A DNA stretch of 64,000 bases from Candidatus Omnitrophota bacterium. GTDB lineage: Bacteria; Omnitrophota; Gorgyraeia; Gygaellales; Profunditerraquicolaceae. Of the stretch, positions 1-64,000 are shown piece by piece. Numbering within the stretch: position 1 is the first letter of the stretch; each line of letters opens with the position of its first letter. A program made the translations under genes and the position numbers. The notes under the pieces are model-generated. The model had not been told where the DNA came from. It worked only from the letters and a program-made list of their open reading frames with translations, and did no database searches. Where the stretch lies: positions 288-64,287 of the forward strand of contig JAQUQW010000005.1 in the NCBI GenBank assembly GCA_028716245.1, given 5' to 3'.

Positions 1-5
1 CACAT

Positions 6-76
6 TGCCCTGTCGTCTAATGGTAGGACACAAGATTCTGGATCTTGTTATCATGGTTCGAGTCCATGCGGGGCAG
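6..76 (+). tRNA. tRNA-Gln (anticodon CTG), 5' end at window edge
   Basis: Cloverleaf read by eye: acceptor TGCCCTG/CGGGGCA (one G-U), anticodon stem CAAGA/TCTTG with loop TTCTGGA, T-arm CATGG-TTCGAGT-CCATG. Confidence 0.7.
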
Positions 77-351
77 AAATAGTTTTAAAAATTTATTGAC
101 AAATAAAATATACTGAAGTAAACTTTTTTTAAAGAAGAACAGGTTCTCATACCGGGCAGAATTTAGACAGTAGCGAAAGCTACGGGACTTCTCTTGTTTT
201 TAAACATTTTAAAAGGATCCCAAAATATGAGAACTGGCGTCTTCTTTTTTTATTGCGATTTTTCAGCGTGGCCTTCCGAAAAGTTCTCATCTGAATCTTA
301 TCCAGCCTTTTTAAGTTTAATAAATAGCTTTGTAAGAAATCAAAAACACAG

Positions 352-1623
352 ATGAATATCTGGTCCAACCTTTTCTATAAATACCGTAAATTCTGGAAAG
401 CACTGAAATTATATTTATTGCTTGCTGGTCCGGGTATTATTGTAATGATTGCCGATAATGATGCCGGTGGTATTACAACGTATGCCGTAACCGGGGCTAA
501 ATATAAATATCATCTGCTTTGGTTTCTTATTCTTCTAGGCCCGATTGCTTATTTTGTCCAGGAAATGACCGTCCGCTTGGGAACCGTAACTAAGCGCGGT
601 CATGCTGAAGCTATTTTTCATTCTTTCGGACCTTTGTGGGGATGGTTTTCCTTACTAGATTTGGTTTTAACAGATTGGCTGACTTTGGTTACAGAATTTA
701 TTGGAATGACGGCAGCCATGAGCATTTTTCACATTCCACCGGTAATAACCGTAATCGTCGTATGCATAATAATGGGTGGAATGGTTATTCAGGGCCGTTA
801 CTGGACATGGGAAAAAATTGTCATGGTTTTTTGCGCTGTTAATTTGGTCTATATTCCTGCTGCCTTCATAGTGCATCCCTCGGTTAAAGATATTCTTTAT
901 AATAGTGTAATCCCGCATTTTCCTCCCGGTGGTTTTAATAATGAGATTTTCTTTATGTTGATGGCTAATATCGGGACTACCATTGCCCCTTGGATGATAT
1001 TCTTTCAACAAAGTGCCGTTGTAGACAAGAACATGAAAGAAAAAGACATGGGGTGGGGTAAACTCGATACCGCTCTGGGCTCACTTTTTACTGTACTGGT
1101 TGCAGTTTTTATTATTATCGTTACCGGAACTGTATTGTTTGGTCAAAATATCGAAAGCGCAGCTCAAGCTGCAATTCAGCTCATGAACGTAAATAAGAAT
1201 CTTGGGACGCTTTTAGCCATTGGACTTTTTGATGCTGGGTTATTGGGAGCTATTTGTATTTCTCTAGCTAGTTCATGGGCATTTGGCGAGGTTTTTGGCT
1301 GGGCGCATTCATTAAATCACAAGATCAAAGAAGCTCCGTGGTTTTACGCATTTTATTTTTTCGCTTTAGTTACGGCCGGAACAGTAGTTTTAATCCCCGG
1401 TGCTCCGCTAGTTTTAATTACACTCTTTGTTCAGGTAATCGCGGTTACTTTACTGCCTGCGGCGCTTGTTTTCTTAATCCTGCTTCTTAATGATGAAGGG
1501 ACGATGGGTAAATTCAAGAATACATTGCTTCAGAATACCGTTAATATTTCGATAGTAGCAGGTATAATTATTTTATCAACCTTATACGGAATCAGTGCGT
1601 TATTTCCGAATATTTTTAAGTAA
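352..1623 (+). CDS. Nramp (SLC11) family divalent-cation transporter, NRMT-like (probable Mg2+ transporter)
   Basis: 423 aa, ~11 TM. It aligns to MntH TM1/TM6, but the canonical DPGN is DAGG and MPH is APW. Asn-to-Gly and Met-to-Ala are the substitutions I recall for Nramp-related Mg transporters. A ~275 nt untranslated leader lies upstream. Confidence 0.75.
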   Translation: MNIWSNLFYKYRKFWKALKLYLLLAGPGIIVMIADNDAGGITTYAVTGAKYKYHLLWFLILLGPIAYFVQEMTVRLGTVTKRGHAEAIFHSFGPLWGWFSLLDLVLTDWLTLVTEFIGMTAAMSIFHIPPVITVIVVCIIMGGMVIQGRYWTWEKIVMVFCAVNLVYIPAAFIVHPSVKDILYNSVIPHFPPGGFNNEIFFMLMANIGTTIAPWMIFFQQSAVVDKNMKEKDMGWGKLDTALGSLFTVLVAVFIIIVTGTVLFGQNIESAAQAAIQLMNVNKNLGTLLAIGLFDAGLLGAICISLASSWAFGEVFGWAHSLNHKIKEAPWFYAFYFFALVTAGTVVLIPGAPLVLITLFVQVIAVTLLPAALVFLILLLNDEGTMGKFKNTLLQNTVNISIVAGIIILSTLYGISALFPNIFK

Positions 1624-1872
1624 CCTTTTGCAGGAGATAAATATGGGATTATCCTCAAATAGCTTTATTTTTAACCATATAAAAAAGTTTTTTAGTGATA
1701 CATTTTCTGCGATTCATGCAATTAATACCAAATATGCTACTCCGCAATTAAGGACAAGTAGGGCAGTAAAAATTGCTTTATTGTGTTTGCGGATTTATTT
1801 GATTGTCTTGGTTGGGTTGTTATTCTTCAAATTCTATACGACACTGACAGCCAAGTAAATTAGGGACTATCT

Positions 1873-3153
1873 ATGAACGAAACTAACCAGGTAAATAATA
1901 GGGAGATAGGAAAAAGCTATTTTTTAAGTGAAATAGTGAAACTACCGGTTTTCTTGCATGATAATAAAATCGGCAAGCTTACGGATTTTTTAATTGTAGA
2001 TAAAGATAAAATTGCGGAAGTAACGCATCTTTGTATTGCCCGGCCGTTTGGTGAGCCAGCCTTGCTTGTGCCCTGGGAAAAATTAAAATCTTTGTCGGAT
2101 AAAAATATTATTATCGATATTGAAACTATAGAACAATATACTGCTAACCCTCCAGAAGGAGCAATATTGTTAAAGGATTATATTCTCGATAAAAGAGTAC
2201 TTGATGGTGAGGGCAGAGAAGTAGAGATGGTTTATGATGTAAAATTAGTTTTAAAGAATAGTAAGTTATATGTTACCGATGTAGATTTAAGTAAATACGG
2301 CTTGCTTCGTAGAATTGGTTTAAAGTGGTTGGCCGATTTTATTTATAACCTAGCCGCAAAGATCAGGAGTCAGACAGTTTCATGGAGCTATGTTGAGCCG
2401 CTACCGGAACAAATCAGTAGTTTTAAAGGAGACCTTAAGTTAAAGGTGCTGAAAGAGAGGCTGGCTGATATGCCGCCAGTTGATTTGGCGGATATTCTGG
2501 AAGAAATGGATCCTGCTCAAAGAGTCGCTATATTCGGGGAGTTAGATACTGAGCATGCTTCTGATACCTTAGAAGAGTTAGACCCAAGGGTTCAGAGGGA
2601 CATGATAGCTTCACTGAAGAAGGAGCGTGCAGCACAGCTCATTAATGAGATGACTCCTGGACAGGCTGCGGATATTTTATCCGTATTGCCTTGGTGGGAG
2701 GTAAAAGCTATCCTACAATTGCTTAATAAAGAGAATGCGATTAAGATCCAGGATATTTTAGAGAAACAAGAAGAAAAGATTGTTGATTTTGCCGCAACAA
2801 ATTTTCTAAAATTTACTCCTGAGAGAACAGCTTTACAGGCGCGCAGGGCTTTTCAGCGGGCAGCTAAAGGTAAAGAAGCAATAATGTATCTTTATATTTT
2901 GGATGAACAGGAAAAATTATTAGGGGTAATAGATCTTAAAGAACTTTTAATAGCCGAAGATGAAGTTTTGCTTAAGGATGTTATGGTTTCCAAAGTAATT
3001 ATCCTTACTCCCGAAAGCACGCTGAAACAAGCTTCAGAAATGTTTGCAAGATATTCTTTTCGCGCGTTACCTATTATAGATAAATCCGGAAAAATGCTCG
3101 GAGTTGTTCCTTACCGAGATGTTATGAATTTGAAGCATCTTTATTTAGGATAG
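1873..3153 (+). CDS. Soluble MgtE N-terminal domain + CBS-pair protein (Mg2+-sensing regulatory module without a transmembrane domain)
   Basis: 426 aa. The central acidic helical region matches the MgtE_N signature (DMPPVDLADILEEMDPAQRVAIFGELD...). The C-terminal tandem CBS region reads VMVSKVIILTPEST...ALPIIDKSGKMLGVVPYRDVM. No TM segments. Confidence 0.65.
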   Translation: MNETNQVNNREIGKSYFLSEIVKLPVFLHDNKIGKLTDFLIVDKDKIAEVTHLCIARPFGEPALLVPWEKLKSLSDKNIIIDIETIEQYTANPPEGAILLKDYILDKRVLDGEGREVEMVYDVKLVLKNSKLYVTDVDLSKYGLLRRIGLKWLADFIYNLAAKIRSQTVSWSYVEPLPEQISSFKGDLKLKVLKERLADMPPVDLADILEEMDPAQRVAIFGELDTEHASDTLEELDPRVQRDMIASLKKERAAQLINEMTPGQAADILSVLPWWEVKAILQLLNKENAIKIQDILEKQEEKIVDFAATNFLKFTPERTALQARRAFQRAAKGKEAIMYLYILDEQEKLLGVIDLKELLIAEDEVLLKDVMVSKVIILTPESTLKQASEMFARYSFRALPIIDKSGKMLGVVPYRDVMNLKHLYLG

Positions 3154-3164
3154 AAGGAGGCTAC

Positions 3165-3350
3165 GTGCAAGCCATTTTAACTATTTTAGGAATAGCTGGG
3201 TTACTTTCTTTAATAGGTTGGCTTATAAAAATAGATAACACTCATAAAGACAATGAACTTTACCTCTATAAAGAAATTAAATATCTTAGGGTAGAAAACG
3301 CGAAGCTACAGGACAATATAAAGAATATACCTGCAAAGTGCATGGTTTAA
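3165..3350 (+). CDS. small membrane protein (1 TM + coiled coil), hypothetical
   Basis: 61 aa ORF with GTG start and a strong AGGAGG RBS 6 nt upstream; hydrophobic N-terminus. Confidence 0.45.
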   Translation: MQAILTILGIAGLLSLIGWLIKIDNTHKDNELYLYKEIKYLRVENAKLQDNIKNIPAKCMV

Positions 3351-3480
3351 ACCCCACCTTTTATTCCAAAGAATAAATTCAATAAACTGGAATCTACCTT
3401 CTGCTGGTCCAATCACAACTTGGACTGCAGATCTGTGTGGAAAGGGGAAGTTTCAGGCCCAGCCTTTTTTCTTTTATAAT

Positions 3481-4227
3481 ATGACAAGAGGCCAGTTTGA
3501 TCCTAAGGGTGATTATAAAGCTTTACCAGATGGTGATAAGCAATCCCAATATCAGGAACAAATTCTCTTGAAATATGGTTTTACAGATAATATAGAGCTG
3601 GCTGCCCAAACTATTTATCAACAGAATTATATTAAGCAAGGAAATTTAAGAGCGCATGACGCAGGTTTAGGCGATAGCCTTTTTCTGTTACGATATTGCA
3701 CTTGTCATGAAAAAGAAGAAGGATGGTTCCCAGATATTGACGGTATGCTTCAACTTAAAGTGCCAACTGGCAAGTATCAACATCTTGATCCAAACAAGCT
3801 AGGTACAGATTTAAATGGCGCTACTTCTAGTCCAGGAGCCTGGACACCAGGAATCGGCATAGATATGACTAAAAAGCTTAAACCCTTCATTCTTCATTTT
3901 GATTATATCTATAGTTTTCCGCGGGAGGTACGGGGTGATGGTGTTAATAGCGATTACGCTAATTTTATTAATTCCGATTTTTCTATAGAGTATTTTTTAA
4001 CCAAAGGTTTTAGCCTTATGTTAGAAGCAAATACTTTTTGGCAGAAGGATAAGTATCAGAATGGGACAAGACAACCATCCACAGGTATAAGATCTTTGAC
4101 TATTTCTCCTGGCATAGGCTGGGCAAATGATAAGATTCAGACAGAAATAGCATATCAAAGAGTTGTTCTGGGCAAAAACACAACCGCTAATGATTCAATA
4201 GTCTTAACTTTAGTATGTTCATTTTGA
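3481..4227 (+). CDS. outer-membrane beta-barrel-like protein, possibly N-terminally truncated or a pseudogene
   Basis: 248 aa rich in alternating aromatic beta-strand patterns, with a C-terminal ...LVCSF (terminal Phe typical of OMPs). No signal peptide. The frame stays open upstream without an ATG. Confidence 0.35.
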   Translation: MTRGQFDPKGDYKALPDGDKQSQYQEQILLKYGFTDNIELAAQTIYQQNYIKQGNLRAHDAGLGDSLFLLRYCTCHEKEEGWFPDIDGMLQLKVPTGKYQHLDPNKLGTDLNGATSSPGAWTPGIGIDMTKKLKPFILHFDYIYSFPREVRGDGVNSDYANFINSDFSIEYFLTKGFSLMLEANTFWQKDKYQNGTRQPSTGIRSLTISPGIGWANDKIQTEIAYQRVVLGKNTTANDSIVLTLVCSF

Positions 4228-4448
4228 AGCTTGAAAATATAACCTTAGTATTATGTTTATGGTATACTAAAATAGCCAGTTCTTTAGATAGCTGTTTCGC
4301 ATCTTCCGTATACAGCCAGTTGCATATTTTGTCCAATAGGCGCAGAGTAGGGATATATAGTATATTAGGGCTGGACTTAACCGTTTAGCCCTCTTTGCTT
4401 ATTCGCTAAATTGCTTGTAATTTTAGGATTAGAGAGGACAATGCATTT

Positions 4449-5216
4449 ATGACTAAAACGGCAAAAAATAGAGTTCCCCACATCATTTTCCTGTATTGGG
4501 TAATCAAAATAGTATCTACAACATTAGGAGAGACCGGTGCAGATATGTTTTCCATGACCTTTAATTTAGGCTATGGAGATACTGTTATGATATTTATGGC
4601 TCTGTTTCTTGTATTTCTTGCAATTAAACTTTCCTTGAGAGGGTACCACCCCTGGGTTTATTGGTTAACTTTCACCGCATCAGCTATCGCAGGGACCGCA
4701 ATATCTGATTTTATAGATCGTACATTAGGACTTGGTTATACATTGGGTTCTGCCGGTCTGATAGTGATGCTATTGATAGTCCTTGCAGTTTGGTATAAGA
4801 AGGAAAAGTCGATAAATGTAGAACATATTACTACGCCTACTGCGGAGATCTTTTATTGGACAGCATTTTTATTTGCAAATACATTGGGAACTGCCGCAGG
4901 GGATTTATTTGCTGATAACTTGGGGCTTGGATTTGCGCATAGTGCGATTGCGATATCCGTGGTACTTGTTATTGTAGCCCTACTACACTTCTATACCAAA
5001 GTCTCCAATGTATTGTTATTCTGGGTGGCTTTTGTTTTAACAAGGCCATTTGGCGCTACATTTGGAGATTTTCTTACTAAGCCCATTACGAAGGGTGGCA
5101 TTAACCTTGGTACAGTGAATTCTTCAATAGTTATTTGTATAATCTTATTTTTTGCAATTACTAAAGAGAATAAATTAGAAAAAGGGAGGTGGAAAATACC
5201 TAAACAGGAACTCTAA
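4449..5216 (+). CDS. hypothetical polytopic membrane protein with internal duplication
   Basis: 255 aa, ~6 TM. Two halves share a GETGADMF / GTAAGDLFAD motif. Confidence 0.5.
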   Translation: MTKTAKNRVPHIIFLYWVIKIVSTTLGETGADMFSMTFNLGYGDTVMIFMALFLVFLAIKLSLRGYHPWVYWLTFTASAIAGTAISDFIDRTLGLGYTLGSAGLIVMLLIVLAVWYKKEKSINVEHITTPTAEIFYWTAFLFANTLGTAAGDLFADNLGLGFAHSAIAISVVLVIVALLHFYTKVSNVLLFWVAFVLTRPFGATFGDFLTKPITKGGINLGTVNSSIVICIILFFAITKENKLEKGRWKIPKQEL

Positions 5217-5281
5217 CTTGTTTGTAATTCTGGGATCTGTGATAAAATACGTAAAGTTAAATAAACTAAAAGGAGGAAGCG

Positions 5282-5779
5282 ATGAAAGTGTCAAGAAATG
5301 TGTTTCTCGGGTTAGTCGTGGTGGGGATATTGGGTTTTGTTTCAGGGGTATCATTCGCAGAAACTGCAACATCAGCACCAGCGGCAACTCCAGTAGCAGC
5401 AGCAAAGAAAGCAAGACATGAAGCTAGAATTAAGCTTCTGCAGGATTCCGCAGCAGCTCTCCAGGTGACAAATCCAGATTTAGCAATAAAATTGACTGAT
5501 ATTGTGAACGGGCAGTCAAATGAGAAAGCGGAAGGCAGTAAAGAAAAAGTAGCAAAAGGTTCAGCTGAATGGAAAGCCAAACATGATGCAAGAATCCAGC
5601 TTTATAAAGATTCCGCAGCAGCTCTTCAAATTAATCATCCGGATTTAGCAAAGGGTTTAATGGCTTTGACAGTGCCAAAGCAGAAGACTGCAATGCAAAA
5701 GTCGGCTGAAGAAAAGAACGAGAAAGAAGAAACGGGGGAGAAGGTAGAGCCTAAATCAGAACAAGGCGAGACTAAATAA
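5282..5779 (+). CDS. secreted repeat protein, hypothetical
   Basis: Signal peptide, then two ~45 aa internal repeats (ARHEARIKLLQDSAAALQVTNPDLA / AKHDARIQLYKDSAAALQINHPDLA). RBS GGAGG upstream. Confidence 0.55.
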   Translation: MKVSRNVFLGLVVVGILGFVSGVSFAETATSAPAATPVAAAKKARHEARIKLLQDSAAALQVTNPDLAIKLTDIVNGQSNEKAEGSKEKVAKGSAEWKAKHDARIQLYKDSAAALQINHPDLAKGLMALTVPKQKTAMQKSAEEKNEKEETGEKVEPKSEQGETK

Positions 5780-5800
5780 AAGGACTGTTATATAGTAAAT

Positions 5801-5838
5801 AGCGGCAGGGCTAAAAAATCCTGCTGCTATTATTTTTA
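5801..5838 (+). terminator. rho-independent terminator-like hairpin
   Basis: AGCGGCAGG / CCTGCTGCT stem followed by a T-run ATTATTTTTATA. Confidence 0.5.
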
Positions 5839-5885
5839 TAAGTAATAAGTTGTAATTGTAATGCTCCCCATTAGTCAAGGGGTTT

Positions 5886-6488
5886 TCAAGTTAGAACCGG
5901 CTCTTTGTTGAGACACGTTTCAAAGCACTGTTTTGGCGTCATGTTGTTTAAGCTTTGATGCGGGTAATCCGTATTGTAGTTGTTGATCCATTTATTGAGC
6001 GCGATTTCAAAGTCAAACGGGTTATCCCAGTCATAGCACCAGACAATGTCTTCTTTGATGGTACGCATGACCCGTTCGGTATCAGAATTGCCTTTGGGAT
6101 TCGACCAGGTGGTGAATATCTGTTTGATTCCCATGACTGCGCAGTTCATCATGAATCGCTGGGACGTGGGTTGGCAGCCGTTGTCGGAGATCAAGAATAA
6201 CTGTTCTTTTTCCGTCTCTTGAATCCCCTTGGGGAATCGGGAATCAACCGCTCGGTTCAATGCTTTAAGCCAATCTTCGGTTTTAGACTGTAATCCAAGA
6301 TGGTAGCCGACAATCTCCTTGGTGTACCAGTTAAGAACCACGGTAAGATAGAGCCATCCCCAGCCGGTCATTTTGATTTTGGTCATATCAATACCCCAGA
6401 AGTGGTTAGGGCGAGCGGCATGAGGCTTGGGACGCAGAGGGGCATTAAATTTATCTCTAATAAGCCTAATTCTTGTAATTATCCCCAA
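5886..6488 (-). mobile_element. IS3-family transposase OrfB remnant (rve integrase core only; no OrfA/HTH)
   Basis: 200 aa with DDE/rve core motifs (HFWGIDMT..., ...SDNGCQ..., ...NPKGNSDTERVMRTIKEDIV...). The N-terminal ~90 aa and OrfA are absent. I could not identify flanking inverted repeats. Confidence 0.65.
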
Positions 6489-6674
6489 TTTCCTATATAA
6501 TTAGTTTATTAGTATTAAGAGATACAGTTATTACCTATAGCAACGCGCGCAGGATATAATTATATCTAATATTTGCAGGAGCAGGGCCATAAAAAATAGT
6601 ATTATGCAGGAAATTGTAGTATTATACGGAAGAAAGACTAGAACAATAAACAGCATAAAAAAGGAGGGAGCAGG

Positions 6675-7106
6675 ATGAAAACTGTTAAAACATTAGGGGC
6701 TGTCTTAGGTGTTTTTTTATTTCTCGGAGGGTATGTTTGTGCTCAAGCACAGTCAAATACCCAAACTCAACCAACCTCTACAGAACAGCCAGGTGTACGG
6801 AAACCACTAACCGTTGATGATGTGGTTCAAAAAATGAAAACAGATCTTGATTTAACCCAAGAGCAAGCAGACGCCCTTAAGCCCATTATTGAACAGAACA
6901 GGGCTAAACGAAAAGAACTCAGGGAAACCCTGAAACAGCAGGGGGCCGATAAAGATATTATCCTTAGTCAAATGAAAAAATTAACTCAGGAATTGGACCA
7001 GCAGTTAAGTAAAATCTTAAGTCAAGATCAGATGGATAAATTCAAAGCTATGAGAGTCCAGAGGAGTCTTCAGGGAGAAAAAAAACAAAGCGGGATGTCG
7101 CGCTGA
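6675..7106 (+). CDS. periplasmic Spy/CpxP-like (LTxxQ motif) protein
   Basis: Signal peptide, two LTQEQ / LSQDQ helical motifs, K/E-rich. Confidence 0.45.
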   Translation: MKTVKTLGAVLGVFLFLGGYVCAQAQSNTQTQPTSTEQPGVRKPLTVDDVVQKMKTDLDLTQEQADALKPIIEQNRAKRKELRETLKQQGADKDIILSQMKKLTQELDQQLSKILSQDQMDKFKAMRVQRSLQGEKKQSGMSR

Positions 7107-7156
7107 ATCCTGGCCGGGAACATTTCTGATTTTGCAAAAGAAAGAGAGATGCGGAG

Positions 7157-7621
7157 ATGAATAAATTTGGCATAGTTTTTTTGACTGCTTTATTTGGGGT
7201 ATTGTGCATTGGTTACGGGACTTCATATAGCGCAGATGGGCCGGAAGCAAAACAAAAGTTAATCGAGCAATTATTCAAAGAGGTGCCGCCAAAAGACGGC
7301 GTGAAAGAAATAACCTGCGAGCAGTTCCAGAAAATTCGTAACTCGGGAGCAGATTATGTCTTGGTCGATGTTTTATCGCCGGAAAGTTATGCGAAAGGCC
7401 ACATAGGGGGCGCCATTTCTTTTCCTGTTAAAACGATAGATGATAAAACCGTTTCCGCGAAATTGCCTAAGAATTTGTTTGTCGTTGTATACTGTGGTAG
7501 TTTTCAATGCCATGCAAGCACGATCGCCGCCAAGAAATTATCCGGGTTTGGATATAAGGTTTTCGATTATAAAGGTGGTTTAAGGGAGTGGCAGGAACGG
7601 GGGAACGCGCTTGTAAAATGA
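7157..7621 (+). CDS. secreted rhodanese-domain sulfurtransferase
   Basis: Signal peptide and a rhodanese fold with catalytic Cys loop (VVVYCGSFQCHAS). Confidence 0.7.
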   Translation: MNKFGIVFLTALFGVLCIGYGTSYSADGPEAKQKLIEQLFKEVPPKDGVKEITCEQFQKIRNSGADYVLVDVLSPESYAKGHIGGAISFPVKTIDDKTVSAKLPKNLFVVVYCGSFQCHASTIAAKKLSGFGYKVFDYKGGLREWQERGNALVK

Positions 7622-7633
7622 CGAGAATAAAAA

Positions 7634-8062
7634 ATGGCTAAGACGCAAGGGATCGAGAAGATCAGCCAGGAATCAAGAAGATCAAGCGCTTTTAAAGATT
7701 TAGCCGTGTTAGCTTCTGTTGTTATTGTTACCTTGTTGCTTTCCTATTTCTTCAATGTATTTATATTTCTTGTAGAGTTTTTTCAAAAACATCCCCAATC
7801 GATAACTTGGATAGATGAAATTATCACTGGTTTTTTAGCTTTAAGCATTGGTTTTGCGGTTTTCTCTTGGCGCAGATGGCGGGAACTAAAAAAGGAAACC
7901 ACTGAACGTTTAAGATTGCAAAAAGAACTCATTAGAATTGCCGAGACAAAAGCAGAAACCGAAAGAATTATTTGCAGAGAGCTTAAGTGTGACATTGAAG
8001 TGTATAAAAAGATCGAGCAAGATGTTATATCTGGTCAGGCTAAAGCAAAAGGAGTAACTTGA
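7634..8062 (+). CDS. hypothetical membrane protein
   Basis: 142 aa, two TM helices and a C-terminal coiled coil. Confidence 0.4.
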   Translation: MAKTQGIEKISQESRRSSAFKDLAVLASVVIVTLLLSYFFNVFIFLVEFFQKHPQSITWIDEIITGFLALSIGFAVFSWRRWRELKKETTERLRLQKELIRIAETKAETERIICRELKCDIEVYKKIEQDVISGQAKAKGVT

Positions 8063-8078
8063 TACAGAAGGAGGAAAA

Positions 8079-8516
8079 ATGCGAAGGAACTCGTTGGCAT
8101 TATTTATCGTTATGGTTTTTGTATTCGCCGGCTGTGAATCCGCCGGGCCAAAGACAGCCACAGGAGCGGTTGCCGGAGGGTTAATTGGCGCCACTGCCGG
8201 AGGCATAATCGGCTACCAAAGCCATAATGCCCTTGCCGGCGCCGGTATTGGCGCTGTAGCCGGAGCAGTTGGCGGCGGATTAATCGGAAACGCGATGGAC
8301 AAAAAAGATAAAGAAGCAAGCGCGGTTAATCCTTACTATATACCGGTAACCAAGGTCGTGGAAATGGTTTCCCAGGGCACTCCGGATTCGCTAATAATTA
8401 GCGAGATCCAGAGGACGCACTCAACCTATCGCCTTAGCTCAGAAGCCATCACTTATTTAAAAAAGAATAAAGTAAGCGACCAGGTTATCGATTATATGCT
8501 GGGAACAAGCAAGTAG
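8079..8516 (+). CDS. glycine-zipper lipoprotein
   Basis: Lipobox FAGC, GxxxG-rich segment GAVAGGLIGATAGGIIGY...GAGIGAVAGAVGGGLIGN, RBS GGAGG. Confidence 0.6.
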   Translation: MRRNSLALFIVMVFVFAGCESAGPKTATGAVAGGLIGATAGGIIGYQSHNALAGAGIGAVAGAVGGGLIGNAMDKKDKEASAVNPYYIPVTKVVEMVSQGTPDSLIISEIQRTHSTYRLSSEAITYLKKNKVSDQVIDYMLGTSK

Positions 8517-8552
8517 GTTTCTTTATTTGCCAAATAGAATTGTCAAAAATAA

Positions 8553-10268
8553 ATGGATGAAGGGATTACGATAAAAATTGCCGGCCAGGCCGGCCAGGGG
8601 ATCCAAACAATAGGCACCGCACTTTGTAATATCTTTAAAAGAAACGGGTCCCATATTTTTGCCAACCAGGATTATATGTCCAGGATACGCGGTGGAAATA
8701 ATTTTTTCCAGCTAAGGGTCTGCGGTAAACCAACCCATACTTTACGCCAAAAATCGGATATAACGGTAGCTTTGGATAAACAAAGCGTGCAATTGCACCG
8801 TAATGATGTTGCCAGCGGCGGGATTATTGTTTTTGATAAGGCTAAATTTAATCTTTCCGGAGAGGACAAAGTGCTTTTTAATATCCCATTCTATGATTTA
8901 GCCAATTCCATCGGTGGAAGCGACCTTTTTATCAATGCTGTTTGTTGCGGAGCAGTGGCAGGCCTGGCGCAGGTAAATCCGGATTGCCTTGAGCGGGCAA
9001 TCAGAGATTTATTCGCGGATAAAGACGAGGAAATTATCAGTAAGAACATAAAAGCAGCCCAGGCCGGTTATAATTTTGCCAAGGATAACTTTAGAAATGA
9101 TAAATTCAAGGTAGGATCAGCGCCGGCCGGAAAAAATTTATTAATGAATGGCAATGACGCGATCGCCCTGGGGGCAATCCGGGCAGGTTGTAAATTTTAT
9201 TCAGCCTATCCGATGAGCCCTTCGACAAGTATCATGAACGTAATCGCTAAGTATGCAAAGAGATTTAATATTTTGGTTGAGCAGGCAGAGGATGAAATTG
9301 CCGCCATCAATATGGTTATCGGCGCCTCTTTTGCCGGAGCCCGCTCAATGACCGCTACTTCCGGAGGAGGACTGGCTTTGATGGTCGAGGGATTGAGCCT
9401 TGCCGCAATGACCGAAACGCCCATTGTTGCCGTTGATGCCCAGCGTCCGGCGCCGGCTACGGGATTCCCTACGCGTACCGAACAAGCAGATTTGAATTTT
9501 CTTATTCACGCCGGGCACGGTGAGTTTGCCAAGGCAATCTATGCTCCCGGCACTATCCAGGAGGCTTTTTATCTGACAGTTAAAGCATTTAATACCGCGG
9601 AAAAATACCAGATTCCGGTTTTGATCATGACCGACCAGCATCTGGCGGATTCGCTGCAGGATATTGAAGGGTTTGATTTAAATAAAGCTGGCGTGCAAAG
9701 GTTTATTATATCAAAAGAAGATTCTCAGAAAGCGTCCGGTTATAAAAGATACCAATTAACTGACTCTGGGATATCCCCGCGGGCTATCCCTTCTTGGATT
9801 GAGGATGTTATCTATGCTGATAGTGATGAGCATAATGAAGAGGGGCATATCACCGAAGATGCGGATACGCGCATACAAATGGTGAAGAAAAGATTTTTTA
9901 AAAAGATGGCCGGGCTTAGGCAAGAGATAGAGAAGCCGACTCTATATAATGCGCAGAAGGCGCAAACTCTCCTGTTGGGGTTTGGTTCAACCTACGGGGT
10001 ATTAAAAGAAGCTTCCGAGGCTTTGGGTAAAGATTTCGGGTTTGTGCATTTATCGCAAGTATGGCCATTCCCCGGTTTGGAATTAAGCCCATTGCTAAAA
10101 AATAAGAAGAAGATTTTAACGGTAGAAAATAACGCAGGCGGCCAGCTTGCCGGACTGCTGATGCGGGAAACAGGCATTAAAGCCGACAACTCCATATTAC
10201 GGTATGATGGAAGGCCGTTTAATCTGGATCAGCTTATTGAACAAATAAAAGAAATACAAAATCAATGA
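8553..10268 (+). CDS. korA: 2-oxoacid:ferredoxin oxidoreductase, fused gamma-alpha subunit
   Basis: 571 aa with an N-terminal POR gamma-like domain, then an alpha domain (YPMSPST..., AINMVIGASFAGARSMTATSGGGLALM). The adjacent beta subunit makes a 2-subunit OFOR. Confidence 0.8.
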   Translation: MDEGITIKIAGQAGQGIQTIGTALCNIFKRNGSHIFANQDYMSRIRGGNNFFQLRVCGKPTHTLRQKSDITVALDKQSVQLHRNDVASGGIIVFDKAKFNLSGEDKVLFNIPFYDLANSIGGSDLFINAVCCGAVAGLAQVNPDCLERAIRDLFADKDEEIISKNIKAAQAGYNFAKDNFRNDKFKVGSAPAGKNLLMNGNDAIALGAIRAGCKFYSAYPMSPSTSIMNVIAKYAKRFNILVEQAEDEIAAINMVIGASFAGARSMTATSGGGLALMVEGLSLAAMTETPIVAVDAQRPAPATGFPTRTEQADLNFLIHAGHGEFAKAIYAPGTIQEAFYLTVKAFNTAEKYQIPVLIMTDQHLADSLQDIEGFDLNKAGVQRFIISKEDSQKASGYKRYQLTDSGISPRAIPSWIEDVIYADSDEHNEEGHITEDADTRIQMVKKRFFKKMAGLRQEIEKPTLYNAQKAQTLLLGFGSTYGVLKEASEALGKDFGFVHLSQVWPFPGLELSPLLKNKKKILTVENNAGGQLAGLLMRETGIKADNSILRYDGRPFNLDQLIEQIKEIQNQ

Positions 10269-11128
10269 ATATAAACGACTTAAAGAGCAATGATGAAATC
10301 GCTTGGTGCCCCGGCTGCGGAGATTTTGGAATTTTAAATGCCTGCAAAAAAGCCCTGACTGCGATTAATAAACAGCCTAAGGATATTTTATTTGTCTCCG
10401 GAATCGGCCAGGCAGCCAAGTTGCCGCACTATATAAGGTGCAATTGTTTTAACGGCCTTCACGGCAGAGCCCTGCCTGCTGCCGCGGGCGCAAAAATTGC
10501 CAACAATAATTTAACTGTAATTGTTACCACCGGCGACGGGGATTGTTATGGCGAAGGAGGCAATCATCTTTTGCATAATATCCGCAGGAATGTGGATATA
10601 ACCGTTATTGTTTGCAATAATCAAATTTACGGTCTCACTAAGGGGCAGGCTTCACCGACTACCGATCTAGGATATGAAACCAAGGTTCAGGTCGATGGCG
10701 TAGTCTTGGAACCTTTGCATCCGCTGGAGATGGCTATTGCTTTAGGCTGCGGGTTCGTTGCCCGGGGGTATTCAGCCGATTCTGAGCATCTTTCTTGGCT
10801 GATAACCGAAGGGATAAAACATAAAGGGTTTTCCTTGATTGATGTATTACAACCTTGTGTTAGCTTTAATAAAAAAAATACTTATGAATGGTACGCCAAG
10901 AGGGTATATAAAGTAAATGCCGATGCCTCGTATAACCCCCAGGATAAGGCAGCCGCATATCAGAAAGCAGCACAGTGGGGGGAGAAGATCCCCATCGGTT
11001 TAATTTATCGGCAGGAGAAGGAAACGTATGAGGATAGAAGAGGGATGAATAGAAAAAACTCTTTGATTAATGAAGACATTAAAGATATAGATATAAGTAA
11101 GGAGCTGGGAGAATTTATTTATCCTTGA
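10265..11128 (+). CDS. korB: 2-oxoacid:ferredoxin oxidoreductase beta subunit (TPP-binding)
   Basis: 287 aa; TPP motif VTTGDGDCYGEGGNHL; 4 nt overlap with korA. Confidence 0.8.
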   Translation: MNINDLKSNDEIAWCPGCGDFGILNACKKALTAINKQPKDILFVSGIGQAAKLPHYIRCNCFNGLHGRALPAAAGAKIANNNLTVIVTTGDGDCYGEGGNHLLHNIRRNVDITVIVCNNQIYGLTKGQASPTTDLGYETKVQVDGVVLEPLHPLEMAIALGCGFVARGYSADSEHLSWLITEGIKHKGFSLIDVLQPCVSFNKKNTYEWYAKRVYKVNADASYNPQDKAAAYQKAAQWGEKIPIGLIYRQEKETYEDRRGMNRKNSLINEDIKDIDISKELGEFIYP

Positions 11129-11231
11129 TTCCTCTTGTTTTATTCATTATTTAGAGTAAAATAGTTTTAGTTAAGATATTTAGAACAATTAAACTGTCCC
11201 TTTCCGGAATAAAATCCGCGTATTTATTATA

Positions 11232-11519
11232 ATGAAAAAAATATTTTTACTAAAAATTGTCTTGATTGTTATTATCGCTATTTCCTTGGCTACTTTTTTT
11301 AAGGCCAGCTATGATAATGATGATTCAACGCTTGATTTCTTATCCGGCTGCAATAAATTTTTATTATACGCATGTTTTTTATTGATTTTATTGCCTTGCA
11401 TCGGCGTATCTTATGTAAGTATCGACAATTTTACCTATTCGGAATTACTTGTTTCTTATTTATCGAGCAAGGAAAAGTCGCCTCCCCTTTTAATTTTTGC
11501 GCAATACCCTAAAATATAA
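11232..11519 (+). CDS. hypothetical small membrane protein
   Basis: 95 aa ORF, 2 TM. Confidence 0.3.
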   Translation: MKKIFLLKIVLIVIIAISLATFFKASYDNDDSTLDFLSGCNKFLLYACFLLILLPCIGVSYVSIDNFTYSELLVSYLSSKEKSPPLLIFAQYPKI

Positions 11520-11559
11520 TTATTTCCTAAGCTAAATTCAATACTAGAAGGAGTTTAAT

Positions 11560-11853
11560 ATGAAAAGGACAAATTTAACTTTATTTGGGTTCATAGTTAC
11601 CTTGGTTGTCGGGTTGACATTAGCGTTCTCGCAAAAAACATTATTAGCTCAACAAGATAGAGCTAAAGAAACAACCACGGCCAAAAGTTCTTCTAAGGAA
11701 CCGAAAAAAAGCAAGCACAAGATTAAGAAGCTGCTGAAAAAAGGAAATAAAAGCGCAGAATTAAAAGAGAGCAAGAAAACGCAAACGAAGGAAATACCGA
11801 AAGCAGATAAGAAAGAGGTTGGAGAAAAAATAGACGCTAAAAAGGATAAATAA
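11560..11853 (+). CDS. lysine-rich secreted protein, hypothetical
   Basis: Signal peptide, K/E-rich tail, RBS AGGAG. Confidence 0.4.
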   Translation: MKRTNLTLFGFIVTLVVGLTLAFSQKTLLAQQDRAKETTTAKSSSKEPKKSKHKIKKLLKKGNKSAELKESKKTQTKEIPKADKKEVGEKIDAKKDK

Positions 11854-11905
11854 AAAACCGAAATAAGGATAGTTTAGGGGTACTAATTATAAGGAAAGGA
11901 CTAGA

Positions 11906-12319
11906 ATGAAAAAGATACTTTTTACATTAATTGCGGTTACATTTATTAACTCTCTGTGTTTCGCCCAGCAGGAATCAACAGCAGCCAAAGAGCCTCAAAA
12001 ACCAGCTGGATCGGCAACTGCGCCTGTCGCGGTGGCTCCTGTTTCTGTTCCGGCTCCGGTTCTAAGTAAAAGTATTACCGGTAAAGTTGAGACGGTATCA
12101 ATTGGCGACCTCAGTAAAGGGATAAAACCGGAGATTGTGGTTATCGGCGAAGACGGCCAAAAACTGAGTTTGGTAGTAAAGCCCGGTACTCCTATTGTTG
12201 CCAAAGATACAAAAATAATCACTCTAACGGAAATAAAGAAGGACGATAAAGTTACCGTAGAGTATATAACTAAGCAATCCGGTACTCACAGGGCAGAGTC
12301 GATCAAATTAGTAGAATAA
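11906..12319 (+). CDS. secreted protein, hypothetical
   Basis: Signal peptide and a P/A-rich linker; RBS AAGGAAAGGA. Confidence 0.45.
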   Translation: MKKILFTLIAVTFINSLCFAQQESTAAKEPQKPAGSATAPVAVAPVSVPAPVLSKSITGKVETVSIGDLSKGIKPEIVVIGEDGQKLSLVVKPGTPIVAKDTKIITLTEIKKDDKVTVEYITKQSGTHRAESIKLVE

Positions 12320-12330
12320 TAAAATTATTA

Positions 12331-12369
12331 TAGATTACGGCACGGGATAATCGTGCCTGCCGTAATCTA
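12331..12369 (+). terminator. strong intergenic hairpin (TAGATTACGGCACG...CGTGCC.GCCGTAATCTA), possible terminator or repeat
   Basis: ~13 bp stem read by eye; no T-tract follows. Confidence 0.35.
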
Positions 12370-12375
12370 AAAGCC

Positions 12376-13311
12376 ATGAAAACAAAAACCACTTTTTTAT
12401 TAATTTTCATTATTATTTTTGGGATAGTTGTGTTTTTTTCATATAAGGCATATAAGATATATGAAGAAAATTTGAGTTTCAATAGGGAACAATGTATCCT
12501 TAACAAGAAAAAAGAGGGGTGGTTGCGCCTCAAGAAGAGCCTTGAGAACAAAATCGGGAATTTTAAAGGCGAGGTTGGTTTAGTGGTTGAAGATTTAAAT
12601 ACAGGGTGGGTAATCTCGTTTAATGAGGATACTTTAATCCCCTCAGCAAGCTTGGTCAAGGTTCCCATCATGCTTTCTTATTTTTATGCTGCCCAGGAAG
12701 ACAAGGTCAATCTTAAAGACAATATAAAACTTAAATCTTTTGAGATGGTGTCCGGTTCAAAGGTGCTGGGAAAATTTCCGGTTGGCTCTCAATTTATGGT
12801 TGAAGAATTATTTGATCCGATGATTACCGTAAGTGATAATGCCGCCGCAAACGCGTTGATAGATTTATTGGGGTTTGATACCTTGAACGCATATTTTAAG
12901 AAAATGGGATTAAAAAATACTAATATTGCCCGCAATATGTTAGATTTTAGAGGCAGAAGAGAAGGCCAGGAAAATTATACTACTGCCGCTGATATGGCGT
13001 ATATATTGGAAAAGCTTTACCGCCGGCAGTTTTTAAATCAGGAAATATCTGAGAAGTGCCTCCTCCTGTTGAACCAGCAGAAGATTAATGACCGCATTCC
13101 CAGAGATCTTCCTAAAGACGAGGTTTCTGTCGCGCATAAGACGGGCCTAGAAAGGCATATTTGCCACGATGCGGGAATAGTGTATACCCAGAAAGGTAAT
13201 TTTTTAATCTGTGTTTTGGTAAAACATGGGAACAGGTATGCCTTGCCCGCCAAGAAGCTGATTTCCGATATCGCGTTATCCACCTACAATTACTATAAAA
13301 ACTTTAATTAA
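12376..13311 (+). CDS. class A beta-lactamase-like serine hydrolase with N-terminal membrane anchor
   Basis: SxxK (SLVK), SDN, and KTG (HKTGLE) motifs in class A order and spacing; N-terminal TM helix. Confidence 0.6.
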   Translation: MKTKTTFLLIFIIIFGIVVFFSYKAYKIYEENLSFNREQCILNKKKEGWLRLKKSLENKIGNFKGEVGLVVEDLNTGWVISFNEDTLIPSASLVKVPIMLSYFYAAQEDKVNLKDNIKLKSFEMVSGSKVLGKFPVGSQFMVEELFDPMITVSDNAAANALIDLLGFDTLNAYFKKMGLKNTNIARNMLDFRGRREGQENYTTAADMAYILEKLYRRQFLNQEISEKCLLLLNQQKINDRIPRDLPKDEVSVAHKTGLERHICHDAGIVYTQKGNFLICVLVKHGNRYALPAKKLISDIALSTYNYYKNFN

Positions 13312-13390
13312 ATTTTTCTCATTGACAAAGCAATGCTTGGCCTTAAAATGAAAAAGAGGACAGGTTTTGCTTTTTTTATGCGGAGATTAA

Positions 13391-15946
13391 ATGGTAATTA
13401 AAGAAGAAGAATTGAAAAATATTCAAGGTCTTACCGAGAAAGAGGCCTTGGAGAGCATTAAAAAATACGGCTATAATGAAATCCCCTCTCAGAAAAAGCG
13501 CAGTATTTTTGTAATATTCTTTAGCGTGGTAAAAGAACCCATGCTGCTTCTGTTAATCGGAAGCGGGCTGATTTATCTATTTTTAGGTGAACCAAAAGAT
13601 GCCTTGATGTTGCTTTCTTTTGTATTCGCGGTGGTGGGTATCACCTTTTATCAGGAGAGAAAAACCGAAAGGACTTTGGAGGCTTTACGGGACCTTTCCA
13701 GCCCCAGGGCTTTGGTTATCCGCGACGGAATCCGCAGAAGAATCGCCGGAGGCCAGGTGGCCAAGGGTGACATTATAATTCTTCAAGAAGGAGACCGGGT
13801 CCCTGCCGACGCTATGATCATATCCTGTTCTAATTTATCAGTAGATGAATCTTTGTTAACCGGAGAATCGGTGGCTGTGCGTAAATGTGAATGGGATGGA
13901 GAAGTCAGCATTAAAAGGCCGGGCGGGGATGACCTTCCCTTTGTCTATTCAGGAACTTTAGTCGTGGCCGGGCGGGGCCTGGCAAAAGTCAGCTCTATCG
14001 GGATGCATACTGAAATGGGTAAAATCGGCCGCTCCCTGCAGAGTATTCGTCAAGAGGATACTCTTTTGCAAAAAGAAATAGGAAAAATTGTGCGTAATTT
14101 TTCTATTGCCGGAGTAATACTTTGTTTATTGGTAATCGTGCTTTACGGTTTGTCGCGCGGGAACTGGTTAAACGGCGTTCTTTCCGGCTTAACCTTGAGC
14201 ATGGCGATGCTGCCGGAAGAGTTTCCGGTAGTTTTAATCATCTTCCTTACTTTAGGCGCCTGGAGAATTTCCAAAAGCCAGGTCTTGACCAGGCGTACCC
14301 CGGCCATCGAAACCCTGGGGGCAGCCACGGTTTTGTGCACGGATAAGACCGGAACGCTTACTCTCAATGCCATGCGTTTAACTGCCCTGTGCGTTAACGG
14401 TGTTCATTATGATGTCGGGGTTAAAAAATCTGACGGCTTACCGGAAGCAGTGCATAATCTTATGGAATATGCTATTTTGGCCAGCCAAAAAGATCCTTTT
14501 GACCCGATAGAAAAAGAAGTAAAACGCTTGGGTGAGCTTTATTTGTTAGGCTCTGAACATATCCATAATAACTGGAGGATGATCAAAGAATATTCCTTAT
14601 CTAAGGAGCAATTGGCTTTATCTCATGTCTGGGAATCTCCGGATAAACAAAATTATATTATTGCCGCCAAGGGATCTCCCGAGGCAATCGCTGACCTTTG
14701 CCATCTTAATAAAGAACAGTATGCCCGATTAGTTAAATGCGTAGAAGAGATGGCCAGGCGGGGATTGCGTATTTTAGGGGTAGCCAGGGCATCTTTTAGA
14801 AAAAAAGAACTTCCGGATTTACAGCATGATTTCACATTTGAGCTGGTGGGTTTACTGGGATTCATCGACCCGGTGCGGCCGGCTGTTACTTCCGCTATCA
14901 GGGAAGCCCATGACGCGGGTATGCGCGTGATTATGGTTACCGGAGATTATCCGGGTACCGCTATCCATATTGCCAGAGAGATCGGCTTAAAAAACCCTGA
15001 GACTTATATAACCGGGCAGGAACTGGAGGAAATGGATCACCTTGTGCTCAGGGAAAGGATAAAAACAGTGAATATCTTTGCCCGGGTGGTTCCCGAGCAA
15101 AAATTGTTTATTATCAACGCCTTGAAAGCTAACCAGGCGATTGTAGCCATGACCGGAGACGGGGTTAACGATGCCGCGGCTCTAAAATCGGCAGATATCG
15201 GTATTGCTATGGGGGAGCGGGGCACGGATGTGGCTCGTGAGGCGTCAGCATTGGTATTGCTTAATGATGATTTTTCATCGATTGTGCAGGCAGTCAAGCT
15301 TGGCAGGAGGATTTTTGATAACCTGAAGAAAGCCATTGCCTATATTTTTGCCATCCATGTGCCGATTGCCGGGATGTCATTTTTACCGGTTTTGTTTAAT
15401 TTACCGATCGTGCTTTTGCCCGCGCACATCGCTTTTTTGGAATTGATTATCGATCCGGCATGCTCCACGGTTTTTGAAGCCTGTCCCGATGAGAATAATA
15501 TCATGAATAGGCCGCCGCGCAATTTGCGGGAATCCTTATTTAGTAAAAAGGCGTTTATTTTCAGCCTGCTGCAAGGGCTGGGCATATTAACCGTAGTGTT
15601 TTTGGTATTCATGTTGGCATTATATCTGAAGAAAGGGGAACTGGAGGCGCGCACATTATCTTTTACCACCCTGGTGTTTGCCAATATAATGCTAATTATA
15701 ACCAATCTTTCCTGGTCTAAAAATCTGGCCGGTATTCTTAAAGCGAAGAATAAAGCCTTGTGGGTGGTGGTATTAGCGGCAATAAGCGCGCTTTTCTTGG
15801 TGATTTATCTTCCGGTATTACGCAACCTCTTCCATTTTTCCGTTTTATCCGCGGCGGATTTATTAATCACTTTGGCCAGCGGGGTGGTAAGTTTATTGTG
15901 GTTTGAAGGTTTTAAGGCGTTGAATAAGAATAGGATGACAGTATAA
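13391..15946 (+). CDS. P-type cation-transporting ATPase (type II-like)
   Basis: 851 aa with DKTGTLT phosphorylation motif, TGDGVNDAAAL hinge, and ~10 TM. Confidence 0.9.
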   Translation: MVIKEEELKNIQGLTEKEALESIKKYGYNEIPSQKKRSIFVIFFSVVKEPMLLLLIGSGLIYLFLGEPKDALMLLSFVFAVVGITFYQERKTERTLEALRDLSSPRALVIRDGIRRRIAGGQVAKGDIIILQEGDRVPADAMIISCSNLSVDESLLTGESVAVRKCEWDGEVSIKRPGGDDLPFVYSGTLVVAGRGLAKVSSIGMHTEMGKIGRSLQSIRQEDTLLQKEIGKIVRNFSIAGVILCLLVIVLYGLSRGNWLNGVLSGLTLSMAMLPEEFPVVLIIFLTLGAWRISKSQVLTRRTPAIETLGAATVLCTDKTGTLTLNAMRLTALCVNGVHYDVGVKKSDGLPEAVHNLMEYAILASQKDPFDPIEKEVKRLGELYLLGSEHIHNNWRMIKEYSLSKEQLALSHVWESPDKQNYIIAAKGSPEAIADLCHLNKEQYARLVKCVEEMARRGLRILGVARASFRKKELPDLQHDFTFELVGLLGFIDPVRPAVTSAIREAHDAGMRVIMVTGDYPGTAIHIAREIGLKNPETYITGQELEEMDHLVLRERIKTVNIFARVVPEQKLFIINALKANQAIVAMTGDGVNDAAALKSADIGIAMGERGTDVAREASALVLLNDDFSSIVQAVKLGRRIFDNLKKAIAYIFAIHVPIAGMSFLPVLFNLPIVLLPAHIAFLELIIDPACSTVFEACPDENNIMNRPPRNLRESLFSKKAFIFSLLQGLGILTVVFLVFMLALYLKKGELEARTLSFTTLVFANIMLIITNLSWSKNLAGILKAKNKALWVVVLAAISALFLVIYLPVLRNLFHFSVLSAADLLITLASGVVSLLWFEGFKALNKNRMTV

Positions 15947-17070
15947 TGCTTTTAATCCTTCTAGCGGCAATTTTTATCCGCCCTTTTATTTCTTCACAAG
16001 CCTTTCCTTATTTAAATTTTATTTATTCTACAGGGCTCCTAATCTTTTTGGGAATATATGTAATCTACAAGAAACTATTATTCTCAAAGCTTCAGGTTTT
16101 AATCTATCCTGTTCTTTTGTTCATTTTAGCGTTATTTATCTCCCTGATTTTTTCTCAAAATAAAGTAAATAGTTTAGCGGAACTTTATAAATATATAACC
16201 GGACTGCTTTTATTTCTTATCGCTGCTTCTCTCTCAGAGGATGATAAATCATTAGCGATACAGGCAATTATGCTCACCGGATTAGCGGTCAGCCTTTTGG
16301 CGATATATCAATATTTCTTAGGTTTTAGCCGGGTATCAGATTATTTAGTAAATAACAACGGGCTTTTGTTTCCTTTTGCTTCGGATTACCTGGCCCGCAG
16401 AAGAGTTTTTTTGCCTTTTGTGACCCCCGGGGTTTTAGGCGGTTATTTAGCCATGGTGATCCCGCTGTTTTTGATTAACAAAAATAGAATTTGGCTGATC
16501 CTGCCGGTATTTTTGGCCCTGTTTCTTACGGGATCTTTGGGGGCATTTTTAAGCTTATTTTGCGCCTTGATTATTTGTTTCTGCTTGAGGGGGAAAATAA
16601 AGAAGAGTAAAATTGCCATTCTTTCCGGGTTATTTATATCGATAATTATTATCTTTATTTACCGCTCGGCGACACGGATTGAACATATTCAGCCTTTCTT
16701 CTCCACGGTTATGAGATTAAATTATTGGAAGGAGGCCTTAGGAATAATTCAGGCGCATCCTTTGGCCGGCGTAGGTTTAGGTAACTTTAATCTCAAGGCC
16801 AGCCGCTATGCGCATAACTCTTATTTACAAATCTGGGCGGAGATGGGGATGTTAGGTTTGTTTGCTTTTAACTGGATCGCCTATACGGTTCTTAAATCTT
16901 GCATTAAAAACCTGGCACAATTGCCTTATAAAAGACAAACCGCCTGCCTGCTTGTGGCAAGCCTGGTTTTTTTAATCCATAATTTTTCAGATTTTACGTT
17001 TTTTCTTCCGGAGGTGGTTTTTGTGTGGTGGGTAATTTTAGGGCTGATTACATCCTTAGATAAAAAATGA
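15946..17070 (+). CDS. O-antigen ligase / Wzy_C-domain membrane protein
   Basis: 374 aa polytopic membrane protein; Wzy_C-like loop AHNSYLQIWAEMGMLG. Confidence 0.65.
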   Translation: MLLILLAAIFIRPFISSQAFPYLNFIYSTGLLIFLGIYVIYKKLLFSKLQVLIYPVLLFILALFISLIFSQNKVNSLAELYKYITGLLLFLIAASLSEDDKSLAIQAIMLTGLAVSLLAIYQYFLGFSRVSDYLVNNNGLLFPFASDYLARRRVFLPFVTPGVLGGYLAMVIPLFLINKNRIWLILPVFLALFLTGSLGAFLSLFCALIICFCLRGKIKKSKIAILSGLFISIIIIFIYRSATRIEHIQPFFSTVMRLNYWKEALGIIQAHPLAGVGLGNFNLKASRYAHNSYLQIWAEMGMLGLFAFNWIAYTVLKSCIKNLAQLPYKRQTACLLVASLVFLIHNFSDFTFFLPEVVFVWWVILGLITSLDKK

Positions 17071-17146
17071 AAATACTACAGCCGTAAAAGGGTTTCTTTA
17101 AGTGCGGCAAGTATGATAGAATTAAATGGAGAATTAAAAATGATCG

Positions 17147-18095
17147 TTGTTTCCGATTTTGATTTATGGTAAGGGGGACAGAATGCTTAAATATTGGGTT
17201 ATTTTTACCGCCGCTTTAACCTTTGGTATAGTTTTTACATCCTTGTTGGCGAAACTCTCTTTAAAATACAGAATCTTTAGGGTAAAAGACATTCCCTTGG
17301 TGGGAGGTTTAGGGATGGGGCTGGCTTTTGTTTTTTCTTTGAGTTTAGGTCTTTATGCTTTTGATCTTTCTGTATCCAGGATATTGGCGGTATCCTCGGC
17401 CGGTTTATTCATGCTATTTTTAGGCATAGTTGATGATTTAAGAGAGCTGTCAGTAGCGCAGAAATTTTTGGGGCAGGCAATTTGCGCGGTATTATTAATT
17501 TCCTTCGGGGTAAGGACCGATATTATGTATTTAGGTTTTTGGCCAAACGCCGCAATTTCCTTTCTTTGGATTTTAGGCATAACCAATGCTTTTAACCTGC
17601 TTGATATTATGGATGGCCTAGCCGCGGGGACCGCTTTAATTGTAAGCAGCGCATTTCTAGCAATGGGTTTTTTGAGCGCGGATCCGAATGTGCAGGTGCT
17701 CAGCCTGATTTTATGCGCAGCCAGCTTGGGGTCCTTATTTTTAATCTTCCTCCGGCCAGAGTCTATTTGGGCAACTCGTTGCTTCTGTTGCCTTAATGAC
17801 GCATTATGCGTCTGCAAGCAATATTTTTGCCCTGCTTGGCCCGGTGATGATTCTTGGATTGCCGATCATCGATACCGTGTTACTGATTATTTTTAGGTTG
17901 GCCAAAGGAAGGCCGCCTTTTAGTAAAAGTAAAGACCACATTGCGTTAAAAATCGGCGCCCTGGGATTTTCACCGGCGGCAACAATTTCAATCATGTATT
18001 TATTATGTTCTGTTTTTGCCGGCTGCGGGGTTATTTTGACCAGGGTAAATAACCTATTGGCGGGGCAGTCATCACTATTTCTGTTTTTCTATTGA
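17147..18095 (+). pseudogene. WecA/MraY-family polyprenyl-phosphate N-acetylhexosamine-1-phosphate transferase, disrupted by two closely spaced frameshifts
   Basis: The NAFNLLDIMDGLAAG motif is in frame a. The conserved FN-LPPARVYLGNS block is in another frame (17743-17778). The C-terminal part (ORF 17796..18095) is in a third frame. The breaks lie next to a T6 run at 17737-17742. Confidence 0.6.
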
Positions 18096-18134
18096 GCATA
18101 GGCATATTCTTAAAGCTGATGAAGATCAAAGCAA

Positions 18135-19427
18135 ATGACTAAAAAAAAGATTATTATTTTGGGAGCCGGACTTGCGGGTTTAAGTGCCGCCTGGCATCTT
18201 AAGCAAAGGGGGATTGAGGCTACTGTATTTGAAAAAGAAAATAGCGTTGGAGGCCTGTGTCGGTCCAAGCAGGTCAAGGGCTTTGTTTTTGATTGTGACG
18301 GACACCTTCTGCATTTTCGAAACAATTATACGCTTGAATTGGTGAAAAAATTATTAAAAGGTAATTTAGTGCGTCATGAACGAAACGCCTGGATCAACAA
18401 TTTTGGTATTTTTAGCCGCTATCCTTTTCAGGCCAACCTGCATGCGCTCCCCAAGCCAATCGCCAATGAATGTTTGTGGGGGTTTATTCGTGCCACCGAC
18501 TCCCGGGCCAACAGCAGCCAGGAGAATTTTTTAAAATGGATACATACTACTTTTGGCAAAGGCATCGCCAGGCATTTTATGATCCCTTACAATAAGAAAT
18601 TCTGGACGCATCCTTTGGGTCGGATGAGTTGTCCCTGGGCAGATAAATTTATCCCTCAGTTTGGCCTATCGGAAGTGGTTAATGGATTTTTTGAAAATAG
18701 CAGTAATCATTTAGGTTATAATGCTTTTTTTTGGTATCCCAAAAAAGGAGGGATAATCCAGCTGCCGATGGCCTTTGAAGAACAGATCGGTGAAGTTTCC
18801 AAGAATTGCTGTGTCAGCGGGATCGATCTTAAAAAGAAGGAGATAACCGTAAAAGGCAGGGGCAAGGAGAGCTTTGACACCTTGATTTTAACAATACCTC
18901 TTCCCGAGTTGATCAAAATAATCAAGCCGCTACCCGGCCGGATCCTTGATAGTTTCAATAGGCTGCGCTGGAATTCGATTTTTAATTTAAATCTGGGCGT
19001 AGAAGGGGTTTGCCAAGAGGGCAAGCATTGGGTGTATTTCCCGCACAAAGAGACAGTCTTTTTTAGGGCAGGATTTTTTCATAATTTTTCCAGTGGTACC
19101 ACTCCTTTCGGAAAAAGTGCATTGTATACAGAAGTTTCATATCCAAAGAACAAACTTATCAACAGGGAAAGGATGGTTAAACGGATTTTAAATGATCTTC
19201 ATAAGGTAGGAATTTTAAATAAAGATAACAGGGTGGTGGCCTTAGATACCAATGATATAAAATACGGTTATCCGATCTATGACCGGTATTATCCCCGGGC
19301 AACTGCGGAAATAAAGAAATTTTTATCGTCTAATAACGTAATTGCCTGCGGGCGTTATGGAGGCTGGCAGTACATGTCGATGGAAGACGCGCTCTTAGAC
19401 GGCAAAGAAGCAGCCTCAACCGTTTAA
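18135..19427 (+). CDS. FAD/NAD(P)-binding oxidoreductase (amine-oxidase / UDP-galactopyranose-mutase-like)
   Basis: N-terminal Rossmann GAGLAGLSAA...E; 430 aa; sits in a glycan cluster. Confidence 0.5.
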   Translation: MTKKKIIILGAGLAGLSAAWHLKQRGIEATVFEKENSVGGLCRSKQVKGFVFDCDGHLLHFRNNYTLELVKKLLKGNLVRHERNAWINNFGIFSRYPFQANLHALPKPIANECLWGFIRATDSRANSSQENFLKWIHTTFGKGIARHFMIPYNKKFWTHPLGRMSCPWADKFIPQFGLSEVVNGFFENSSNHLGYNAFFWYPKKGGIIQLPMAFEEQIGEVSKNCCVSGIDLKKKEITVKGRGKESFDTLILTIPLPELIKIIKPLPGRILDSFNRLRWNSIFNLNLGVEGVCQEGKHWVYFPHKETVFFRAGFFHNFSSGTTPFGKSALYTEVSYPKNKLINRERMVKRILNDLHKVGILNKDNRVVALDTNDIKYGYPIYDRYYPRATAEIKKFLSSNNVIACGRYGGWQYMSMEDALLDGKEAASTV

Positions 19428-19450
19428 ACCGGCAAACAATCCTAAAAGAA

Positions 19451-20302
19451 ATGCTTTCAATAATAGTTGTAACTTTTGATAGCGGTAGATATATCAAACC
19501 GTGCCTGGATTCTATATTTAGGCAGGGGTATGAGGATTTGGAAGTAATTGTTGTTGATAACGGCTCAAGGGACAGAACTTGCGATTTTATAAAAGAAAAT
19601 TATCCTAAAGCCAGGTTAATCACAAATAAGCAGAATTTAGGCGCCTGCCATGCGAAAAATCAAGGTATTGAAATTGCTTCGGGTGGATGGGTCTTAACCT
19701 TGGATTGTGACGTTGTATTAGGGGACGGGTTTATCCGGGAGATTATGGAATTTGCAAATAATTCCAGAGATTCAATAGGTATGATCCAGCCAAAGATTTT
19801 AACTCAAGGCAAAAAAGAGATTTATTCCTGCGGCATACATTTTTCTTGGTTAAGCAGGTTCCATGATATCGGTAAAGGTTTAGCGGATACGCAAAGATTT
19901 AACGTTGCGCTCCCTATTTTTGGAGCTTGCTGCGCGGCGGCTTTATATAGGCGCAAGATGCTTGAAGACGTAAAAGACAGGCATGGTTACTTTGACGAAA
20001 GGTTCTTTTTCCTTTTTGAGGACGCGGATTTATCCTGGCGCGCGCAAAAAAGAGGATGGCTTTGCATGTATTGTCCTAAGCCAATGTGTTTTCACAGCGG
20101 AAACAGTTCAGCTACGGATAAAAAAACCCGGCAAATTTTAAGTTTTAGCAACCGGCGGTTGGCAATATTTAAAAACCAAAATCCGGCACTCATTTTATTA
20201 ATGTTTCCGTTGTACCTGGTTTATGACCTGCCTAGATTTCTAATACTGGCTGCGAAATTTAAGTGTAAATTTCCGAAATTCAGCGATTATAATCCATGGT
20301 GA
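19451..20302 (+). CDS. family 2 glycosyltransferase
   Basis: GT-A fold; VVDNGS and LDCDVV (DxD) motifs. Confidence 0.75.
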   Translation: MLSIIVVTFDSGRYIKPCLDSIFRQGYEDLEVIVVDNGSRDRTCDFIKENYPKARLITNKQNLGACHAKNQGIEIASGGWVLTLDCDVVLGDGFIREIMEFANNSRDSIGMIQPKILTQGKKEIYSCGIHFSWLSRFHDIGKGLADTQRFNVALPIFGACCAAALYRRKMLEDVKDRHGYFDERFFFLFEDADLSWRAQKRGWLCMYCPKPMCFHSGNSSATDKKTRQILSFSNRRLAIFKNQNPALILLMFPLYLVYDLPRFLILAAKFKCKFPKFSDYNPW

Positions 20303-21204
20303 TGGTGAGCGTAGTTATCGTGACTATCAGGGCAAAAGATTATCTTAAGTCCTGCCTGGATTCTCTCAAGCAGCAGGGCCACCTTCCTTTTGAAATAATT
20401 GTCATTGATAATTCTCTTAAACCGGGCCTGGCTCAGGATATCCATAAACTATATCCATCGGTTAAGATTTATTCCGGATCCAGTGATTCATTTTACGCCC
20501 AGGCTTTGAACAAAGGCATAAGCTTAACCAGGGGGGAATTTATTCTTTGCCTCAACGATGATGTGGTTTTAGATAAAGATTTTATTCAGCAGGCGCTAAA
20601 GGGTTTTCTGATAAAGGATAACATCGGTATGGTGAGTGGTAAGATTTTGCGTAGCGACGGGAAAACTCTGGACAGCACCGGCTTATTTTTAAGCTTCTGG
20701 CGTGTGGCTAAAGAGCGTGGCTATGGCCAGCCGGATTCAGGGCAATTTGAGAAAGCAGGTTTTATCTTTGGCGTAACCGGGGCCGTAGCTTTTTATCGGA
20801 AACAAATGCTGGAGGATATTAAAGATACAAACGGTTATTTTGATTCAAGGTTTGGCATGTTTTACGAGGATTTGGATGTTTCCTGGCGGGCAAAACGCCG
20901 CGGCTGGTTGGCTTATTACCTTCCCGCTGCTTTGGCCTATCATGTGCGCGGAGGGTCATTTCGTCCTGATTCCGGCATCGGCAAAGCCATTGCGCGTAAA
21001 TATTTAAATGACCGGCTGCACTATGATTTAATTAAAAACCGGTATCTTACCATATCAAAAAATGAAACTTTCTGGGGTTTTCTTCTTCACCTTGTCCCGA
21101 TATTAATTTATGATTTGTGTGCCTGGGGCTATGTTTTAATTTTTTGCCCGGCAGTTATAAAGTTATTTTTTAGGAGATCAAGAGAATTGCGGAATAAACT
21201 ATAA
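20296..21204 (+). CDS. family 2 glycosyltransferase (paralog of the preceding gene)
   Basis: Same architecture (VIDNS, LNDDVV), with alignable C-terminal halves (FYRRKMLEDVKD.../FYRKQMLEDIKD...). Confidence 0.75.
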   Translation: MVMVSVVIVTIRAKDYLKSCLDSLKQQGHLPFEIIVIDNSLKPGLAQDIHKLYPSVKIYSGSSDSFYAQALNKGISLTRGEFILCLNDDVVLDKDFIQQALKGFLIKDNIGMVSGKILRSDGKTLDSTGLFLSFWRVAKERGYGQPDSGQFEKAGFIFGVTGAVAFYRKQMLEDIKDTNGYFDSRFGMFYEDLDVSWRAKRRGWLAYYLPAALAYHVRGGSFRPDSGIGKAIARKYLNDRLHYDLIKNRYLTISKNETFWGFLLHLVPILIYDLCAWGYVLIFCPAVIKLFFRRSRELRNKL

Positions 21205-21213
21205 GAAAAGTTT

Positions 21214-21241
21214 TTGACAATTTAAAGTTATACTCTAGAAT
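21214..21241 (+). promoter_or_regulatory. sigma70-like promoter of tRNA-Leu (TTGACA-16-TAGAAT)
   Basis: -35 TTGACA at 21214-21219, 16 bp spacer, -10 TAGAAT at 21236-21241. The tRNA starts 16 nt downstream. The block TATACT.TAGAATAGCAG is shared with the tRNA-Glu promoter. Confidence 0.6.
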
Positions 21242-21257
21242 AGCAGGTAGAATTTAT

Positions 21258-21338
21258 GCGCGGGTGGTGGAATGGCAGACACGCAAGCATGAGGGGCTTG
21301 TGCCGAAAGGCTTGGGGGTTCAACTCCCCCCTCGCGCA
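21258..21338 (+). tRNA. tRNA-Leu (anticodon GAG), type II with long variable arm
   Basis: Acceptor GCGCGGG/CTCGCGC, anticodon arm CAAGC-ATGAGGG-GCTTG, T-arm GGGGG-TTCAACT-CCCCC. Closely parallels the E. coli tRNA-Leu layout. Confidence 0.75.
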
Positions 21339-21350
21339 AATAAATACAAA

Positions 21351-21419
21351 TAAATAGGGACAGCGACCATTTTTTAAGAACCCTTGGATTCGTAAAAAAT
21401 GGTCGCTGTCCCTATTTAT
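21351..21419. repeat. perfect palindrome (25 bp arms TAAATAGGGACAGCGACCATTTTTT, 19 nt loop); bidirectional terminator-like element / MITE-like pair of the IRs that bound the 49476-51752 insertion
   Basis: Arms at 21351-21375 and 21395-21419 are exact reverse complements. It sits between tRNA-Leu (+) and the 3' end of the minus-strand response regulator. Confidence 0.7.
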
Positions 21420-22354
21420 TAAGGCTTTTCCTGCCGCTTATCTTTGACGTAGTTGCTTTTTTCCATACTTTTGGCAAGTTTCTTTAACTCCGCACCAATC
21501 TCACCAATCTGGGCCACATGCGAGATCTCACGCATTTCATTAGTCACTACGCCGATAGATATTGACAGCAGAGGGATTTTATGGATTTTACTTTGGCGGT
21601 CATAGCCGATGATAAAGCCGTTCTCCCTGTCCTCTTGGTTGTAAAATGACGCAGAGACATTGTCAAAGTCATGAATTATCTTTTCACAGATTTTATTTGC
21701 AAAATCCGGAGTAGTTATAACCACAAAATCATCGCCGCCGATGTGCCCAACAAAATCCTCGGGCCTGCCGTATTCTTTGATAGCGCCCAGCAGAATGCGG
21801 GCGGTTTCCCGGATTACATTATCGCCGTGTTCAAATCCGTATTTGTCATTGTAGGCTTTGAATTTATCTAAATCAGCATAGCATACCGCGAACTGCTTTT
21901 TACTCTCGATGCGCTTGGAAAGTTCATTAAGGATGGCCACGTTTCCGGGCAGCCGGGTAAGCGGGTTTGCTTCAAGGTCTCTTTGCGTGCGCCGTAAGAC
22001 CATGCGTATTCTTGCCAGAAGTTCTTTTGGTTCAAAAGGCTTAACCACATAGTCGTCGGCTCCGGAGTCAATGCCGCCGATTTTATCGCTGACCTCGCCT
22101 TTGCCGGTAACCATAATTACCGGCAGGTGCTGCAATAGCAAATCTTTTTTAACTAAGTCGCATACTTGGCGTCCGTCCATTTTAGGCATTTTGTAATCCA
22201 GAAGCACCAAGTCCAGAGGTTTGGAGCGGATAATCTCCAAGGCTTCTTGGCCATCTACTGCTTCAATAATTTCGTAATTTTCTTCGCAGAGGGTAAGTTT
22301 AAGGATATCTCTTATATCCGGGTCATCATCAGCAATAAGTATTTTTATGCTCAT
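21419..22354 (-). CDS. response regulator, REC + GGDEF domain (motif variant GGDDF, I-site RxxD present)
   Basis: REC with DDD...D...K; GGDEF domain with HIGGDDF preceded by RPED at the canonical I-site position. Confidence 0.8.
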   Translation of the reverse strand: MSIKILIADDDPDIRDILKLTLCEENYEIIEAVDGQEALEIIRSKPLDLVLLDYKMPKMDGRQVCDLVKKDLLLQHLPVIMVTGKGEVSDKIGGIDSGADDYVVKPFEPKELLARIRMVLRRTQRDLEANPLTRLPGNVAILNELSKRIESKKQFAVCYADLDKFKAYNDKYGFEHGDNVIRETARILLGAIKEYGRPEDFVGHIGGDDFVVITTPDFANKICEKIIHDFDNVSASFYNQEDRENGFIIGYDRQSKIHKIPLLSISIGVVTNEMREISHVAQIGEIGAELKKLAKSMEKSNYVKDKRQEKP

Positions 22355-22358
22355 AGTT

Positions 22359-23837
22359 TTATTCGCCAGCCTTAAGAGTAAAGCTGAAAGTTGAACCTTC
22401 GCCGAGTTTGCTTTTTACCCAAATTTTGCCCTGGTGGGCCTCGACAATGTGTTTAACCAGAGTCAGCCCAAGGCCGGTGCCTTTTACCTGCTGATTAATA
22501 GTGTTGTCTACGCGATAAAATTCTTCAAATATATGTTCCTGAGCTTCTTGCGGAATCCCAAAGCCAGTGTCTACAACATCAATCTGGGTTATTTTATTGG
22601 CGCAGTTTGCGTTGATATTAATTTTGCCGTTTTCCGGAGTAAACTTTAGTGCGTTACCGACCAGATTAATAAACACTCTTTCGATCTGGCCGCGGTCAGC
22701 CAGTATCTTTTGGCAATTAGCAGCTAGATTACTGCCAAAACTGATATTTTTTGTTTTTAGTTGTTCGCAAAGTAAGTCGGCAACCTTCTCGATGATAGTT
22801 TTTAAATCCAAACTTTCAATTTTCATATCCACCTTGCCGGATTCAATGCGCGAGATATCCAATAAATCGTTTACCATATGTACCAATTCATCGCTGTGGC
22901 GGTTTATTTTCTCAAGTCTGTTTCTTATTTCATCCGGTATTGTTCCCAGTTTACCGGTAAGTAAAATAGCCGCGTAACCCTTGATCGATGTAAGGGGGGT
23001 CCTTAATTCGTGCGACACGCTGGAGATAAAATCGCTTTTACGTTTGCTTATCTTTTTTCCTTCTTCTAAGGCTTGAGTCAACTGGCGGGTTCTTTCCTCA
23101 ACCTTCATCTCTAATTCCTGCTGCGACCTCCATGTTTTTTCAAAAAGGCGGGCGTTATCTAAAGTCTGGCTGATTTGATTGGCCAATATGCTGATAAATT
23201 CCTGGTCCCCTTTGGTGATGGAAGTTTCTCTATTTTGCGTGCCTACAAAGATGAAGCCCCGGTCTCCCTCCTGAGTGAGCACCGGGCAGATAACAAATGA
23301 ATGCACTAGAAACATCTGGCGGATTTTATCCTTTGATAAGAAGCTCTCGGGCGTAAATTCAGAGGAGGCGCTTACGCCGTTTTGAATTAGGTCCAGAAAA
23401 TAATCTTTGCCGGCATTAATTGCAGTTTCTATCTTTACCGATTCTTCGTCGCTGTATCCCAAGCGTAAGTACGGGCGGAACTCTCTTTCTAAGCTCTTCC
23501 ATAAAAAAGCCAGCGATCTCTCAAATCCCAGCTCTTCCAGGTATTTATTATCTATTTTCTTAAAAATCTGTTTTTCTTCCAGGGTCGTATTTATTTCCCG
23601 GGAAAGTTTTTGCAGCGTATCTAACCCTGAGATTTTTTTATCCAATTCTTCCTGAGCCTTGTTCAACTCCATATCCGTGCGCATGATCAGTTTGGCTTGT
23701 TCATCCATCTCTTCAAGAGAAAGGTTTAAGGCGCTTATCCTGTCCTTTGCTTCCTTTAAGCGTTGTATTTTAGAAAGCAAAGATATCCCCAGAGCGGTGA
23801 CAATTAAACAAATACTAATGAAGATAAAGGAAAGCAT
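22359..23837 (-). CDS. sensor histidine kinase (TM, coiled coil, GAF, HisKA, HATPase_c)
   Basis: H-box SHELRTPL; N, G1 (DTGFGI), and G2 (GTGLGL) boxes. Confidence 0.85.
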   Translation of the reverse strand: MLSFIFISICLIVTALGISLLSKIQRLKEAKDRISALNLSLEEMDEQAKLIMRTDMELNKAQEELDKKISGLDTLQKLSREINTTLEEKQIFKKIDNKYLEELGFERSLAFLWKSLEREFRPYLRLGYSDEESVKIETAINAGKDYFLDLIQNGVSASSEFTPESFLSKDKIRQMFLVHSFVICPVLTQEGDRGFIFVGTQNRETSITKGDQEFISILANQISQTLDNARLFEKTWRSQQELEMKVEERTRQLTQALEEGKKISKRKSDFISSVSHELRTPLTSIKGYAAILLTGKLGTIPDEIRNRLEKINRHSDELVHMVNDLLDISRIESGKVDMKIESLDLKTIIEKVADLLCEQLKTKNISFGSNLAANCQKILADRGQIERVFINLVGNALKFTPENGKININANCANKITQIDVVDTGFGIPQEAQEHIFEEFYRVDNTINQQVKGTGLGLTLVKHIVEAHQGKIWVKSKLGEGSTFSFTLKAGE

Positions 23838-23838
23838 T

Positions 23839-25026
23839 TTATTGATCTCCTATGGCTAAAATATTTATACTCTGGTTGCGGAAATAGGTCTTGCCCAAAT
23901 AATTGATGGATCTAAGCGGAGCCTGTTCTCCTTTGGTGTAGATGCCTATTAACGGGGTGTCTTTACCGAATACTTCTTTAATCACATCGAGCTCTATATC
24001 ATTCTGCCTGCCTAAAAGGGAAAATCTGGCGGCAGAATCAAATACCATCACGAACTTTATTTTTTGCCCTCCCAGGTTTCTCTTTGCTTCTGCGCAGGCG
24101 GCAACCGCAGCTTGCAGGCGGGAATCTACGGTGCTAATCATTAATCTTATTTTACTGTCTTGGGGAACGTCTCCCTGGGTAACTAGCGATCCGTCGTCTT
24201 TTATTGAGATTATATTGCGCAGGAGGTATTCCTTTTCTCCTTGCAGATAAATCCCTATAGGATAGGAAATAGATATGCGTTGTAATTCTTTGGCAAGTTC
24301 TGCCGTATCTTTAGCAAAGTAATCTTCATAAAGCTTTACTGCCGGAGCCCCGTCGATCTCCTGAATAACATTACTGTTTGATTGGGTAACGCAGCGCATT
24401 TTACCCAAAGCAAACCAGCCATGTTTTATGCCGAACCCAAAATTGAATTTTCCGCCAAAAAGTATCCCGCAGCAGGATCCAGAAAGCAGTTCGCCGTTAA
24501 CGTATTGAAATGTTTTTTGATTGGCAAAATTATCCGCAGCCGAGGCCCCGATTAGAGGAAAGCTTCTTCCCAAATTTTCCTGCAAGCCATTGATTAAATT
24601 TGTTCCTTCAGTTATTAGTTTATCCGAGAAGATTATACTTAAGCTCCTGCGCACATTTTTGAAACCATACAATAATTTATTGGCCAACTCTTTGCCCAAT
24701 GTAAACGAAGTGTCCTTGTTAATATTTTTGACCGAGGCGATATTAAAAAAAGTCTGTTGGTTTAAGCTAATGAGTAAAACAGCAAATCCATATTTAAATA
24801 TACCTTTATTGGTCAGGAGCCCCTCGCTGCTGCAGCCAAATATCGGGATTTCTCCCAGCAGGTTATTAACGGTTCTTAATACCAAAGGATGTGCAAATTC
24901 TGGGGAGGTAAAAATAAAGGCCAGGCTTGCCGGCACCTTTCCCAATCCGATTACCGCCTGTCCCATCGCCTCATTAGCAGCTTGGATATGTTCTTTGAGC
25001 TGGCTAAAACCAAAACTTATCTTCAT
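23839..25026 (-). CDS. FIST-domain sensory protein
   Basis: 395 aa; FIST_N/FIST_C-like pattern (..FIFTSPEF.., ..PIFGCSSEG.., ..SGSCCGILFGG..). Adjacent to the HK gene, 2 bp intergenic. Confidence 0.55.
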   Translation of the reverse strand: MKISFGFSQLKEHIQAANEAMGQAVIGLGKVPASLAFIFTSPEFAHPLVLRTVNNLLGEIPIFGCSSEGLLTNKGIFKYGFAVLLISLNQQTFFNIASVKNINKDTSFTLGKELANKLLYGFKNVRRSLSIIFSDKLITEGTNLINGLQENLGRSFPLIGASAADNFANQKTFQYVNGELLSGSCCGILFGGKFNFGFGIKHGWFALGKMRCVTQSNSNVIQEIDGAPAVKLYEDYFAKDTAELAKELQRISISYPIGIYLQGEKEYLLRNIISIKDDGSLVTQGDVPQDSKIRLMISTVDSRLQAAVAACAEAKRNLGGQKIKFVMVFDSAARFSLLGRQNDIELDVIKEVFGKDTPLIGIYTKGEQAPLRSINYLGKTYFRNQSINILAIGDQ

Positions 25027-25078
25027 GGGAATTTAGTATATAACGCAAATATATGAGGGTCAATTGAATTTTTGTTGC

Positions 25079-25107
25079 TTGACTGTTGGCGCTCTTTATA
25101 CTAGAAT
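25079..25107 (+). promoter_or_regulatory. sigma70-like promoter of tRNA-Glu (TTGACT-17-TAGAAT)
   Basis: -35 at 25079-25084, -10 at 25102-25107. The tRNA starts 16 nt downstream. The TATACTAGAATAGCAG block is conserved with the tRNA-Leu promoter. Confidence 0.6.
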
Positions 25108-25123
25108 AGCAGAAAAATAATTT

Positions 25124-25198
25124 GGCCCCATCGTCTAGCCTGGTCTAGGACGTCAGGTTCTCAGCCTGTAAACACCGGTTCAAATCCGGTTGGGGCTA
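25124..25198 (+). tRNA. tRNA-Glu (anticodon read as CTC)
   Basis: Acceptor GGCCCCA/TGGGGCT, D-arm GTCTAGCCTGGTCTAGGAC typical of tRNA-Glu, T-arm ACCGG-TTCAAAT-CCGGT. The anticodon loop TTCTCAG has one mismatch at the stem base. Confidence 0.65.
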
Positions 25199-25238
25199 TG
25201 ATATTAAAAAAATAAGGACACCCCGCGCTTATAAGGAA

Positions 25239-25517
25239 TTGCGCGGGTGTGTTTCCGTAGACAAGGAGGGGTTAATGCGCCAACATTTAGGGTTTTTAAA
25301 GGCTTCCAGTATAGTGGTTAAGGTTGCTGCCTGGATTTTTTTATTTTTCGGCATGGTGGGAGGAATTTCCCTGTTCTTAGGTTTAGTTCCGAATAATCCA
25401 CGCTGGATGGGGATTATTGTATTGGCATTTTATATATTTATGTTTTTCTTTTTCTCTTTAATTGCCAAGATTGCCGATCTTTTAGTTAAGATCGTAAATG
25501 AAATAAAGAAAGAATAG
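25239..25517 (+). CDS. hypothetical small membrane protein
   Basis: 92 aa, 2 TM; RBS AAGGAGGGG. Confidence 0.45.
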   Translation: MRGCVSVDKEGLMRQHLGFLKASSIVVKVAAWIFLFFGMVGGISLFLGLVPNNPRWMGIIVLAFYIFMFFFFSLIAKIADLLVKIVNEIKKE

Positions 25518-25731
25518 CTTTTTATGCGTTTTCCGATACAGAATTAGCTGTATATATTGGAATTCTAGCAGAGTTACTGCATTATCCGCTGGAAGAGTAA
25601 AGCTTACCAGTACTCAGTTACAAAATCAATCCTAAATCTTAGGGTAAGATTTTCTTTCCGTCCAATCTACCTTGACAAATTAACAAATAAGCGTTATATT
25701 CATAAAATGAAATGTCCAATCTGGAGGATTT

Positions 25732-27810
25732 ATGGGTATTGTCCATAAGCTTAAGCCTGAAGTTTTGAACTTTATTCTCGAAAATAAACAAAGAGATTCT
25801 ACCTTAAGCTGCCGCACTTTAACACAGTTAATTCTTGAAAAACTCCAAATCAAGGTTTCCAAATCAAGTATTAATAGTATTTTTAAAGAACATAATTTGA
25901 GTATGCCTGTTGGCAGGAGGCAAAAAGTTAAGAAGAGAAAGTTCAACCTGCCTATCTTGCCGGTTATTGAAGGGACTAAAGCTATTACGCTGGTTACTGC
26001 GCCGCAAAGAATAGAGCCGAAGGTAGCCGAAGGAGCAGGTAAAGAAGGAATTATTAAGAAAGAAAAAAAAGAAGAGATTAGTTTGGAAGAAAAACGCATC
26101 AAGGAAGCAGAAGAGTGGGCTATGAAATTGCAAGATGAGGAGCGGGCAAGAGTAGAGCAGCGGTTGAATCTTGAAAAACAGAGAGTAGAAAATGATGCAA
26201 AGAGAAAAGCTGATGAGGCGGAAGTAAAAGTTCTTTTGGAAGAGGCAGCCAGGGTCAAGGCTCAAGAAGAACTAAAGTTACGCCAACAGGAGAAAGCCGC
26301 TCAAGAAGCAGCGGAGAAAAAACGATTAGAAGAGAAAAACCTTAAGCGCATCGAGGAGGAGCGGGCTGCGCAGGAGGCTGCTAAGAAGGCCGAAGAAGAG
26401 AAGGCTGCTCAAGAAGCAGCGCTAAAGGCTGAAAAAGAAAAATGGGCAAGGCTTGCGGAAGAAGAGCTTAAGGTCAGGCAGCAAAAGGAAAAAATGCCTC
26501 AAGAGAGGATTTGTTCGGGGGCAATATTGCTTAAGGCATTGGATTCTCTGATTGGCGGCAGCAGAGAAATTAATGCGGCTATTTGTAAGAAATTAGGGGT
26601 TGCCCCGGAAGAATCTTTGAACCTTACGGAAGCGGTAATATTCAGGTCTTTATTCGGTAAAGACAATCTTGCCGGGCTTTGCGATTTAATTGGCCAACAA
26701 TATTCTCAAGAGAGGCTGGATAATTATTCTAGCCAGATCAAGGGGATTGAAAATATCAAATCAGAAATCAACGGGATTATCTCCGCTGCTTTTACCGAGG
26801 CCAGAGGGGTGAAGGTGCATTTTATCGACGGAAGCGTTATTCATCTGGATGGCCAGCTGCATTCTACCTGGTCTACCCAGTACGTCCCTTATGATTTTTC
26901 AAGCCCAGCCTCTGAACTGAAAAACAGCTTAAATAAATATTTTTTTGAAAACCGGCCTTTAGTTTTATTTTCCGCTCCCGGCTATGATATTGCGCCAAAA
27001 GATTTTTTCAGCCTACTTTTGAATATCGGTTCAACCGATAAATACCCGGATAACTTAATTTTATTCGGAAATAAATTGGAAGAGATAGAAAAAATATCTT
27101 TAGGTAATAAAAATAAATATTCCCTGGTTTTTGGCCTTTGGCCCTGGCAATTTACCAGCAGCCGCAAAGTCAGGAAAATCGGGAATTTTGATTTAAGGCG
27201 CATTGAGGGCATAGATAAGGACCTGTATCTGGCGGAGATTGAGATTGATTTATTGCGGGTACCTTTGGATCAAAGCGTAACCTTAAAAGGCTGCGCTATA
27301 AAAACTACCCCCGCGGAAAAAATCCGTTTGGTTGTCCTTAGCAATCCTGAAAAGCCGCTGAGCCTAGATGAACTGGCAGGGATATATTTAAACCGTTGGC
27401 CTAATTTTGAGGAGGCATTTCAGGATTTTAATCGTAAAATCGAACTTTTTTCTTATACCGGCAACGAACAAAAGTTTCTTTCCAAAGATAGGTTTGAGTT
27501 TGGCGCGCAAGGATCGAATCTAGAATTGAGGGATATCTTTGCCAATTATATTAGAATGCTGGATCTTTATCTGCGGTGGCATTTTTTGCCGGCAGAATAT
27601 ACTGAAAAGGACCTTTCTTTTACCAGTAAAAATTTCTATCAAATCCCGGTACTTATTACTGTCGGCCCCGGTAAAATTAGAGCAAAAATACAGCTTGACC
27701 AGGGGCATGAATTCCTGAAAGATTTGAAATATCTTGTCTGCCGGCTTAATGAGCGGCAGATAGATTTGCTAAATGGGACGCGCCTTTATTTTGAGACTGT
27801 TCTCAAATAG
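25732..27810 (+). CDS. large hypothetical protein: N-terminal HTH, K/E/A-rich coiled coil, C-terminal domain possibly DDE-transposase-like (IS4-type Y-R-E-K-like signature)
   Basis: 692 aa with an N-terminal HTH-like segment, ~150 aa of AEEEKAAQEAA-type repeats, and a C-terminal YLNRWPNFEEAFQDFNRK block resembling the IS4 Y(2)R(3)E(6)K signature. I did not find terminal inverted repeats. Confidence 0.5.
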   Translation: MGIVHKLKPEVLNFILENKQRDSTLSCRTLTQLILEKLQIKVSKSSINSIFKEHNLSMPVGRRQKVKKRKFNLPILPVIEGTKAITLVTAPQRIEPKVAEGAGKEGIIKKEKKEEISLEEKRIKEAEEWAMKLQDEERARVEQRLNLEKQRVENDAKRKADEAEVKVLLEEAARVKAQEELKLRQQEKAAQEAAEKKRLEEKNLKRIEEERAAQEAAKKAEEEKAAQEAALKAEKEKWARLAEEELKVRQQKEKMPQERICSGAILLKALDSLIGGSREINAAICKKLGVAPEESLNLTEAVIFRSLFGKDNLAGLCDLIGQQYSQERLDNYSSQIKGIENIKSEINGIISAAFTEARGVKVHFIDGSVIHLDGQLHSTWSTQYVPYDFSSPASELKNSLNKYFFENRPLVLFSAPGYDIAPKDFFSLLLNIGSTDKYPDNLILFGNKLEEIEKISLGNKNKYSLVFGLWPWQFTSSRKVRKIGNFDLRRIEGIDKDLYLAEIEIDLLRVPLDQSVTLKGCAIKTTPAEKIRLVVLSNPEKPLSLDELAGIYLNRWPNFEEAFQDFNRKIELFSYTGNEQKFLSKDRFEFGAQGSNLELRDIFANYIRMLDLYLRWHFLPAEYTEKDLSFTSKNFYQIPVLITVGPGKIRAKIQLDQGHEFLKDLKYLVCRLNERQIDLLNGTRLYFETVLK

Positions 27811-27917
27811 CCGGCAGTTGATTTTTAATCGCCATTAAAATATTTATTGACTTGAACTGCTTTATTTGATAGTATCTAGCAAACCACACGTCATTGTGAG
27901 CGTGAAAGGAGTTGTAG

Positions 27918-28823
27918 ATGAGGCGCAAAAACCCGTCGGTTACTCTTGTCTGTGTATTATCGGTTTTATTTTTATGCTTATCCGGCTGCGACCAGGTTAA
28001 AAAGTTAAAAATTCCTCCCAAAGCTAAATCCTGGCAGCCACAGGGAACGGTGGTTGCCTACGTTAATGACCTGCCTATTACTTCAGAGCAGTTAGACCAG
28101 GAAATCAGCACTTATAATGAATCTACAAGTAATCCCGAAGCTAAAATCAATACTCGCGAACAGAAAGTTGCCTACTTAAACGAAGAGTTAATCCGGCGCT
28201 ACCTTTTGTATTTAGAGGCAAAGGCCAGGGGTCTGGATAGGCAGCCGAAAACCCAGGAACTCTTGGGAAACCTGGAAGTTAATATTTTAGCCAGCCAGAT
28301 TCTCCATGACGAAATAGATAATATAACGGTTACCTCCTCGGAAATTGAGGAATTTTACAATACCTTTAAAGACCAGTACCGTCAGGAAGAAGAAAGAAAA
28401 ATCAGGGAGATTGTTTTGGATAGCGAGACAGAAGCAAAAGATATTCTTATAGAGTTGCTTAAAGGCGCGGATTTCGCTACCTTGGCGATGCAGCGTTCAA
28501 AAGCGCAAAGCGCCTCAGCCGGAGGGGATTTAGGGTTCATCAAAAAGGGCAAGCGCGGCGCGGATTACAGCCGTTTTGATGAAATAGCTTTTTCGCGTTC
28601 ATTGGAAGCAGGCCAGCTAAGCACCGTTTTTAAGGAAAAGAACGGTTACTACATAATAAAGATAGAAGCGATAAAAGGCGGCCAGGTAAGGGCTTTATCC
28701 GAAGTATGGGATGAGATTAAAAGGAGCGTTCTGTTCCTTAAGCAGCAGCAAAAATTAAAGGAAATTACCACGGGCTTATTAAAGAAAACTAAAGTAGTCA
28801 TATACCAGGACCTGATAAAATAA
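27918..28823 (+). CDS. PpiC/parvulin-type peptidyl-prolyl isomerase lipoprotein (PrsA/SurA-like)
   Basis: Lipobox LSGC and a parvulin domain (GGDLGFIKKGKRGADYSRFDEIAF...). Confidence 0.7.
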   Translation: MRRKNPSVTLVCVLSVLFLCLSGCDQVKKLKIPPKAKSWQPQGTVVAYVNDLPITSEQLDQEISTYNESTSNPEAKINTREQKVAYLNEELIRRYLLYLEAKARGLDRQPKTQELLGNLEVNILASQILHDEIDNITVTSSEIEEFYNTFKDQYRQEEERKIREIVLDSETEAKDILIELLKGADFATLAMQRSKAQSASAGGDLGFIKKGKRGADYSRFDEIAFSRSLEAGQLSTVFKEKNGYYIIKIEAIKGGQVRALSEVWDEIKRSVLFLKQQQKLKEITTGLLKKTKVVIYQDLIK

Positions 28824-29728
28824 TGAAAATAGAATTAAGAAGAAAATTCCCCCTGATTATCGCGGTTGTCTGCGGGATCGCGGCGATAATCTTGCTCAAC
28901 CTTTATCTTAAGAGCAGAGAAGGTGAAATCTGGGATAAGATGAGGCAAGCGGAACAAAAGGCCCAGGCTGCCAAACCAAAAGTGACCATGGGGGTTGTAC
29001 TGGTGGCAAAAAGAGAGATTCCGGTGCAGACGCCGATTACCGCCGAAGACCTTACATTTAGACAGGTGCCAATGGAATATATCCAGCCCGGCGCAGTTAC
29101 TTCTCTTGAACAGGTTATCGGCCAGATTGCTTCCGGTCCGATCGGCGCCGAAGAGCAGATACTGAGCACAAAACTTCTTCCTCCCGGAAATATCGGAAAG
29201 ACCCTTTCGGAAATTACGCCTGAAGGCAAGAGAGCAGTAACTGTTTCCGTGGATAACCTTGTCAGTATTGCCGGTTTACTAAAACCCGGAGATTACGTGG
29301 ATATATTCGCGCTCATTGCTTTGCCTAAGAAGACCATATCGCAGACAAAAGAAGAATCAGATCCGCGCTTAATCTCGCTTTTTCAAGGGGTGCAAGTATT
29401 GGCAATGGGAAATGAGCTGGTTGCTTCAAAATCTAAAACAAAAGAAAATGCGGCTACCGCGGCGCAAACCGTTACTTTCGCGCTTACGCCTCAAGAAGCG
29501 GTGTTACTTTCTTTTGTCCAGGAACACGGCAAGATTAAATTAGCCCTGCGTTCCTCGCAGGATACCAAGGTTGAGGCGGTTGCACCGGCTGATTGGGATA
29601 CCCTATTAAATTATTTATCCACCAGCCAGGGGGAGAAAGCCGGTTTGGAAGGCCAGCCGGTAGTTGAGATCTACCGCGGCTTGCAAAAAGAAATTGTTCC
29701 CCTATCAGCATCGAACAAACAAAAATGA
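28823..29728 (+). CDS. cpaB: Flp pilus assembly protein CpaB/RcpC (SAF + CpaB domains)
   Basis: N-terminal TM, SAF-like domain (REIPVQTPITAEDL...), CpaB C-domain; 1 nt overlap with the upstream gene. Confidence 0.75.
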   Translation: MKIELRRKFPLIIAVVCGIAAIILLNLYLKSREGEIWDKMRQAEQKAQAAKPKVTMGVVLVAKREIPVQTPITAEDLTFRQVPMEYIQPGAVTSLEQVIGQIASGPIGAEEQILSTKLLPPGNIGKTLSEITPEGKRAVTVSVDNLVSIAGLLKPGDYVDIFALIALPKKTISQTKEESDPRLISLFQGVQVLAMGNELVASKSKTKENAATAAQTVTFALTPQEAVLLSFVQEHGKIKLALRSSQDTKVEAVAPADWDTLLNYLSTSQGEKAGLEGQPVVEIYRGLQKEIVPLSASNKQK

Positions 29729-31377
29729 GGAATATTCTTAAACTCACATTTCTACTGTTTTTTATTTTGTCCGCGGCGCAGGCCTATCCGGAAGAGTTGA
29801 AAGTTATAACTTTATACGTCGCAGAAGGCAAGGTTGTGTCCGTAAATACTCCTACCCGGGTGGTGATCAATAATCCTAATGTTATTGACGTTACTTCAGT
29901 AAGCAAGGAGGATATGTTGCTGGCGGCCAAAAGTCCAGGCACAACCAATTTAGTCTGGTGGGATGCCGCCGGGCAGCATTCATTGCGGGTAGAGGTTTTT
30001 CAGGAAGATATGAATTTGGTTAAAAAAAGGATAGATACCTTATTAAAAGAATTGAACCTTCCCGGGGTTTTTACGCGAGGCTCGGATAGCGAAGGCAAGG
30101 TTTTACTTTTAGGAAGCGTAAAGCAGCCTGCGGATTTAGAGCGTATCGATACGGCATTAAGTTCGCTTAAAGGGAAAACCGCCAATCTTATCCAGCTAAA
30201 GGAAGAAAGGGCGGTAGTAGAGATTAAAGTGCAAGTCCTGGAATTAAATAAAGATGCCACCTCGAGTTTAGGTTTTAGTTTTCCAGGTTCCATCGATATT
30301 ACCGACATCGGCTCGCCAGGACTAGCTGCCGCAGGCACAAGCTGGGGAAAGTTATTTAAGGTATCGAATGTAGGCCGTGGTGCTTTTAATTTGACATTGG
30401 ATGCTTTGGTTCAGGAAGGCAAGGCGCGCATACTTTCTCAGCCCAGGCTTGCTTGCCAAAGCGGCAAGGAAGCTGAGTTGTTAGTCGGCGGAGAAAAGCC
30501 GATATTTAATACCAGTATAGCGGCTACAAGCGGAGCCAGCGGCACAAATATAGAATATAAAGAATTCGGCATTAAATTAAAAATAAAACCCACAATAACC
30601 GAAGATAAACAGATTAAATTGGCATTGAATGTGGAAGTCAGCGACGTGGGCACAGCGGAAACCATCGGTTCAACGGGCGGGAGCACGACTACGACTACGG
30701 CCTTGGCGTATCCTTTAAGCAAACGCAACGCATCCACCCAGCTTTTTGTTAATGACGGCCAGATGATGGCTATCGGCGGGTTGATCAAGCAAAAGACCGA
30801 GGAGGATGTCCGCAAAACTCCTTTCCTGGGGGATGTACCAGTGTTGGGATTATTTTTTAGGAAAAAGTCAACCAAGGTAGGAGGTGGTCAAGGAGAGAGA
30901 GGCGATACAGAGCTGTTGATTACGCTTACCCCTACTATTATAAAAGAACAACCCGTGCTTGCTGAAACAGCTAAGGCCCAGGCGTCCCCTTCAGCCGTCA
31001 ACGTACCTATAACCAGAGAAGGCGCTAAAAGCGCAGAGTCCTTGCCCGCTAAAACTAAAGTACTTTCTCCTGCCGAAATAACCAGCCAGGCGTTGTCCGA
31101 ATACATGCACAAAATTAGCAAACGCATACAGGACAATTTCGTTTATCCTTGGGCAGCCAAACAAGGCAAAATGCAGGGAACGGTAAGATTAGGTTTGCGG
31201 CTTGATTCTATGGGCACGCTCTTAGAGGTTGAGGTTAAACAGTCATCAGGATACAACATATTTGATGAGAACGCAGTGAGTATGGTTAAAAAATTATCTC
31301 CTTATCCTCCGTTTCCTGCACAGCTCAAGCAAAAGGAACTCCGGGTAGATCTCCCTATCGTCTATAAACTGGATTAA
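29725..31377 (+). CDS. cpaC: Tad secretin CpaC/RcpA with C-terminal TonB_C-like domain
   Basis: Signal peptide, BON-like N-domains, and a secretin domain (...FLGDVPVLGLFFR...TELLITLTP...). A ~140 aa C-terminal extension reads YPWAAKQGKMQGTVRLGLRLDSMGTLLEVEVKQSSGYNIFDENAVSMVKKLSPYPPFP, like a TonB C-terminal domain. Confidence 0.75.
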   Translation: MRNILKLTFLLFFILSAAQAYPEELKVITLYVAEGKVVSVNTPTRVVINNPNVIDVTSVSKEDMLLAAKSPGTTNLVWWDAAGQHSLRVEVFQEDMNLVKKRIDTLLKELNLPGVFTRGSDSEGKVLLLGSVKQPADLERIDTALSSLKGKTANLIQLKEERAVVEIKVQVLELNKDATSSLGFSFPGSIDITDIGSPGLAAAGTSWGKLFKVSNVGRGAFNLTLDALVQEGKARILSQPRLACQSGKEAELLVGGEKPIFNTSIAATSGASGTNIEYKEFGIKLKIKPTITEDKQIKLALNVEVSDVGTAETIGSTGGSTTTTTALAYPLSKRNASTQLFVNDGQMMAIGGLIKQKTEEDVRKTPFLGDVPVLGLFFRKKSTKVGGGQGERGDTELLITLTPTIIKEQPVLAETAKAQASPSAVNVPITREGAKSAESLPAKTKVLSPAEITSQALSEYMHKISKRIQDNFVYPWAAKQGKMQGTVRLGLRLDSMGTLLEVEVKQSSGYNIFDENAVSMVKKLSPYPPFPAQLKQKELRVDLPIVYKLD

Positions 31378-31378
31378 T

Positions 31379-33556
31379 ATGGCCCAGATTATTTCTATTT
31401 TTAGCACCAAAGGCGGCGTAGGAAGGACCTTTATTGTCACCAACCTTGCCATTGCCTTAGCGCAAAAAATAACCAAAGGCAAAAAGGTTTTACTTTTTGA
31501 TACTGATTTACAGTTGCCGGGCAATATGGCGATGCTCTTGAATTTAAAGCCAAAAAAGCCCTTGGTTGATCTTATCCCCGAATGGCGTAAAGGTAATTAT
31601 ACGCCCTCCCAGATTGGCGAATATATCCTTCATTATCCCGCCGCAAGTATGGACCTGCTTCCCCTGGTCTTAACTGCCGAAGAAAGGCCGTATGTAGATG
31701 AAAAATTTATCTCTTGCGTTCTGAGCGATTTGATTAAGGAATACGAATTTATCGTTTGCGATAGCGGCAGGACATTTAATAAAGCGCTTGTGGCTATCCT
31801 TGAACAGACAAATTTGATTTTGCTGGCGATTAATCCCGACATCCTTTCGGTTTATCAGGCAAAAGAAGATATCAAGACACTGCAGTCACTATATTTTCCC
31901 GCCAAGATGATGCGTGTGGTTTTAAACCGCGCGGAAAGCACCGGCGCGGTATCCTGGCAGGAGGTAAGGGCGGCTTTGCCCTGCGATATCATCAGCCGCA
32001 TCCCGTCGGAGGGCAGGGTTGTGGGCTCGGCCTTAAACCGCGGCATACCCGTTGTGTTGGATAGTCCGCGCTCGCGCGTAAGTATTGTGCTGGATAAATT
32101 AGCTGAAGATTTAATCGCTCACCCGGATTTTTTTATCTCCCATAAAAAATTGGAAGCAGCTGTTCCGGCTGTGGAAAAAAAGAAAGAATTTTTAGAAGAG
32201 GATACCTCTTCTTTGGAATCCCTTTCCTTGGGCGGCCGTAAGCCCATTGAGAGAAAACTTACCGGCGAAGAGAAAATAGACGACTTAAAACAACGGGTGC
32301 ACAAGCGCGTTATTCAGGAATTGGATCTACGGCGCCTGGATCGCGTAGCCGGGGACCTGACAAAAATCGCGGATTTACGCCAGAAGACAATGAAAGCGAT
32401 TAATATCGCGCTAACTGATGAAGCCGGGGCGCTTATTTCTTCGCGGGAGGAGCGGGAGCGCCTGATCAAGGAGATCAGTGACGAAATTTTGGGCCTGGGC
32501 CCTTTGGAAGATTTGATCAATGACCCCGAAATTACCGATATTTTAGTTAACAATAAGAGCCAAATCTACATCGAAAAGCACGGCAAGTTAGAGTTAGTTT
32601 CCAAGCGTTTCGTATCCAATGATCAGGTGCGCCAGATAATCGAGCGCATTATCGCGCCCTTAGGCAGGAGGGTGGATGAGTCGGTGCCGATGGTTGACGG
32701 CCGGCTTTCCGACGGTTCGCGGGTTAACGCGATCATTCCTCCGCTTTCCCTTACCGGGCCGACGCTGACGATCAGGAAATTCAGCCAGGAGCGGCTTAAG
32801 GTTAATGATTTAGAACGGCTGAATGCTTTAAATAATACAATGGGAGAATTTCTTAGAGCCTGCGTTGTCTGCCGCAAGAATATAATTATTTCAGGAGGCA
32901 CCGGCTCAGGAAAAACTACGGTTTTAAATGTGCTCTCCGAGTTTGTTCCCGAAGGAGAAAGGGTGATCACGATTGAAGATGCCGCGGAATTAAAGCTCGA
33001 CCACCAGCACTGGATCCGCCTGGAGTCGCGGCCGCCGAATATTGAAGGGAAAGGGGCGATTTTCGTGCAAGATTTGTTCAGGAATTCTCTGCGCATGCGG
33101 CCTGACCGGATTATCATCGGAGAATGCCGCGGCCAGGAAGCTTTGGATATGCTCCAGGCGATGAACACCGGCCACGACGGCTCGATGACTACCATCCATG
33201 CTAACTCCACCCAAGATGTCTTAGCGCGCCTGGATTCGCTGATCCTGATGAGCGGTATCGAGATTCCCCTGCGGGCAATCCGCGAGATGATTGCCTCAAG
33301 CATCGATATGATCGTCCATACCGCCCGTTTTTCCGACGGCTCAAGAAAGATTACCCAGATAACCGAAATTACCGGGATGGCCGACGAGATGCATATCGGA
33401 TTAAACGATATATTTATTTTTGAGCAGTCCGGTATTGACAGCCAGGGAAAAGTCCAGGGAGAGTTTAAAGCCACAGGAATATTGCCGACCTTTCTAGATG
33501 ACCTACGCAAAAGTGGCAGTATCTTTTCAGAAGAAGTATTCAAAAAGAAAGAGTAA
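31379..33556 (+). CDS. fused CpaE/TadZ-like (MinD/ParA-fold) + CpaF/TadA secretion ATPase
   Basis: N-terminal KGGVGRTF deviant Walker A (CpaE-like). The C-terminal T2SSE ATPase has GGTGSGKTT, a DxxE box, an RPDRIIIGECRGQEA Asp box, and an NTGHDGSMTTIHANS His box. One 725 aa ORF. Confidence 0.8.
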   Translation: MAQIISIFSTKGGVGRTFIVTNLAIALAQKITKGKKVLLFDTDLQLPGNMAMLLNLKPKKPLVDLIPEWRKGNYTPSQIGEYILHYPAASMDLLPLVLTAEERPYVDEKFISCVLSDLIKEYEFIVCDSGRTFNKALVAILEQTNLILLAINPDILSVYQAKEDIKTLQSLYFPAKMMRVVLNRAESTGAVSWQEVRAALPCDIISRIPSEGRVVGSALNRGIPVVLDSPRSRVSIVLDKLAEDLIAHPDFFISHKKLEAAVPAVEKKKEFLEEDTSSLESLSLGGRKPIERKLTGEEKIDDLKQRVHKRVIQELDLRRLDRVAGDLTKIADLRQKTMKAINIALTDEAGALISSREERERLIKEISDEILGLGPLEDLINDPEITDILVNNKSQIYIEKHGKLELVSKRFVSNDQVRQIIERIIAPLGRRVDESVPMVDGRLSDGSRVNAIIPPLSLTGPTLTIRKFSQERLKVNDLERLNALNNTMGEFLRACVVCRKNIIISGGTGSGKTTVLNVLSEFVPEGERVITIEDAAELKLDHQHWIRLESRPPNIEGKGAIFVQDLFRNSLRMRPDRIIIGECRGQEALDMLQAMNTGHDGSMTTIHANSTQDVLARLDSLILMSGIEIPLRAIREMIASSIDMIVHTARFSDGSRKITQITEITGMADEMHIGLNDIFIFEQSGIDSQGKVQGEFKATGILPTFLDDLRKSGSIFSEEVFKKKE

Positions 33557-35859
33557 TGAATTTCTTCCGCAAAAACCAACCACTAAACCAACGCAGCCAG
33601 ATTGCCGTGATTATCACCTTTGTCATCGCGGTGATTTTTTTATTTATCGCGGTATTTATAAACCTCGCCAAAGTAAGTCAGACTAAGACTACAACCAGCA
33701 CTGCCGCGGATAAGGCCGCTTTGAGTTTAGCTTCGCAGCTGGGCAGTATGAGCCATTATTATAAGGATAAAGTGTTAAAGCTAAGCGGTTCGTCTTGTGC
33801 CACTCCTCCCTGCCAGGCATGTGACACTGATTGGTTGAGTTTAGCGACAATAATAGTGGCAATAGTTGGAGTTGCAGTTGGTATTTTTATTCCTCCAGTA
33901 GCACTTGGTGCCGCCGTTATAATGGGTGCGATTGCTATCAATTCGGCATTGCTCGGTGGAATAAACACGAAATTTAAGGAAATGACTGGATACAATGCTT
34001 CTCGAGAGAGTACATTATTCCAGGCCCTTCGCGATACCCAAAGCGATGATGTTGAGTTAAAAAGTATGGGGGCAGGCCTTTTTCGTGATGCGGAAACCGG
34101 CAAGGTTTACGATTTAAGTACTATTCCTGAAATGCGCAATGAAAAGAAAGTAAGCAGATTTGCCGCTTGGTATTATTTTTTGAGGCTTCCTTTGGTAGGC
34201 GACGAGGCGATGAAAAGAAGTTTAGATATATTTTTATTGGAGGGGATAAGGAGGTTTGTTGATGTGGATGAGTGGGATTCCAACCAATGGAAGATTAATA
34301 AGTTATCTTATGTGATTGGACCAGGTAATGGAAGCAGCAATTACGATGTGACCTGCTCCGCATCCTGCCCGGATTGGGTAAAAACCCCCGCGCAAGGACT
34401 GTTAAGAATGGTAAGGATGGATACTTCGGATAATGTCTACGGTGGATTTTTAAAGGATAAACTTCTTAGCTTATTACAGCGGTTAGAATGCGCATATGGT
34501 TTAACCTTTTGTAGCTCATTAGGGATATGCAGCAGTCTGACAGTAAGTTGCGGCGACGTAAATAACCTGATTGAAGATTTGAGAGAGTTTTTGTTAAGAA
34601 GCAAAGAGGTGTTAAACCTGCCGGTTTCTAAGCGGCTCGAACAATTAACACAATGGTTTCCGCTATGGTATAATTTTAAATATCATTGCGATCATCGATG
34701 GTTTAAAGACAGCTCGGGTAACTGTATCGATCCAAATAGCGACCCCAACCTAAATGACGACTATAAATACGATATTTATTTGCGCTTGACCCGCGACCAG
34801 ATTAAAATTAAGAGTTGGATTGCCGAGCTGCAAACTTTAAACAATAATAGAATTGTTCCGGATATAGCAAAGAAACACGGGGAATGTACTTGGGGCAGAG
34901 GTGCTTCAGTTAGTAGTACCTGTTATACGCAATACGGTTGCAGCACTTCTGAATGCGGTTGTCACTGTTGCGGCAGCGATTGCAGCGATTGTTGCTGTAA
35001 TACCTGTTGTTATCCGTCTTCTAGAAAATCACCCTGTGCTTGGGAAGGAACATATTATACTTGCGATCAGAATCCGCCCGTCTGTAGGAGTGGAGATTTA
35101 TATGGCGCAGTCCCAGGCTGGTGCGGTTCTCGCGCAGACCATGCAGGGTGCCATAGTAACTGTGGATGTGATGTCCAAAATTTTGATACTACTACTGGTG
35201 GAGCAAAAGATTTCCAAGGCCAGTTATCCTGGCGTCCTCCTATGGCGGGAAATTCGGATGGCACTGATAAGCCGACTGAAGTTGATCAGGCAATCAGAAT
35301 CCTGGGTGCCTTAAATGATGATCTCGCCAGGATAAAGACGTCTATTGGTGATTTAGCGGATAGCGTAGCGGCTAATCTGTCCAACACAGACGCTAAAAGA
35401 AATGAGATTATTTATGCCTGGAAGGATAAGCCCAAGGCGGATGGCAGCCAGCAATTTTCTCACTTTGTCAAAGTAAAGATTACTGGTTACCCTGAGAAAT
35501 TACCCAATATTACTGAAAGTACGGGATGGGGGTGGGTAGGAATTATTCCTGCTCCACAGAAGTGCCGCACGTTAAACGATTACCAGGGTGATTTTACGAT
35601 AAGCACCTGGCGTTATGACCAGGATCAGCCAACGGATATAGCCGGATGGAAACTGAAGCGCAGGAAAACACCCTCTACCGCTGAATTTGTCCCTGCACAA
35701 TTAGAAAAAATAGTAGCGGATGTCCAGGATAACGCTAAGATAGATTCAACCCAAAGTTATGTTGCTTCGATTTTAGACTACTCGATTGCCAGTTGCAGCC
35801 AAGCGCATTACGGACCGGAAAAAAGCGACATTTATATAACCGGAACTCAATGTGAATAA
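33556..35859 (+). CDS. TadG/TadE-like large pilus-associated protein with cysteine-rich region
   Basis: N-terminal TM followed by AADKAALSLASQ (Tad PF13400-like). 767 aa. A Cys cluster reads CGCHCCGSDCSDCCCNTCCYP. Confidence 0.5.
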   Translation: MNFFRKNQPLNQRSQIAVIITFVIAVIFLFIAVFINLAKVSQTKTTTSTAADKAALSLASQLGSMSHYYKDKVLKLSGSSCATPPCQACDTDWLSLATIIVAIVGVAVGIFIPPVALGAAVIMGAIAINSALLGGINTKFKEMTGYNASRESTLFQALRDTQSDDVELKSMGAGLFRDAETGKVYDLSTIPEMRNEKKVSRFAAWYYFLRLPLVGDEAMKRSLDIFLLEGIRRFVDVDEWDSNQWKINKLSYVIGPGNGSSNYDVTCSASCPDWVKTPAQGLLRMVRMDTSDNVYGGFLKDKLLSLLQRLECAYGLTFCSSLGICSSLTVSCGDVNNLIEDLREFLLRSKEVLNLPVSKRLEQLTQWFPLWYNFKYHCDHRWFKDSSGNCIDPNSDPNLNDDYKYDIYLRLTRDQIKIKSWIAELQTLNNNRIVPDIAKKHGECTWGRGASVSSTCYTQYGCSTSECGCHCCGSDCSDCCCNTCCYPSSRKSPCAWEGTYYTCDQNPPVCRSGDLYGAVPGWCGSRADHAGCHSNCGCDVQNFDTTTGGAKDFQGQLSWRPPMAGNSDGTDKPTEVDQAIRILGALNDDLARIKTSIGDLADSVAANLSNTDAKRNEIIYAWKDKPKADGSQQFSHFVKVKITGYPEKLPNITESTGWGWVGIIPAPQKCRTLNDYQGDFTISTWRYDQDQPTDIAGWKLKRRKTPSTAEFVPAQLEKIVADVQDNAKIDSTQSYVASILDYSIASCSQAHYGPEKSDIYITGTQCE

Positions 35860-38430
35860 CAAAAAACTTTTTTTCTTCAGTCTTTTATATTTTTTTTTCT
35901 GTTCGGCGCCGGCCTAGCGCAAGCAAAATCCGCAATTGATATCCTGGTTTTTTCCCCCCACCCCGACGATGAAACCCTCGCCTGCGGCGGCTCCATTAGC
36001 AAGGCAATCAAAGAAAATAAAAAGGTAAAAGTTATCTTTATGACTAACGGTGACGCGTATCCGGAGTCCGCGTCGATTTGGTTAAAAAAGAAGCCGCAAG
36101 AGCTTACTGCCGAAGATTATATTGTTTTTGGCAAGGAGCGCAAAAAAGAAGCGTTGCGTGCAATAAAAATACTTGGGTTGAAGCAAAAAGACGCGATTTT
36201 TTTGAATTATCCGGATAATGGGTTGTTTTCTCTTTGGACGCAAGAAGAATTTCCGGGTAAAAAAAAATATAGTAAAAGAAACCTGCTCAACGATATTAAG
36301 AATATCCTAAGCGATTACCAGCCCAAAATAATTTATCTTCCCCATCCCGCGGATAATCATAAGGACCATCAGGCAACAACACTTTTCGTCTATCTTGCTT
36401 TAAAAGAATTAAAGGATGCAGATAAGAATAATAGCTGGATAGATTCTTTAGAGCCCTATTATTATCTTGTTCACCGGGCTCTCAACGATAATCTTTTTCA
36501 GGTACCTGCGCGCCGCCAAGACATTGTTGATTTCAAGCAGCAAAAGTTAAAAGCGTTGAACCAATACCACACTCAATTAACCAGCGATAAGGAATTTTTG
36601 GAGGGTTTTATTAAGGATAGTGAATTATTCTGGGACGTGCCAAAAGATAAGCCAGTATATCTTAATAATCTTGAGACGGAATGGCAAGGAATAGCCGAAT
36701 ATATGCGGAGCAAGGGTTATAATGTGAATTTTGCTCCCGTAGTAGATGTCGCGGATAATATTGAAAACATGAACAATCCTTTGGTGAAAAAACAACGGAT
36801 GTATTCGCAAGACCCGCGAGTTGTCAGCGAAGTGGCTTGCGCGATAATCAGCGGAATGATTAAAGGCAAGATAATCCCGGTGCTAAAACATTTTCCCGGC
36901 TTAGGCCGAGTCGATGATGATACCCATCTTATGTTGCCTAAAGCAACCGTATCCGATACGGAACTTTATAAAAGAGATCTTTTTCCTTTTAGCGAACTCA
37001 TTAAGAAATATCCCGGTATATGGATAATGATTGACCATGCGATTTATCCCGGTTTAAGTGATAAGCCTGCTTCGTTATCTTATGAAATTCAAACTAAACT
37101 TTTGCGCGAAAAGTTGGGTTTTAAAGGAATAATTGTCGCGGATGAGCTATTAGGAATGCGGGCAATCAAGGAATATGCTTTAAGAGAGGCAATTAGAGAG
37201 CCTGTTATCGGCGAGATTGTAGCCAGGGCATTTGAAGCCGGAACGGATATTGCCGTAATTTATCCGCCTTGCGGTAATACCGAAAGAGTTGTTTCTGATA
37301 TAATTAAAAACGTAAGGCAAGCGGTAAAGGAGGGCCGGCTCGATGAAAAAAGCATCAATGAATCAGTTATCCGGATACTCAAAGAAAAAGAAAAGATTTT
37401 TGGCAGGCGTCTGGTTTATTTAGTAAAAAAAATGCCGCTTGCCGAAAAAATCGGGCAGAAGCTCGTATTCGATTATCATAACGATATAGGCGTATTTAAT
37501 AAATATAATATCGGCGGGGTTTATCTGCACGACCATAATGCCATAGATAAAACACAAAAAGATACTAAAATACCGCTATTTATAATCGGCCAACATGAAG
37601 GGGGCATAATTAGCCAGTATACGGTTAATAGCCGCAGTGCTTACGTGATTGGTAAAGAGTTCGAGGTGCTGGTAAAAAAAGATAAGGCGGATGTCGGGGG
37701 GAATATGCGCCTGCTCTGTTTAGCCGCGCATCCCGACGATGAAGACGGCGAAGCGCTGGTTTATTTCCGCGAAAAATTGAATTACCAAACTTACCTGCTT
37801 TTGGCTACGCGGGGAGAAGGGGGTAGGGATAAAATAAGTTCCGCTCTTGGCGATGAATTGGGGATTTTGCGCACCAAAGAGGAGGAGAAAGCCGCTTCGA
37901 TTTTAGGGGTAAGAAAGGTTTATTATTTAGGCAAGACAGATTTCGGTTACACCCTCTCAGTCGATAAGTCTCTTGAAAAATGGGGTAAAAAAGATACCCT
38001 GGAAAAATTAGTTTATTTTATCCGCCTGATCAGGCCGCAGATAATCATTACCAAACACAATGACTCGGATCCCAAAGAGCACGGTCAGCATCAAGCTTTG
38101 GTTATGCTTGCCAAAGAGGCGTTTGATTTAGCCGGCGACCCAAAAGCTTATCCCGGGATGATCAGGGATGGGTTATTGCCCTGGCAGCCGCTTAAGTTTT
38201 ATCAACGCTCAACAAACAATGAAGCGGATGCGGCAGATAACCAACTTAAAATTAATTCCGCAGAATATATCCCGGCGGAACGGAAAACAATTCATCAGAT
38301 CGCTTTTAAGTCATTGACCCAGCACCGCAGCCAGAGTAATTGGGAGCATTTAAGGACAAATATCCCAAAGCTAATCCGCTATCAATTGGTTAAATCCGGA
38401 AGCTGTTCAGAGAAAGAAAATTATTTTTAA
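35852..38430 (+). CDS. three-domain exopolysaccharide-modifying enzyme: PIG-L/LmbE deacetylase, GH3 (NagZ-like) hydrolase, second PIG-L deacetylase; 5' end frameshifted in a T9 tract
   Basis: A GTG at 35852 encodes the signal peptide MNNKKLFFFSLLYFFF. A single-T gap in the run 35890-35898 shifts into the long frame (...LFGAGLAQA...VFSPHPDDE...). The intact ORF is listed from 36040. GH3 motif KHFPGLGRVDDDTH; second deacetylase AAHPDDEDGE. Confidence 0.7.
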
Positions 38431-38443
38431 AAGGGAGGATAAA

Positions 38444-38995
38444 ATGAATATAGGAAAATATAATTTGCGCAAGGCAAGTATAAATATTTTTGCAGCGTTA
38501 CTTTTTATTACCGCCAATGCTTATGCCCAAGACCCGGAAAAGGAAATGTTCGATAAAGGCAATGACTATTTTAAAAGTAAGCTCTACGATAGGGCGATTA
38601 GCGCGTTTAATACCGCCATTCAGATTAAGCCGGGTTATAGCGCCGCGTATTATCACCGGGGGCGTGCCTACGCTGAAAACGGGGACATTGACCAGGCAAT
38701 CTCTGACTACGCCAAGGCAATAGAACTCAACGCTAATTATACAAAGGCATATTATCGGCGTGGCCTTGCCTATGCTAAAAAGGGTGATCTTGATCAGGCA
38801 ATCTCTGACTACGCCAAGGCAATAGAACTGGATCCCAAATTAGCCGGGGCTTATAATAACCGGGCCAGCGCGTATTTTCTAAAGCAGGAATACAATAAAT
38901 GCTGGGAAGATGTCCACAGGTTAGAAGCGTTGGGCGAGAAACCGCATCCTGAATTCCTTGAGCAATTGAAGAAGTTATCCGGCAGGGAAAGGTGA
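38444..38995 (+). CDS. secreted TPR-repeat protein (TadD-like candidate)
   Basis: Signal peptide and at least 4 TPR units; exact internal 35 bp duplication (38693-38727 = 38799-38833). Confidence 0.6.
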   Translation: MNIGKYNLRKASINIFAALLFITANAYAQDPEKEMFDKGNDYFKSKLYDRAISAFNTAIQIKPGYSAAYYHRGRAYAENGDIDQAISDYAKAIELNANYTKAYYRRGLAYAKKGDLDQAISDYAKAIELDPKLAGAYNNRASAYFLKQEYNKCWEDVHRLEALGEKPHPEFLEQLKKLSGRER

Positions 38996-40603
38996 ATTAG
39001 GCGCGGCGGTTTTCCTTACATAGATATTTATTTCTGTGTTGGGGCGTTCATGCAGATTGAGCATCTGCGTAACGGCTAATTTGCGGTGCCATATAAAATT
39101 ATCAAGCCATTTCAAAAAAGATGATTTTCCTTTGAAGGAAGGCATAAGATAGGATGGCGAAGGAAGAATCTGGGGCCTATAGTGGGTAATTTTCAGGTAA
39201 TACTCATTCACGTAGGGCATTATTTTTAGTTCGCTTTCTTTTTGCATCTCAGTTTCCTTATTCTGAAATCTACCCAAGAGAATAATTTCCGGTTTGTACT
39301 TTTCTAATACGGTTATAAGGTAGGCCGGCCGCAGGTTTTTAGTGAATATTCTTTTGGCGGAGATAACCGCTAGTTCAGGCGGGACCGCAATACCGGCATA
39401 AAAAGCAAAAATCGGCATATCGGTGAATATCCAGCGCACGCTTCGGCGATAACCTGACAATAACTCAACTGTTTTGCGTTCTTCCGCCGTCGTTTTATCC
39501 TTCAGGTCCATGAGCATGCCATTATATTTAAAAGGCAATCTTAGCAAGATCAGGATTATCAGGCTTAAGATTAACCAACGCATCCACCTTTTCTTTTTCC
39601 TCACGGCAAAAAAGCATTCGCTAAAACCAATTGCCGCCAGCCAACTCGCCGGGATTGCAAGAAGAAGATAGTAATACTGCCGGACAGGTTTATAATTAAG
39701 CAGGATGGCCAAAGCCGCCGCCAACCATAAGACCGGGAAAAAAGACCGGTATTTTTTTTCTCTGCAGAGAAGGATTATGCCAATCAGGGCAAGCAGAAAA
39801 ATATCCCAGTCCCGGAACAGCACTTTGTTACAGACAGCAAGAAACGTATCTTGATTATATCCGGGGATTAGCCCTTTGCTTGCAGTATAGTGGGGCTTAA
39901 TTAATTGCTGAATTAACATATAAAAATTAAAATGGAAAAATGTTATAATAATGGCAAAGTAAATCATGAAGGAACTCCCGAGCCACAGCGTAACAGGCAA
40001 AAGGGAGTGATTTCTGTCCTTTAAATTTGTTTTTTCGATTTGAGCTATTTCTAATATAATGAGCGGTATGAGAAAAATTGTAATTAACTTGATTTGTAAA
40101 GAAAGCGCCAGAAGAATTCCCGATAACACTAAAAAGTGCTTTAAATAAAATTTTTTATAAAGATGTATAAAATAAACTGAAAGCATCGCCAAGCTCAAAG
40201 CGGGAAGGTCGTTGGCGATCGAAATACTCAAGCGCAGGTAAGTGGCAGATAAAACTAAAAATATAATTGCCACAAGCGCGCAAAAACTTCCGCGCAGGCC
40301 TTTAACGGTTTGATAAAGCGCCCAGAGAAGCATGCCTGAGAAAACAAATATTAAGGTGCGCCCGGAGGCAACCGACTGGCCGAATAATTTAAGCCAAAAG
40401 GAAAGAATAACCGTCAATAAGGGTGGCTGGTCGCTCCAGATTTCTTTATAAAGAGAAAACCCCTTTAGGAAGAGGGAAGATTTCATCAATTCGTTCCCTT
40501 CGTTGGGGATAAATTCAAAGGTTTCTTTAATGGGAGATTTTACGATGAAGAATAGGGCAATTAAAATAATGAAGAAAAAAATGGCGGGTAAAAAACGACG
40601 CAT
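38975..40603 (-). CDS. GT-C fold glycosyltransferase, ArnT/PMT (GT83/GT39)-like
   Basis: 542 aa, ~12 TM; N-terminal loop ...IPNEGNELMKS (DE-like motif) typical of polyprenyl-P-sugar-dependent GT-C enzymes. Confidence 0.6.
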   Translation of the reverse strand: MRRFLPAIFFFIILIALFFIVKSPIKETFEFIPNEGNELMKSSLFLKGFSLYKEIWSDQPPLLTVILSFWLKLFGQSVASGRTLIFVFSGMLLWALYQTVKGLRGSFCALVAIIFLVLSATYLRLSISIANDLPALSLAMLSVYFIHLYKKFYLKHFLVLSGILLALSLQIKLITIFLIPLIILEIAQIEKTNLKDRNHSLLPVTLWLGSSFMIYFAIIITFFHFNFYMLIQQLIKPHYTASKGLIPGYNQDTFLAVCNKVLFRDWDIFLLALIGIILLCREKKYRSFFPVLWLAAALAILLNYKPVRQYYYLLLAIPASWLAAIGFSECFFAVRKKKRWMRWLILSLIILILLRLPFKYNGMLMDLKDKTTAEERKTVELLSGYRRSVRWIFTDMPIFAFYAGIAVPPELAVISAKRIFTKNLRPAYLITVLEKYKPEIILLGRFQNKETEMQKESELKIMPYVNEYYLKITHYRPQILPSPSYLMPSFKGKSSFLKWLDNFIWHRKLAVTQMLNLHERPNTEINIYVRKTAAPNSPFPAG

Positions 40604-40650
40604 AATGAAATTAATTTTATCCTATATTTATTGTTAGCGCAAGTCCAATA

Positions 40651-41724
40651 ATGAATTACTTAAGATTTCTTTTTATTCTGTCAAAAAACCGGTTGGGGAT
40701 TATTCCTTATCCGTCCCTGGTTACTTTTATCGTTACCTGGAGATGCAACCAGCGGTGTTTAATGTGCGGCATATGGAAAAAGGGGAAAAAATATGAAATG
40801 GCATTAGATGAGATTGGCGGCATATTCAGCCGGTTAAGGCCGTTGGATGCTGTGCGGATAACCGGAGGAGAGCCATTTTTAAGAGACGACCTTACGCAAA
40901 TAATTGACCTTATCGATAAATATACCAAACCCCCGGTAATTCATATTACAACCAACGGCACGTTGACAAAAAGGGTCCTGGATTTTATAAAAAATGTTAA
41001 AAATCCGCAAAATATCCATATAAAAATATCAATTGACGCGCTGAAAGAAGAGCACAACCGGATAAGGGCGGATAATGAATCATACGATAAAGCGATGTTA
41101 ACCTTAACCGAATTATCGGGTTTAAAACAAAAATACGGGTTTTATCTGGGGGTCAATCAAACAATAGTATCACAGGAGTGTTTCAATGATTATCAGGGCT
41201 TAAGGGGGATTTGCAATAAATACCATGTAAAATTATATCCGGTATTAGCCTATTCCAGTCCGCCGCTTTATGCGGCGGATGATTATTCTGACAAAATTCC
41301 GGAAGGATGTAAAACAAGCGTATTGGGGGGTTTTTCTCAACAGCAGATTATAGAGATGTTCAACATATTTGAAAAAGACCCGTCAGGATGGGATAATTTT
41401 GCTGAAAAGATAACCGCCAAATATTATCTTAAAAAAATACGCGAGCATTTATTGCGCGGGAAAAACCATACTCAACCAGAATGCGTTGCTTTGCGCAGCC
41501 ACTTACGTATACTTCCCAATGGCGACGTCCCGGTGTGCCTGTATAATCCCGCAATCGCAGGAAATTTGTTGGCAGAGTTGAATTTTAAAAAATTCTGGTT
41601 CAAGAATAAAAATATTGCAAAATACCGGCAGGATATCCGCAGGTGCCCAGGCTGTTGGGCAAAGTGCGAAGTCATTCCTAACGGGATATATAGCGGTGAT
41701 ATTATCAGAGCCATTTTTAGTTGA
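40651..41724 (+). CDS. radical SAM protein (CxxxCxxC) with Cys-rich C-terminal (SPASM-like) region
   Basis: WRCNQRCLMCGIW cluster near the N-terminus; C-terminal CPGCWAKCE. Confidence 0.7.
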   Translation: MNYLRFLFILSKNRLGIIPYPSLVTFIVTWRCNQRCLMCGIWKKGKKYEMALDEIGGIFSRLRPLDAVRITGGEPFLRDDLTQIIDLIDKYTKPPVIHITTNGTLTKRVLDFIKNVKNPQNIHIKISIDALKEEHNRIRADNESYDKAMLTLTELSGLKQKYGFYLGVNQTIVSQECFNDYQGLRGICNKYHVKLYPVLAYSSPPLYAADDYSDKIPEGCKTSVLGGFSQQQIIEMFNIFEKDPSGWDNFAEKITAKYYLKKIREHLLRGKNHTQPECVALRSHLRILPNGDVPVCLYNPAIAGNLLAELNFKKFWFKNKNIAKYRQDIRRCPGCWAKCEVIPNGIYSGDIIRAIFS

Positions 41725-41739
41725 GTAAAAGGGAGTAAG

Positions 41740-42477
41740 GTGCTTAAATTTTCGGTCATCATCTCGGTATACAATGAAGAACAGGCAGCCGCCCAGCTCT
41801 ACTATTCTTTAAAGAAAGTTATGGATGGATTAGGGCAAGCTTATGAAACTATTTTTGTAAATGACGGTTCAACCGACAAGAGCCTGGATATGCTAAAGAG
41901 TATTAACTTAAGCCCGGCGAATTTAGTCATTGTCGACTTAGATAAACATAGAGGACAATCTACGGCTTTGCAGGCGGGGTTTGATATTTCCCGGGGAAAG
42001 TTTATCATTACCATGGATGGCGACCTGCAGAATGATCCTGAGGATATCCCCCGTATGCTGGATAAGCTGCAAGAGGGCTATGATCTTGTTTGTGGCTGGA
42101 GGCATAACCGAAAAGATCCCCGGATTAAGGTAATTATTTCTAATCTTGTTTCTTTTTTTCTTCGGCTTATGGTAAAGCAGAATATCCATGATTTTGGCTG
42201 TCCCATGAGAATCTTAAAAAAAGAAGCCTTAAAGGATGTCTATTTGTCTAAAGGAATGCATAGATTTTTTACTTTACTAATGTTTAAATTGGGATATAAG
42301 ATTGGAGAAGTTGAAGTGAATCATCGTCCACGAAGATTTGGAAAGTCAAAATACAATATACACAACAGATTATTTGAGTGCCTATTTGTTTTTTTACGCA
42401 TTTCATTATATGATATCCGTAACTTAAGGGAATACCATGAACCGGATTATAAGATTAAGGGGGTAATTAGAAAATGA
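41740..42477 (+). CDS. GT2 polyprenyl-phosphate glycosyltransferase (DPM1/ArnC/GtrB-like)
   Basis: SVIISVYNEE, DGSTDKS, and TMDGDLQNDPEDIP motifs; 245 aa. Confidence 0.8.
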   Translation: MLKFSVIISVYNEEQAAAQLYYSLKKVMDGLGQAYETIFVNDGSTDKSLDMLKSINLSPANLVIVDLDKHRGQSTALQAGFDISRGKFIITMDGDLQNDPEDIPRMLDKLQEGYDLVCGWRHNRKDPRIKVIISNLVSFFLRLMVKQNIHDFGCPMRILKKEALKDVYLSKGMHRFFTLLMFKLGYKIGEVEVNHRPRRFGKSKYNIHNRLFECLFVFLRISLYDIRNLREYHEPDYKIKGVIRK

Positions 42478-42815
42478 AGATTATTAATTTAAGCAAAAAC
42501 GCGGTCTTAGCAGATAAGGCAAGGATGGCGGATACCTTCTGGAAGCGGCTGGTAGGGTTGCTTAACCGCAATTCACTGGAAAAAGGAGAAGCACTCGTTC
42601 TAAAACCGGCAAACAGTATACATACATTTTTTATGGGTTTTCCCATAGATGTCTTATTTTTAGACAAAAATGGAAAGGTTATTGGTTTGTTTCCTGTGTT
42701 TAGGCCTTTTCACATTACCTCTGTTTATTTTGGCGCTTCTCTAGCTATTGAACTGCCCGCGGATACCCTCCGGCTTACTCAAACAAAATTAGCGGATAGC
42801 ATTAAAATCGAATAA
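42474..42815 (+). CDS. DUF192 (COG1430) family protein
   Basis: 113 aa; ...RLVGLLNRNSLEKGEALVLKP.NSIHTFFMGFPIDVLFLD...; 4 nt overlap with the upstream GT2. Confidence 0.5.
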   Translation: MKIINLSKNAVLADKARMADTFWKRLVGLLNRNSLEKGEALVLKPANSIHTFFMGFPIDVLFLDKNGKVIGLFPVFRPFHITSVYFGASLAIELPADTLRLTQTKLADSIKIE

Positions 42816-43065
42816 ATAAATGTCCAATTAAACAATAAATTCCTAAAATAATGTCCAATCTGTATAAAATCGCCCACCAAATGAAAAAATTCATCATAAT
42901 TCAAAAAACCGAATCTTAGATTTATTCTATACGCGAGTCATCCTTAAAAAATTATTAAAAAACCTGGAATTAAGCGAATAAGGGCCAAAAATAATCAGTT
43001 TTGGATTGATCCTTTTCTGCGACTTTAACATCTTGGAAACGCTTTCTTTTGTGAGGCATATCTAC

Positions 43066-43094
43066 TTGACAAGCACTCTTCAGCGTGGTAATCT
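43066..43094 (+). promoter_or_regulatory. sigma70-like promoter of the pilin cluster (TTGACA-17-TAATCT)
   Basis: -35 at 43066-43071, -10 at 43089-43094, just upstream of the first pilin-like ORF. Confidence 0.5.
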
Positions 43095-43098
43095 TTAA

Positions 43099-43365
43099 GT
43101 GCAAAATAAAAAGGTGTTTCTCGACGATAATAAGAGTTTAAGAATGAATTATTTTATGCAGTTTATAATGGCTTTTAAAAAGGCCGATAGAAGCCATCTT
43201 GCGCAAAAAAATTTTTCTGATAAAAAAGCGCAATCAATATTTGAATATGTCATATTAACGGCAGTTGTAGTGACGACTGTTTTAATTTTTGGGCCGTATT
43301 TCGGTAAGATAAAAGATTCTTGTGACAAAGCTTTTAATGCCGCGGTTACGGAGATAGTAAAATGA
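43099..43365 (+). CDS. divergent Flp-type pilin-like protein (true start probably internal)
   Basis: ...KKAQSIFEYVILTAVVVTTVLIF... pilin-like segment. Confidence 0.4.
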   Translation: MQNKKVFLDDNKSLRMNYFMQFIMAFKKADRSHLAQKNFSDKKAQSIFEYVILTAVVVTTVLIFGPYFGKIKDSCDKAFNAAVTEIVK

Positions 43366-43505
43366 GAAACAAAGCGCAAAGCACAATTGAATACGCGTTA
43401 TTAATTGCCATTGTGGCAGCGGCATTTTTGGCGATGAATGCGTATATGCAGCGTTCGGTACAGGCAAATTTTAACGTAATTGAAGAGCAGATAAATGCGC
43501 AGTAA
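43362..43505 (+). CDS. Flp-family pilin (47 aa; below the ORF-track size cutoff)
   Basis: MRNKAQSTIEYALLIAIVAAAFLAMNAYMQR...; ATGA overlap with the upstream gene. Confidence 0.6.
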   Translation: MRNKAQSTIEYALLIAIVAAAFLAMNAYMQRSVQANFNVIEEQINAQ

Positions 43506-43526
43506 TTAGAAGGAGGGAGGTTAAAG

Positions 43527-43694
43527 ATGCGTAACAAAAAGGGCCAGAGTATCTTGGAGTACGTGATTGTATTAACCGTCATAGTTATAGCGGTTGCTCT
43601 AGCGGCGACCAAGTGGATTAAACCCGCGGTTGATCAGGGATTAAATGATGCTTCAAAAAGTATTAATAATGCTACAGGGCAATTGCCAAAATAA
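43527..43694 (+). CDS. Flp-family pilin (55 aa) with canonical G/XXXXEY site
   Basis: MRNKKG|QSILEYVIVLTVIVIAVALAA...; RBS AGGAGGGAGG. Confidence 0.7.
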   Translation: MRNKKGQSILEYVIVLTVIVIAVALAATKWIKPAVDQGLNDASKSINNATGQLPK

Positions 43695-43717
43695 TTATTT
43701 TAGGGGAGGTGAATAAG

Positions 43718-44071
43718 ATGTTTAACAAAAAGGGCCAGAATACAGCGGAATACGCGATACTTATCGCGTTGATAATCGCGGCAGCAGTGGGAATGCAGAC
43801 TTACGTTAAAAGGGGCTTACAGGGAAGGGTGCATGAGGCGGTTAGGAATACCGGCCAGGCACTACCAGATGTGGGAGGTGCCAGTTTGAGTTTTAGCGGC
43901 AACCAGTATGAACCGTATTATACTGAGTCTGACACAAAAGTAAAAAGCGCCAGAACTGCTCAGGAAACACTGGGTAACCGCGGCCAGATTACCCGCTCTA
44001 ACGTACAAGAAGCAACCACGGTTGATATTGGAGGAACTGAGAAAGTCAATAGCACAGCCGGAGCTGATTAA
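43718..44071 (+). CDS. Flp-type pilin with ~80 aa C-terminal extension
   Basis: MFNKKG|QNTAEYAILIALIIAAAVGMQTYVKRGLQGR...; RBS GGGGAGGTG. Confidence 0.65.
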   Translation: MFNKKGQNTAEYAILIALIIAAAVGMQTYVKRGLQGRVHEAVRNTGQALPDVGGASLSFSGNQYEPYYTESDTKVKSARTAQETLGNRGQITRSNVQEATTVDIGGTEKVNSTAGAD

Positions 44072-44084
44072 GGAGGTGAATAAG

Positions 44085-44429
44085 ATGTTTAACAAAAAGG
44101 GCCAGAGCACATTGGAATACGCATTGATAACCGCGGTGATAATTGCCGGGCTTTTACTGATGCAGCATTATATGAAGCATGGTTACGCCGGAAGATTGAA
44201 ATCAGCCAGTGATGATATCGGCGAGCAATATGACCCTAGCAAATATAATGCAACATTTAACGTAACCAACAAGAGTTATACGCAACAGACTGCTACAGGC
44301 GGAGCCACAACCCAACAGTATCTTGATTTAGGCGATGGTTCTAATGCTGGTAGGGTGCAGAAAAAAGAGAGTGTTGCCAACGAAACGATTGATGCCTGGG
44401 GCCAGAATGAGAGCTTGTATAGTAAATAA
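44085..44429 (+). CDS. Flp-type pilin with C-terminal extension
   Basis: MFNKKG|QSTLEYALITAVIIAGLLLMQHYMKHGYAGR...; RBS AGGAGGTG. Confidence 0.65.
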   Translation: MFNKKGQSTLEYALITAVIIAGLLLMQHYMKHGYAGRLKSASDDIGEQYDPSKYNATFNVTNKSYTQQTATGGATTQQYLDLGDGSNAGRVQKKESVANETIDAWGQNESLYSK

Positions 44430-44763
44430 AACAATCGGGATACGCAGGGCGCAAAGCGTAGCTGAATATAGCGTTTGTTTGGCACTAGTTTTAGCCGCGC
44501 TTTTGGGGATGCAGATTTATGTAAAAAGAGGCTTGCAGGGAAGATACAAAGAATTGGTTGACCAGGCGGCTAAACAGGCCGCAAGCGCGGCTCAATTGGC
44601 TACAAGCCCGAAACAATATGAGCCGTACTATGTTCAGGACAGATTTAGAGTCAGCCAGTCTAAAATAACCAATGAAACTAGCAGTTCCCCCGGCAAAATG
44701 AATCGGGATTTTGTTGAGGATAGCACGGCAGTTAAAGGCACAGCCACAAGGGATGTGCAATAA
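44407..44763 (+). CDS. Flp-type pilin-like protein with C-terminal extension (start uncertain)
   Basis: ...IRRAQSVAEYSVCLALVLAALLGMQIYVKRGLQGRYKE... Confidence 0.5.
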   Translation: MRACIVNKTIGIRRAQSVAEYSVCLALVLAALLGMQIYVKRGLQGRYKELVDQAAKQAASAAQLATSPKQYEPYYVQDRFRVSQSKITNETSSSPGKMNRDFVEDSTAVKGTATRDVQ

Positions 44764-44764
44764 A

Positions 44765-45940
44765 ATGCGTAAAAGAGCCCAGAGCATAAATGAATATGTG
44801 TTGGTGATTGCCCTAGTTACCTTAGCTGGTATAGGTATGCAGATTTATATTAAACGGGGCATACAGGGTATAGTGAAGACCTCTGCCGACAGATTAGCCG
44901 GTGAAAAAGGAGATTCAGTTGTGTATACGGGCAGTGCCAAAAGCATTTTACCCCGTGCGCAGTGGAATCCCGTTGCCATCGCGTACGCGGATAATAAGCT
45001 CAACGGCGGATTTTTTGTGGCTGAGGTAACCGGCAACCAAGTTTATTATAATCTTTATTCCGATAGCAGCAACCTTAATAATAAAACAGTTATTGGCGGG
45101 CAGGACTTAGCCAGCGGTGATTTTACCAGTTATGACTGGGAGGGTTATGTTGACGCGGTTTATGATAAAAACGGCAATTTAATTCAGAGTTTTACTCCCA
45201 AGCAGGCAAGGGCTGACTATGCTCCATATGAAATACTCTCATTAAATACTGCGGCGAATAAATCCATGGTCCAAAGTGGAGTGATGGAATTAGGCCTGGT
45301 TGCCTTTGACCAGAAAGATCATCCGTTGAAATTTACGGCGGACAAAAAAGTTATCGTACATACTGTTTCAAAGCATAGCATCAGCCCGCAAAATTTAGCC
45401 GCGGCGAATTGGCATCCGGCGATGACAGCGTATCAGGTGAAAATGGTACAAAATAATATTCCAGGATTTATCCAGGCAGAAGTGCAAGGCAATATGGTCT
45501 ACTATTATACATTCACCACCGATATCAAAAACAAGATACTTTTCGGCGGAGAGAATCTGCACACGGGGGATTTTACCCAATTCGGACCGGATGGTTTTCC
45601 CATCTCAACCGTAGATAGTAATCTCACTGTGCTCAGGACCTACAGCGGTTATGTAACCGATCCGGTAACCAAGGAGATTACGGGTATAATCGGCAGCGAC
45701 GGCAACATTTATGGGCAAAACCAGATAGTAACAATAAGCCCGGTGCTTCCAACCACTGGCCCGGCAACGGTTGCTTCTCCGATGACAACAAAGACCATCG
45801 ACCATGACACGACTCATGTTACCGGAGCATGGACCGCGGTTTATAAATTGGAAAACGCAAACACATTCGGCGCTAGGGACAAAACCGGTTTAAATAATAA
45901 TAATTTAAATGCTGGTAACAACGTGACGGGGCACCAATGA
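44765..45940 (+). CDS. giant Flp-type pilin (391 aa) with duplicated ~130 aa C-terminal repeat module
   Basis: MRKRAQSINEYVLVIALVTLAGIGMQIYIKRGIQG..., then two homologous blocks (...FFVAEVTGNQVYYNLYSD...GGQDLASGDFTSYDWEGY... / ...FIQAEVQGNMVYYYTFTTD...GGENLHTGDFTQFGPDGF...). Confidence 0.6.
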   Translation: MRKRAQSINEYVLVIALVTLAGIGMQIYIKRGIQGIVKTSADRLAGEKGDSVVYTGSAKSILPRAQWNPVAIAYADNKLNGGFFVAEVTGNQVYYNLYSDSSNLNNKTVIGGQDLASGDFTSYDWEGYVDAVYDKNGNLIQSFTPKQARADYAPYEILSLNTAANKSMVQSGVMELGLVAFDQKDHPLKFTADKKVIVHTVSKHSISPQNLAAANWHPAMTAYQVKMVQNNIPGFIQAEVQGNMVYYYTFTTDIKNKILFGGENLHTGDFTQFGPDGFPISTVDSNLTVLRTYSGYVTDPVTKEITGIIGSDGNIYGQNQIVTISPVLPTTGPATVASPMTTKTIDHDTTHVTGAWTAVYKLENANTFGARDKTGLNNNNLNAGNNVTGHQ

Positions 45941-46326
45941 TAACACGGGTTAGAAAACACAGATTAAACAAAGCAAAGGCGCAATCGACATTAGAATACG
46001 CCGTAGTCGTTGCCTGCGTAGTGGCAGCGCTTTTAGGTATGCAGTTTTACATCAGGCGGGGAATACAGGGGAAATTAAGGCAGGCAGCGGATGAGACCGG
46101 TGAGCAGTATACGCCGTTGAACGTGGATTCGAATATTACCACGCAAACAACGTCGACTACAACGGTAACGCAAAGTTTAACTCCATTAAACAGGGCGCCC
46201 GGCGTTCCTTTAAATGATGAGTATGATTTACCTGTATACGGAATAAAGACAGATACAAGTATTGATGAAACCACTACAAAAGACGGACAAGAAACATTAG
46301 GAGAGTTTGAAAATGGCTTATTTTAA
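45937..46326 (+). CDS. Flp-type pilin with Thr-rich C-terminal extension
   Basis: ...KAKAQSTLEYAVVVACVVAALLGMQFYIRRGIQGK...TTQTTSTTTVTQS... Confidence 0.6.
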   Translation: MITRVRKHRLNKAKAQSTLEYAVVVACVVAALLGMQFYIRRGIQGKLRQAADETGEQYTPLNVDSNITTQTTSTTTVTQSLTPLNRAPGVPLNDEYDLPVYGIKTDTSIDETTTKDGQETLGEFENGLF

Positions 46327-47326
46327 TAAAAAGGCGCAGAGTTTGACTGAGTTAGCTACTTTTGGCTCGGTACTTTTATTGGTGCTCTCCTTTTTTATCA
46401 GTTATGGGATGCGTTATAATTACCAGCAGGAGATACAGATGCGCGCTTTTCGCACCGCCCTTGCGCAGGCCTATACTAATACCAACCGGCCGGATGCCTC
46501 AGCTTCGGTTGTGTTGGTTGATGATAGGCATATACCGGATCCCCGCGATATGTTTGGCGCGGGTAGTATCGTTCCGGTGGAAGGCGGCGCTGAGGTAACC
46601 TGGGGCAATACTATGCAGGATGGATATCTCAATGTTACCAATCCTCCGCTTTTGCCCACGATAAAATACGTATTTAATGATCGGAATCCTGCAAACAGAG
46701 CGGAACGTGAATATAAAACCGCCGGTTATAATTATATTGATAATGCTTATCCATTCTATGTTATATTGCCTGGTAATACCGCGCCACAGTTAATAACCTG
46801 GGTAAATGTAAGGAATTACCAGCCTACCCCGGATTCGCCGCAACAGGCTATGGTATTGTTACCGAATCAAGATAAAGAGGTAATTACTGAGCTTTATTTG
46901 AAGACGGCGGGCCCGACGCCGGGATATATAAAATTTCAGATTATCGGAGTCAGGACTAATCCGCCCAATGGCGGTGATGGGACGCCCATTGACCAGATAT
47001 ATTTATTAAGTCCATCTTCAGGAGAGATCAACCCTAATTATATGCAATTAAATAATGATGTTGATATGAATGGTACTCCCGATGTAACTCCTGCTAATAT
47101 TCAAGGGCTATTATTGGAGGATAAGCAGGATATCCGGCGCAGCGGAACTATTACAATACAAGAGACTCCCGGGAAAACTATAAGCACCAGCACATACAGT
47201 TTTAAGGATAAAGCCGGGAATCCCACGACAATTACCCATAAAATTAGGAGTAGTTCAGGGGTGGAAGAGATTAATTTTCCTTTTGAGAGGGGAGGTGTTC
47301 CTTCGACATGGACAACACAAAAGTAA
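46313..47326 (+). CDS. TadE/TadF-like pseudopilin (339 aa)
   Basis: MAYFNKKAQSLTELATFGSVLLLVLSFF (TadE-like N-terminus), then a large periplasmic domain. Confidence 0.55.
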   Translation: MAYFNKKAQSLTELATFGSVLLLVLSFFISYGMRYNYQQEIQMRAFRTALAQAYTNTNRPDASASVVLVDDRHIPDPRDMFGAGSIVPVEGGAEVTWGNTMQDGYLNVTNPPLLPTIKYVFNDRNPANRAEREYKTAGYNYIDNAYPFYVILPGNTAPQLITWVNVRNYQPTPDSPQQAMVLLPNQDKEVITELYLKTAGPTPGYIKFQIIGVRTNPPNGGDGTPIDQIYLLSPSSGEINPNYMQLNNDVDMNGTPDVTPANIQGLLLEDKQDIRRSGTITIQETPGKTISTSTYSFKDKAGNPTTITHKIRSSSGVEEINFPFERGGVPSTWTTQK

Positions 47327-47565
47327 AAGCCCAAGTTGCGCTTGAGTTTGTCACCGCTTTTATTTGCACCATTCTTTTCTTGGTGGCAACCGCGCAAATA
47401 TTTGTCTGGTTCGGAAACACCATCGTTAACCGGAATAAAGCGTATGAAGAGACTCGCGCTGCACAGTGGCAATGGTTTAATCAGCCCGGTGATCCAATTA
47501 ACCCGGTGATAGTGGATTTCTATAATCAAAGCGATTATCCTCTAGATATATTCCATAAGAAATAA
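47308..47565 (+). CDS. TadE-like small pseudopilin
   Basis: MDNTKVKAQVALEFVTAFICTILFLVATAQIF... Confidence 0.5.
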   Translation: MDNTKVKAQVALEFVTAFICTILFLVATAQIFVWFGNTIVNRNKAYEETRAAQWQWFNQPGDPINPVIVDFYNQSDYPLDIFHKK

Positions 47566-47568
47566 AAA

Positions 47569-47739
47569 ATGAAAAAAAAAGGGATGAGCGTGGTAGAATA
47601 TAGTTTATTGATTGCCATAGTGATTGCCGGACTTTTGGCAATGCAGGTTTATGTTAAACGGGCGGTTAATGGACGCTGGAAGGAAACCGGAGATGTGTTT
47701 GGTTTTGGCAGGCAGACGGATAAAACGCTTCTAAAATGA
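47569..47739 (+). CDS. Flp-family pilin (56 aa); A9 homopolymer in codons 2-4
   Basis: MKKKG|MSVVEYSLLIAIVIAGLLAMQVYVKRAVNGRW...; ATGA overlap with tadB. Confidence 0.7.
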   Translation: MKKKGMSVVEYSLLIAIVIAGLLAMQVYVKRAVNGRWKETGDVFGFGRQTDKTLLK

Positions 47740-48581
47740 GACTACTAATTATCTTGCTTATTTTCGGATCGATCGGCGGTTTGGCCTATGAATTAATTCC
47801 CCTGCTTTTAGGCCGCTATTCTCAACTCCAGAGTAAACGCATGGAGAAAGCCTCCAAAGAGCTGCATCAGATGTTTATTTATACCGAAAAACACCGTTTA
47901 CTGCCGATGTTTACGATTACGCCTCTGGCGTTGGGCGCGCTGGGATTCATTATTTCGCATAACCTGCTGGGTGTTTTGGTGGGCGCGGGACTGGGTTTGT
48001 TATTGCCCCGGATATGGATTAAAAATGTTGGGCGCAAAAGGCAGAATGATTTTGCCAGGCAGCTGGTAGATGCGCTTATGCTTCTTTCCAGTTCTCTTAG
48101 GGCAGGGATGAGTTTACCCCAGGCATTTGAAGTACTTACCGAAGAGATGCCCGCGCCAATCAGTGATGAGTTCGCCTTGGTGATCAAAGAAAATAAAATG
48201 GGCGTGACTTTAGAGGATTGTTTGGCGCATCTCAAGCAAAGGATTCCCCTGGATGATTTGGAATTATTGACTACCGCCATAAGCATTTCCCGGGAAACCG
48301 GAGGTGACTTGACTGAAATTTTCGCCAACTTAGTGCAGACCATCAGGGAAAAAAGAAAATTAGATGACCGGGTAAAAGTACTGACTGTGCAGGGCCGCCT
48401 GCAAGGGGCGATTATGGGGCTTTTGCCAATCGCGTTCGCGATTTTCATTTATTTCATTAACCCGCACAATTTTGACATAATGTTTAGTGATAAAACCGGC
48501 CAGATGCTGCTTGTTTGGGCGGTGGTTTCCGAAGTAATCGGGGTAATCCTTATCCGGAAATTAAGCCGGGTGGAGATATAA
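47736..48581 (+). CDS. tadB: Flp pilus assembly inner-membrane protein TadB (T2SSF domain)
   Basis: 281 aa, TM-cytoplasmic domain-TM topology, T2SSF-like. Confidence 0.75.
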   Translation: MRLLIILLIFGSIGGLAYELIPLLLGRYSQLQSKRMEKASKELHQMFIYTEKHRLLPMFTITPLALGALGFIISHNLLGVLVGAGLGLLLPRIWIKNVGRKRQNDFARQLVDALMLLSSSLRAGMSLPQAFEVLTEEMPAPISDEFALVIKENKMGVTLEDCLAHLKQRIPLDDLELLTTAISISRETGGDLTEIFANLVQTIREKRKLDDRVKVLTVQGRLQGAIMGLLPIAFAIFIYFINPHNFDIMFSDKTGQMLLVWAVVSEVIGVILIRKLSRVEI

Positions 48582-48583
48582 AG

Positions 48584-49468
48584 ATGGAACTGGCGCTGAT
48601 TATTTTATTTTTGTTTACCAGTATCGGATTTGTGGCTTATTACGTTTCCAATCGAAAGCTGGTCGAAGAAGTGCATTTGCCTTCCGAGATTACCGGCGGA
48701 CCGGGGTCGGGGCTTAAGAAGGCATTTAATTTTAAAAATATTTTAAGCGGGCCAGCCAGTTTTATCGAGCGTTTGTTCGGCAAATCAAGCCTTTCTTTAC
48801 CTACGAGCGATTTGCATAAACGGTTAACTTCCTCAAATAAAATAATGAGCGTCAGCCAATTTATGGTATTCAAATTTTTAATGGCCGCGGCAGTGCCGTT
48901 GGCTGCCCTGATTATCGCTCAAGCAAAACCAGCGTTGCTGCTGCTTTGCGCCGGCATCGGTTTTATTTTACCGGATATCTGGCTGAATAAGCGGATCAAG
49001 AAAAGACGCGCCTTGATTGTAAAAGACCTGCCTTTGGTAATCGACCTTTTGAATATTTGCGTGGGGGCCGGTCTGGATTTTATGGTGGCGGTTAACCGGG
49101 TAATCCAGGAATTCAGGCCTTGCGCGCTTATTGAAGAAATGAAGATAATGACCAACGAAATCCAAATGGGCATTTCCCGGCGTGACGCGTTAAAGAATAT
49201 GTCCGCCCGCATTAATAACCCTGAGATCAGCTCGTTTGTGAGGACTCTTCTGCAGGCAGACAGGATCGGCACGCCGATAAGCGAGGCATTGAAGATGCAG
49301 TCAGAGGAGATCCGCCTGCGCTGGTTCCAAAAAGGCGAAGAAATGGCTTTGAAAGCCCCGATTAAGCTCTTATTCCCCCTGCTAATATTTATCCTTCCGG
49401 TGGTTCTAATCATTGTGGCCGGCCCTATTTTGATCCAGTTTACCAAGGGCGGGATGATGAAGTTTTAG
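48584..49468 (+). CDS. tadC: Flp pilus assembly inner-membrane protein TadC (T2SSF domain)
   Basis: Starts at MELALIILFLF; T2SSF-like (GAGLDFMVAVNRV...). Confidence 0.75.
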   Translation: MELALIILFLFTSIGFVAYYVSNRKLVEEVHLPSEITGGPGSGLKKAFNFKNILSGPASFIERLFGKSSLSLPTSDLHKRLTSSNKIMSVSQFMVFKFLMAAAVPLAALIIAQAKPALLLLCAGIGFILPDIWLNKRIKKRRALIVKDLPLVIDLLNICVGAGLDFMVAVNRVIQEFRPCALIEEMKIMTNEIQMGISRRDALKNMSARINNPEISSFVRTLLQADRIGTPISEALKMQSEEIRLRWFQKGEEMALKAPIKLLFPLLIFILPVVLIIVAGPILIQFTKGGMMKF

Positions 49469-49594
49469 AAATAGTAAATAGGGACAGCGACCATTATTTT
49501 GGATAAGACGGGGCCGGATCTAATAGATTCGGTCCTTTTATTTTAGTTAGATTTCATCTATTGCTGCGTCTATTGCGATAGAAAGGGGGCTTAA

Positions 49595-50107
49595 ATGAGC
49601 GCAAAAGATATTTCTGCAGAAGTAGTGGCAACAAAGATTCTGGTGGTACGTGGCAGGAAAGTGATGTTGGATAGGGATTTGGCGGAGTTGTATAGCGTAA
49701 AGACGCGGGATTTGAATAAAGCAGTCGAAAGGAACAGGGATCGTTTCCCGAATGACTTTATGTACCAACTTACAAGAGAAGAAGTTACAATCTTGAAGTT
49801 CCAATTTGGAACATCAAGTTGGGGTGGAACGAGAAAACCTCCGAATGTTTTTACTGAGCAGGGCGTCGCGATGCTTTCTGGTATATTGCATTCTAAACGT
49901 GCAGTGCAGGTTAACATCGCTATTATGCGGGCATTCGTTAAGCTGCGCGAGGTGTTACTAACGCATAAGGATTTAGCCCAGAAACTTGAGGAATTGGAAC
50001 AAAAATACCAATTGCATGAAACAGATATCCAGGTAATATTTGAGGCGATTAAAAAATTGCTTGAGCCACCGGATGAGCCTCCAAAGCCGCGGTTTGGGAT
50101 GAATTGA
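49595..50107 (+). CDS. ORF6N (KilA-N-like) domain protein
   Basis: ...VVRGRKVMLDRDLAELYSVKTRDLNKAVERNRDRFPNDFMYQLTREE... followed by a coiled-coil C-terminus. Confidence 0.65.
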   Translation: MSAKDISAEVVATKILVVRGRKVMLDRDLAELYSVKTRDLNKAVERNRDRFPNDFMYQLTREEVTILKFQFGTSSWGGTRKPPNVFTEQGVAMLSGILHSKRAVQVNIAIMRAFVKLREVLLTHKDLAQKLEELEQKYQLHETDIQVIFEAIKKLLEPPDEPPKPRFGMN

Positions 50108-50153
50108 GACCGCATTTATGATCTCAAAAATGGTTCGCTATCCCTAATTAACT

Positions 50154-50498
50154 CTATTTATCTGCTTTGGCGGCGCCAAAACCTTCTACTACCCTCTCTT
50201 TTACCCTGGGCGGCTTCATTAGTTGACGGATCGCTTCAAAAATATTCTGTATTGCTTCATCATGCTTTCCGATTCTTCGTTCCAGCACTCCTAATTTATG
50301 TATTAACTCCTTGTGCGCAGATAGAATCTGACGCAGTTTCACAAATGCCCGTATAATTAGAATATTAACTCCTATGGCTCTTTCGCTATTCAATACGCTT
50401 GATAGCATAGCTACACCATGTTCAGTAAAAGCATACGGTAGATATTTGATATGCTTGTCTCTTCTAGAAGCTGCGGGTTTTGCTTTGTTTAAGGTCAC
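50154..50498 (-). pseudogene. truncated ORF6N-domain paralog (C-terminal half only), convergent with the intact copy
   Basis: YAFTEHGVAMLSSVLNSERAIGVNILIIRAFVKLRQ aligns to NVFTEQGVAMLSGILHSKRAVQVNIAIMRAFVKLRE of the 49595 protein. Confidence 0.5.
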
Positions 50499-50516
50499 AA
50501 TCTGGGGTTGGGTTAA

Positions 50517-51515
50517 TTAATTTTGTTGATAATGTTTGCCGTTACAGGTTAGCTCCTTTCTTATCCGGATTAAAGCAGTGGTCCATAGCAAAAGCGACTT
50601 GGGATTGGAAGCGCAACGGTTGCGGCGCAATAAATCTCGGGTAATACAGCACATTGCTTCCACCGAATTTGTTGTAGTTGGTAAGTTTAATTCCGGATGC
50701 GCCTGATATGCCCTGTAATATCTGATAGATTGAAGGAACTCGCGTACCATAGCTTGAATGCGTTGAGTCCCACAATAACTCTGGGACAGCTGAATCAAAC
50801 GTGTTAGCAGAACATTTAGATGCGGTCTGCTTGAAGCTTCCAGGGCTTGGCGGATTAAATAATAGATTTCTTCGCGGACGCCTCCGCCTTTGAGCATCCG
50901 TCTTTCGCGGCCTCGTTGAATTTGGAGCTTCAAAATCAGATGGAAATGGCAAAGTTGGAGAATCCATCCTTCTCTCTTGGCTATACGTTTCATGCCTTGC
51001 AGATTGTCGACGACCAAGGCTTGAATTCGAGATCGTGGTTCTGGAGGGATAGCTGTAAAAGCCCGTCTCCATTTGTAAGCTCCTTCTTTACCCGGAAGAA
51101 GAATCGGATCCAGGAAAACAGCCGTTTTGCCCGAGCAAGACTTTAATGCGGTGAGATATAGGATCCAAGGTTTGCTGTGAAAATGGAACCAAAGGCCATC
51201 TGCTAAAAGGACACGCGGCCCGGAAGGCAATTTTTGAGGGGCTGGATGAGCAACAAAACGTTGCAGTAATTGTCGAAATCGATAGCGGAAAGCCAGTAAC
51301 TCTATTCCGGGACGCCGTTGAACTAAATGAATAAGCGTATACTTCTCCAGGAAAATCTGCTTCAAAACATTCAGAGGGATACGGATAATCGGCCGTCCAC
51401 GTTTCTTGAGACGAATCGACCATGTTCGTTTACAGGAAGAACATTGCCTACGCCGCTGACCAAAACGATAAACTTTTGCATTACAACAAGGGGATTTCGC
51501 ATGTTTTGTCTTCAT
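50517..51515 (-). CDS. putative DDE transposase with N-terminal zinc ribbon (IS1/IS1595-like)
   Basis: N-terminal CCNAKVYRFGQRRRQCSSCKRTW; candidate catalytic blocks LLADGLWFHF, LVVDNLQGM, NSVEAMCCITRDLLRRNR. Family assignment is tentative. Confidence 0.45.
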   Translation of the reverse strand: MKTKHAKSPCCNAKVYRFGQRRRQCSSCKRTWSIRLKKRGRPIIRIPLNVLKQIFLEKYTLIHLVQRRPGIELLAFRYRFRQLLQRFVAHPAPQKLPSGPRVLLADGLWFHFHSKPWILYLTALKSCSGKTAVFLDPILLPGKEGAYKWRRAFTAIPPEPRSRIQALVVDNLQGMKRIAKREGWILQLCHFHLILKLQIQRGRERRMLKGGGVREEIYYLIRQALEASSRPHLNVLLTRLIQLSQSYCGTQRIQAMVREFLQSIRYYRAYQAHPELNLPTTTNSVEAMCCITRDLLRRNRCASNPKSLLLWTTALIRIRKELTCNGKHYQQN

Positions 51516-51831
51516 GAATGCGAATTATCCCACAAGAAATTGATTTTCTATACGGAAAAAACACTTTAATGCGAAAATTTTTCAACAGAATTTCTTAATC
51601 CGAACCCAAAATGCGACTTCAAGTTAAAATACTCTTCTAAAGATCGCCAAAATAAAAATCCCCGACAAAACGTCAGGGCTGATTTATCATATTAGAAATA
51701 GTTAAGAATAACTATTATTTTACTACAGAAAAATGGTCGCTGTCCCTATTTATTATGTCCAGTCTGAATTTTAAAGATAAATTATTGTCCATTCTGACTT
51801 AATATTTGTCCAATCAGGTTAAGTTACTTTT

Positions 51832-51899
51832 GAAATAGGGGACGGTTATATTTTTCTTGAGCTCAGTATTAGAAAAATAGAACCGTCCCCTTTATTTTT
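51832..51899 (+). terminator. long imperfect hairpin (AAATAGGGGACGGTT...AACCGTCCCCTTTATTTTT) with T-run
   Basis: 10 bp perfect core GGGGACGGTT/AACCGTCCCC with extended imperfect pairing; a T-rich tail follows. Confidence 0.4.
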
Positions 51900-52015
51900 A
51901 TAGATCTTGCGGGGTTTTTGGGCCTCAGGTTGGCCAACCTGTTATCATCTTAAGCGAACCAAAGTTACTTCCTTTTCGCCAAAAGAAAACGTTACCAAAA
52001 TAGACGATTTTTTAC

Positions 52016-52044
52016 TTGACAGCGTCTATGCGGGGTGTTATATT
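52016..52044 (+). promoter_or_regulatory. sigma70-like promoter upstream of the giant ORF (TTGACA-17-TATATT)
   Basis: -35 at 52016-52021 and -10 at 52039-52044, ~165 nt before the ATG at 52211. Confidence 0.5.
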
Positions 52045-52210
52045 TGGGTGTAAGTTGAAATGCCTTTTTTATTTGAAAACTTAGTAAGAAATTTTAAAAA
52101 CATTTTAAAATCCGGTAATCTCTTATGAAAAGAAGCTTCATTAAAAAAATGAAAAGTCTTGGGGTAAGGGGAAATATTTATTTTTTATTTAATACTATAG
52201 AAAATAAAAG

Positions 52211-55200
52211 ATGAATATAAATCAGCAGCCGACAGAAGACAGTATTGAGCAACCCAAAAAAGAATTCAAGTCGAGTTTTAAGACTTGGATCCGCGCGGTT
52301 GCTTTTATTGTTATCGCGGTATTCCTGCCGGAGCAGGCGGCCCAGGCAATGGGCTATGATCCCACCACAATCTGGAACCATTCTTATTTTGTAAACCAGG
52401 GTAAAAATGGATTTTTAACTTATCTTGTCGCGGACAATATCAAGCGTTCTCTGGACTCCCTTTCATACAAACAATTAAATCAGGTTCAACTGGATAAAAA
52501 TTTAGTGGTTGAAACTGCGCCTCTTAAAGAATCAGAAACCAGTACGAAGGCCTCTGAGCCAAGCAAAGTGGACCAAAGCAATTTTTATGACAAAATCGGC
52601 AATGCCCTGCAAAGTGGCAGCGCGGAAATTATCCGCTTTGCAAGCAACGGCCTGAAGAAAACTTCCCTACCCGATCAATCCTCCCCTACCACAAGGCAAG
52701 GAACCGCCTCCAGCCAGAAACCGTCACTTTATTTGACCGGCTCAGTAGTAAAACAAATCAGCCTGTGGCTTAAGGATCCAAAGACACAGGTTGATAACAA
52801 CTGCGGTATAAACGCGCTGAATGCTTTATTTGTCCAATCAGGGATTAAACTTAGCCGCGAAGAATTGGCAACCCGGGCAATTATGGTTGATTTTCTCTCA
52901 GGCAATCTAAGGGAATTTAAGGGTGAACTTGCCCTGTCCCTGTTTGCCCTGCAAAAAACCGCTGTATCTTTTGGCCTCAAAACCGCTTTAGTCAAAATCC
53001 CCGCGGCATCATTGCAAGGGGGCCAAGCAATCTCTTCCCTAGTTCCCTTTATTACTTATCTCTTATCTGAACACTTCGTCTTAGTAACCCGCGTCACCAA
53101 TGATAAAATTTATTATAAAGAAGATAAAGAAGAAGCCAATATGCCCAAGGAGATTTTCCTTAAAGGCTTCACCGGCAATTGCTTGCTGCTTGATTCTAAG
53201 CTATTGCAAGGGAGCAAGGCAATTTCCTTACTTTCTGACAAAGAAGCATTGGAAATTAGCGGTAAGGAGAGTTTTTTCGACAGGTATAATTCATTGAAGT
53301 CGTCTATTAGCAACACAGCTAAATCCAGCATATCCAGCATATCCAGCATTAGTTCTACCGCCCAATCTTATGTTTCCAAAGCCAGCAGCACCTATACTGC
53401 CGCAAGCAATGTCTACAACACAGTTAAGTCTGTAACTGGCATTTCCATAAGCTCTATTGTGACAAGAAGCTCCATCCCCAGCAATCCTCTAAGCGCCATC
53501 AGTGTTCCTGTAACCACATATAACTATCTGGCTAGCCCCTCCACCAAAGGAAATTTAGGCAAAAGCTATGGCGCTGCAAATACCCTGCAAACCGATTTCG
53601 CTTTAACCGTACCCAAGCGTGCATATGATTTTACCGGCTGGGTAGATACTGTCAGCGGCCTTAATTCAAACCTGGGAACCAAGCTTTATCAGAGCTCCAG
53701 TCTAGTCAGATCCATCTCCGATGCTTATTCTGGGGCCAAAGGAAGAACCGAGTCCTCTTTAAAGCAAACCTACGGAATAGGGACTTATAATAATTTTATT
53801 AAACCCACAGAATATTTCGTTGCAGATACCGCAATTACTACGGCTGCTACTTTAGGTATCGGTTCAGCTGTTGGCCTTGCGGGAGGTACACTTAGCCGGG
53901 TTGGCTCTGTCAGCCGTATTGCCGAACCTATCATTTCTCGTTTGCCTCAACTTAGCCGTATCACAGAAATAGCCGGCCCAAAGGTAGGCCAGGGCCTTGA
54001 GTGGGTAGGGACAAAGGGTTGGAGCGCGGGAAAATGGATGATGAATCCTGCGACTGGAAGATGGGCGATAGCAAAAACAGCGATTAAATATTCAGGTTTA
54101 TCTTTTGTTCCCGCTACCCCTCAGTATTGGGCTACCAGCGCCGCATTCACAACCTATAATTATTTAAATAATTCTTCCACGGTGGGTAATGTACGTAAAA
54201 GTTTTACGGCCGACGCTAAAGTTCGCGAAGGAGTAGTTATTAGTGTAGCGGAGAATGTCGCGGGAATGCCTAATGGGATACTTGAGATAGGAACTTGGGC
54301 AACAGGCGGGTTAACAGGTTTTGACCAGAAAAAGTACTTGAATTTGAGGGCTCAATATTATGATAATACCGATTTAGTTAAATCCTTGAATAAATCATAC
54401 GGTGATTGGAAGCAAAAAGAAATAGCTGATCCTTTAATTGCAATATATGGGCAAAACAAATATAACACTGCGGTGAAGCCGCAAATTGAAGTTGGGGGAT
54501 TTGTGGGAAGCTTATTTGTTCCTATTGCCGGAGAGGAGAAAATATTAACAAAGGCCGGGTCTATAATAAAGGCAGGCAAAATAGCTGATGCAGTAATCGA
54601 TGTGAGCAAAGGAGTTAGAGGGATTAGGGGAATAGATGTTGCGGTTGATTTGAACAAAGGGATTAAAGCAACCAGGACAGTGTCTTATGCAGACGACACT
54701 TTGAGATTAACGCAGAAATCATATACGCCCATCAGAAATTGGGGACAAAGTCAGAGATTGGTTACGTCGATACACTCCTCAAGTTTAACTTCAAGAATTT
54801 TACCTCATTCGACACAAATCACTTTGGCTAATTCAAGGGCGCTTAACTTAATAACTAGATACGAACCGATTAATCTTATGAAGCAAAAAGTTTCAAGGCC
54901 GATATATAATTATCTGGAACGAAAAACTCTTAAACCAATATCTGATTCTTTAAAACCGTCTTATAAGTATGTAGCTAAGAACAATCCTGTTTCTTTAACT
55001 AAGCTGGGCGAATATAAATCTACAGCAGGGAAGTTAATAGGTGACCGTATTCCGCTAAGAATGAAAAATGTTTTTGCTGAAGAAAGCGCATCGGTATCGC
55101 TTGGTTCTTTAGATAAATCAGCAAGATTGTTGTATCAAGGTGGGAAAGGGCTATATCAAGGTGGAAAATGGTTTGGCAAGAATCTTATTACCGAATTTGT

Positions 55201-58200
55201 GCCTCGCCTGCTATTCTACGGGAGTGTATTCGGAACGCTTGATGCTGCATTTATCTATAAAGATAATCAATTTAATCAAGCAACAGGTGAGCTCTCAGGC
55301 AATAATCCTCTTCTTTTTTGGCTAAGAGCGACAGAATTGAATATGGGTTTTCAGATTCTAGGGGCGAAAAAGGCATTGTGGGATAAAGACTTATTCGCCG
55401 CAGAGAAGTATAAAGGATTAGCCGATAAAATGTCTAAAATTTCCATGGGCGGCCAGCTTGGAAATGGTGTTTATTTATTTGTTAATCCTCAGGATATTCA
55501 GGATCCTAATTTACGTAAAGCAGTAGAAATGATCCCCAGTCCTGTAAGGAGAGCCATTGCTATTCCTGTCCAGATGGTTGCTACCAGCGAAGGGTTTGCC
55601 AGTTTTCCTGCTATGACCACGTATTCAACCGCTTATTATACTCAAGCGGGTTATAATAAAGAAGGATATTGGGGATGGAATGGTGCATTATCAGGATTTT
55701 TCCGCGGCGCGGTTGTTATCCCCAGCGTGGCGATGTTTTCGTTTACCACTTCAGTGCTTGCTGCGGGTATAAATACATTTACTTTTGGAGATCGATATAA
55801 GAATGCGCAAATTAGCAATTGGGTTATTAATTCTTTGGGAAAACCAGTCGCGAGTTTTATCGCTCGCAGAGACGTGGATTTTAAAACTTACGCTCAGCCT
55901 GAATATATTGACATTGCGCATAGAGACGCGGCCGCCAGCCAGGATAAATATGAGGGAGCTGATTATTTTTTCGGCAATCTTTTTATGATGGGAGGTTTTA
56001 GGCAAGCAGTTGGTTTAAAGCGGCCCGAGGCAAAAGATGTTTCAGGCAGGCGTCATTTTGACACCCCGCTTATTGACGCTGGCCAAAGAGTTTCAGGCGC
56101 ACTGCTTACCCCGATGCATCTTACAACTGCTCCTATTTACGGAGGTTATAGTCATTATGCCGGAAAAGTAGCGGAAACAAGAATAGGAAAGTTTTTAGGT
56201 TTAGATGTTACGCAGAGCCGCGGTTTAAAGAATAGCATAGCGGCGCAATACAAAGAAGTTGGCCAGGGCATTTTAGGGATTAGCTCCTTTACTTTAGGCA
56301 ACCTGAATAAAATAGCAAAGTCGGAAGTAAATCTGGCACGGATATCCCTTCCTTTGGAGATAGCCCGGAAGATAAATGAACGGAGAGAAGAATTGAATGG
56401 GGTAACTCTAAAAATAGGTGAAGTGGAAGAGCAAATTCGTTTAAATGAACGTAATTTTCTTCGTAAGCCAGATTCCGAAAATTCACAAAAGAAGAGAGAG
56501 TTATCCACAAAGAGAGCGGAATTAACGGCTTATAAAATGAAGTTAAGTAACTTAGTTGAAGTTGAGGGAATAAAACAAAAGATAGTTTCGCTGGAAATCG
56601 CCGGGAGGTTTGGAACTAAAGATTATAATCAAGCTGTTGAGAAGTTTGTGAAAGCGGATTTAGGCGGCGGAGTTGAGGGTATTCTAAATAGGCAATTTAG
56701 GACGGATCTATTGAATAAATATAAGCGCGTTAAAACAGAAGGAGATGGTAACGGATTAAGCCGGGCTTGGAATAAAATAAGCACAAATTCAGAATACAAT
56801 CGGGCGGTGAAAACTTTGGATGCTATCAAGGATATAGACATCGGGAAAATAGATGAAGTTATTAAAGATACGCAAAATCAAATACAAAAATCAATTGAAG
56901 CGTTAGACAAAACCTCAAGACTTGCCTATCTGAAAGAAAACGGGCTAGGGAGCATTGCGGGATTGAATGATAATTCAAGGCGAGAATTGGCCAGAAAATT
57001 TTATGAAGATGGTGTTACTGCTGAAACGATTAAAGAAAAAGGTTTTTGGGAAAATTGGCAAGAATTCGGGCAGGGCTTAAGCGGGATCAGCCAAGAAAGA
57101 ATGAATGACGGGATGCGGGAATTATTTAAGCTGAGAGTACTTAAGTTTGACCAGGAAAAGATGGAAAAAGGTATTGATTCCGGGTTTAGAGTCGATTTCG
57201 AGGCAGGAAAAGAACTTAAAGCGGGCACAGCTGAGCGGAAGATTTTTGATACTCTGGAAAAAATGAATGCTAAAGGGTATAATTTTCAAAATTCAGTTGG
57301 TGATTTAATAAAAAACTGGGATTGGAAGAAAATTTCCGAAGATTCAGTAAGATTCGCGGAAAGTAAGGATGAGTTAGCCAACATATTGTCCACCCACTCG
57401 TCAATATTAAAGAATCCCGATGCAATGAATAATCCAGAATTTAGGGGGTTAGATAAATTACTTAAAGATTCCAGAGGGAAAACTGAACTGGGTATATTCT
57501 TAGCTTTAACTACTTTTAAACACTCCGGCGGCCGGGAAAGTCTTGGTTTATTTGCTTCTCCCAACGAATTAAAACGGGTATATGAGAAAGTATTGGAGAA
57601 AAATTTAGGAGGAGAAAAAATCAGTTTCGGAGAAGGGGTGGATGGAATCAAGGTTAAGCTTGGCGGAGTAGATTATACTTTTGTAAAAATTACCGAAGAA
57701 AGTATTAAATCTTCTTACTTAAGTAATAATTTAGACAAATTAAATGAGATTTTTAAAGATAAAATTATCCTTACCGATATCTCCACTTTACAGAATCTTA
57801 ATATGCAAAAAATCGTTCCTTCACAAGGGGAGGCGGAAAAGCAGTTGGCCAAGCGGCTGGCTGAAATTATTTATGACCGGGCAGTTATAATCGATGAAAT
57901 CCATCAGGTTTCTCAATCCCCTTACCATATAGTTGGTTTTGACGGCAAGACTCTTGCAGAGTTTTTAAAACCTGCCGAGTATGAAAAATATGTTGATGTT
58001 GCTGAAAAAATAGACAGAAAATTCCAAGAATTGGCTAACCTTGAAGAAGTTACAAATAATAAGGGTGAGCCAGTCACAACAGTCAAAGGCTATGGTAATT
58101 TAGGGGATAGATTAATTAAAATGGAATATGTTGATGAATATAAAGGTCTTACGACAGCAGGAGAGAATGAATTCAAGAGATTATTAGGCGATAAATTTGT

Positions 58201-61200
58201 AACGCAAGCAGAGAATAAAGATTTCAGTATTGAACGGCTTTTGGTAAATTCTTTTGTCAGGAACCTGTTTGAGAAAGAAGAACAGGAAGGTGGTTTTGGC
58301 CTGAAGAAAAACGAGAGGCAGGAAGACGAGGTCCATCCGGTGCATTTTGGAAAAATTAATGAAAAAATGCAGTGGTCAACTCCGGAAGAGGCAATTTCGC
58401 GCTGGGTTCTGGGTTTCCGGATGAAAGATATCAAGACGAAAGATAAAGATAATAACATTATTGATATTCCAGTAAGGGAAATTATCAGTAAAATAAAAAT
58501 AAGCGAAGAGTCAGTAAAAGTCTCCCCGATTTCGGTTCTTGCCAATTTCAAATCCTCTAAAACATTTTTCTCGGCCACTCCTTTCTACGCCGAGACTATG
58601 TCTGATCTTTTAGGGGTAAAGTACCAAGGCGACGCGGCTAAATTTATGGCCAAGGTTAAATCTGATTTAGAAGGCAGGATAGAGAAGGGGAAAGTCGGAG
58701 TAGGGGATTATGGAGAAATGATTAGGGATGGTAAGTTTAAATTAGCCGACGATAGGCCGAATATTATTCTGCCGGCTTTACTGACACATATTCCTGATTT
58801 TCTGAATAAAGTGTCTAAGGCTGCTGGCGGGAGAGATGTTTTCTATATTGAAGTTGATGATACTGTTTCTAAAATAGTAGATGGCCAGAGAGTAGAGAAA
58901 TTAGAATTATTAAAGGAACCATCAGGGGAAATAATCAAGCCGAAGGATCAGCTTGAAAAGAGAGTGAATGAGGGCAAAAATATAGTGGTGGTCTTCAGTC
59001 CGTCTAAATTAACCAGCTTTAGTTTTGATGTTAAGAAAGCCGAAGGAACTCAAAAAGAAGCCCAGTATACACTTATTATGGATAAGGATACTTCAGCTAC
59101 TGATTATTGGCAGGCCTTGAGAAGGAATAGAGAAAACCTGGAAGATTTTAATGTTATCTTCAATGGCCCAGCGGGTGAAGAGCCATTAAAGGATATCTGG
59201 AAGGATACTATATGGAAAGATAGTTTAGTAAAAACCGAGAATTTAAAAAAGAATGACGCTTTGGTCAAGGCTATAACCGAAACCCATCAGGATGCCATGG
59301 CTGGCCGGTTTGTTAGGTTCACGGAGGTTTTTCCGGAAAGGGCTGATCTGGCTTACCAGCTGCTCAAAGCTTTTCAGAGCAAACACGCCAAAGACACTGA
59401 TATTACTCCGGATAAAATACGCTCTAATGCTTATCGGCAGATTATTAGCGGCTTCAACAGTGACATTACATTCTTTAATGATGTCATCAAAGATTTTTCT
59501 CCTTTGCTTCTTTCCAAGGAAATAACTGAAGGCAGCGGAGAAACGAAGCATACTTTAAAATTTAAATTAACTTCCGCGGAAAAGAGATTTTTTGAGGATT
59601 ATCTTAAACAAGACAAGATTTTCAGAGACAGGAATGGCTTAGATTCAAGCAGAAGCACAGGGGTTGATAAAGCCAAGGTAAAATCCGAGTTAGAAGCCAT
59701 AGCCAGGTTTAAAGGCATACCTAACCTTGAAGCTGCCCGGTTTAGGGATTATTTGGCGCAAAGATATTCAACTAAAGAATTACTTAGGAAAAAAGTTTCT
59801 TCCCCGGAATCCAAGGAGGCTATAGTAGTGGCACAACAGAAAATTCAAGATGCGCTGGAAACTAAAAATGGAACAACTCCCAAAGAATTAGCCGCCGATA
59901 TAAGACAAGATTTAATCGGGCGTGGTTACACTGAATCAGCGGTTGCCGGAGTCTTAAGCCAGATGTATCCTTCCTTGAAAGAGAGTAATTGGCTAGCAAG
60001 GCGAGGGATAAATGCTAATTATATTGGTCAAGGCGTATTAGGATTTGGGCAGGCATTCTTGTTTATCAATAATCAGGAAAATAAAGAGAAAGATTGGTTT
60101 ACAAAACTTATAGAAAAATTAAATTTTTCCTTGGGTTATGGCAAAGCAATTGGCACTATTCAGTCTTTTAGCGGTGAGTTTGAACCCGAATTTAAGGAGT
60201 TTTTATCAAAATACTATGAAACTGATGGCGCAAAGGGAAATATGCGGACAGCGTTAAGGTCATCCTTAGATAAGATGATTGCCGCATCAGTAAGGGGCGT
60301 GTGGGAGTCGAGAAAAAATTTAGAATTCTACCAATATATGAAGGATATGGCGGGAAAAAACATCCCAGCGGAAGATAAATTAGAAGAGCTTAAAAAGATA
60401 AACGGCTATTTAGACATGATGTCTGTATTGGGGGCCGACGGGAAAGAATCGATAGAGAAGGCTTTTAAAGAAAAATTAAAAAATGAAAAAGCATTAAAAG
60501 ACGAAATAAGCAGGCTCGATAAATTATTGAATCACCAAATAGCCAGGACAAATGAATTGAATGTTTTGAAAGCAAGATTGGGGAGGCTCAATGATGTAGA
60601 TGAGCTGCAAGTAGCTTTATGGGCGCAGAAATTTGTAAGCCCTGCGGAAAAAAGATCCGGGATAATGAATAAGATAATGACAGCGCTGGGGATGAAAGAA
60701 AAGTTAAATGTAGCTGACTTGGCCGAGGACATTCGTGAGGAAGTAAATGAAAACATAGATGCCGTTGTTAAAGAAGGAAAAATCCCCGAGCTGGTAGTTG
60801 TTTTTGGCAAAGCTAACAGCAGGGAAATTAAGGATACAGTAGCAATTCAAAATAAATACTATGAAAAAAATAAGATAGCTAAAGTGCAAATTCCGGTATT
60901 CCTTGATGAATCGGTGAAAAGCAGCCTGATAAGTTCTTTAGGGATATTCTACAATCAAGATAATCCTTCTTTGGGGGTATCCAGCAGATATTATTCCACA
61001 GAATTCTTGATGGAATATTTGGTTAAACCTTTACAGAAACAAATTTTTGAGGACAGAGGGATCAAAGGATTTGTGATGCCTGTTGGGAAAATACCTTTGT
61101 CAGCCCGGGAACACGGTATTGTTACCAATATTTTAGGAGAAGGTTCAGCGCAGGCCAAAGGCGCTTTCATAAGCACCCATCCTTATACTACAGGGTGGAT

Positions 61201-64000
61201 GGGCGGCGTTATATCAACCATCGGACTAATACCTTTATTTGGTAGATTATGGGATTTCTTCGGAACAGGATTTAAAACTGCATTGCAGAGAGTAATGAAC
61301 CATGAATTAGGGCACGTTCATAGGTTAGGGCACGATGCGAAAGCAGCATATTCCGTAATGTCTTCTTCTGAGAAAGAAGATGGCTCGTTCTGGTCTTGGA
61401 AATGGCACTTCTGGAGGAAAGATAATACTTATCAGCCGGAGCATCTTGAGACAATCAAAAAAGATATCGCTCAATTAACTGGTGGAAAAGGTTCGGCAAC
61501 CAGTTCGGATGTTTTTGTATTACAACAGGTAACGGCAGATTTACTTAAAGGAAAAGAATCATTAGCAAAGATATCTAGCCGTAGTGAACTTTATCGAATA
61601 GGTGGCAACCTCAAAGCTGTTGCTTATTATTTAGAATCCCTTTCTTCCGCTGAAAAAAAAGAGATATTTGCCAGGATAGATGCATTTGCGGATATTTTAA
61701 GAGGCCATCCTAAAGAAGATATCATGGGTTATAAGAAAAACGGGTTTGATGCGTCAGCTCATAGTATGGATAAAATAGTCGGATTTTTTAATCTGTTAAG
61801 TAATACAGAACTCAACCCCTCTGAAAAAAGTTTTAAGGAAACCCTTTTGAGCCAGAATTTGCTTGTGGGAACAGAGAGTAACTATCAAGCAAACGGTGAA
61901 TGGTATATTATTGGTTTGGTTAGAGGCTCTTCATTAATTACCCATGAGTTAAGACATATCGTTTACCGGGCAATTGAAGCATATAGAAATGCCGTTAATA
62001 CAATGTGGAATAATATTCCAGTAGATAAACAGAAGATCATCGCGGAGCTCTTAACTAAAATCGGAGGCTATGATTTTAAAGGAGAAGAAGGACAGGCTCT
62101 GCTTGTGCGTGAATACGCCGCATATTTAGCAGATTGGCCTGCTTTCCAAGAATACTTGAATAAAAAAGAGCATGCTTCGGAAGATAGGCTATTTTTCGAG
62201 CAACAATCTCGGAATCTTCTATCTATTGAAGAAAATAATGCCCAGGCAATAAGACAATTTTTTAAAGAAAATTCTGATGAACTAGGTACTTCGGCTGAAG
62301 ATAAACGCGACGGCGGCATGGTTAGAGGCGGGCAGGCGAATGTATTTATAAATGGTGAAAACGTAAATAAACAAATTTTTGATAAAGAGGCCGTTAATTC
62401 TTATCAGCTGGCCATAGAAAGATTGGGAGAAGCGTCACTAGGTATTAACGCATTTAATAAATATGGAAATGGGACAGCTTCGGTCAATCAGAATTTTGCC
62501 ACGCCATTGTATGATCATTTAGCTAAGCTGGTAAGCGAGAATAAAATAGCCGAGGCTAAACAAGCCATAAATAATTTGGTCGGGTTTATTTACAGGCAAT
62601 GGGGCGCGGGGATTATCGACACCGACCATAAGTATTTACTGGATTATGGAGTGGATGGGAATGGCGAAATAATTTGGCTTGACCCGGGCAAGGCTTCTTC
62701 CAGAAAGACAGATTTTGTGATTGACTCGTATCGGGAGAGCGGAGACATTAAAGGTTCTTTACTTGGATTAAGCCAGGAATTATATAATTATTATATAGGA
62801 TTGACGGCTAATTTTGCTGATGAATTCCAGAAACATTGGCCCGAAGGATCTCTGACAGATGCAGACTATATGTTTGACGGCGGAACAGTGGAAACTGTGG
62901 CCAAATTGATTGCCGAATACAGAGTAGTGTTGCCGGTTAACGAAGCCATAGCGAAAGTAAGAGGATTGGGTTATTCTGAAGAATTAATAACTAAGGCAAT
63001 CGGTTACAATATTGGATTAGGAAGCGGGTTTTCTAACAATCCTTTGGATCGCGGCGGTAATAAGCAAGACAAGACAGGGCAGCGGCCGGCATCTCCAGCG
63101 CTTCCGTTGGCTCCGGGAGGGCAGAATGTGCCAGGCGTTAATGTTGTTAGCCATAGCGGGGTTGCAGGCAGCTCCAATCAGGCCTTAGTTGGCAGCAGGC
63201 CCGTATTACCTAATAATAGCGGGATTGAAACGATCATTCCCAGCATAAGACTTCAAGCTATTGGTGTTTTAACCAGCTTTACCAGCGGTTTGGCTCCGCC
63301 CGCGGCCCTCGCCAAAACTTTTATCTCAAATGTATCAAGTAGTGTAGCAAATGCAGTAAGAAGTGCAGTTGAATTAGCTGAGAAACTCTCAGGTGCCCAG
63401 AGTGCAAACTCCGGAAATGGAGAAAAAGGGCAGGATGCGAGAAGTGCGTCCGGCAATAATATAGGTAAGAGAAGTGAAGTAACTTCAACAGGAACCAATG
63501 GTGAGGCAAAATATGCCGAAACCCGAGGTTCTATTCGTGCGTATAGCTTCCCCGCTAGCTTTATTAATGATTTAAAGAAGTTAATCAGCATTCTTCAGTT
63601 CAAAAATCCGTTAATTCCCGTATTAAATCAATTTATTAATAAATTATCAGGGGTCAGCTCCTGGCTGTCCTCAAAGACAGTTCTGGCCTACAGGAGCACC
63701 CTTGATTTAAATAATGCTGAAGCCATTCCTTCTTTACGCGATGGGGGAGATGAAGGGGCTCTTGAGATTTATGAGGTCATTAAAAAGATCGGTAATTTAG
63801 TTGAAAAAATGGTCGAGGATCTTAAGAGCAAACGAAGGCCGGGTGAAACTATCGCAGGGAGATATCCTGGCGAGAAGAATAGACGCATAAGGGATGCAAT
63901 AACTCGTAACGCAGAGGATAGTATAAAGTCGATGCGCAGATTAGGGATGACCAAGCCTTTGTCTATAGATGAAGTAGGTTTAAATAACGACGATGATTTT
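52211..64000 (+). CDS. giant ORF, 5' portion (at least 3,930 codons, runs off the window); predicted signal-anchor and surface or secreted protein
   Basis: ATG at 52211 preceded by an in-frame TAA. I read the frame as open to 64000. The ORF track shows no complete + strand ORF over this 11.8 kb, as expected if one incomplete ORF spans it. Also present: an N-terminal hydrophobic segment, a Ser-rich 9 bp tandem repeat, and two HExxH motifs. Confidence 0.7.
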   Translation, partial: MNINQQPTEDSIEQPKKEFKSSFKTWIRAVAFIVIAVFLPEQAAQAMGYDPTTIWNHSYFVNQGKNGFLTYLVADNIKRSLDSLSYKQLNQVQLDKNLVVETAPLKESETSTKASEPSKVDQSNFYDKIGNALQSGSAEIIRFASNGLKKTSLPDQSSPTTRQGTASSQKPSLYLTGSVVKQISLWLKDPKTQVDNNCGINALNALFVQSGIKLSREELATRAIMVDFLSGNLREFKGELALSLFALQKTAVSFGLKTALVKIPAASLQGGQAISSLVPFITYLLSEHFVLVTRVTNDKIYYKEDKEEANMPKEIFLKGFTGNCLLLDSKLLQGSKAISLLSDKEALEISGKESFFDRYNSLKSSISNTAKSSISSISSISSTAQSYVSKASSTYTAASNVYNTVKSVTGISISSIVTRSSIPSNPLSAISVPVTTYNYLASPSTKGNLGKSYGAANTLQTDFALTVPKRAYDFTGWVDTVSGLNSNLGTKLYQSSSLVRSISDAYSGAKGRTESSLKQTYGIGTYNNFIKPTEYFVADTAITTAATLGIGSAVGLAGGTLSRVGSVSRIAEPIISRLPQLSRITEIAGPKVGQGLEWVGTKGWSAGKWMMNPATGRWAIAKTAIKYSGLSFVPATPQYWATSAAFTTYNYLNNSSTVGNVRKSFTADAKVREGVVISVAENVAGMPNGILEIGTWATGGLTGFDQKKYLNLRAQYYDNTDLVKSLNKSYGDWKQKEIADPLIAIYGQNKYNTAVKPQIEVGGFVGSLFVPIAGEEKILTKAGSIIKAGKIADAVIDVSKGVRGIRGIDVAVDLNKGIKATRTVSYADDTLRLTQKSYTPIRNWGQSQRLVTSIHSSSLTSRILPHSTQITLANSRALNLITRYEPINLMKQKVSRPIYNYLERKTLKPISDSLKPSYKYVAKNNPVSLTKLGEYKSTAGKLIGDRIPLRMKNVFAEESASVSLGSLDKSARLLYQGGKGLYQGGKWFGKNLITEFVPRLLFYGSVFGTLDAAFIYKDNQFNQATGELSGNNPLLFWLRATELNMGFQILGAKKALWDKDLFAAEKYKGLADKMSKISMGGQLGNGVYLFVNPQDIQDPNLRKAVEMIPSPVRRAIAIPVQMVATSEGFASFPAMTTYSTAYYTQAGYNKEGYWGWNGALSGFFRGAVVIPSVAMFSFTTSVLAAGINTFTFGDRYKNAQISNWVINSLGKPVASFIARRDVDFKTYAQPEYIDIAHRDAAASQDKYEGADYFFGNLFMMGGFRQAVGLKRPEAKDVSGRRHFDTPLIDAGQRVSGALLTPMHLTTAPIYGGYSHYAGKVAETRIGKFLGLDVTQSRGLKNSIAAQYKEVGQGILGISSFTLGNLNKIAKSEVNLARISLPLEIARKINERREELNGVTLKIGEVEEQIRLNERNFLRKPDSENSQKKRELSTKRAELTAYKMKLSNLVEVEGIKQKIVSLEIAGRFGTKDYNQAVEKFVKADLGGGVEGILNRQFRTDLLNKYKRVKTEGDGNGLSRAWNKISTNSEYNRAVKTLDAIKDIDIGKIDEVIKDTQNQIQKSIEALDKTSRLAYLKENGLGSIAGLNDNSRRELARKFYEDGVTAETIKEKGFWENWQEFGQGLSGISQERMNDGMRELFKLRVLKFDQEKMEKGIDSGFRVDFEAGKELKAGTAERKIFDTLEKMNAKGYNFQNSVGDLIKNWDWKKISEDSVRFAESKDELANILSTHSSILKNPDAMNNPEFRGLDKLLKDSRGKTELGIFLALTTFKHSGGRESLGLFASPNELKRVYEKVLEKNLGGEKISFGEGVDGIKVKLGGVDYTFVKITEESIKSSYLSNNLDKLNEIFKDKIILTDISTLQNLNMQKIVPSQGEAEKQLAKRLAEIIYDRAVIIDEIHQVSQSPYHIVGFDGKTLAEFLKPAEYEKYVDVAEKIDRKFQELANLEEVTNNKGEPVTTVKGYGNLGDRLIKMEYVDEYKGLTTAGENEFKRLLGDKFVTQAENKDFSIERLLVNSFVRNLFEKEEQEGGFGLKKNERQEDEVHPVHFGKINEKMQWSTPEEAISRWVLGFRMKDIKTKDKDNNIIDIPVREIISKIKISEESVKVSPISVLANFKSSKTFFSATPFYAETMSDLLGVKYQGDAAKFMAKVKSDLEGRIEKGKVGVGDYGEMIRDGKFKLADDRPNIILPALLTHIPDFLNKVSKAAGGRDVFYIEVDDTVSKIVDGQRVEKLELLKEPSGEIIKPKDQLEKRVNEGKNIVVVFSPSKLTSFSFDVKKAEGTQKEAQYTLIMDKDTSATDYWQALRRNRENLEDFNVIFNGPAGEEPLKDIWKDTIWKDSLVKTENLKKNDALVKAITETHQDAMAGRFVRFTEVFPERADLAYQLLKAFQSKHAKDTDITPDKIRSNAYRQIISGFNSDITFFNDVIKDFSPLLLSKEITEGSGETKHTLKFKLTSAEKRFFEDYLKQDKIFRDRNGLDSSRSTGVDKAKVKSELEAIARFKGIPNLEAARFRDYLAQRYSTKELLRKKVSSPESKEAIVVAQQKIQDALETKNGTTPKELAADIRQDLIGRGYTESAVAGVLSQMYPSLKESNWLARRGINANYIGQGVLGFGQAFLFINNQENKEKDWFTKLIEKLNFSLGYGKAIGTIQSFSGEFEPEFKEFLSKYYETDGAKGNMRTALRSSLDKMIAASVRGVWESRKNLEFYQYMKDMAGKNIPAEDKLEELKKINGYLDMMSVLGADGKESIEKAFKEKLKNEKALKDEISRLDKLLNHQIARTNELNVLKARLGRLNDVDELQVALWAQKFVSPAEKRSGIMNKIMTALGMKEKLNVADLAEDIREEVNENIDAVVKEGKIPELVVVFGKANSREIKDTVAIQNKYYEKNKIAKVQIPVFLDESVKSSLISSLGIFYNQDNPSLGVSSRYYSTEFLMEYLVKPLQKQIFEDRGIKGFVMPVGKIPLSAREHGIVTNILGEGSAQAKGAFISTHPYTTGWMGGVISTIGLIPLFGRLWDFFGTGFKTALQRVMNHELGHVHRLGHDAKAAYSVMSSSEKEDGSFWSWKWHFWRKDNTYQPEHLETIKKDIAQLTGGKGSATSSDVFVLQQVTADLLKGKESLAKISSRSELYRIGGNLKAVAYYLESLSSAEKKEIFARIDAFADILRGHPKEDIMGYKKNGFDASAHSMDKIVGFFNLLSNTELNPSEKSFKETLLSQNLLVGTESNYQANGEWYIIGLVRGSSLITHELRHIVYRAIEAYRNAVNTMWNNIPVDKQKIIAELLTKIGGYDFKGEEGQALLVREYAAYLADWPAFQEYLNKKEHASEDRLFFEQQSRNLLSIEENNAQAIRQFFKENSDELGTSAEDKRDGGMVRGGQANVFINGENVNKQIFDKEAVNSYQLAIERLGEASLGINAFNKYGNGTASVNQNFATPLYDHLAKLVSENKIAEAKQAINNLVGFIYRQWGAGIIDTDHKYLLDYGVDGNGEIIWLDPGKASSRKTDFVIDSYRESGDIKGSLLGLSQELYNYYIGLTANFADEFQKHWPEGSLTDADYMFDGGTVETVAKLIAEYRVVLPVNEAIAKVRGLGYSEELITKAIGYNIGLGSGFSNNPLDRGGNKQDKTGQRPASPALPLAPGGQNVPGVNVVSHSGVAGSSNQALVGSRPVLPNNSGIETIIPSIRLQAIGVLTSFTSGLAPPAALAKTFISNVSSSVANAVRSAVELAEKLSGAQSANSGNGEKGQDARSASGNNIGKRSEVTSTGTNGEAKYAETRGSIRAYSFPASFINDLKKLISILQFKNPLIPVLNQFINKLSGVSSWLSSKTVLAYRSTLDLNNAEAIPSLRDGGDEGALEIYEVIKKIGNLVEKMVEDLKSKRRPGETIAGRYPGEKNRRIRDAITRNAEDSIKSMRRLGMTKPLSIDEVGLNNDDDF

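Follow-up and report, generated by a model that had tools for sequence, protein, structure and literature searches.

The defining trait of Tad major pilins is a helix-only size of 40–60 amino acids (PMC10710030), and an archaeal system resembling Epd has been proposed as the ancestor of Tad systems (PMC6668835). The Epd (EppA-dependent) system of Methanococcus maripaludis has many pilin-like genes, both small (54–63 aa mature) and much larger (PMC3875500). In Omnitrophota, Seymour et al. (2023) reported that the Tad complex of Ca. Velamenicoccus archaeovorus is complete and expressed in co-culture (PMC10066038), and West-Roberts et al. (bioRxiv 10.1101/2023.11.21.568195) described a "type II secretion-like locus" upstream of the giant genes of this phylum. 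The locus analyzed here is the same one (PPIase, rcpC, secretin, ATPase, two GspF/TadBC genes, and a giant gene). Its small genes were left unresolved in both studies, and earlier mention of them goes no further than "small genes with class III signal peptides".

The window is the whole 64,000-nucleotide stretch of a contig from an uncultured Omnitrophota bacterium. Inspection of its ORFs revealed 11 pilin-like genes (P1–P11), tightly packed on the same strand at 43168–47739 and flanked by a DUF192 gene and tadB/tadC inside a Tad locus, which also holds RcpC, secretin, TadZ–TadA fusion, and TadG-like genes (Table 1). The domains found in this context are RcpC, Secretin, T2SSE with ParA, the Tad N-terminal domain, and two T2SSF proteins. 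An earlier note on this DNA counted at least nine pilins; all of its ORFs are present on the plus strand, and the nine proteins with a Glu–Tyr (EY) site are joined by two uncounted pilin-like genes, P9 and P10. Here, we propose that the cluster probably encodes the full set of filament subunits for a Tad (type IVc) pilus machine in its Omnitrophota form. We take the products to be short Flp-like subunits accompanied by an enlarged set of minor pilins.

Table 1. Features of the Tad locus in the window. A slash marks the predicted cleavage site.
Feature	Position	Strand	Size (aa)	Characteristics
Upstream Tad machinery (five genes)	27918-35859	+		profile matches
PPIase	27918-28823	+		upstream Tad machinery
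RcpC/CpaB	28823-29728	+		upstream Tad machinery
Secretin	29725-31377	+		upstream Tad machinery; TonB_C tail
TadZ(ParA)–TadA(T2SSE) fusion	31379-33556	+		upstream Tad machinery
TadG-like protein	33556-35859	+	767	upstream Tad machinery
DUF192 protein	42474-42815	+		PF02643, E=4e-15; conserved gene between tadZ-tadA and pilin cluster
DNA motif AATGTCCAAT, two copies	42819-42858 (42819-42827, 42850-42858)	+		conserved; upstream of pilin genes
Promoter-like block	43066-43094	+		TTGACA-17 nt-TAATCT; ~75 nt before P1 ATG; read from sequence
P1, short pilin-like	43168-43365	+	65	KKA/QSIFEY; mature 44 aa; no KRG motif
P2, short Flp-like pilin	43362-43505	+	47	NKA/QSTIEY; mature 42-43 aa; variant motif AMNAYMQRSVQANF
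P3, short pilin	43527-43694	+	55	KKG/QSILEY; no KRG motif
P4, extended pilin	43718-44071	+	117	KKG/QNTAEY; MQTYVKRGLQG; invariant QYEPYY at 63-68
P5, extended pilin	44085-44429	+	114	KKG/QSTLEY; MQHYMKHGYAG; GEQYDP
P6, extended pilin	44407-44763	+	118	15-aa leader MRACIVNKTIGIRRA/QSVAEY; MQIYVKRGLQG; QYEPYY
P7, pilin-like	44765-45940	+	391	KRA/QSINEY; MQIYIKRGIQG; two helix+sheet domains
P7 repeats	44963-45196 and 45410-45646	+		internal repeat comparison
P8, extended pilin	45937-46326	+	129	KAKA/QSTLEY; MQFYIRRGIQG; GEQYTP; C-terminal GEFENGLF
P9, large TadE/F-like pseudopilin	46313-47326	+	337 (from ATG)	KKA/QSLTEL
P10, small TadE/F-like pseudopilin	47308-47565	+	85	KA/QVALEF; IFVWxN motif
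P11, short pilin	47569-47739	+	56	KKG/MSVVEY; MQVYVKRAVNG; GFGRQ
TadB-like platform protein	47736-48581	+		T2SSF domain, E=5e-18
TadC-like platform protein	48584-49468	+		T2SSF domain, E=7e-15
Terminator-like hairpin	49510-49536	+		12-bp stem then T run; after tadC

All 11 products start with a short basic leader followed by Gly or Ala, Gln at +1 (Met in P11; Table 1), Glu at +5, Tyr, Phe, or Leu at +6, and approximately 20 hydrophobic residues, which is the type IV pilin/class III signal-peptide module. The site in nine of them follows the pattern [KR]x[G/A]/Qxxx-E5-Y6, and P9 and P10 are TadE/F-like with E5-L/F6. When the nine EY proteins were aligned, the N-terminal module matched throughout with invariant Glu and Tyr, and pairwise BLASTP gave E-values down to 1e-19. 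The residue at −1 is Gly in P3, P4, P5, and P11 and Ala in P1, P2, and P6–P10. The earlier note took these for two processing-site classes. Both residues do occur, but they interchange within single orthogroups (RKRAQS and RKIGQS in P7 orthologs; KKGQN and KKAQT in P4 orthologs) and therefore do not define separate classes. Over 847 sites, −1 is Gly in 63%, Ala in 36%, and Ser in 2%; the near-constant feature, which had not been singled out, is Gln at +1 (93%).

In profile searches, no window protein reached the cut-off of any curated pilin model. The designation "Flp-type" failed in this respect, as the best Flp_Fap match (P2, E=8e-4) scored 19.5 against the required 32.2 bits. The window proteins score about equally on the archaeal-type Class_IIIsignal model (PF04021, DUF361; 13–19 bits, cut-off 23.7). 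None satisfied N_methyl (P3, 16.7 versus 21.2 bits) or matched TadE (PF07811), and no Pfam family was matched by the window P9. P3 also gave a weak match to Geobacter PilA-N (E=0.05). Among 119 orthologs, Class_IIIsignal was matched by 23 (best E 1e-8), Flp_Fap by 17 (best E 1.5e-5), and TadE by four. The weak recurrent matches were confined to Class_IIIsignal, Flp_Fap, DUF4244, TadE, and N_methyl, and sequence searches recovered none of the solved pilins, 8U1K included. The pilin-like nature of the proteins holds nonetheless, by their type IV/class III N-terminus inside a Tad-type locus, and the Flp size holds for the helix-only P1, P2, P3, and P11 (40–60 aa) but is exceeded by the others.

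Past the hydrophobic stretch, the earlier note described a shared segment, MQxY(V/I)KRG(L/I)QG. It is exact in P4, P6, and P7, near-exact in P8, and degenerate in P5, P11, and P2 (MNAYMQRSVQA); seven of the nine EY proteins thus carry it, but P1 and P3 do not. Judged from sequence, AMQxYxKRGxQGR (mature positions 19–31) is the true family signature of P4–P8 and P11. Another motif, Q[YFW]xP, had been overlooked; it is carried by P4, P5, P6, and P8, and P1 and P3 have neither motif. As suspected earlier, the post-helix motif marks a distinct subfamily, which is large and unannotated: 2928 matches were obtained among 90% clusters and 4287 among representatives of 50% clusters (E<=1e-3), and the 120 matches listed all lack both a Pfam domain and an informative name. 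The pilin set belongs to a large protein family without any curated model. In the AlphaFold models, the motif lies inside one long helix (residues 5–43 of P4 and 9–45 of P7). We infer that the basic motif prolongs the helix just beyond the membrane, where it probably offers different subunits a common face for packing or registration and so allows them to coassemble.

The extensions are rich in Ser, Thr, and Asn as described (23–34% versus 14.8% in 21 other window proteins), and P5 has five N-x-S/T sequons. They are diverse, with mutual similarity only between P4 and P6, which are full-length paralogs with extensions 33–35% identical. In a 54-sequence alignment for P4, the mean column identity is 0.85 in the helix, 0.99 in QYEPYY, and 0.35–0.38 in the rest, and the drop from helix to tail is typical of pilins. 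The P4 model adds only a low-confidence hairpin (75–102) to the helix. The reported duplication of a ~130-aa module in P7 is real, but its period is 149 aa with ~80 aa detectably similar (residues 67–144 versus 216–294; 33% identity, E=3e-14). AlphaFold gives two similar helix+sheet domains at about 60–160 and 210–330 (pLDDT 70–90), for which the structure search found no fold neighbor. P7 has just 23 full-length homologs, and the protein at its position in two related loci (L002 and L021) is only 123–137 aa; the 391-aa form is a clade-specific enlargement with internal duplication. Structure prediction and fold search detected no known fold in the extensions; the tail models were either of low confidence or without a fold neighbor.

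Class III signals are known on nonpilus proteins in Sulfolobus. By analogy with the archaeal sugar-binding "bindosome", the short proteins alone might be filament subunits, with P4–P9 using the signal only for export or membrane anchoring; the diverse tails and the large domains of P7 and P9, which match no known fold, would suit such a role. We consider this decidedly improbable. P4–P8 retain the whole helix and the AMQxYxKRGxQGR segment in common with the short P11, which argues for a common packing role; the genes stand in a fixed order, one copy each, like minor-pilin sets; and most of the products, ~100 aa when mature, are too small for binding proteins.

The locus was compared with 83 related loci from species-representative genomes. 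The same pilin orthogroups recur in roughly the same order in most of them, and the gene order PPIase–RcpC–secretin–TadZA–DUF192–pilins–(TadG)–P11–TadB–TadC is likewise found in most, including V. archaeovorus LiM. The DUF192 gene keeps its equivalent position in most loci, and P11, whose stop codon overlaps the tadB start in the window, directly precedes TadB in most. P3 has 110 orthologs, many loci having two to three copies, and is preceded in the window by a strong GGAGGGAGG ribosome site. P1 has 22 distinct orthologs (consensus kkKGQSIFEYfILTAvV), including one of equal length in L001; P9 orthologs number 62 sequences (QALtELAvFG...YNyQQ); P4 is identical to P0001 and P8 to P0005, with P8 orthologs conserved at 119–134 aa. 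For P1, the longest stop-to-stop reading is an 88-aa ORF beginning at 43099, and P9 has an alternative start (TTG at 46307). The leader MRACIVNK...RRAQS is conserved in P6 orthologs (P0002, P0013, and P0018), which supports a P6 start at the ATG at 44407, overlapping the end of P5. Some database entries have mis-called starts (P0075 and P0106 begin at MAEYS, past the predicted cleavage site); none occurs in the window.

Tandem genes with related N termini and variable tails, together with the extra P3-, P4-, or P5-type copies of some loci, could suggest that one pilin recently gave rise to paralogs as a means of surface (antigenic) variation, and the long ORFs could be mis-called starts or frameshifts. 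Either is extremely improbable. Each gene has its own orthologs in distant genomes and its own signature (QYEPYY; GEQYTP...GEFENGLF; the MRACIVNK leader), lengths and starts agree across many genomes, and no ORF requires a frameshift. Since the same orthogroups recur in roughly constant order phylum-wide, the genes are not recent paralogs from a local expansion, as the word "paralogs" had implied; the synteny table already contradicts that reading.

On our preferred reading as a pilus subunit set, the precursors would insert in the inner membrane, and an A24 aspartic-type prepilin peptidase encoded elsewhere in the genome would cleave after Gly/Ala(−1); neither the window nor, in any of the 83 loci, the DNA up to 10 kb from the cluster encodes such a peptidase. 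The TadB/TadC platform and the TadZ–TadA ATPase would then extract the mature subunits from the membrane and build a filament by stacking the N-terminal helices; this filament would exit through the RcpC ring and the secretin. P1, P2, P3, and P11 (42–51 aa mature) are the shaft candidates by their Flp-major-pilin size and helix-only build; the choice of a major subunit is a guess from size. P4–P8 share a ~55-aa Flp-like core of helix plus basic motif, to which Q[YFW]xP is added in all but P7. Their probable role is that of minor pilins, which would either prime assembly or, as decoration of the tip or surface, bind a target cell. We infer that P9, P10, and the TadG-like protein occupy the places of TadE, TadF, and TadG; the TadG of L002 has an M23 peptidase domain. 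The window, L005, L006, L031, and L055 have GT-C (PMT_2) and GT2 genes adjoining the pilin cluster. This glycosyltransferase island is restricted to one clade, where the neighboring genes make O-glycosylation of the tails plausible.

A different product, a short, T2SS-like periplasmic pseudopilus that pushes or presents the neighboring giant protein at the surface, rather than a long adhesive pilus, is conceivable but unlikely. In the window, the open frame from 52208 runs for at least 3931 aa and includes a C39 peptidase domain. A gene with an N-terminal region homologous to that of this frame stands behind tadC in roughly half of the 83 loci, and many of the remaining loci end before that point. 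The one-major, many-minor layout of T2SS and the name given by West-Roberts et al. point the same way, as does the DNA: besides preceding the pilin cluster, AATGTCCAA also lies ahead of the region that follows tadC in 20 cases. However, adjacency alone does not imply secretion, and the giant proteins are reported to have their own signal peptides and many membrane spans (West-Roberts et al.). Split TadB/TadC, TadZ, and RcpC mark the machinery as Tad-type, not Gsp-type, and the pilins have Tyr6, lack Phe1, and fall below the N_methyl cut-off. Across the window and the 83 loci together, AATGTCCAAT occurs 124 times where about 13 copies would be expected, and 97 copies lie ahead of the first pilin gene. 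The promoter-like block is conserved in L001 and L007 but absent from the consensus-scan output.

Among known systems, the proteins resemble Flp pilins (Caulobacter crescentus PilA, PDB 8U1K; Aggregatibacter Flp1) in the short leader, Glu5-Tyr6, the hydrophobic helix without Pro22, and the tad-locus setting with TadA/B/C/Z, RcpC, and secretin; P1, P2, P3, and P11 share their size (PMC10710030). They differ in the prevalent Gln+1, Ala at −1 at a rate of one in three sites, the basic segment, five members with tails of 60–340 aa, a cluster of 11 genes instead of one to three, no tadV in the locus, and Flp_Fap scores below the cut-off. In classical tad loci, TadE, TadF, and TadG are larger pilin-like proteins that share this kind of N terminus, have Glu5 followed by Phe/Leu, and are encoded beside tadB/tadC. 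P9, P10, and the 767-aa protein fit their places, whereas P4–P8, marked by Tyr6 and the KRG motif, are an additional layer absent from classical loci, and the Pfam TadE model is rarely matched. Type IVa minor pilins (FimU–PilVWXE) and T2SS pseudopilins (GspH–K) prime assembly and cap the filament. They similarly combine one or a few short subunits with larger pilin-like proteins that occur as single copies in a conserved, ordered block, but here there is no Phe1 or N_methyl signature above the cut-off, the globular parts are unrelated in sequence, and the assembly platform is different. With archaeal Epd pilins, the set has Gln+1 and Glu+5 in common, and DUF361/Class_IIIsignal is the family most often matched by the orthologs; the mixture of small and much larger pilin-like proteins in this related archaeal system is a precedent. 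However, the archaeal proteins lack Tyr6 and the Flp motif, the window proteins stay under the PF04021 cut-off, and the host here is a diderm bacterium with a secretin. The ordered pilin set recurs phylum-wide, usually ahead of a giant gene, including in the one described predator of the Omnitrophota. Within the literature searched, this is the first description of the 11 orthogroups and their order, of the Gln+1 site and the two motifs, and of the extended members and the upstream DNA motif.

Eleven open reading frames, tightly packed or overlapping, encode pilin-like proteins numbered P1–P11 in gene order, with lengths of 65, 47, 55, 117, 114, 118, 391, 129, 337, 85, and 56 aa, respectively. 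Strong ribosome-binding sites are found upstream of P3, P4, and P5. All eleven N-termini follow one layout, consisting of a short basic leader, Gly or Ala, Gln, three residues, Glu, Tyr, and about 20 hydrophobic residues; the exceptions are Met for Gln in P11 and Leu (P9) or Phe (P10) for Tyr. The nine proteins with Glu5–Tyr6 (P1–P8 and P11) can be aligned over their N-terminal 45 residues and match each other in BLASTP with E values down to 1e-19. The Flp-like pilin array described in the earlier note is thus real, and the multiple alignment proposed there could be made; its count of at least nine pilins agrees with the Glu–Tyr proteins but missed the TadE/F-like P9 and P10. The predicted mature lengths are 44, 42, 49, and 51 aa for the short proteins P1, P2, P3, and P11, and 103–386 aa for the extended proteins P4–P8.

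Of the nine Glu–Tyr proteins, four have Gly and five have Ala just before the predicted cleavage site (−1), Glu5–Tyr6 is present in 9/9, and Gln occupies +1 in 10/11 window proteins. A regular-expression census of 847 sites in 84 loci (median about 10–11 sites per locus), in which the TadC N-terminus and a few other false positives are counted and whose search pattern fixes Glu+5, gave Gly (63%), Ala (36%), and Ser (2%) at −1, Gln at +1 in 93%, and Tyr (78%), Leu (9%), and Phe (6%) at +6. Gly and Ala are exchanged at −1 inside single orthogroups, and the two processing-site classes that had been distinguished are therefore rejected in favor of a single site whose −1 position is tolerant. Gln+1 was also considered as a unique trait and rejected. 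Several P6 orthologs in public sets (P0035, P0037, and the NCBI-annotated Omnitrophota MAG proteins P0075 and P0106) begin at MAEYS, past the predicted cleavage site; their leaders were removed by automatic start calling. Two motif searches covering the window and the surroundings of the cluster (up to 10 kb) in 83 related loci detected no prepilin peptidase (A24).

The tad genes (T2SSE with CbiA/ParA, two T2SSF, Secretin, RcpC, and Tad N-terminal domain) form one same-strand block around the pilin genes, as listed in the table with the neighboring features.

Features of the Tad region and its surroundings in the window
Feature	Position	Strand	Evidence or context
rve integrase gene	5886-6488	-	
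Wzy_C (O-antigen ligase/O-oligosaccharyltransferase family) gene beside GT4 initiating transferase	15946-17896	+	26 kb upstream of pilins
FIST-domain protein, histidine kinase, response regulator with GGDEF	21419-25026	-	Just upstream of Tad region
AATGTCCAA(T) copy	25711-25719		
PPIase	27918-28823		
RcpC/CpaB	28823-29728		Pfam RcpC
Secretin with C-terminal TonB_C domain (residues 471-549)	29725-31377	+	Pfam
TadZ(ParA/CbiA)-TadA(T2SSE ATPase) fusion, 725 aa	31379-33556	+	Pfam T2SSE and CbiA/ParA
TadG-like protein, 767 aa	33556-35859		Tad N-terminal domain only
Clade-specific island: GH3+PIG-L fusion, TPR, GT-C (PMT_2, - strand), radical SAM/SPASM, GT2	36040-42477		Between TadG-like and DUF192
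DUF192 (COG1430)	42474-42815	+	Between tadZ-tadA and pilins in most related loci
AATGTCCAA(T) copies	42819-42827, 42850-42858		Also L021 at 6768 and 6830, and many other loci
P1-P11, eleven pilin-like ORFs	43168-47739	+	Window sequence
TadB	47736-48581		T2SSF
TadC	48584-49468		T2SSF
Terminator-like hairpin	49510-49536		3' of tadC
ORF6N-domain gene	49595-50107	+	3' of tadC; likewise in L001, L004, L007
332-aa ORF, Cys-rich N-terminus, possibly a transposase	50517-51515	-	No Pfam match; between tadC and giant gene
Giant ORF, at least 3931 aa, Peptidase_C39 domain near N-terminus	52208-64000	+	Runs off window end

Separate orthologs of every window gene occur, in unchanged order, in three related loci (L001, L002, and L021, the last from Ca. 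Velamenicoccus archaeovorus LiM). Across 83 loci from species-representative genomes, a BLAST-based table gave the following recurring layout: PPIase-RcpC-secretin-TadZA-DUF192-[short pilins, P4, P5, (P6), P7, P8/P5-like, P9, P10]-TadG-P11-TadB-TadC. The genes, first described as paralogs, form a conserved ordered set and not paralog noise. In the window's clade, TadG is relocated upstream and a glycosyltransferase island is inserted. TadZ–TadA fusions of equal size and domain content occur in L001 and L002, and L002 also has the secretin–TonB_C architecture. The TadG-like protein of L002, a distant relative (13096-15699, 867 aa), is located between P10 and P11 and carries a Peptidase_M23 (peptidoglycan endopeptidase) domain together with a Cys-rich region. 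Literature searches turned up no connection between DUF192 and pili.

The window pilins are present, identical, as "hypothetical proteins" in a Candidatus Omnitrophica MAG (locus tags PHG87_07200 onward). When the nine Glu–Tyr proteins were built into a profile, 2928 proteins among 90% clusters matched it; among the 120 matches listed, none has a Pfam domain and every named one is an Omnitrophota "hypothetical protein". Among representatives of 50% clusters, the P4-type profile reached 4287 at E ≤ 1e-3, of which 1281 had E ≤ 1e-10. When one genome per species was searched, a P4 relative was encoded in 236 stretches matching the search patterns, and the best 80 of these 236 are mostly from Omnitrophota-titled records. 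Two records with other titles were checked: L020 ("Planctomycetia") is 99.0% identical to Ca. V. archaeovorus LiM over 20 kb, and L030 ("Dehalococcoidia") has 6.3 kb at 99.8% in common with an Omnitrophota bin of the same study. Both titles look like labelling or binning artefacts.

P4, P6, and P7 carry an exact copy of the motif MQxY(V/I)KRG(L/I)QG just after the hydrophobic helix, P8 has a near-exact copy, P5, P11, and P2 have degenerate forms, and P1 and P3 have none; the motif exists as first reported, but its sharing among the paralogs was overstated. The consensus of P4–P8 and P11 (464 distinct sequences) is kKG|QStlEYAiLIavVvAAliAMQvYvKRG.QGRlk, with a variant form in P2 and no counterpart in P1, P3, P9, and P10. 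A second motif, Q[YFW]xP, lies 40–56 residues into the mature protein and occurs in 89/93 P4-type, 16/18 P6-type, 90/178 P5-type, and 5/12 P8-type sequences, compared with 0.6% of shuffled sequences and none of the P1–P3 sequences; in P7, the helix and the first motif are retained and Q[YFW]xP is absent. From this distribution, P4, P5, P6, and P8 look like a core of ~55 aa, comparable to the short P11, followed by a variable tail. Private signatures are found in P4 (QYEPYY, column identity 0.99), P6 (leader MRACIVNK...RRA|QS plus Cys in the helix), and P8 (GEQYTP...GEFENGLF).

The Ser, Thr, and Asn content of the tails is 23–34% against 14.8% in the other window proteins, in agreement with the Ser/Thr/Asn-rich extensions first described. 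In P7, the 391-aa member, residues 67–144 and 216–294 are duplicated (33% identity, E = 3e-14, offset 149 aa), and the reported module is therefore genuine but smaller than the ~130 aa given for it. Homologs of this large form number only 23, and the protein at the P7 position is short in L002 and L021 (123–137 aa), indicating that the duplicated domain is a clade-specific gain. AlphaFold prediction with family alignments gave a single long N-terminal helix spanning the KRG motif (residues 5–43 of P4 and 9–45 of P7). For the extensions, whose structure prediction had also been suggested, P7 yielded two helix-and-sheet domains (pLDDT 70–90), and P4 only a low-confidence hairpin after the helix. 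A comparison of the extensions with all other window sequence, the giant ORF included, revealed no shared domain except between P4 and P6. Because the ORFs, alignment, duplication, and tail composition were all found, the original observation is correct.

The GT-C and GT2 genes next to the cluster suggest possible glycosylation of the Ser/Thr-rich tails. Members of the Wzy_C family, to which the more distant gene belongs, glycosylate pilins of other bacteria. GT-C and GT2 genes also adjoin the pilin cluster in L005, L006, L031, and L055. On the upstream flank, the FIST, kinase, and GGDEF genes may place the Tad system under c-di-GMP control; a FIST gene flanks the locus in L002 too. A c-di-GMP riboswitch ahead of the cluster was considered and dropped because the Rfam search found no known RNA element there.

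Here, we propose that the eleven genes probably encode the subunit set of a Tad-type filament, based on the pilin-type N-termini, the Tad context, the phylum-wide order, and the motif in the helix. An A24 peptidase encoded elsewhere would cut after Gly or Ala, and TadB/C and TadZ–TadA would extract and polymerize the subunits. The shaft would be built from the short proteins, and P4–P8 together with P9, P10, and TadG would serve as minor pilins in priming, adhesion, or formation of the tip. The KRG motif would form a packing surface common to the subunits, and the tails may be O-glycosylated in the window's clade.

Omnitrophota are widespread, ultra-small bacteria thought to be predators or parasites, and genomic hints of how they attack other cells come chiefly from the Tad locus and the giant gene beside it. 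Homologs of the first 500 aa of the window's giant ORF are located 3' of tadC in roughly half of the 83 loci, and many of the remaining loci stop short of this position; the called giant products of L001 and L002 are 5202 and 8065 aa. The 9–10-nt motif AATGTCCAA(T) occurs in 124 copies in the 83 loci and the window, against ~13 expected, and 111/124 are on the operon strand, usually as 2–3 copies spaced by 12–63 nt. Of the 124 copies, 97 precede the first pilin gene, in the interval after DUF192 wherever the locus has that gene, and 20 lie within 3 kb past tadC, ahead of the giant gene. The window copy at 25711 is between a promoter-like TTGACA-17 nt-TATATT and the ribosome site of the ORF heading the Tad region. 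In a sigma-70 scan, sites were no more frequent than chance. The AATGTCCAA(T) motif is probably a regulatory site common to the pilin cluster and the giant gene.

The window giant ORF matches the Omnitrophota giant genes of West-Roberts et al. 2023 (bioRxiv 10.1101/2023.11.21.568195), who presented this locus as a conserved secretion system preceding giant genes. The main rival explanation, that the pilins form a secretion pseudopilus serving the giant protein, draws on this description and on the common DNA motif. We consider this explanation unlikely, and a Tad filament and a pseudopilus for the giant protein can hold together. A more speculative combination, to which we give little weight, is a Tad-derived mixed filament or tipped pseudopilus, unlike the all-helical Flp pilus, in which a constant group of five head-bearing subunits (P4–P8), joined by P9, P10, and TadG, would act as an adaptor docking, exporting, or aiming the giant protein at prey, with the pilin and giant genes switched on together via AATGTCCAAT. 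The Tad-type filament remains our preferred reading.

The finding is real and richer than first described: a divergent, enlarged Tad pilin repertoire, of which the literature already offered a glimpse, in a phylum about which little is known. The available part of Seymour et al. 2023 (PMC10066038) reports Tad complexes (TadBC, RcpA) across Omnitrophota and expression of the V. archaeovorus locus, and contains no analysis of its pilin genes. A 2025 limonene paper does not mention pili, and a literature search of incomplete coverage found no earlier account of the eleven orthogroups, the motifs, or the extended members. The filament subunits have until now been passed over as small unnamed genes. 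Eleven conserved subunit families, a predicted cleavage site, two sequence signatures, and a common upstream DNA motif are defined here, and with the two signatures a profile model could be built that covers thousands of proteins now called "hypothetical". The locus becomes testable with regard to the shaft subunit, the prey-binding subunits, and the cooperation of the pilus with the giant protein.

Known families were compared by profile searches. None of the window proteins reached the gathering cut-off of Flp_Fap (PF04964, 32.2 bits), the best being P2 (19.5 bits, E = 8e-4) and P5 (13.3 bits), with no match for the others. All were below the cut-off of Class_IIIsignal/DUF361 (PF04021, 23.7 bits; P4 18.8, P2 18.1, P1 15.9, and P5 13.1 bits), and only P3 matched N_methyl (PF07963) weakly (16.7 versus 21.2 bits), with Gln rather than Phe at +1. 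When 119 orthologs were scanned, 23 matched Class_IIIsignal (best E 1e-8) and 17 Flp_Fap (best 1.5e-5), both counted at E < 0.01, nine DUF4244, and four TadE (best 4e-4), and no family of any other kind recurred. The Flp_Fap search that had been called for thus stays below the cut-off in the window and gives matches at E < 0.01 for a minority of orthologs; the Class_IIIsignal matches imply that a few relatives probably pass the PF04021 cut-off. The V. archaeovorus orthologs show the same pattern (Flp_Fap ≤18 bits). Neither P9, with SLTEL, nor P10, with VALEF, matched TadE (PF07811), and ten of the proteins scanned against NCBIfam had no relevant match. PDB sequence searches with the nine-paralog profile, P2, P3, and the P4-family profile found no pilin except a marginal match of P3 to Geobacter PilA-N (E = 0.05).

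The Flp-type assignment of the earlier note is only partly right: Glu5–Tyr6, the tad locus, and the short size of P1, P2, P3, and P11 agree with it, but no protein reaches the Flp_Fap cut-off. Tad major pilins have 40–60 aa, no C-terminal domain, and always Tyr6 (PMC10710030); this size and single-helix form fit the four short proteins, not P4–P8. Like Flp pilins, the set has a G|XXXXEY-type Glu5/Tyr6 in a hydrophobic stretch and a tad locus, but −1 is Ala in five of nine. Type IVa pilins and T2SS pseudopilins have a G|F(M)TLxE site with Phe1, where the Omnitrophota proteins have Gln. Archaeal Epd pilins have Gln+1 and Glu+5 without Tyr6 or the Flp motif, and include small and much larger pilin-like proteins (PMC3875500). 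Gln+1 and Glu+5 are common to the Epd/DUF361 pilins, whose short leader ends in Gly, and the Omnitrophota set, which differs in Tyr6 (nine proteins), a bacterial host, and a secretin gene. The Omnitrophota set combines Flp traits (Tyr6, tad locus, short members) with Epd-like traits (Gln+1 and numerous pilins, small and large). Tad systems are believed to descend from an Epd-like archaeal system (PMC6668835), and a Tad pilin repertoire closer in appearance to the many-pilin archaeal Epd than to the textbook Flp bears on the evolution of Tad pili.

Follow-up and report, generated by a model that had tools for sequence, protein, structure and literature searches.

Between tadC and a giant gene in a contig of a Candidatus Omnitrophota bacterium (JAQUQW010000005.1), perfect inverted repeats flank a transposase gene. 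The segment spans positions 49476-51752 of the window, by which we mean the whole 64-kb stretch of DNA that was analyzed; the same two arms stand close together next to a tRNA-Leu gene. Are these arms the ends of one transposon, or do they have an origin of their own? An earlier note had offered two readings, namely a full element with a MITE-like derivative, and a native palindromic terminator whose loop had been invaded. Our preferred answer, to which we assign a probability of about 0.8, is that the four exact copies of the arm and one decayed copy belong to a dispersed repeat family, i.e., the terminal inverted repeats (TIRs) of a Y1 (HUH) unit of ~745 bp and of the RAYT-like 'TIRYT' type. 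The segment at 49476-51752 would then not be a transposon but a variable spot, with a resident ORF6N gene, an inverted ORF6N pseudogene module and an independent, 1104-bp, IS256-like insertion sequence (IS). That is, the picture of inverted repeats around a transposase is misleading: the repeats and the transposase are two unrelated mobile systems.

The exact 20-mer AAATAGGGACAGCGACCATT occurs four times in the window, against a chance expectation of 0 matches (100 shuffles), so that the perfect inverted repeats claimed for both sites are real. The arm sequence can also be written AAATAGGGACAGCGACC, and the repeat string reads WAAATAGGGACAGCGACCATTTWT. Once imperfect extensions are counted, the arms at 49476 and 51732 amount to 34 nt at 88%. 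At the tRNA-Leu site, 26 nt lie between the two 20-mers, and the loop measures 16 nt if the arms are taken as 25 nt; the gap of 19 nt given previously is approximate. The tRNA-Leu(gag) gene occupies 21257-21339. The hairpin past it folds as single-stranded DNA with -32.8 kcal/mol (z = -14), and it is probably a gene-less miniature form of an element bounded by inverted repeats. Besides this dimer, the window has two TIR copies that stand alone and one that has decayed. The arms show no target-site duplication, as had been noted before. In Rfam scans, the window and five loci whose arm is followed by a conserved extension gave tRNAs only. The features of both sites are as follows:

21352-21417, no strand: TIR dimer (hairpin) of two exact 20-nt arms, 21352-21371 (+) and 21398-21417 (-), 12 nt 3' of tRNA-Leu
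49476-49495, + strand: left arm, a solo TIR copy (exact 20-mer), 7 nt past the tadC stop codon
49510-49536, + strand: terminator-like hairpin and T-run between the left arm and the leader of ORF6N#1, kept upstream of ORF6N in L129, L211 and L212
49595-50107, + strand: ORF6N#1, intact, 170 aa, the resident family member here (Pfam ORF6N, 5.8e-33)
49792-49818, no strand: palindrome in the ORF6N#1 coding sequence, CTTGAAGTTCCAA-T-TTGGAACATCAAG, 12/13 pairs; in other ORF6N genes, this is where the IS family usually inserts
50129-50149, - strand: third TIR copy, degenerate (AATGGTTCGCTATCCCTAATT), with a convergent ORF6N gene on either side
50154-50503, - strand: C-terminal remnant of ORF6N#2 (ORF 50154-50498), with a half palindrome at its end, directly next to the IS
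50504-51607, - strand: insertion sequence, 1104 bp, with imperfect terminal inverted repeats GGGGTTGGGTTAATTAA... / ...CCGAACCC; bounds from copies elsewhere
50517-51515, - strand: 332-aa transposase, N-terminal zinc ribbon and DDE core, IS256-like (D106, D170, E286)
51608-51640, - strand: short ORF6N remnant beyond the IS, encoding LEEYFNLKSHF, with a half palindrome of a different ORF6N variant
51660-51678, - strand: terminator-like hairpin of the ORF6N#2 leader module, which is intact in L114
51732-51751, - strand: right arm (exact 20-mer), the TIR copy of the inverted ORF6N#2 module, abutting the conserved upstream region of the giant gene

Two of these features, the degenerate third arm at 50129-50149 and the IS's own ends well inside the arms, had gone unremarked in the earlier note.

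The bounds of the IS were mapped with copies that are 91% and about 69% identical (L121-L128, L215-L221). Its ends (GGGGTTGG...) lie 124 and 1008 bp inside the arms and are unrelated to them. The other IS copies carry no arms; the arm-like matches with 4 errors in L126-L128 fall exactly at the IS junctions, and are thus target flanks. The proposal that the arms are the ends of the zinc-ribbon element does not hold, therefore, given that the IS has its own ends and that its other copies lack the arms. The gene content described before (a zinc-ribbon transposase, an ORF6N gene and a truncated, inverted ORF6N copy) was confirmed by Pfam, by invariant cysteines and by the DDE triad. Among the homologues of the transposase, C10, C11, C25 and C28 (a CC..CxxC zinc ribbon) as well as D106, D170 and E286 are invariant. 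The NCBIfam model transpos_IS256 is matched by 38/44 homologues (best E-value, 1.3e-9), the 'variant Zn-binding type' model by 35/44, and Pfam Transposase_mut by 6/44. The window transposase itself has no Pfam match, and reaches E = 0.005 and 16 bits with NCBIfam IS256_Zn_var, whose cut-off is 150. An hhalign comparison of the IS family with a single IS256 transposase aligns the regions of the second-D and E motifs, with a probability of only 1.2%. Like the IS256 family (Mutator/MULE-type DDE), the IS has one ORF and terminal inverted repeats, its DDE residues are spaced by 64 and 116 residues, and the motifs D-x-x-x-G...Q-x-C-x-x-H and T-T-N-x-x-E are present. Typical IS256 elements are ~1.2-1.5 kb long and encode ~400 aa (ISfinder); the present IS is shorter (1104 bp, 332 aa), and a zinc ribbon replaces the usual N-terminal domain. 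We conclude that the IS is an IS256-like DDE element, separate from the arms.

ORF6N#2 is a pseudogene, split by this separate 1.1-kb insertion sequence. Its remnant matches Pfam ORF6N at 2.5e-05 over profile positions 61-86 only, i.e., the C-terminal part, and at the DNA level it is 84% identical to both the intact gene in L114 and a remnant in L211. In L114, the whole module (arm, hairpin, leader, ORF6N) is intact, with 76% identity over about 100 nt; L114 and L129 come from one assembly, and L114 is an unrelated locus. We rejected truncation of ORF6N#2 by the IS alone: in L211, ORF6N#2 is truncated differently without any IS, and the flanks of the window IS are chimeric, which together argue for a history of several steps. 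Copies of the degenerate TIR AATGGTTCGCTATCCCTAATT are also found past the 3' ends of ORF6N genes in L211 (7451-7471) and L222 (4471-4490).

Five relatives (L129, L211, L212, L213 and L214) have a 170-aa ORF6N gene between tadC and the giant gene. In L129, L211, L212 and L213, tadB and tadC come first, and then a variable segment, ORF6N and the giant gene. An inversion of the segment between the arms was rejected, as the orientation and position of ORF6N#1 match those in the relatives. L129 can be aligned continuously over tadC, the terminator hairpin and ORF6N, except for a clean gap of 14 nt (TAGGGACAGCGACC) where the window has its left arm; at the homologous junction with the upstream region of the giant gene, L129 has a decayed remnant of the right arm. 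L212 has a complete dimer at the left-arm spot, 1 nt past the tadC stop. The reverse complement of this dimer matches the tRNA-Leu dimer of the window at 63/67 positions, spacer included, as one unit of 67 bp. Directly past the tadC stop, different relatives hold palindromic repeats of different families.

The 18-nt core of the arm is found exactly in more than 120 stretches from MAGs of at least 12 phylum-level lineages, a search by exact match that makes one arm identical by design. These lineages include Omnitrophota, Nitrospirota, Planctomycetota, Desulfobacterota, Clostridia, Elusimicrobiota, Desantisbacteria, Aerophobetes, WOR-3 and Chloroflexota (GTDB genomes), in a list that MAG binning errors may inflate. 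Conservation around the arm ends at W-A-[18-mer]-T-T-W-T. The arms occur as close dimers with spacers of 12-35 nt, as singles, or as a pair around an ORF of 221 aa. In at least seven loci (L019, L026, L027, L030, L061, L068 and L097), two arms surround a gene for a 221-aa Y1/HUH transposase, in a compact unit of ~745 bp; the arms are inverted and 727-754 bp apart, one lying ~41 nt upstream of the start codon and the other 0-4 nt downstream of the stop. The ORF of L019 matches Pfam Y1_Tnp at 8.8e-16. These proteins diverge to 41-71% identity, while the TIR is nearly unchanged. In L062, the arms are 239 nt apart and enclose the first 56 codons only, which makes this locus a deletion intermediate. 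In one MAG (JBDRIY01), L030 is a full unit and L044 a solo repeat, and several others (JAKQSG01, JAFGUY01, CAZQGT01 and CAYSJU01) have repeat copies on 3-4 contigs. The 18-mer has no match in 2.9 million viral contigs, so that there is no evidence for a phage vector. A full-text literature search for the arm core as a string yielded no relevant paper.

The closest known systems are the TIRtrons, or TIRYTs (TIR-associated tyrosine transposases). Their TIRs contain GGGGWSAS and are present singly, as dimers or in groups (Di Nocera et al. 2013, PMC3733652); within the TnpA-Y1 family, they are the equivalent of what Quentin et al. (2018, PMC6006769) classify as subclass 2.1. Here too, a Y1/HUH gene of ~220-240 aa lies inside long terminal inverted repeats that are not GTAG REPs, and copies are found as singles, dimers and groups. 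The arms start with AAATAGGG, and their motif AGGGACAG agrees with GGGGWSAS at 7/8 positions (variant copies in L040 and L010 read GGGGACAG). The 221-aa proteins carry NHVH, WQ and YVENNP, sharing NHVH, WQ and Y..NNP with the TIRYTs, and fit class 2 / subclass 2.1 of the published classification. In contrast to the TIRYTs, the present TIR is nearly fixed across a dozen or more phylum-level lineages, as assigned to the MAGs; and repeats are plentiful here, whereas Quentin et al. (PMC6006769) saw none of a REP-like kind near the genes of subclass 2.1. The REP/REPIN-RAYT systems (E. coli TnpA-REP, Pseudomonas REPINs) are also similar, in that short palindromic units with strong single-strand hairpins stand at gene ends, the Y1 transposase gene is itself flanked by repeats, and a gene-less doublet is the spreading unit. 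However, the present arms have no 5' GT[AG]G foot (GTAG/GTGG), a single arm is not self-complementary, so that the hairpin needs two, and the Y1 protein scores 65 bits with the NCBIfam model of REP-associated tyrosine transposases, below its curated cut-off of 80. REPIN-RAYT pairs, moreover, have been described as specific to their lineage and inherited vertically, whereas the present repeat is spread across phyla. For the TIRYT/TIRtron class, which is poorly studied, the repeat family is a well-populated example, and a recognition sequence that is near-fixed across many uncultivated phyla should be a good biochemical substrate for this class of Y1 enzymes.

From these comparisons a mechanism may be proposed. 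A Y1 transposase acting in trans would recognize the single-stranded DNA hairpin formed by a pair of TIRs, and would spread TIR units into A/T-rich gene ends, where they probably double as terminators. Gene-less dimers such as the tRNA-Leu hairpin would be miniature derivatives of the Y1 unit. The inverted ORF6N module, now a pseudogene, would have brought its own TIR. The identity and spread of the repeat, the bounds of the IS, the synteny and the target pattern are shown directly; the order of events and the terminator function are inferred. Because the 64-kb window contains no Y1 transposase gene, we infer rather than observe mobilization in trans in the source organism.

How do other explanations compare? 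It is very improbable that the 2.3 kb form a single transposon with inverted repeats at its ends, a zinc-ribbon transposase that acts on these 20-bp arms, and the hairpin at 21352-21417 as its MITE. Perfect 20-bp inverted repeats around the transposase gene, and a gene-less pair of the same arms in the window, are what such an element would leave. Nonetheless, eight loci with a homologous IS share just the 1104 bp with its own terminal repeats, and 0/8 have an arm; a tblastn search with the zinc-ribbon transposase against 120 arm-bearing loci found nothing; most homologues of the transposase lie on contigs of about 1.1-1.8 kb, the size of a small IS; and the interior genes are syntenic residents in the relatives. 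What the earlier note had itself named as a refutation is thus the case: the arm is a common, REP-like repeat that is not tied to this transposase. The note's logic of an autonomous element and a miniature derivative survives, with a different transposase: the autonomous partner is the Y1 unit of ~745 bp.

We also think it quite unlikely that a native TIR-dimer terminator stood after tadC and that successive insertions into its loop moved the arms 2.2 kb apart. The intact dimer past tadC in L212 speaks for this account, as do the IS family of the window, which does target the centers of palindromes, and the decayed right-arm remnant that L129 has at the matching junction, next to the region upstream of the giant gene. 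The native palindrome of the earlier note has, to this extent, partial support. Against the invaded loop, what lies between the arms is a mosaic, partly of resident and partly of rearranged genes, and L129 has ORF6N and its leader without the left arm. The continuous alignment in L129, with a gap of just 14 nt, means that L129 has the 'inserted' DNA but not the arm; the right arm is physically joined to the leader module of ORF6N#2, which also stands at the unrelated L114 locus; and the inner flanks of the arms are unlike the dimer spacer. A third account, unlikely in our view, regards TIR-flanked ORF6N cassettes as non-autonomous relatives of the Y1 unit, moved in trans, in which ORF6N has replaced the transposase and to which the arms belong. 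Left arm, leader, ORF6N#1 and degenerate arm do form a 674-bp unit (49476-50149) with inverted arms, near the size of the Y1 unit, and TIRs abut ORF6N ends in L089 (1 nt past the stop), L114 (5' side), L211 and L222. L089 and L114, however, each have an arm on one side only, and the position of ORF6N by the giant gene is kept in five relatives, with or without arms. ORF6N as regular cargo of the arms was rejected as a general rule: only 2/80 more distant ORF6N loci, from metagenomes, have an arm-like match, with 3 mismatches each. Within Omnitrophota, TIR copies do lie at the ends of ORF6N cassettes more often than chance would suggest (three in the window, and L089, L114, L211 and L222), and ORF6N and the TIR may be more closely linked there, so that the cargo reading is kept as a minor rival for this phylum.

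If, as we prefer, the arms are TIRs of the Y1 family and the IS is an independent element, both are new members of kinds already known, to which one unexpected side observation is added, namely a palindrome within ORF6N genes. Copies of the IS lie at the center of palindromes; they may point either way and recur in one kind of site, the favored target being a palindrome inside ORF6N coding sequences. Five independent insertions (L215, L123, L217, L220 and L127) have target duplications of 5 bp, as opposed to the 8-9 bp by which ISfinder defines IS256. The IS flanks are chimeric in L216, L218, L221 and the window. Those of the window IS, ATTTT and AGATT, show no target duplication and derive from two different ORF6N palindromes, which marks recombination between IS copies. 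IS1397 and ISPpu10 are insertion sequences with REP palindromes as their targets. ISPpu9 of Pseudomonas putida is another (PMC8450116), and the present IS is like it in being found at palindrome centers, in both orientations, and recurrently in the same type of site. It differs in that its transposase is of another family, and in that its main target is inside protein-coding ORF6N rather than in an extragenic repeat. The IS family is a clean case of palindrome-center targeting with a defined 5-bp duplication.

The palindrome in ORF6N coding sequences covaries, is independent of the reading frame, and is not mentioned in the literature found. A tentative reading, whose odds we put somewhat short of even, is that ORF6N genes of bacteria and phages hold a 25-35-bp palindrome kept by strict Watson-Crick covariation, with biased codon choice and in two reading frames; that a short, zinc-ribbon, IS256-like family has specialized on its center; and that it is an undescribed functional cis element, with the cross-phylum TIR repeat and the palindrome as two faces of a palindrome-centered ecology of mobile DNA in these genomes. 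Candidate roles for it would be an operator for the ORF6N protein, a recombination or nicking site, or a single-stranded DNA hairpin. If functional, it would add a cis element to a family of DNA-binding proteins that is very common in phages and mobile elements and barely characterized.

Four exact copies of the 20-mer AAATAGGGACAGCGACCATT, referred to here as the arm, lie in the window, at 21352 (+), 21398 (-), 49476 (+) and 51732 (-), where none is expected by chance. The first two, at site A, form a hairpin with arms of ~25 nt and a loop of 16 nt, which begins 12 nt past tRNA-Leu(gag) and is predicted to fold as ssDNA with -32.8 kcal/mol (z = -14). The other two, 2.2 kb apart, bound site B, between tadC and a giant gene. 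The recovery of the four 20-mers, the hairpin, the ORF6N genes and a transposase-like ORF confirms the repeats and gene content described in an earlier note. Its interpretation, a 2.3-kb insertion with a zinc-ribbon transposase and a MITE-like hairpin, holds in part: arms and hairpin belong to a real family, but the 'insertion' is not a unit, and the transposase is that of a separate insertion sequence (IS). Our preferred reading, with a probability of roughly 0.8, is that the arms are dispersed copies of the terminal inverted repeat (TIR) of a TIRYT-type Y1 element, and that the segment between them at site B is a mosaic. The features of this segment are:

49595-50107: ORF6N#1, intact (Pfam ORF6N, 5.8e-33)
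49792-49818: intact ORF6N palindrome
50129-50149: third arm, decayed, AATGGTTCGCTATCCCTAATT, between both ORF6N genes
50154-50498, strand opposite to ORF6N#1: C-terminal remnant of ORF6N#2
50504-51607: IS core, with boundaries from DNA comparison with other copies
50517-51515, minus strand: 332-aa ORF, with a faint match to NCBIfam 'IS256 family transposase, variant Zn-binding type' and none in a Pfam search

The arm is found far beyond the window. In the GTDB representative genomes scanned, its 18-nt core, AATAGGGACAGCGACCAT, occurs exactly in more than 120 stretches, from MAGs labelled Omnitrophota, Nitrospirota/Thermodesulfovibrionia, Planctomycetota, Desulfobacterota/Syntrophia, Clostridia, Elusimicrobiota, Desantisbacteria, Aerophobetes, WOR-3, Chloroflexota, Firestonebacteria, Ratteibacteria, Aminicenantes and, in one case, Aenigmatarchaeota. 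Because the search demanded the exact 18-mer, the identity of one arm in each locus is built in; the unselected partner arms have 0-2 mismatches in transposase-bearing loci. Conservation ends sharply outside W-A-[18-mer]-T-T-W-T. The arms occur as close inverted dimers (spacers 12-35 nt), as singles, which adjoin ordinary housekeeping genes, and as pairs 727-754 bp apart.

The wide pairs hold one compact gene; it starts ~41 nt from one arm, stops 0-4 nt short of the other, and encodes a product of 221 aa (MPRIARAVA...PHHVTQRGN...NHVHFV...LWQGRF...RYVENNP). It is present in the arm-bearing loci L019, L026, L027, L030, L061, L068 and L097, with a mutual identity of 54-71%, and more distant copies of the protein are found in L004 and L006. 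The protein matches Pfam Y1_Tnp (IS200-like) at 8.8e-16 and NCBIfam 'REP-associated tyrosine transposase' with 65 bits, under the model cut-off of 80. According to Di Nocera et al. 2013 (PMC3733652), who named elements of this kind TIRtrons and their transposases TIRYTs, a GGGGWSAS motif is common to many TIRs, and TIR families are dispersed as singles, dimers or groups; Quentin et al. 2018 (PMC6006769) assign most TIRYTs to subclass 2.1 of the Y1 family, with a median of 238 aa and motifs NHVH, W[EQ] and Y..LNP-type. The 221-aa protein and the arm fit this kind; the arm reads AGGGACAG, in agreement with GGGGWSAS at seven of its eight positions, and GGGGACAG in L040 and L010. The arm sequence as a string had no match in the searchable literature. 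We regard the arms as a new member of the known TIRtron/TIRYT kind, one with an unusually wide distribution. In L062, the arms are 239 nt apart and enclose only the first 56 codons of the Y1 gene; this locus is thus a deletion intermediate. MAG JBDRIY01 combines a full unit (L030) with a solo copy (L044). At 21352-21417, the hairpin consists of a TIR dimer, which in reverse complement agrees with a dimer in L212, a syntenic relative, at 63/67 positions, spacer included. The L212 dimer lies 1 nt past the tadC stop, so that related genomes carry the 67-bp dimer, as a unit, at different loci.

Other observations concern the arms themselves. In MAGs of different phyla (L001, L024, L050, L071 and L091, first ~58 nt from the arm), a conserved extension of ~40 nt, TTTAAA..TGCCCGCAACGGCAGATARCAGAGTGC, with a small stem-loop, follows a solo arm; this extension matches nothing in Rfam, and no gene behind it is conserved. 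On the outer flank of many arms (L003, L007, L013, L032, L042, L056, L058, L071, L072, L097), the outer end of the arm (AAATAGG, AAATAGGGAC) recurs in tandem partial copies, as if produced by repeated abortive events at that end. The archaeal-binned locus L021 (contig JAUWZS010000018.1, Aenigmatarchaeota) has five copies of the arm along with three fragments of the Y1 transposase gene, all N-terminal; either the contig was misbinned or there was transfer into archaea.

Homologues of the 332-aa protein number at least 790 and mostly lie on contigs of 1.1-1.8 kb, as is typical of an assembly-breaking repeat. In an alignment of 44 homologues, C10, C11, C25, C28, D106, D170 and E286 are invariant, the acidic residues lying within motifs D-N-L-x-G...Q-L-C-x-F-H and T-T-N-x-V-E; NCBIfam transpos_IS256 matches 38 of the 44 (best 1.3e-9), IS256_Zn_var 35 and Pfam Transposase_mut six. 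From these residues and family matches, the transposase is predicted to be a short zinc-ribbon branch related to IS256, under the curated thresholds of existing models. This branch is new, with palindrome-centre targeting. Five independent insertions are flanked by a 5-bp direct duplication (L215 AATTT, L123 AAATT, L217 AAATT, L220 AAAGT, L127 TTTTT), and several, in either orientation, occupy the exact centre of a palindrome within an ORF6N gene, e.g., L123 (AACTTGAAGTCAC-AAATT-GTGACTTCAAGTT), L121, L215 and the left flank of L221; others (L125-L128) lie in palindromic sequences adjoining Y1 genes. L216, L218 and L221 join the left flank of one insertion to the right flank of another, without duplication, which is the mark of recombination between IS copies. 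The window copy bears the same signature: its flanks, at 51608-51640 (LEEYFNLKSHF / ...GTCGCATTTT) and 50493-50503 (AGATTGTGACC...), are half palindromes of two different ORF6N variants, without duplication.

Relatives were retrieved via ORF6N and tadC homologues. They keep the gene order tadB, tadC, variable segment, ORF6N (170 aa) and giant gene, while the variable segment differs; ORF6N therefore belongs to the resident genes of the spot and did not enter it recently. The site right after the tadC stop carries palindromic repeats of different families in different relatives.

Table. The tadC-giant gene spot: repeat just past the tadC stop; content from tadC to the ORF6N beside the giant gene; position of a second palindromic family.
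Window: TIR, solo copy; site B segment; 51837-51891
L129: no palindromic repeat; second ORF6N and ParE/Phd; 11872-11940
L211: no palindromic repeat; AAA_14/DUF4143 gene
L212: TIR dimer; AAA_14/DUF4143 gene, with a DUF1016 gene additionally after its ORF6N; 9191-9257
L213: no palindromic repeat; nothing; 8181-8247
L222: GGGAAATGGGGTC-type dimer; AAA_14/DUF4143 gene
L223: AAAGGGACGGTTCTG-type dimer; BrnT/CopG past tadC, no ORF6N gene called; ~4840-4900

The alignment with L129 spans the left-arm position with a clean 14-nt gap, and L129 has a decayed right-arm remnant at its junction with the conserved region upstream of the giant gene. The intact ORF6N#2 module (arm, terminator-like hairpin, leader, ORF6N) is found in L114, from the same assembly as L129; ORF6N#2 is intact in L222 as well, and in L211 it is truncated differently, with no IS.

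A single transposon bounded by the arms and owned by the zinc-ribbon transposase is contradicted, and we consider it highly improbable. The DNA common to the IS copies (L123 and L124, 91% identity; L121, L122 and L125-L128, ~69%; later L215-L221) is a core of 1103-1107 bp, GGGGTTGG...CCAACCCC, with imperfect terminal inverted repeats of its own; the arms are absent from all of these copies, and tblastn of the 332-aa protein against the 120 arm-bearing loci gave no match. Invasion of the loop of a pre-existing dimer, also raised in the earlier note, is possible but unlikely, and we do not favor it. A slightly better minority possibility is that TIR-bounded ORF6N cassettes are themselves non-autonomous elements: TIR copies lie directly at the ends of ORF6N genes in the window, L089, L114, L211 and L222, but even a weak arm is seen in only 2 of 80 more distant ORF6N loci. 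On the preferred reading of dispersed TIRs and a mosaic, the arm family would be one among several palindromic repeat families colonising gene ends in these genomes, and a Y1 enzyme, acting in trans on ssDNA hairpins, presumably spreads the arms; the window itself has no Y1 transposase gene. The mosaic would consist of the resident ORF6N#1, an inverted ORF6N#2 module with a TIR of its own, and an independent IS256-like IS, which first entered an ORF6N palindrome and subsequently underwent recombination.

Among 94 ORF6N genes taken from metagenomes and relatives, ~87 have the strongest palindrome of their entire coding sequence at one codon position, centred 45-54 nt upstream of the FTEQG motif. 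Its arms are 12-16 bp (22 in L178), often perfect, and its total length 25-35 bp. Loci with this conserved palindrome are the window, L131-L210, L224-L303, L089, L114, L129 and L211-L213. With the centre placed where pairing within a 45-nt span is highest, complementary pair cells make up 88.3%, versus 71.8% in shuffles (92 distinct 35-mers; 0/500 shuffles reach the observed value), and slid registers give 26-46%. Double-sided changes number 233 versus 80 expected, with very few G-T intermediates, and random synonymous re-encoding of the same peptides yields 5.9/15 pairs versus 12.9/15 observed. Most phage-borne ORF6N genes also have the palindrome, and one subgroup reads its core, GGTCACAAATTGTGACC, in another frame (LVTNCDQL in place of RSQIVTS). 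Covariation, synonymous codon bias and the second frame point to selection that acts on nucleic acid, probably on DNA. The literature consulted on ORF6N does not mention this palindrome. The interest of the locus rests mainly on this palindrome, the near-constancy of the TIR across phyla and the target specificity of the IS.

Additional observations were made around the giant gene. The giant ORF (~53400-64000) runs off the window; gene calls in relatives give products of 4089, 5202, 7171 and 18761 residues. In L129, L211, L212, L213 and the window, the gene immediately upstream is always an ORF6N gene, suggesting that the two are linked in regulation. Just outside the right arm (51752-51825), three spaced TTGTCCA(N)TCTGA-like boxes (ATTATGTCCAGTCTGA, ATTATTGTCCATTCTGA, ATATTTGTCCAATCAGG), kept upstream of the giant gene in the same four relatives, may be an operator array. 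The ORF6N leader, GTTAGATTT..TCTATTGC..GTCTATTGCGATAGA, is conserved (window 49540-49594, ORF6N#1; L089, L114, L129, L211, L212), with direct repeats and a TCTAT-N4-ATAGA palindrome just 5' of the ribosome-binding site, and may be a site of autoregulation. Upstream of the giant gene is the second palindromic family (AAATAGGGGACGGTT...AACCGTCCCCTTTATTT), which is kept in relatives; a third (AATACGACCC..TTTCCC...GGGAAATAGGGTCGTATT) flanks ORF6N genes in L129, L211, L213 and L222, and a AAATAGGG-like outer end is common to all three families. In L211, the closest relative, a duplicated tadC 3'-end fragment is fused to an internal ORF6N#1 fragment (7240-7409), adjoining the AAA_14/DUF4143 gene inserted there, which adds to the evidence that the spot was rearranged repeatedly.

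Follow-up and report, generated by a model that had tools for sequence, protein, structure and literature searches.

The 5′ end of a probable C39-headed Omnitrophota giant gene reads as a series of enzyme-like domains

We analysed a window of 64,000 nt of Omnitrophota DNA. Its last ~12 kb very probably represents the 5′ end of a C39-headed Omnitrophota giant gene, which would encode a membrane-associated multi-enzyme polyprotein, form its own transcription unit downstream of a Tad/T2SS-like locus and act with that locus in attachment or predation. The gene is a well-dissected fresh example of an already described class. This architecture and synteny were published for Omnitrophota giant genes by West-Roberts et al. 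2023 (bioRxiv 10.1101/2023.11.21.568195): C39 lies at the N terminus close to a signal peptide, the proteins have SecA-DEAD-like domains, and a locus with gspD/E/F, rcpC, Rotamase_2 and class III signal peptide genes precedes the gene. The initial annotation had called the function unknown, but the gene class, the C39 head and the upstream secretion locus were already in the literature; it had also overlooked the ATPase and the C39 peptidase, the sole Pfam-significant domain. The features identified are listed in Table 1.

Table 1. Location and basis of the features in the window
Feature	Positions	Strand	Basis or content
Tad/T2SS-like locus, first half	27918..35859	+	Pfam
Tad-like locus, second half	43099..49468	+	Pfam
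Putative sigma-70-type promoter-like site, TTGACA-17-TATATT, extended −10 TG	52016..52044	+	11/12 consensus matches
Conserved leader	52060..52214	+	Two small ORFs, ATGA overlaps, UUGGGGUAAGGGGAA block, AU-rich hairpin
Giant ORF, first 3,930 codons	52211..64000	+	Open frame; ends at window edge, then contig end
Predicted signal peptide	52211..52348	+	Positively charged n-region, h-region WIRAVAFIVIAVFL, c-region PEQAAQA/MG
Peptidase C39 (papain-like cysteine peptidase) domain, Cys198/His288	52766..53215	+	Pfam PF03412
Ser/Thr-rich low-complexity linker	53228..53800	+	Composition; includes (ATCCAGCAT)x3
Hypervariable Gly-rich, moderately hydrophobic block, aa 627–1360	54089..56290	+	Low identity to L001
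Predicted divergent two-lobe SF2/DEAD-type ATPase (‘SecA-like motor’)	57368..59230	+	Motifs I, II, III, VI
ATPase motif I, DSRGKT	57467–57484	+	
ATPase motif II, IIDEIHQV	57887–57910	+	
ATPase motif III, SAT	58565–58582	+	
ATPase motif VI, QALRRNR	59111–59131	+	
Conserved block aa 2341–2841, no recognised fold	59231..60733	+	Conservation vs L001
Metzincin-like zinc peptidase domain	60734..61522	+	HELGHVHRLGHD 61301–61333; Met-turn candidate YSVMSS 61349–61366
Optional gluzincin-like module 2	61523..62320	+	HELRH 61943–61957; Glu in REYAAY 62108–62125
Conserved region aa 3371–3930, continues past window	62321..64000	+	Conservation vs L001

The reading frame and its relatives

Direct reading of the frame gave no stop in 3,930 codons, in agreement with the single uninterrupted frame reported initially, and the frame is cut only by the contig end. 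It has one start candidate, the ATG at 52211, with an in-frame stop 5′ of it at 52205–52207. Because the stop probability is 0.069 per codon at the base composition of the window, a frame of 3,930 codons would be open by chance with a probability of 2.6e-123. In GenBank, MDD5477973.1 of a ‘Candidatus Omnitrophica bacterium’ MAG is 99% identical to the product. As the initial annotation proposed, the frame was followed past the window: MDD5477973.1, labelled ‘hypothetical, partial’ and derived from a 64,802-bp Omnitrophota MAG contig, reaches 4,101 aa and breaks off at the contig end inside a tandem AKQEAGA repeat. A collinear ORF from a relative in a separate MAG (L001) extends to at least 5,202 aa and is truncated too. 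Genes of the giant class are characterised by ORFs of over 20 kb, or products of over 10,000–30,000 aa; a ‘giant’ size above 10,000 aa is thus an extrapolation from minima of 4,101 aa here and 5,202 aa in L001.

The giant ORF and L001 shared 75–79% identity in the regions flanking a variable block, and dN/dS was 0.37 over all aligned codons (~3,350), with a range of 0.18–0.47 by region. The giant ORF is a real gene under purifying selection, because dN/dS was 0.18–0.21 in its domains. Four further fragments (P0009, P0012, P0015 and P0018) had the same domain order. The closest relatives all came from Omnitrophota MAGs, and this source bears out the initial suggestion of an ultrasmall, host-associated bacterium, the phylum being an ultrasmall, host-dependent lineage; those Omnitrophota that carry these genes are ultrasmall and probably predatory. 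The head was common to 206 metagenome loci, and the head-bearing ORF ran beyond the available sequence in 80 of the 81 related loci fetched. Behind the head, the architecture was variable in the wider family, with the motor present in 4/26 long ORFs and the first HExxH domain in 1/26.

The series of predicted domains

The N-terminal segment, initially described as signal-anchor-like, is hydrophobic, with a hydropathy peak at aa 21–39 and WIRAVAFIVIAVFL at aa 26–39 (nt 52286–52327), but the word ‘anchor’ does not fit: because a conserved A-x-A motif (AQA/MG) trails the hydrophobic stretch, the segment looks more like a cleavable Sec signal peptide. This stretch is the most conserved of the family, with W and R of a K-x-W-I-R motif conserved at 100% and A-x-A at 83–97%. 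The C39 domain behind it was detected by scanning in 200-aa segments (PF03412, 36.8 bits vs a cutoff of 22, E = 4e-9). Scans of the whole protein against Pfam, NCBIfam and PDB sequences gave no match and overlooked it, indicating that whole-protein scans of giant ORFs give false negatives. Both Cys198 (NNCGINAL) and His288 (SEHFVLV) were invariant across six aligned relatives, and dN/dS of the domain was 0.20.

The classical C39 domain is cytoplasmic, and C39 domains are usual in bacteriocin-processing ABC exporters and HlyB-type transporters. Both of these roles are mentioned by West-Roberts et al. 2023 (10.1101/2023.11.21.568195). Set beside the C39 domain of bacteriocin-processing exporters and the inactive C39-like domain of HlyB, that of the giant ORF likewise matches PF03412 above the cutoff and has the catalytic Cys and His. 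It differs from the exporter domain in having neither an ABC fusion nor an evident double-glycine leader substrate; Pfam scans of the ORF and its neighbours found no ABC transporter TMD or NBD fused or adjacent to it. Since these are features of context and not of fold, the domain can still be a C39 peptidase, and it probably sits outside the cytoplasm because a predicted signal peptide precedes it. Gly-Gly sites in the giant ORF were at chance level (26 observed vs 25.6 expected), and therefore the sequence offers no support for C39 self-cleavage.

The Ser-rich tract reported initially, (ATCCAGCAT)x3 at 53323–53349, was found with 100% matches and encodes SISSISSIS. It belongs to a Ser/Thr-rich linker with a dN/dS of 0.41, and S+T amounted to 21.8% over aa 1–500. 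The description of the sequence as largely non-repetitive also held, with just seven tiny arrays detected by TRF. Behind the linker, the hypervariable block was only 29% identical to L001, against the 75–79% of both its flanks, and aa 948–1356 were homologous (34%) to another relative, P0001, instead of L001. The block behaves like a cassette that recombination swaps between relatives.

The middle of the 3,930-codon segment clearly holds a predicted SF2/DEAD-type ATPase. Its motifs were kept in eight relatives, one of which (P0015) retains GQTGEGKS and exceeds the Pfam cutoffs for DEAD (28.0 vs 26) and ResIII (26.2 vs 22.5), and dN/dS was 0.18. In the AF2 model (pLDDT 64.5), as in SecA and other SF2 proteins (DEAD/DExH, ResIII), two RecA lobes carry motifs I, II (DEIH), III (SAT) and VI (QxxRRNR) in order. 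The best full-length Foldseek matches were SecA 3jv2_B (prob 0.94, TMq 0.30, E = 5e-3) and RIG-I, weakly suggesting SecA as the best structural match. The preprotein-binding domain of SecA is an insertion after motif II; the ATPase has an insertion at the same place, and the TGEGKS of P0015 is SecA-like. Unlike SecA, the domain has a degenerate, non-canonical Walker A (DSRGKT), is embedded in a giant polypeptide and has no identified scaffold or wing domains. SecA homology by sequence was unsupported, since the SecA_DEAD model PF07517 matched none of the eight relatives and an hhalign comparison with E. coli SecA was non-significant, aligning the Walker A loop only. The block at aa 2341–2841 was 93% identical to L001 with a dN/dS of 0.175, and a Pfam scan of it gave no match.

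The two HExxH motifs of the initial annotation, HELGHVHRLGH and HELRH, were both confirmed, compared with about 0.02 such motifs expected from composition. In the first motif, the third His falls at the canonical +10 position relative to the initial His, and the Met of YSVMSS lies nine residues past the third His, at Met-turn spacing, aligning with the VMS of archaemetzincin. The first His, the Gly and the Met were invariant in seven family members, and dN/dS was 0.21. One relative has a degraded motif (HVLGN). A family profile searched against PDB matched archaemetzincin 2x7m, fragilysins and dozens of MMPs, and hardly anything other than metzincins, over only ~35 residues around the motif and with a marginal best E value of 0.004; the homologue P0010 gave only below-cutoff Pfam matches, to M54, M10, reprolysin and M66. 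We consider the domain metzincin-like from its motif pattern, HExxHxxGxxH(D) with third His and Met-turn spaced as in archaemetzincin (M54), fragilysin (M10C) and MMPs (M10A). It differs from these in a long family-specific N-terminal part and, in the copy of the window, in an Arg for the canonical motif Gly, which relatives keep (HELGHVHGLGH).

Module 2, which the closest relative does not have, carries a conserved Glu (in REYAAY) 56 residues past its first His, and H141, E142, H145 and E197 were invariant or nearly so in 21 sequences. The structure model was confident and its M34-like fold matches were weak, and the module appears gluzincin-like in comparison with the M34 anthrax-lethal-factor-like group (the Pro-Pro endopeptidases PPEP-2/3, lethal factor itself, and edema factor and Certhrax through their LF-like domains). 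A zincin-like fold of the HExxH regions, as initially envisaged, would fit the conserved zinc-peptidase-like contexts of both motifs. Stand-alone, putatively secreted homologues of module 2 came mostly from Bdellovibrionota, and several have, by reading, signal-peptide-like N-termini.

The remaining region, aa 3371–3930, was 79% identical to L001 by blastp (84% amino acid identity over the dN/dS-aligned codons) with a dN/dS of 0.47, and Pfam and PDB searches of it gave no match. A kinase-like reading of IIDTDHK...IWLDPGK (aa 3468–3494) was made by eye only and was dropped, these searches being negative. The JAMM reading of HYHPGFGSDISAVD, in the continuation of the relative, concerns the motif alone, and Pfam matched nothing in that segment.

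Upstream locus, leader and the published giant genes

The Tad genes lie in two clusters, at 28.8–33.6 kb and 43–49.5 kb. The first half of the locus encodes a Rotamase_2 PPIase, RcpC/CpaB, a secretin-TonB_C fusion, a TadZ-like-CpaF (T2SSE) fusion and a 767-aa protein without assignment; the second encodes TadB and TadC (T2SSF), two proteins without assignment and small pilin-like genes with weak class III signal peptide and Flp matches. The giant gene was said to follow the locus immediately. It does lie downstream, but between the end of TadC (49468) and the giant gene are an ORF6N gene (49595–50107), a minus-strand ORF (50517–51515) and a non-coding stretch of ~700 bp. The link to a Tad-type system is nevertheless real and conserved: in 35 of 38 related loci, TadB and TadC homologues precede the giant ORF, compared with 27 loci for unk409, 18 for unk339 and only three for ORF6N.

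The non-coding stretch carries the promoter-like site, which may give the giant gene a transcription start of its own; the sequence is also kept 5′ of the L001 gene, and a strict match was found in only 15/80 related loci. The leader contains ORF 1 (52060–52128, 22 codons) and ORF 2 (52125–52214, 29 codons, MKRSFIKKMKSLGVRGNIYFLFNTIENKR), chained through ATGA overlaps. It also has a UUGGGGUAAGGGGAA block that is invariant, and an AU-rich hairpin that takes up the AUG of the giant gene in its 3′ arm. A leader ORF and its peptide were kept in 20 loci, with the stop at −10 to +4 nt relative to the giant start, and the codon positions (0.24/0.28/0.28) had no third-position excess. Folding of the leader gave z = −3.3 vs shuffles, the hairpin was preserved in 18 loci with almost no covariation, and an Rfam search with the leader matched no family.

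The predicted protein shares with the published Omnitrophota giants the phylum, the signal peptide plus C39, the long domain-poor N-terminal region and, probably, a divergent helicase/SecA-like ATPase, and the locus shares the upstream secretin, GspE/F-type genes, RcpC, Rotamase_2 PPIase and class III signal peptide genes, all within the window. Long N-terminal regions without recognisable domains apart from C39 have been reported for such genes, and in a catalogue of 916 proteins no architecture cluster is larger than the PF03412 group (bioRxiv 10.64898/2026.06.07.730766). Unlike the published giants, which include the 39,678-aa protein of Velamenicoccus archaeovorus LiM, no relative of the protein in the window matches the SecA_DEAD Pfam model, and only about 4,100 aa are recoverable. 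Archaeovorins are defined by a set of glycosyl-transferase, hydrolase, methyltransferase and NUDIX domains (10.1101/2023.11.21.568195); by Pfam, this set was absent from the 3,930 aa of the giant ORF and the next 1,700 aa of the relative. If present, these domains would sit further downstream. As far as the main text of the published description goes, three features appear to be additions to it, namely the metzincin-like domain, the cassette-like variable block and the optional gluzincin-like module: that text never uses ‘zinc’ or ‘JAMM’, and ‘metallo’ turns up once, for an M36 metallopeptidase of a giant protein from outside Omnitrophota (10.1101/2023.11.21.568195).

Membrane placement and the readings weighed

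In our preferred reading, the signal peptide would take the C39 head across the cytoplasmic membrane, and the chain would return through hydrophobic segments of the variable block, leaving the ATPase in the cytoplasm. There, in line with what has been proposed in print for the class, the ATPase may assist in threading or assembling the giant product at the membrane, while the various peptidases would process the polyprotein, attack envelope proteins of prey or host, or do both. The product and the adjacent Tad-like apparatus may work together in attachment to, or predation on, other cells. Numerous transmembrane helices characterise the published giants. By Kyte-Doolittle hydropathy, one strong and about five moderate hydrophobic segments follow the signal peptide, mostly within aa 536–1185, including the candidate membrane segments of the variable block (aa 754–779, 992–1015, 1115–1133 and 1167–1185); clearer segments occur in the L001 continuation (aa 4461–4659). 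Because hydropathy finds few clear spans, we can only infer which parts lie outside the cell, and with them the surface exposure and the function of the product. The initial term ‘surface protein’ was an assumption, and a central ATPase must be cytoplasmic.

A different placement is possible, if less probable: the product may be anchored in the inner membrane with the ATPase, the metzincin-like domain and module 2 mostly on the cytoplasmic face, as a scaffolded multi-enzyme or regulatory assembly and not an extracellular effector or adhesin. The ATPase requires cytoplasmic ATP, and from the motor (aa 1720–2340) to both peptidase-like domains the chain has no convincing hydrophobic span. Moreover, among long Omnitrophota proteins 46% belong to a ‘TM-only’ group, most of whose sequence is predicted to lie in the cytoplasm (10.64898/2026.06.07.730766), and West-Roberts et al. 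call their own TM predictions unreliable (10.1101/2023.11.21.568195). Against this placement, the signal-peptide-like N-termini of several stand-alone homologues suggest an extracytoplasmic role for module 2, a signal peptide and its A-x-A site are conserved in the head, the hypervariable cassette is as expected for an exposed, interaction-facing region, and published proteomics tie a giant Omnitrophota protein to cell attachment.

More speculative, and rather unlikely as a whole, is an extension in which the polyprotein would export and process itself, with its own conserved leader controlling its synthesis. The small upstream ORF, the SD-like block and the AUG-masking hairpin would make initiation of this very costly gene depend on ongoing translation or on the state of secretion, in loose analogy to SecM and SecA, and the embedded SecA-like ATPase would thread downstream segments across the membrane. 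The C39, metzincin-like, module 2 and, in the relative, JAMM-motif peptidases would cut the chain into effectors used with the Tad-like machine against prey. Prey specificity would depend on which hypervariable cassette is present and on the optional peptidase module of Bdellovibrionota type.

Polyvalent proteins are huge multi-domain proteins that combine an SF2 helicase with Zn-peptidases and papain-like peptidases, and the ORF6N domain is associated with phages and other mobile elements. The mix of SF2 ATPase, zincin-like peptidases and papain-fold peptidase resembles this class and an ORF6N gene lies just upstream; nevertheless, a protein of a conjugative element or phage, delivered with DNA into recipients to counter host defences, is very improbable here. 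The product has an N-terminal signal peptide, ORF6N accompanies the gene far less often than TadB/C (3/38 vs 35/38 loci), methyltransferase, primase and relaxase-type domains were not detected in Pfam scans, and a mobile-element origin was rejected because tblastn with the motor found no relatives in 50,697 phage or 72,556 plasmid records and the context is chromosomal, with housekeeping genes (P-type ATPase, PFOR and tRNAs) around. We give equally little credence to a classical repetitive adhesin or type I secretion substrate with C39 marking bacteriocin/RTX-type export: the C39 domain is typical of such exporters and HlyB-type transporters and giant adhesins are common in symbionts according to the literature, but ABC transporter parts are neither fused nor adjacent, Ig-like, RTX and beta-helix repeats are absent from the essentially non-repetitive sequence, an ATPase and peptidases make the content enzyme-like, and Gly-Gly sites stay at chance level. 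An assembly chimera or non-coding artefact, to which the contig end within the AKQEAGA repeat and the variation of the variable block and module 2 among close relatives might point, is the least probable reading, given a chance of ~1e-123 for such a frame, the collinearity of two independently assembled MAGs over ~3,350 aligned codons at dN/dS 0.18–0.47, the domain order shared by the four fragments, and the homology of the variable block itself to P0001.

Bdellovibrionota is the phylum with well-known predatory bacteria. Tad genes and giant ORFs have each been treated in the literature as a signature of predation or symbiosis, and Omnitrophota TadB/C group with Bdellovibrionales TadB/C. Giant genes are a main unexplained feature of Omnitrophota, and the overall picture of them is unchanged by these results. 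At least one sub-clade has an N-terminal region that can be resolved into successive enzymes (cysteine peptidase, SF2 ATPase, metzincin-like domain and optional gluzincin-like domain), with linkers under weaker constraint between them; one block is exchanged like a cassette, and one module is common to stand-alone proteins of Bdellovibrionota. With concrete catalytic residues and small domains that can be expressed, the processing and the targets of the giant proteins are open to experiment.

Extent and authenticity of the giant reading frame

The initial annotation described a giant, largely non-repetitive and incomplete ORF with a signal-anchor-like N-terminal segment, a Ser-rich tract and two HExxH motifs. 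We found this plus-strand frame open, with 0 stops in the 3,930 codons between 52211 and the window edge. It is preceded by an in-frame stop at 52205–52207, and the ATG at 52211 is the sole possible start. At this composition, so long an open frame would arise by chance with a probability of approximately 2.6e-123. The described sequence elements were all recovered: the hydrophobic segment WIRAVAFIVIAVFL at aa 26–39, the Ser-rich (ATCCAGCAT)x3 at 53323–53349 (translated as SISSISSIS), HELGHVHRLGH at 61301–61333 and HELRH at 61943–61957, the two HExxH motifs amounting to about 90 times the composition expectation. Tandem Repeats Finder yielded just seven tiny arrays, indicating that the sequence is essentially non-repetitive.

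Using an exhaustive HMMER search, we identified MDD5477973.1 (4,101 aa), which is 99% identical to the giant protein and is titled 'hypothetical protein, partial [Candidatus Omnitrophica bacterium]' in GenBank. This protein is encoded on a 64,802-bp contig, corresponding to the window plus approximately 800 bp, and its C-terminal end falls within an (AKQEAGA)n tandem repeat. A repeat of this type is a typical place for an assembly to break, indicating that the gene is cut by the contig end and is indeed incomplete. The closest collinear relative, locus L001 (Omnitrophota MAG STD1_64, JAQURC010000004.1), carries a collinear ORF of 75–79% identity, which stays open over more than 5,200 codons before it, too, runs off its contig. 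Codon-level comparison of the window with L001 gave dN/dS values of 0.18–0.21 for recognizable domains and 0.40–0.47 for linkers. Because two independently assembled genomes are collinear here and the frame is under purifying selection, both a non-coding frame and an assembly chimera are excluded.

The continuation in L001 (L001:11924–17032) contains an (AKQEAGA)x5 repeat at the point where the contig of the window genome breaks, an Asn/Gly/Ser-rich tract and clearer hydrophobic helices (homologous protein P0008, aa 4461–4659). It also contains a perfect JAMM/MPN+ motif, HYHPGFGSDISAVD, as a motif only; the Pfam scan of this segment was negative. Separately, a short DNA repeat, CATTGCGAGG...CGAAGCAATCT (translated as ...SLRGA.RRSNL...), was observed by eye in the intergenic region upstream of the L001 giant gene (L001:1030–1140). 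It also appears as in-frame insertions in the homologues P0001 (aa ~135–165) and P0008 (aa ~350–375), and is absent from the giant protein of the window.

Domain organization of the giant protein

Scanning of the intact protein against Pfam, NCBIfam and PDB sequences gave no matches, and these results proved to be false negatives. The C39 cysteine peptidase domain was not reported by hmmscan of the whole 3,930-aa protein even at E <= 1, while a 200-aa segment gave E = 4e-9. Giant ORFs therefore need to be scanned piecewise. The resulting features are listed with those of the surrounding region in the table.

Features of the giant gene, its product and its upstream region in the window
Feature	Position	Strand	Basis or content
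Tad-like cluster 1	27.9–35.9 kb		Rotamase_2 PPIase, RcpC/CpaB, secretin-TonB_C, TadZ-like-CpaF, unassigned 767-aa protein
Tad-like cluster 2	43–49.5 kb		Small pilin-like genes (weak class III signal peptide matches), two unannotated proteins, TadB, TadC
ORF6N-domain gene; unannotated 332-aa ORF	49595–51515	+; –	Between TadC and giant gene
Strong promoter-like site of the giant gene's own	52016–52044	+	Also conserved in L001
Small leader ORFs	52060–52128, 52125–52214	+	Chained by ATGA overlaps
Predicted signal peptide	aa 1–46	+	Basic n-region, hydrophobic core, PEQAAQA/MG
C39 cysteine peptidase	aa ~186–335	+	PF03412, 36.8 bits versus cutoff 22
Ser/Thr-rich linker	aa 340–626	+	Composition
Gly-rich, moderately hydrophobic variable block	aa 627–1360 (54089–56290)	+	Holds candidate membrane segments
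Divergent two-lobe SF2-type ATPase (motor)	aa 1720–2340	+	Motifs I, II, III, VI
Block of unassigned fold	aa 2341–2841	+	Strongly conserved: 93% identity, dN/dS 0.175
Metzincin-like domain (first HExxH)	aa 2842–3104	+	Motif HELGHVHRLGHD
Conserved unannotated region	aa 3371–3930	+	Pfam and PDB sequence searches gave no matches

Among 74 related ORFs, the signal peptide was the best-conserved stretch, with K-x-W-I-R (W and R invariant) and an A-x-A motif at 83–97%. The conserved pattern at 52277–52354 (aa 23–48), F-K-x-W-I-R-x-V-A ... P-E-Q-x-A-x-A, was specific enough to retrieve 206 metagenome loci. So strongly conserved a signal peptide is unusual, which suggests that this one does more than generic Sec targeting. 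Relatives share Cys198 and His288 of the C39 domain that follows without exception. The variable block showed 29% identity to L001, compared with 75–79% in both flanks. Its second half (aa 948–1356) is homologous to P0001, a more distant relative, at 34% identity, and a direct LYQGGK-GLYQGGK duplication was found within the block at 55130–55165. This membrane-proximal stretch appears to be swapped as a cassette by recombination.

The motor motifs I (DSRGKT), II (DEIH), III (SAT) and VI (QALRRNR) are kept in eight relatives, and one relative, with a SecA-like P-loop (GQTGEGKS), scored above Pfam's own DEAD and ResIII cutoffs. An AlphaFold model of the motor from eight sequences was of moderate quality (pLDDT 64.5), and its top full-length PDB matches were SecA (3jv2_B, probability 0.94, TM 0.30) and RIG-I-like helicases. 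The SecA_DEAD Pfam model matched none of the motor relatives, the motor family profile found nothing among PDB sequences, and hhalign against verified E. coli SecA aligned the Walker A loop alone (E = 0.24). Specific homology to SecA is thus unsupported by sequence, and we named the motor an SF2/DEAD-type ATPase, whose nearest structural neighbour in the model appears to be SecA.

In the metzincin-like domain, the third His of HELGHVHRLGHD stands where metzincins have theirs, with a Met nine residues further on. The sole invariant columns in a seven-member alignment were the first His, the Gly and the Met. The profile of this domain matched almost exclusively metzincins in PDB, with archaemetzincin 2x7m (E = 0.004) ahead of fragilysins and dozens of MMP catalytic domains, these matches spanning just ~35 residues, and a 49%-identical homologue gave sub-threshold Pfam matches solely to M54, M10, reprolysin and M66. 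At aa 3038 (61322–61324), Arg replaces the canonical metzincin Gly of HExxHxxGxxH in the window copy (HELGHVHRLGH). Gly is present at this position in L001 and in the homologues P0010, P0014 and P0009, while the motif is degraded to HVLGN in P0011. Given this Arg and the degraded motif, the peptidase activity of the window copy appears uncertain.

The second HExxH lies in an optional gluzincin-like module (module 2, 61523–62320), an indel relative to L001. Its family, as yet undescribed, consists of small proteins for which Pfam has no model; those members that carry names belong to Bacteriovoracaceae, Oligoflexia, Pseudobdellovibrionaceae and Omnitrophota; it may represent a predation-linked zincin family common to two phyla. 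Further downstream, aa 3468–3494 (62612–62692; IIDTDHKYLLDYG...IIWLDPGK) has, by inspection, a loose likeness to the catalytic loop and DFG segment of protein-kinase-like folds; neither Pfam nor PDB sequence searches gave a match there.

Genomic context and leader of the giant gene

The Tad/T2SS-like system of the window is split between two clusters. Two unusual fusions were observed at 29725–33556, namely, a TonB_C domain at the C-terminus of the secretin, and a CbiA/ParA-type (TadZ-like) ATPase domain N-terminal to the T2SSE/CpaF ATPase. The giant gene had been placed immediately downstream of the Tad locus. It does lie downstream, but not directly adjacent, as the ORF6N gene, the minus-strand ORF and approximately 700 bp of non-coding DNA intervene. 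From the 206 loci related through the conserved N-terminal head, 80 were fetched. In 80 of 81 loci, the head-bearing ORF had reached no stop where the available sequence ended; in the remaining one it stops at 527 aa. Of 38 loci that extend more than 8 kb upstream, 35 have TadB and TadC homologues upstream of the giant ORF. ORF6N was found in just three of these 38 loci and the minus-strand ORF in none, so that the two genes have the look of a lineage-specific insertion, the TadC–giant gene junction being otherwise conserved. Across related loci, the distance from TadC to the giant gene ranged from 12 bp to 8.9 kb (median 1.3 kb). The body behind the head varies: the motor profile was detected in 4 of 26 long ORFs and the metzincin-like domain in L001 only, indicating that the architecture in the window is that of a small sub-clade.

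The leader between the promoter-like site and the start codon is conserved (with that site, window 52016–52214; L001:1337–1423; 18 other loci). Its 29-codon ORF (52125–52214) ends on the giant start, stop and ATG overlapping in the sequence ATGA. A counterpart of 25–30 codons was found in 20 loci (consensus MK+xxIKxxKxxGVRGxIYFLFNxI); its stop falls between –10 and +4 nt of the giant start, and the relative frames differ between loci. Substitutions in the leader ORF showed no third-position excess, the codon positions varying equally. Every nucleotide is kept in an SD-like block, GGGGUAAGGGGAA (also cited as GGGGUAAGGGG). Compared with shuffled sequences, folding of the leader is favoured (z = –3.3), and the giant AUG sits in a conserved AU-rich hairpin, on its 3' arm; this hairpin shows almost no covariation. 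The leader may work as a coupled leader peptide, as a ribosome-binding site split at the RNA level, or in both ways.

Proposed working and relation to published giant genes

The domain series and its selective constraint form the demonstrated part of the mechanism. With moderate confidence, we propose that the head would be exported in a Sec-dependent manner, leaving C39 outside the membrane. The chain would then probably return via hydrophobic segments of the variable block, and the motor would probably be cytoplasmic. More tentatively, following the literature, the motor might help to thread the very large product through the membrane or to assemble it. The peptidases might conceivably process this product and/or attack target-cell envelope proteins, in concert with the Tad-like machinery. 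The chief competing reading, in which most of the segment, including the peptidase-like domains, lies on the cytoplasmic face, is less likely but a serious one. Stand-alone homologues of module 2 with signal-peptide-like N-termini count against it without settling the matter. A polyvalent mobile-element protein, a chimera, and a classical adhesin or T1SS substrate are unlikely readings of the gene.

West-Roberts et al. (2023; bioRxiv 10.1101/2023.11.21.568195) described full-length Omnitrophota giant proteins whose long N-terminal regions hold no identifiable domain other than C39, which sits near predicted signal peptides, and proposed that the protein may be cleaved by C39 and exported by a SecA-like domain. 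In a 2026 preprint (bioRxiv 10.64898/2026.06.07.730766), a PF03412 group forms the largest architecture cluster within a set of 916 long Omnitrophota proteins, and Tad cassettes flank the genes for long proteins. Seymour et al. (2023) listed Tad genes and giant ORFs as symbiosis/predation signatures, and found Omnitrophota TadB/C to cluster with those of Bdellovibrionales. With the possible exceptions of its count of TM helices and its assignment to SecA, the window gene shows the testable defining features of Omnitrophota giant genes and thus belongs to an already known kind of gene; the truncation cuts off its full length and, with it, any downstream enzyme set of Archaeovorins, a published Omnitrophota giant-protein class. 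The giant ORF is confirmed as an observation, and its initial interpretation, as a giant surface protein beside a pilus system, is partly supported. Relative to the published main texts, the apparent additions are the assignment of a metzincin-like domain, the optional zincin-like module whose relatives are in Bdellovibrionota, the variable block that resembles a cassette, and the conserved leader. What the window offers is therefore a known kind of gene, here dissected in greater detail than its annotation as a partial hypothetical protein.
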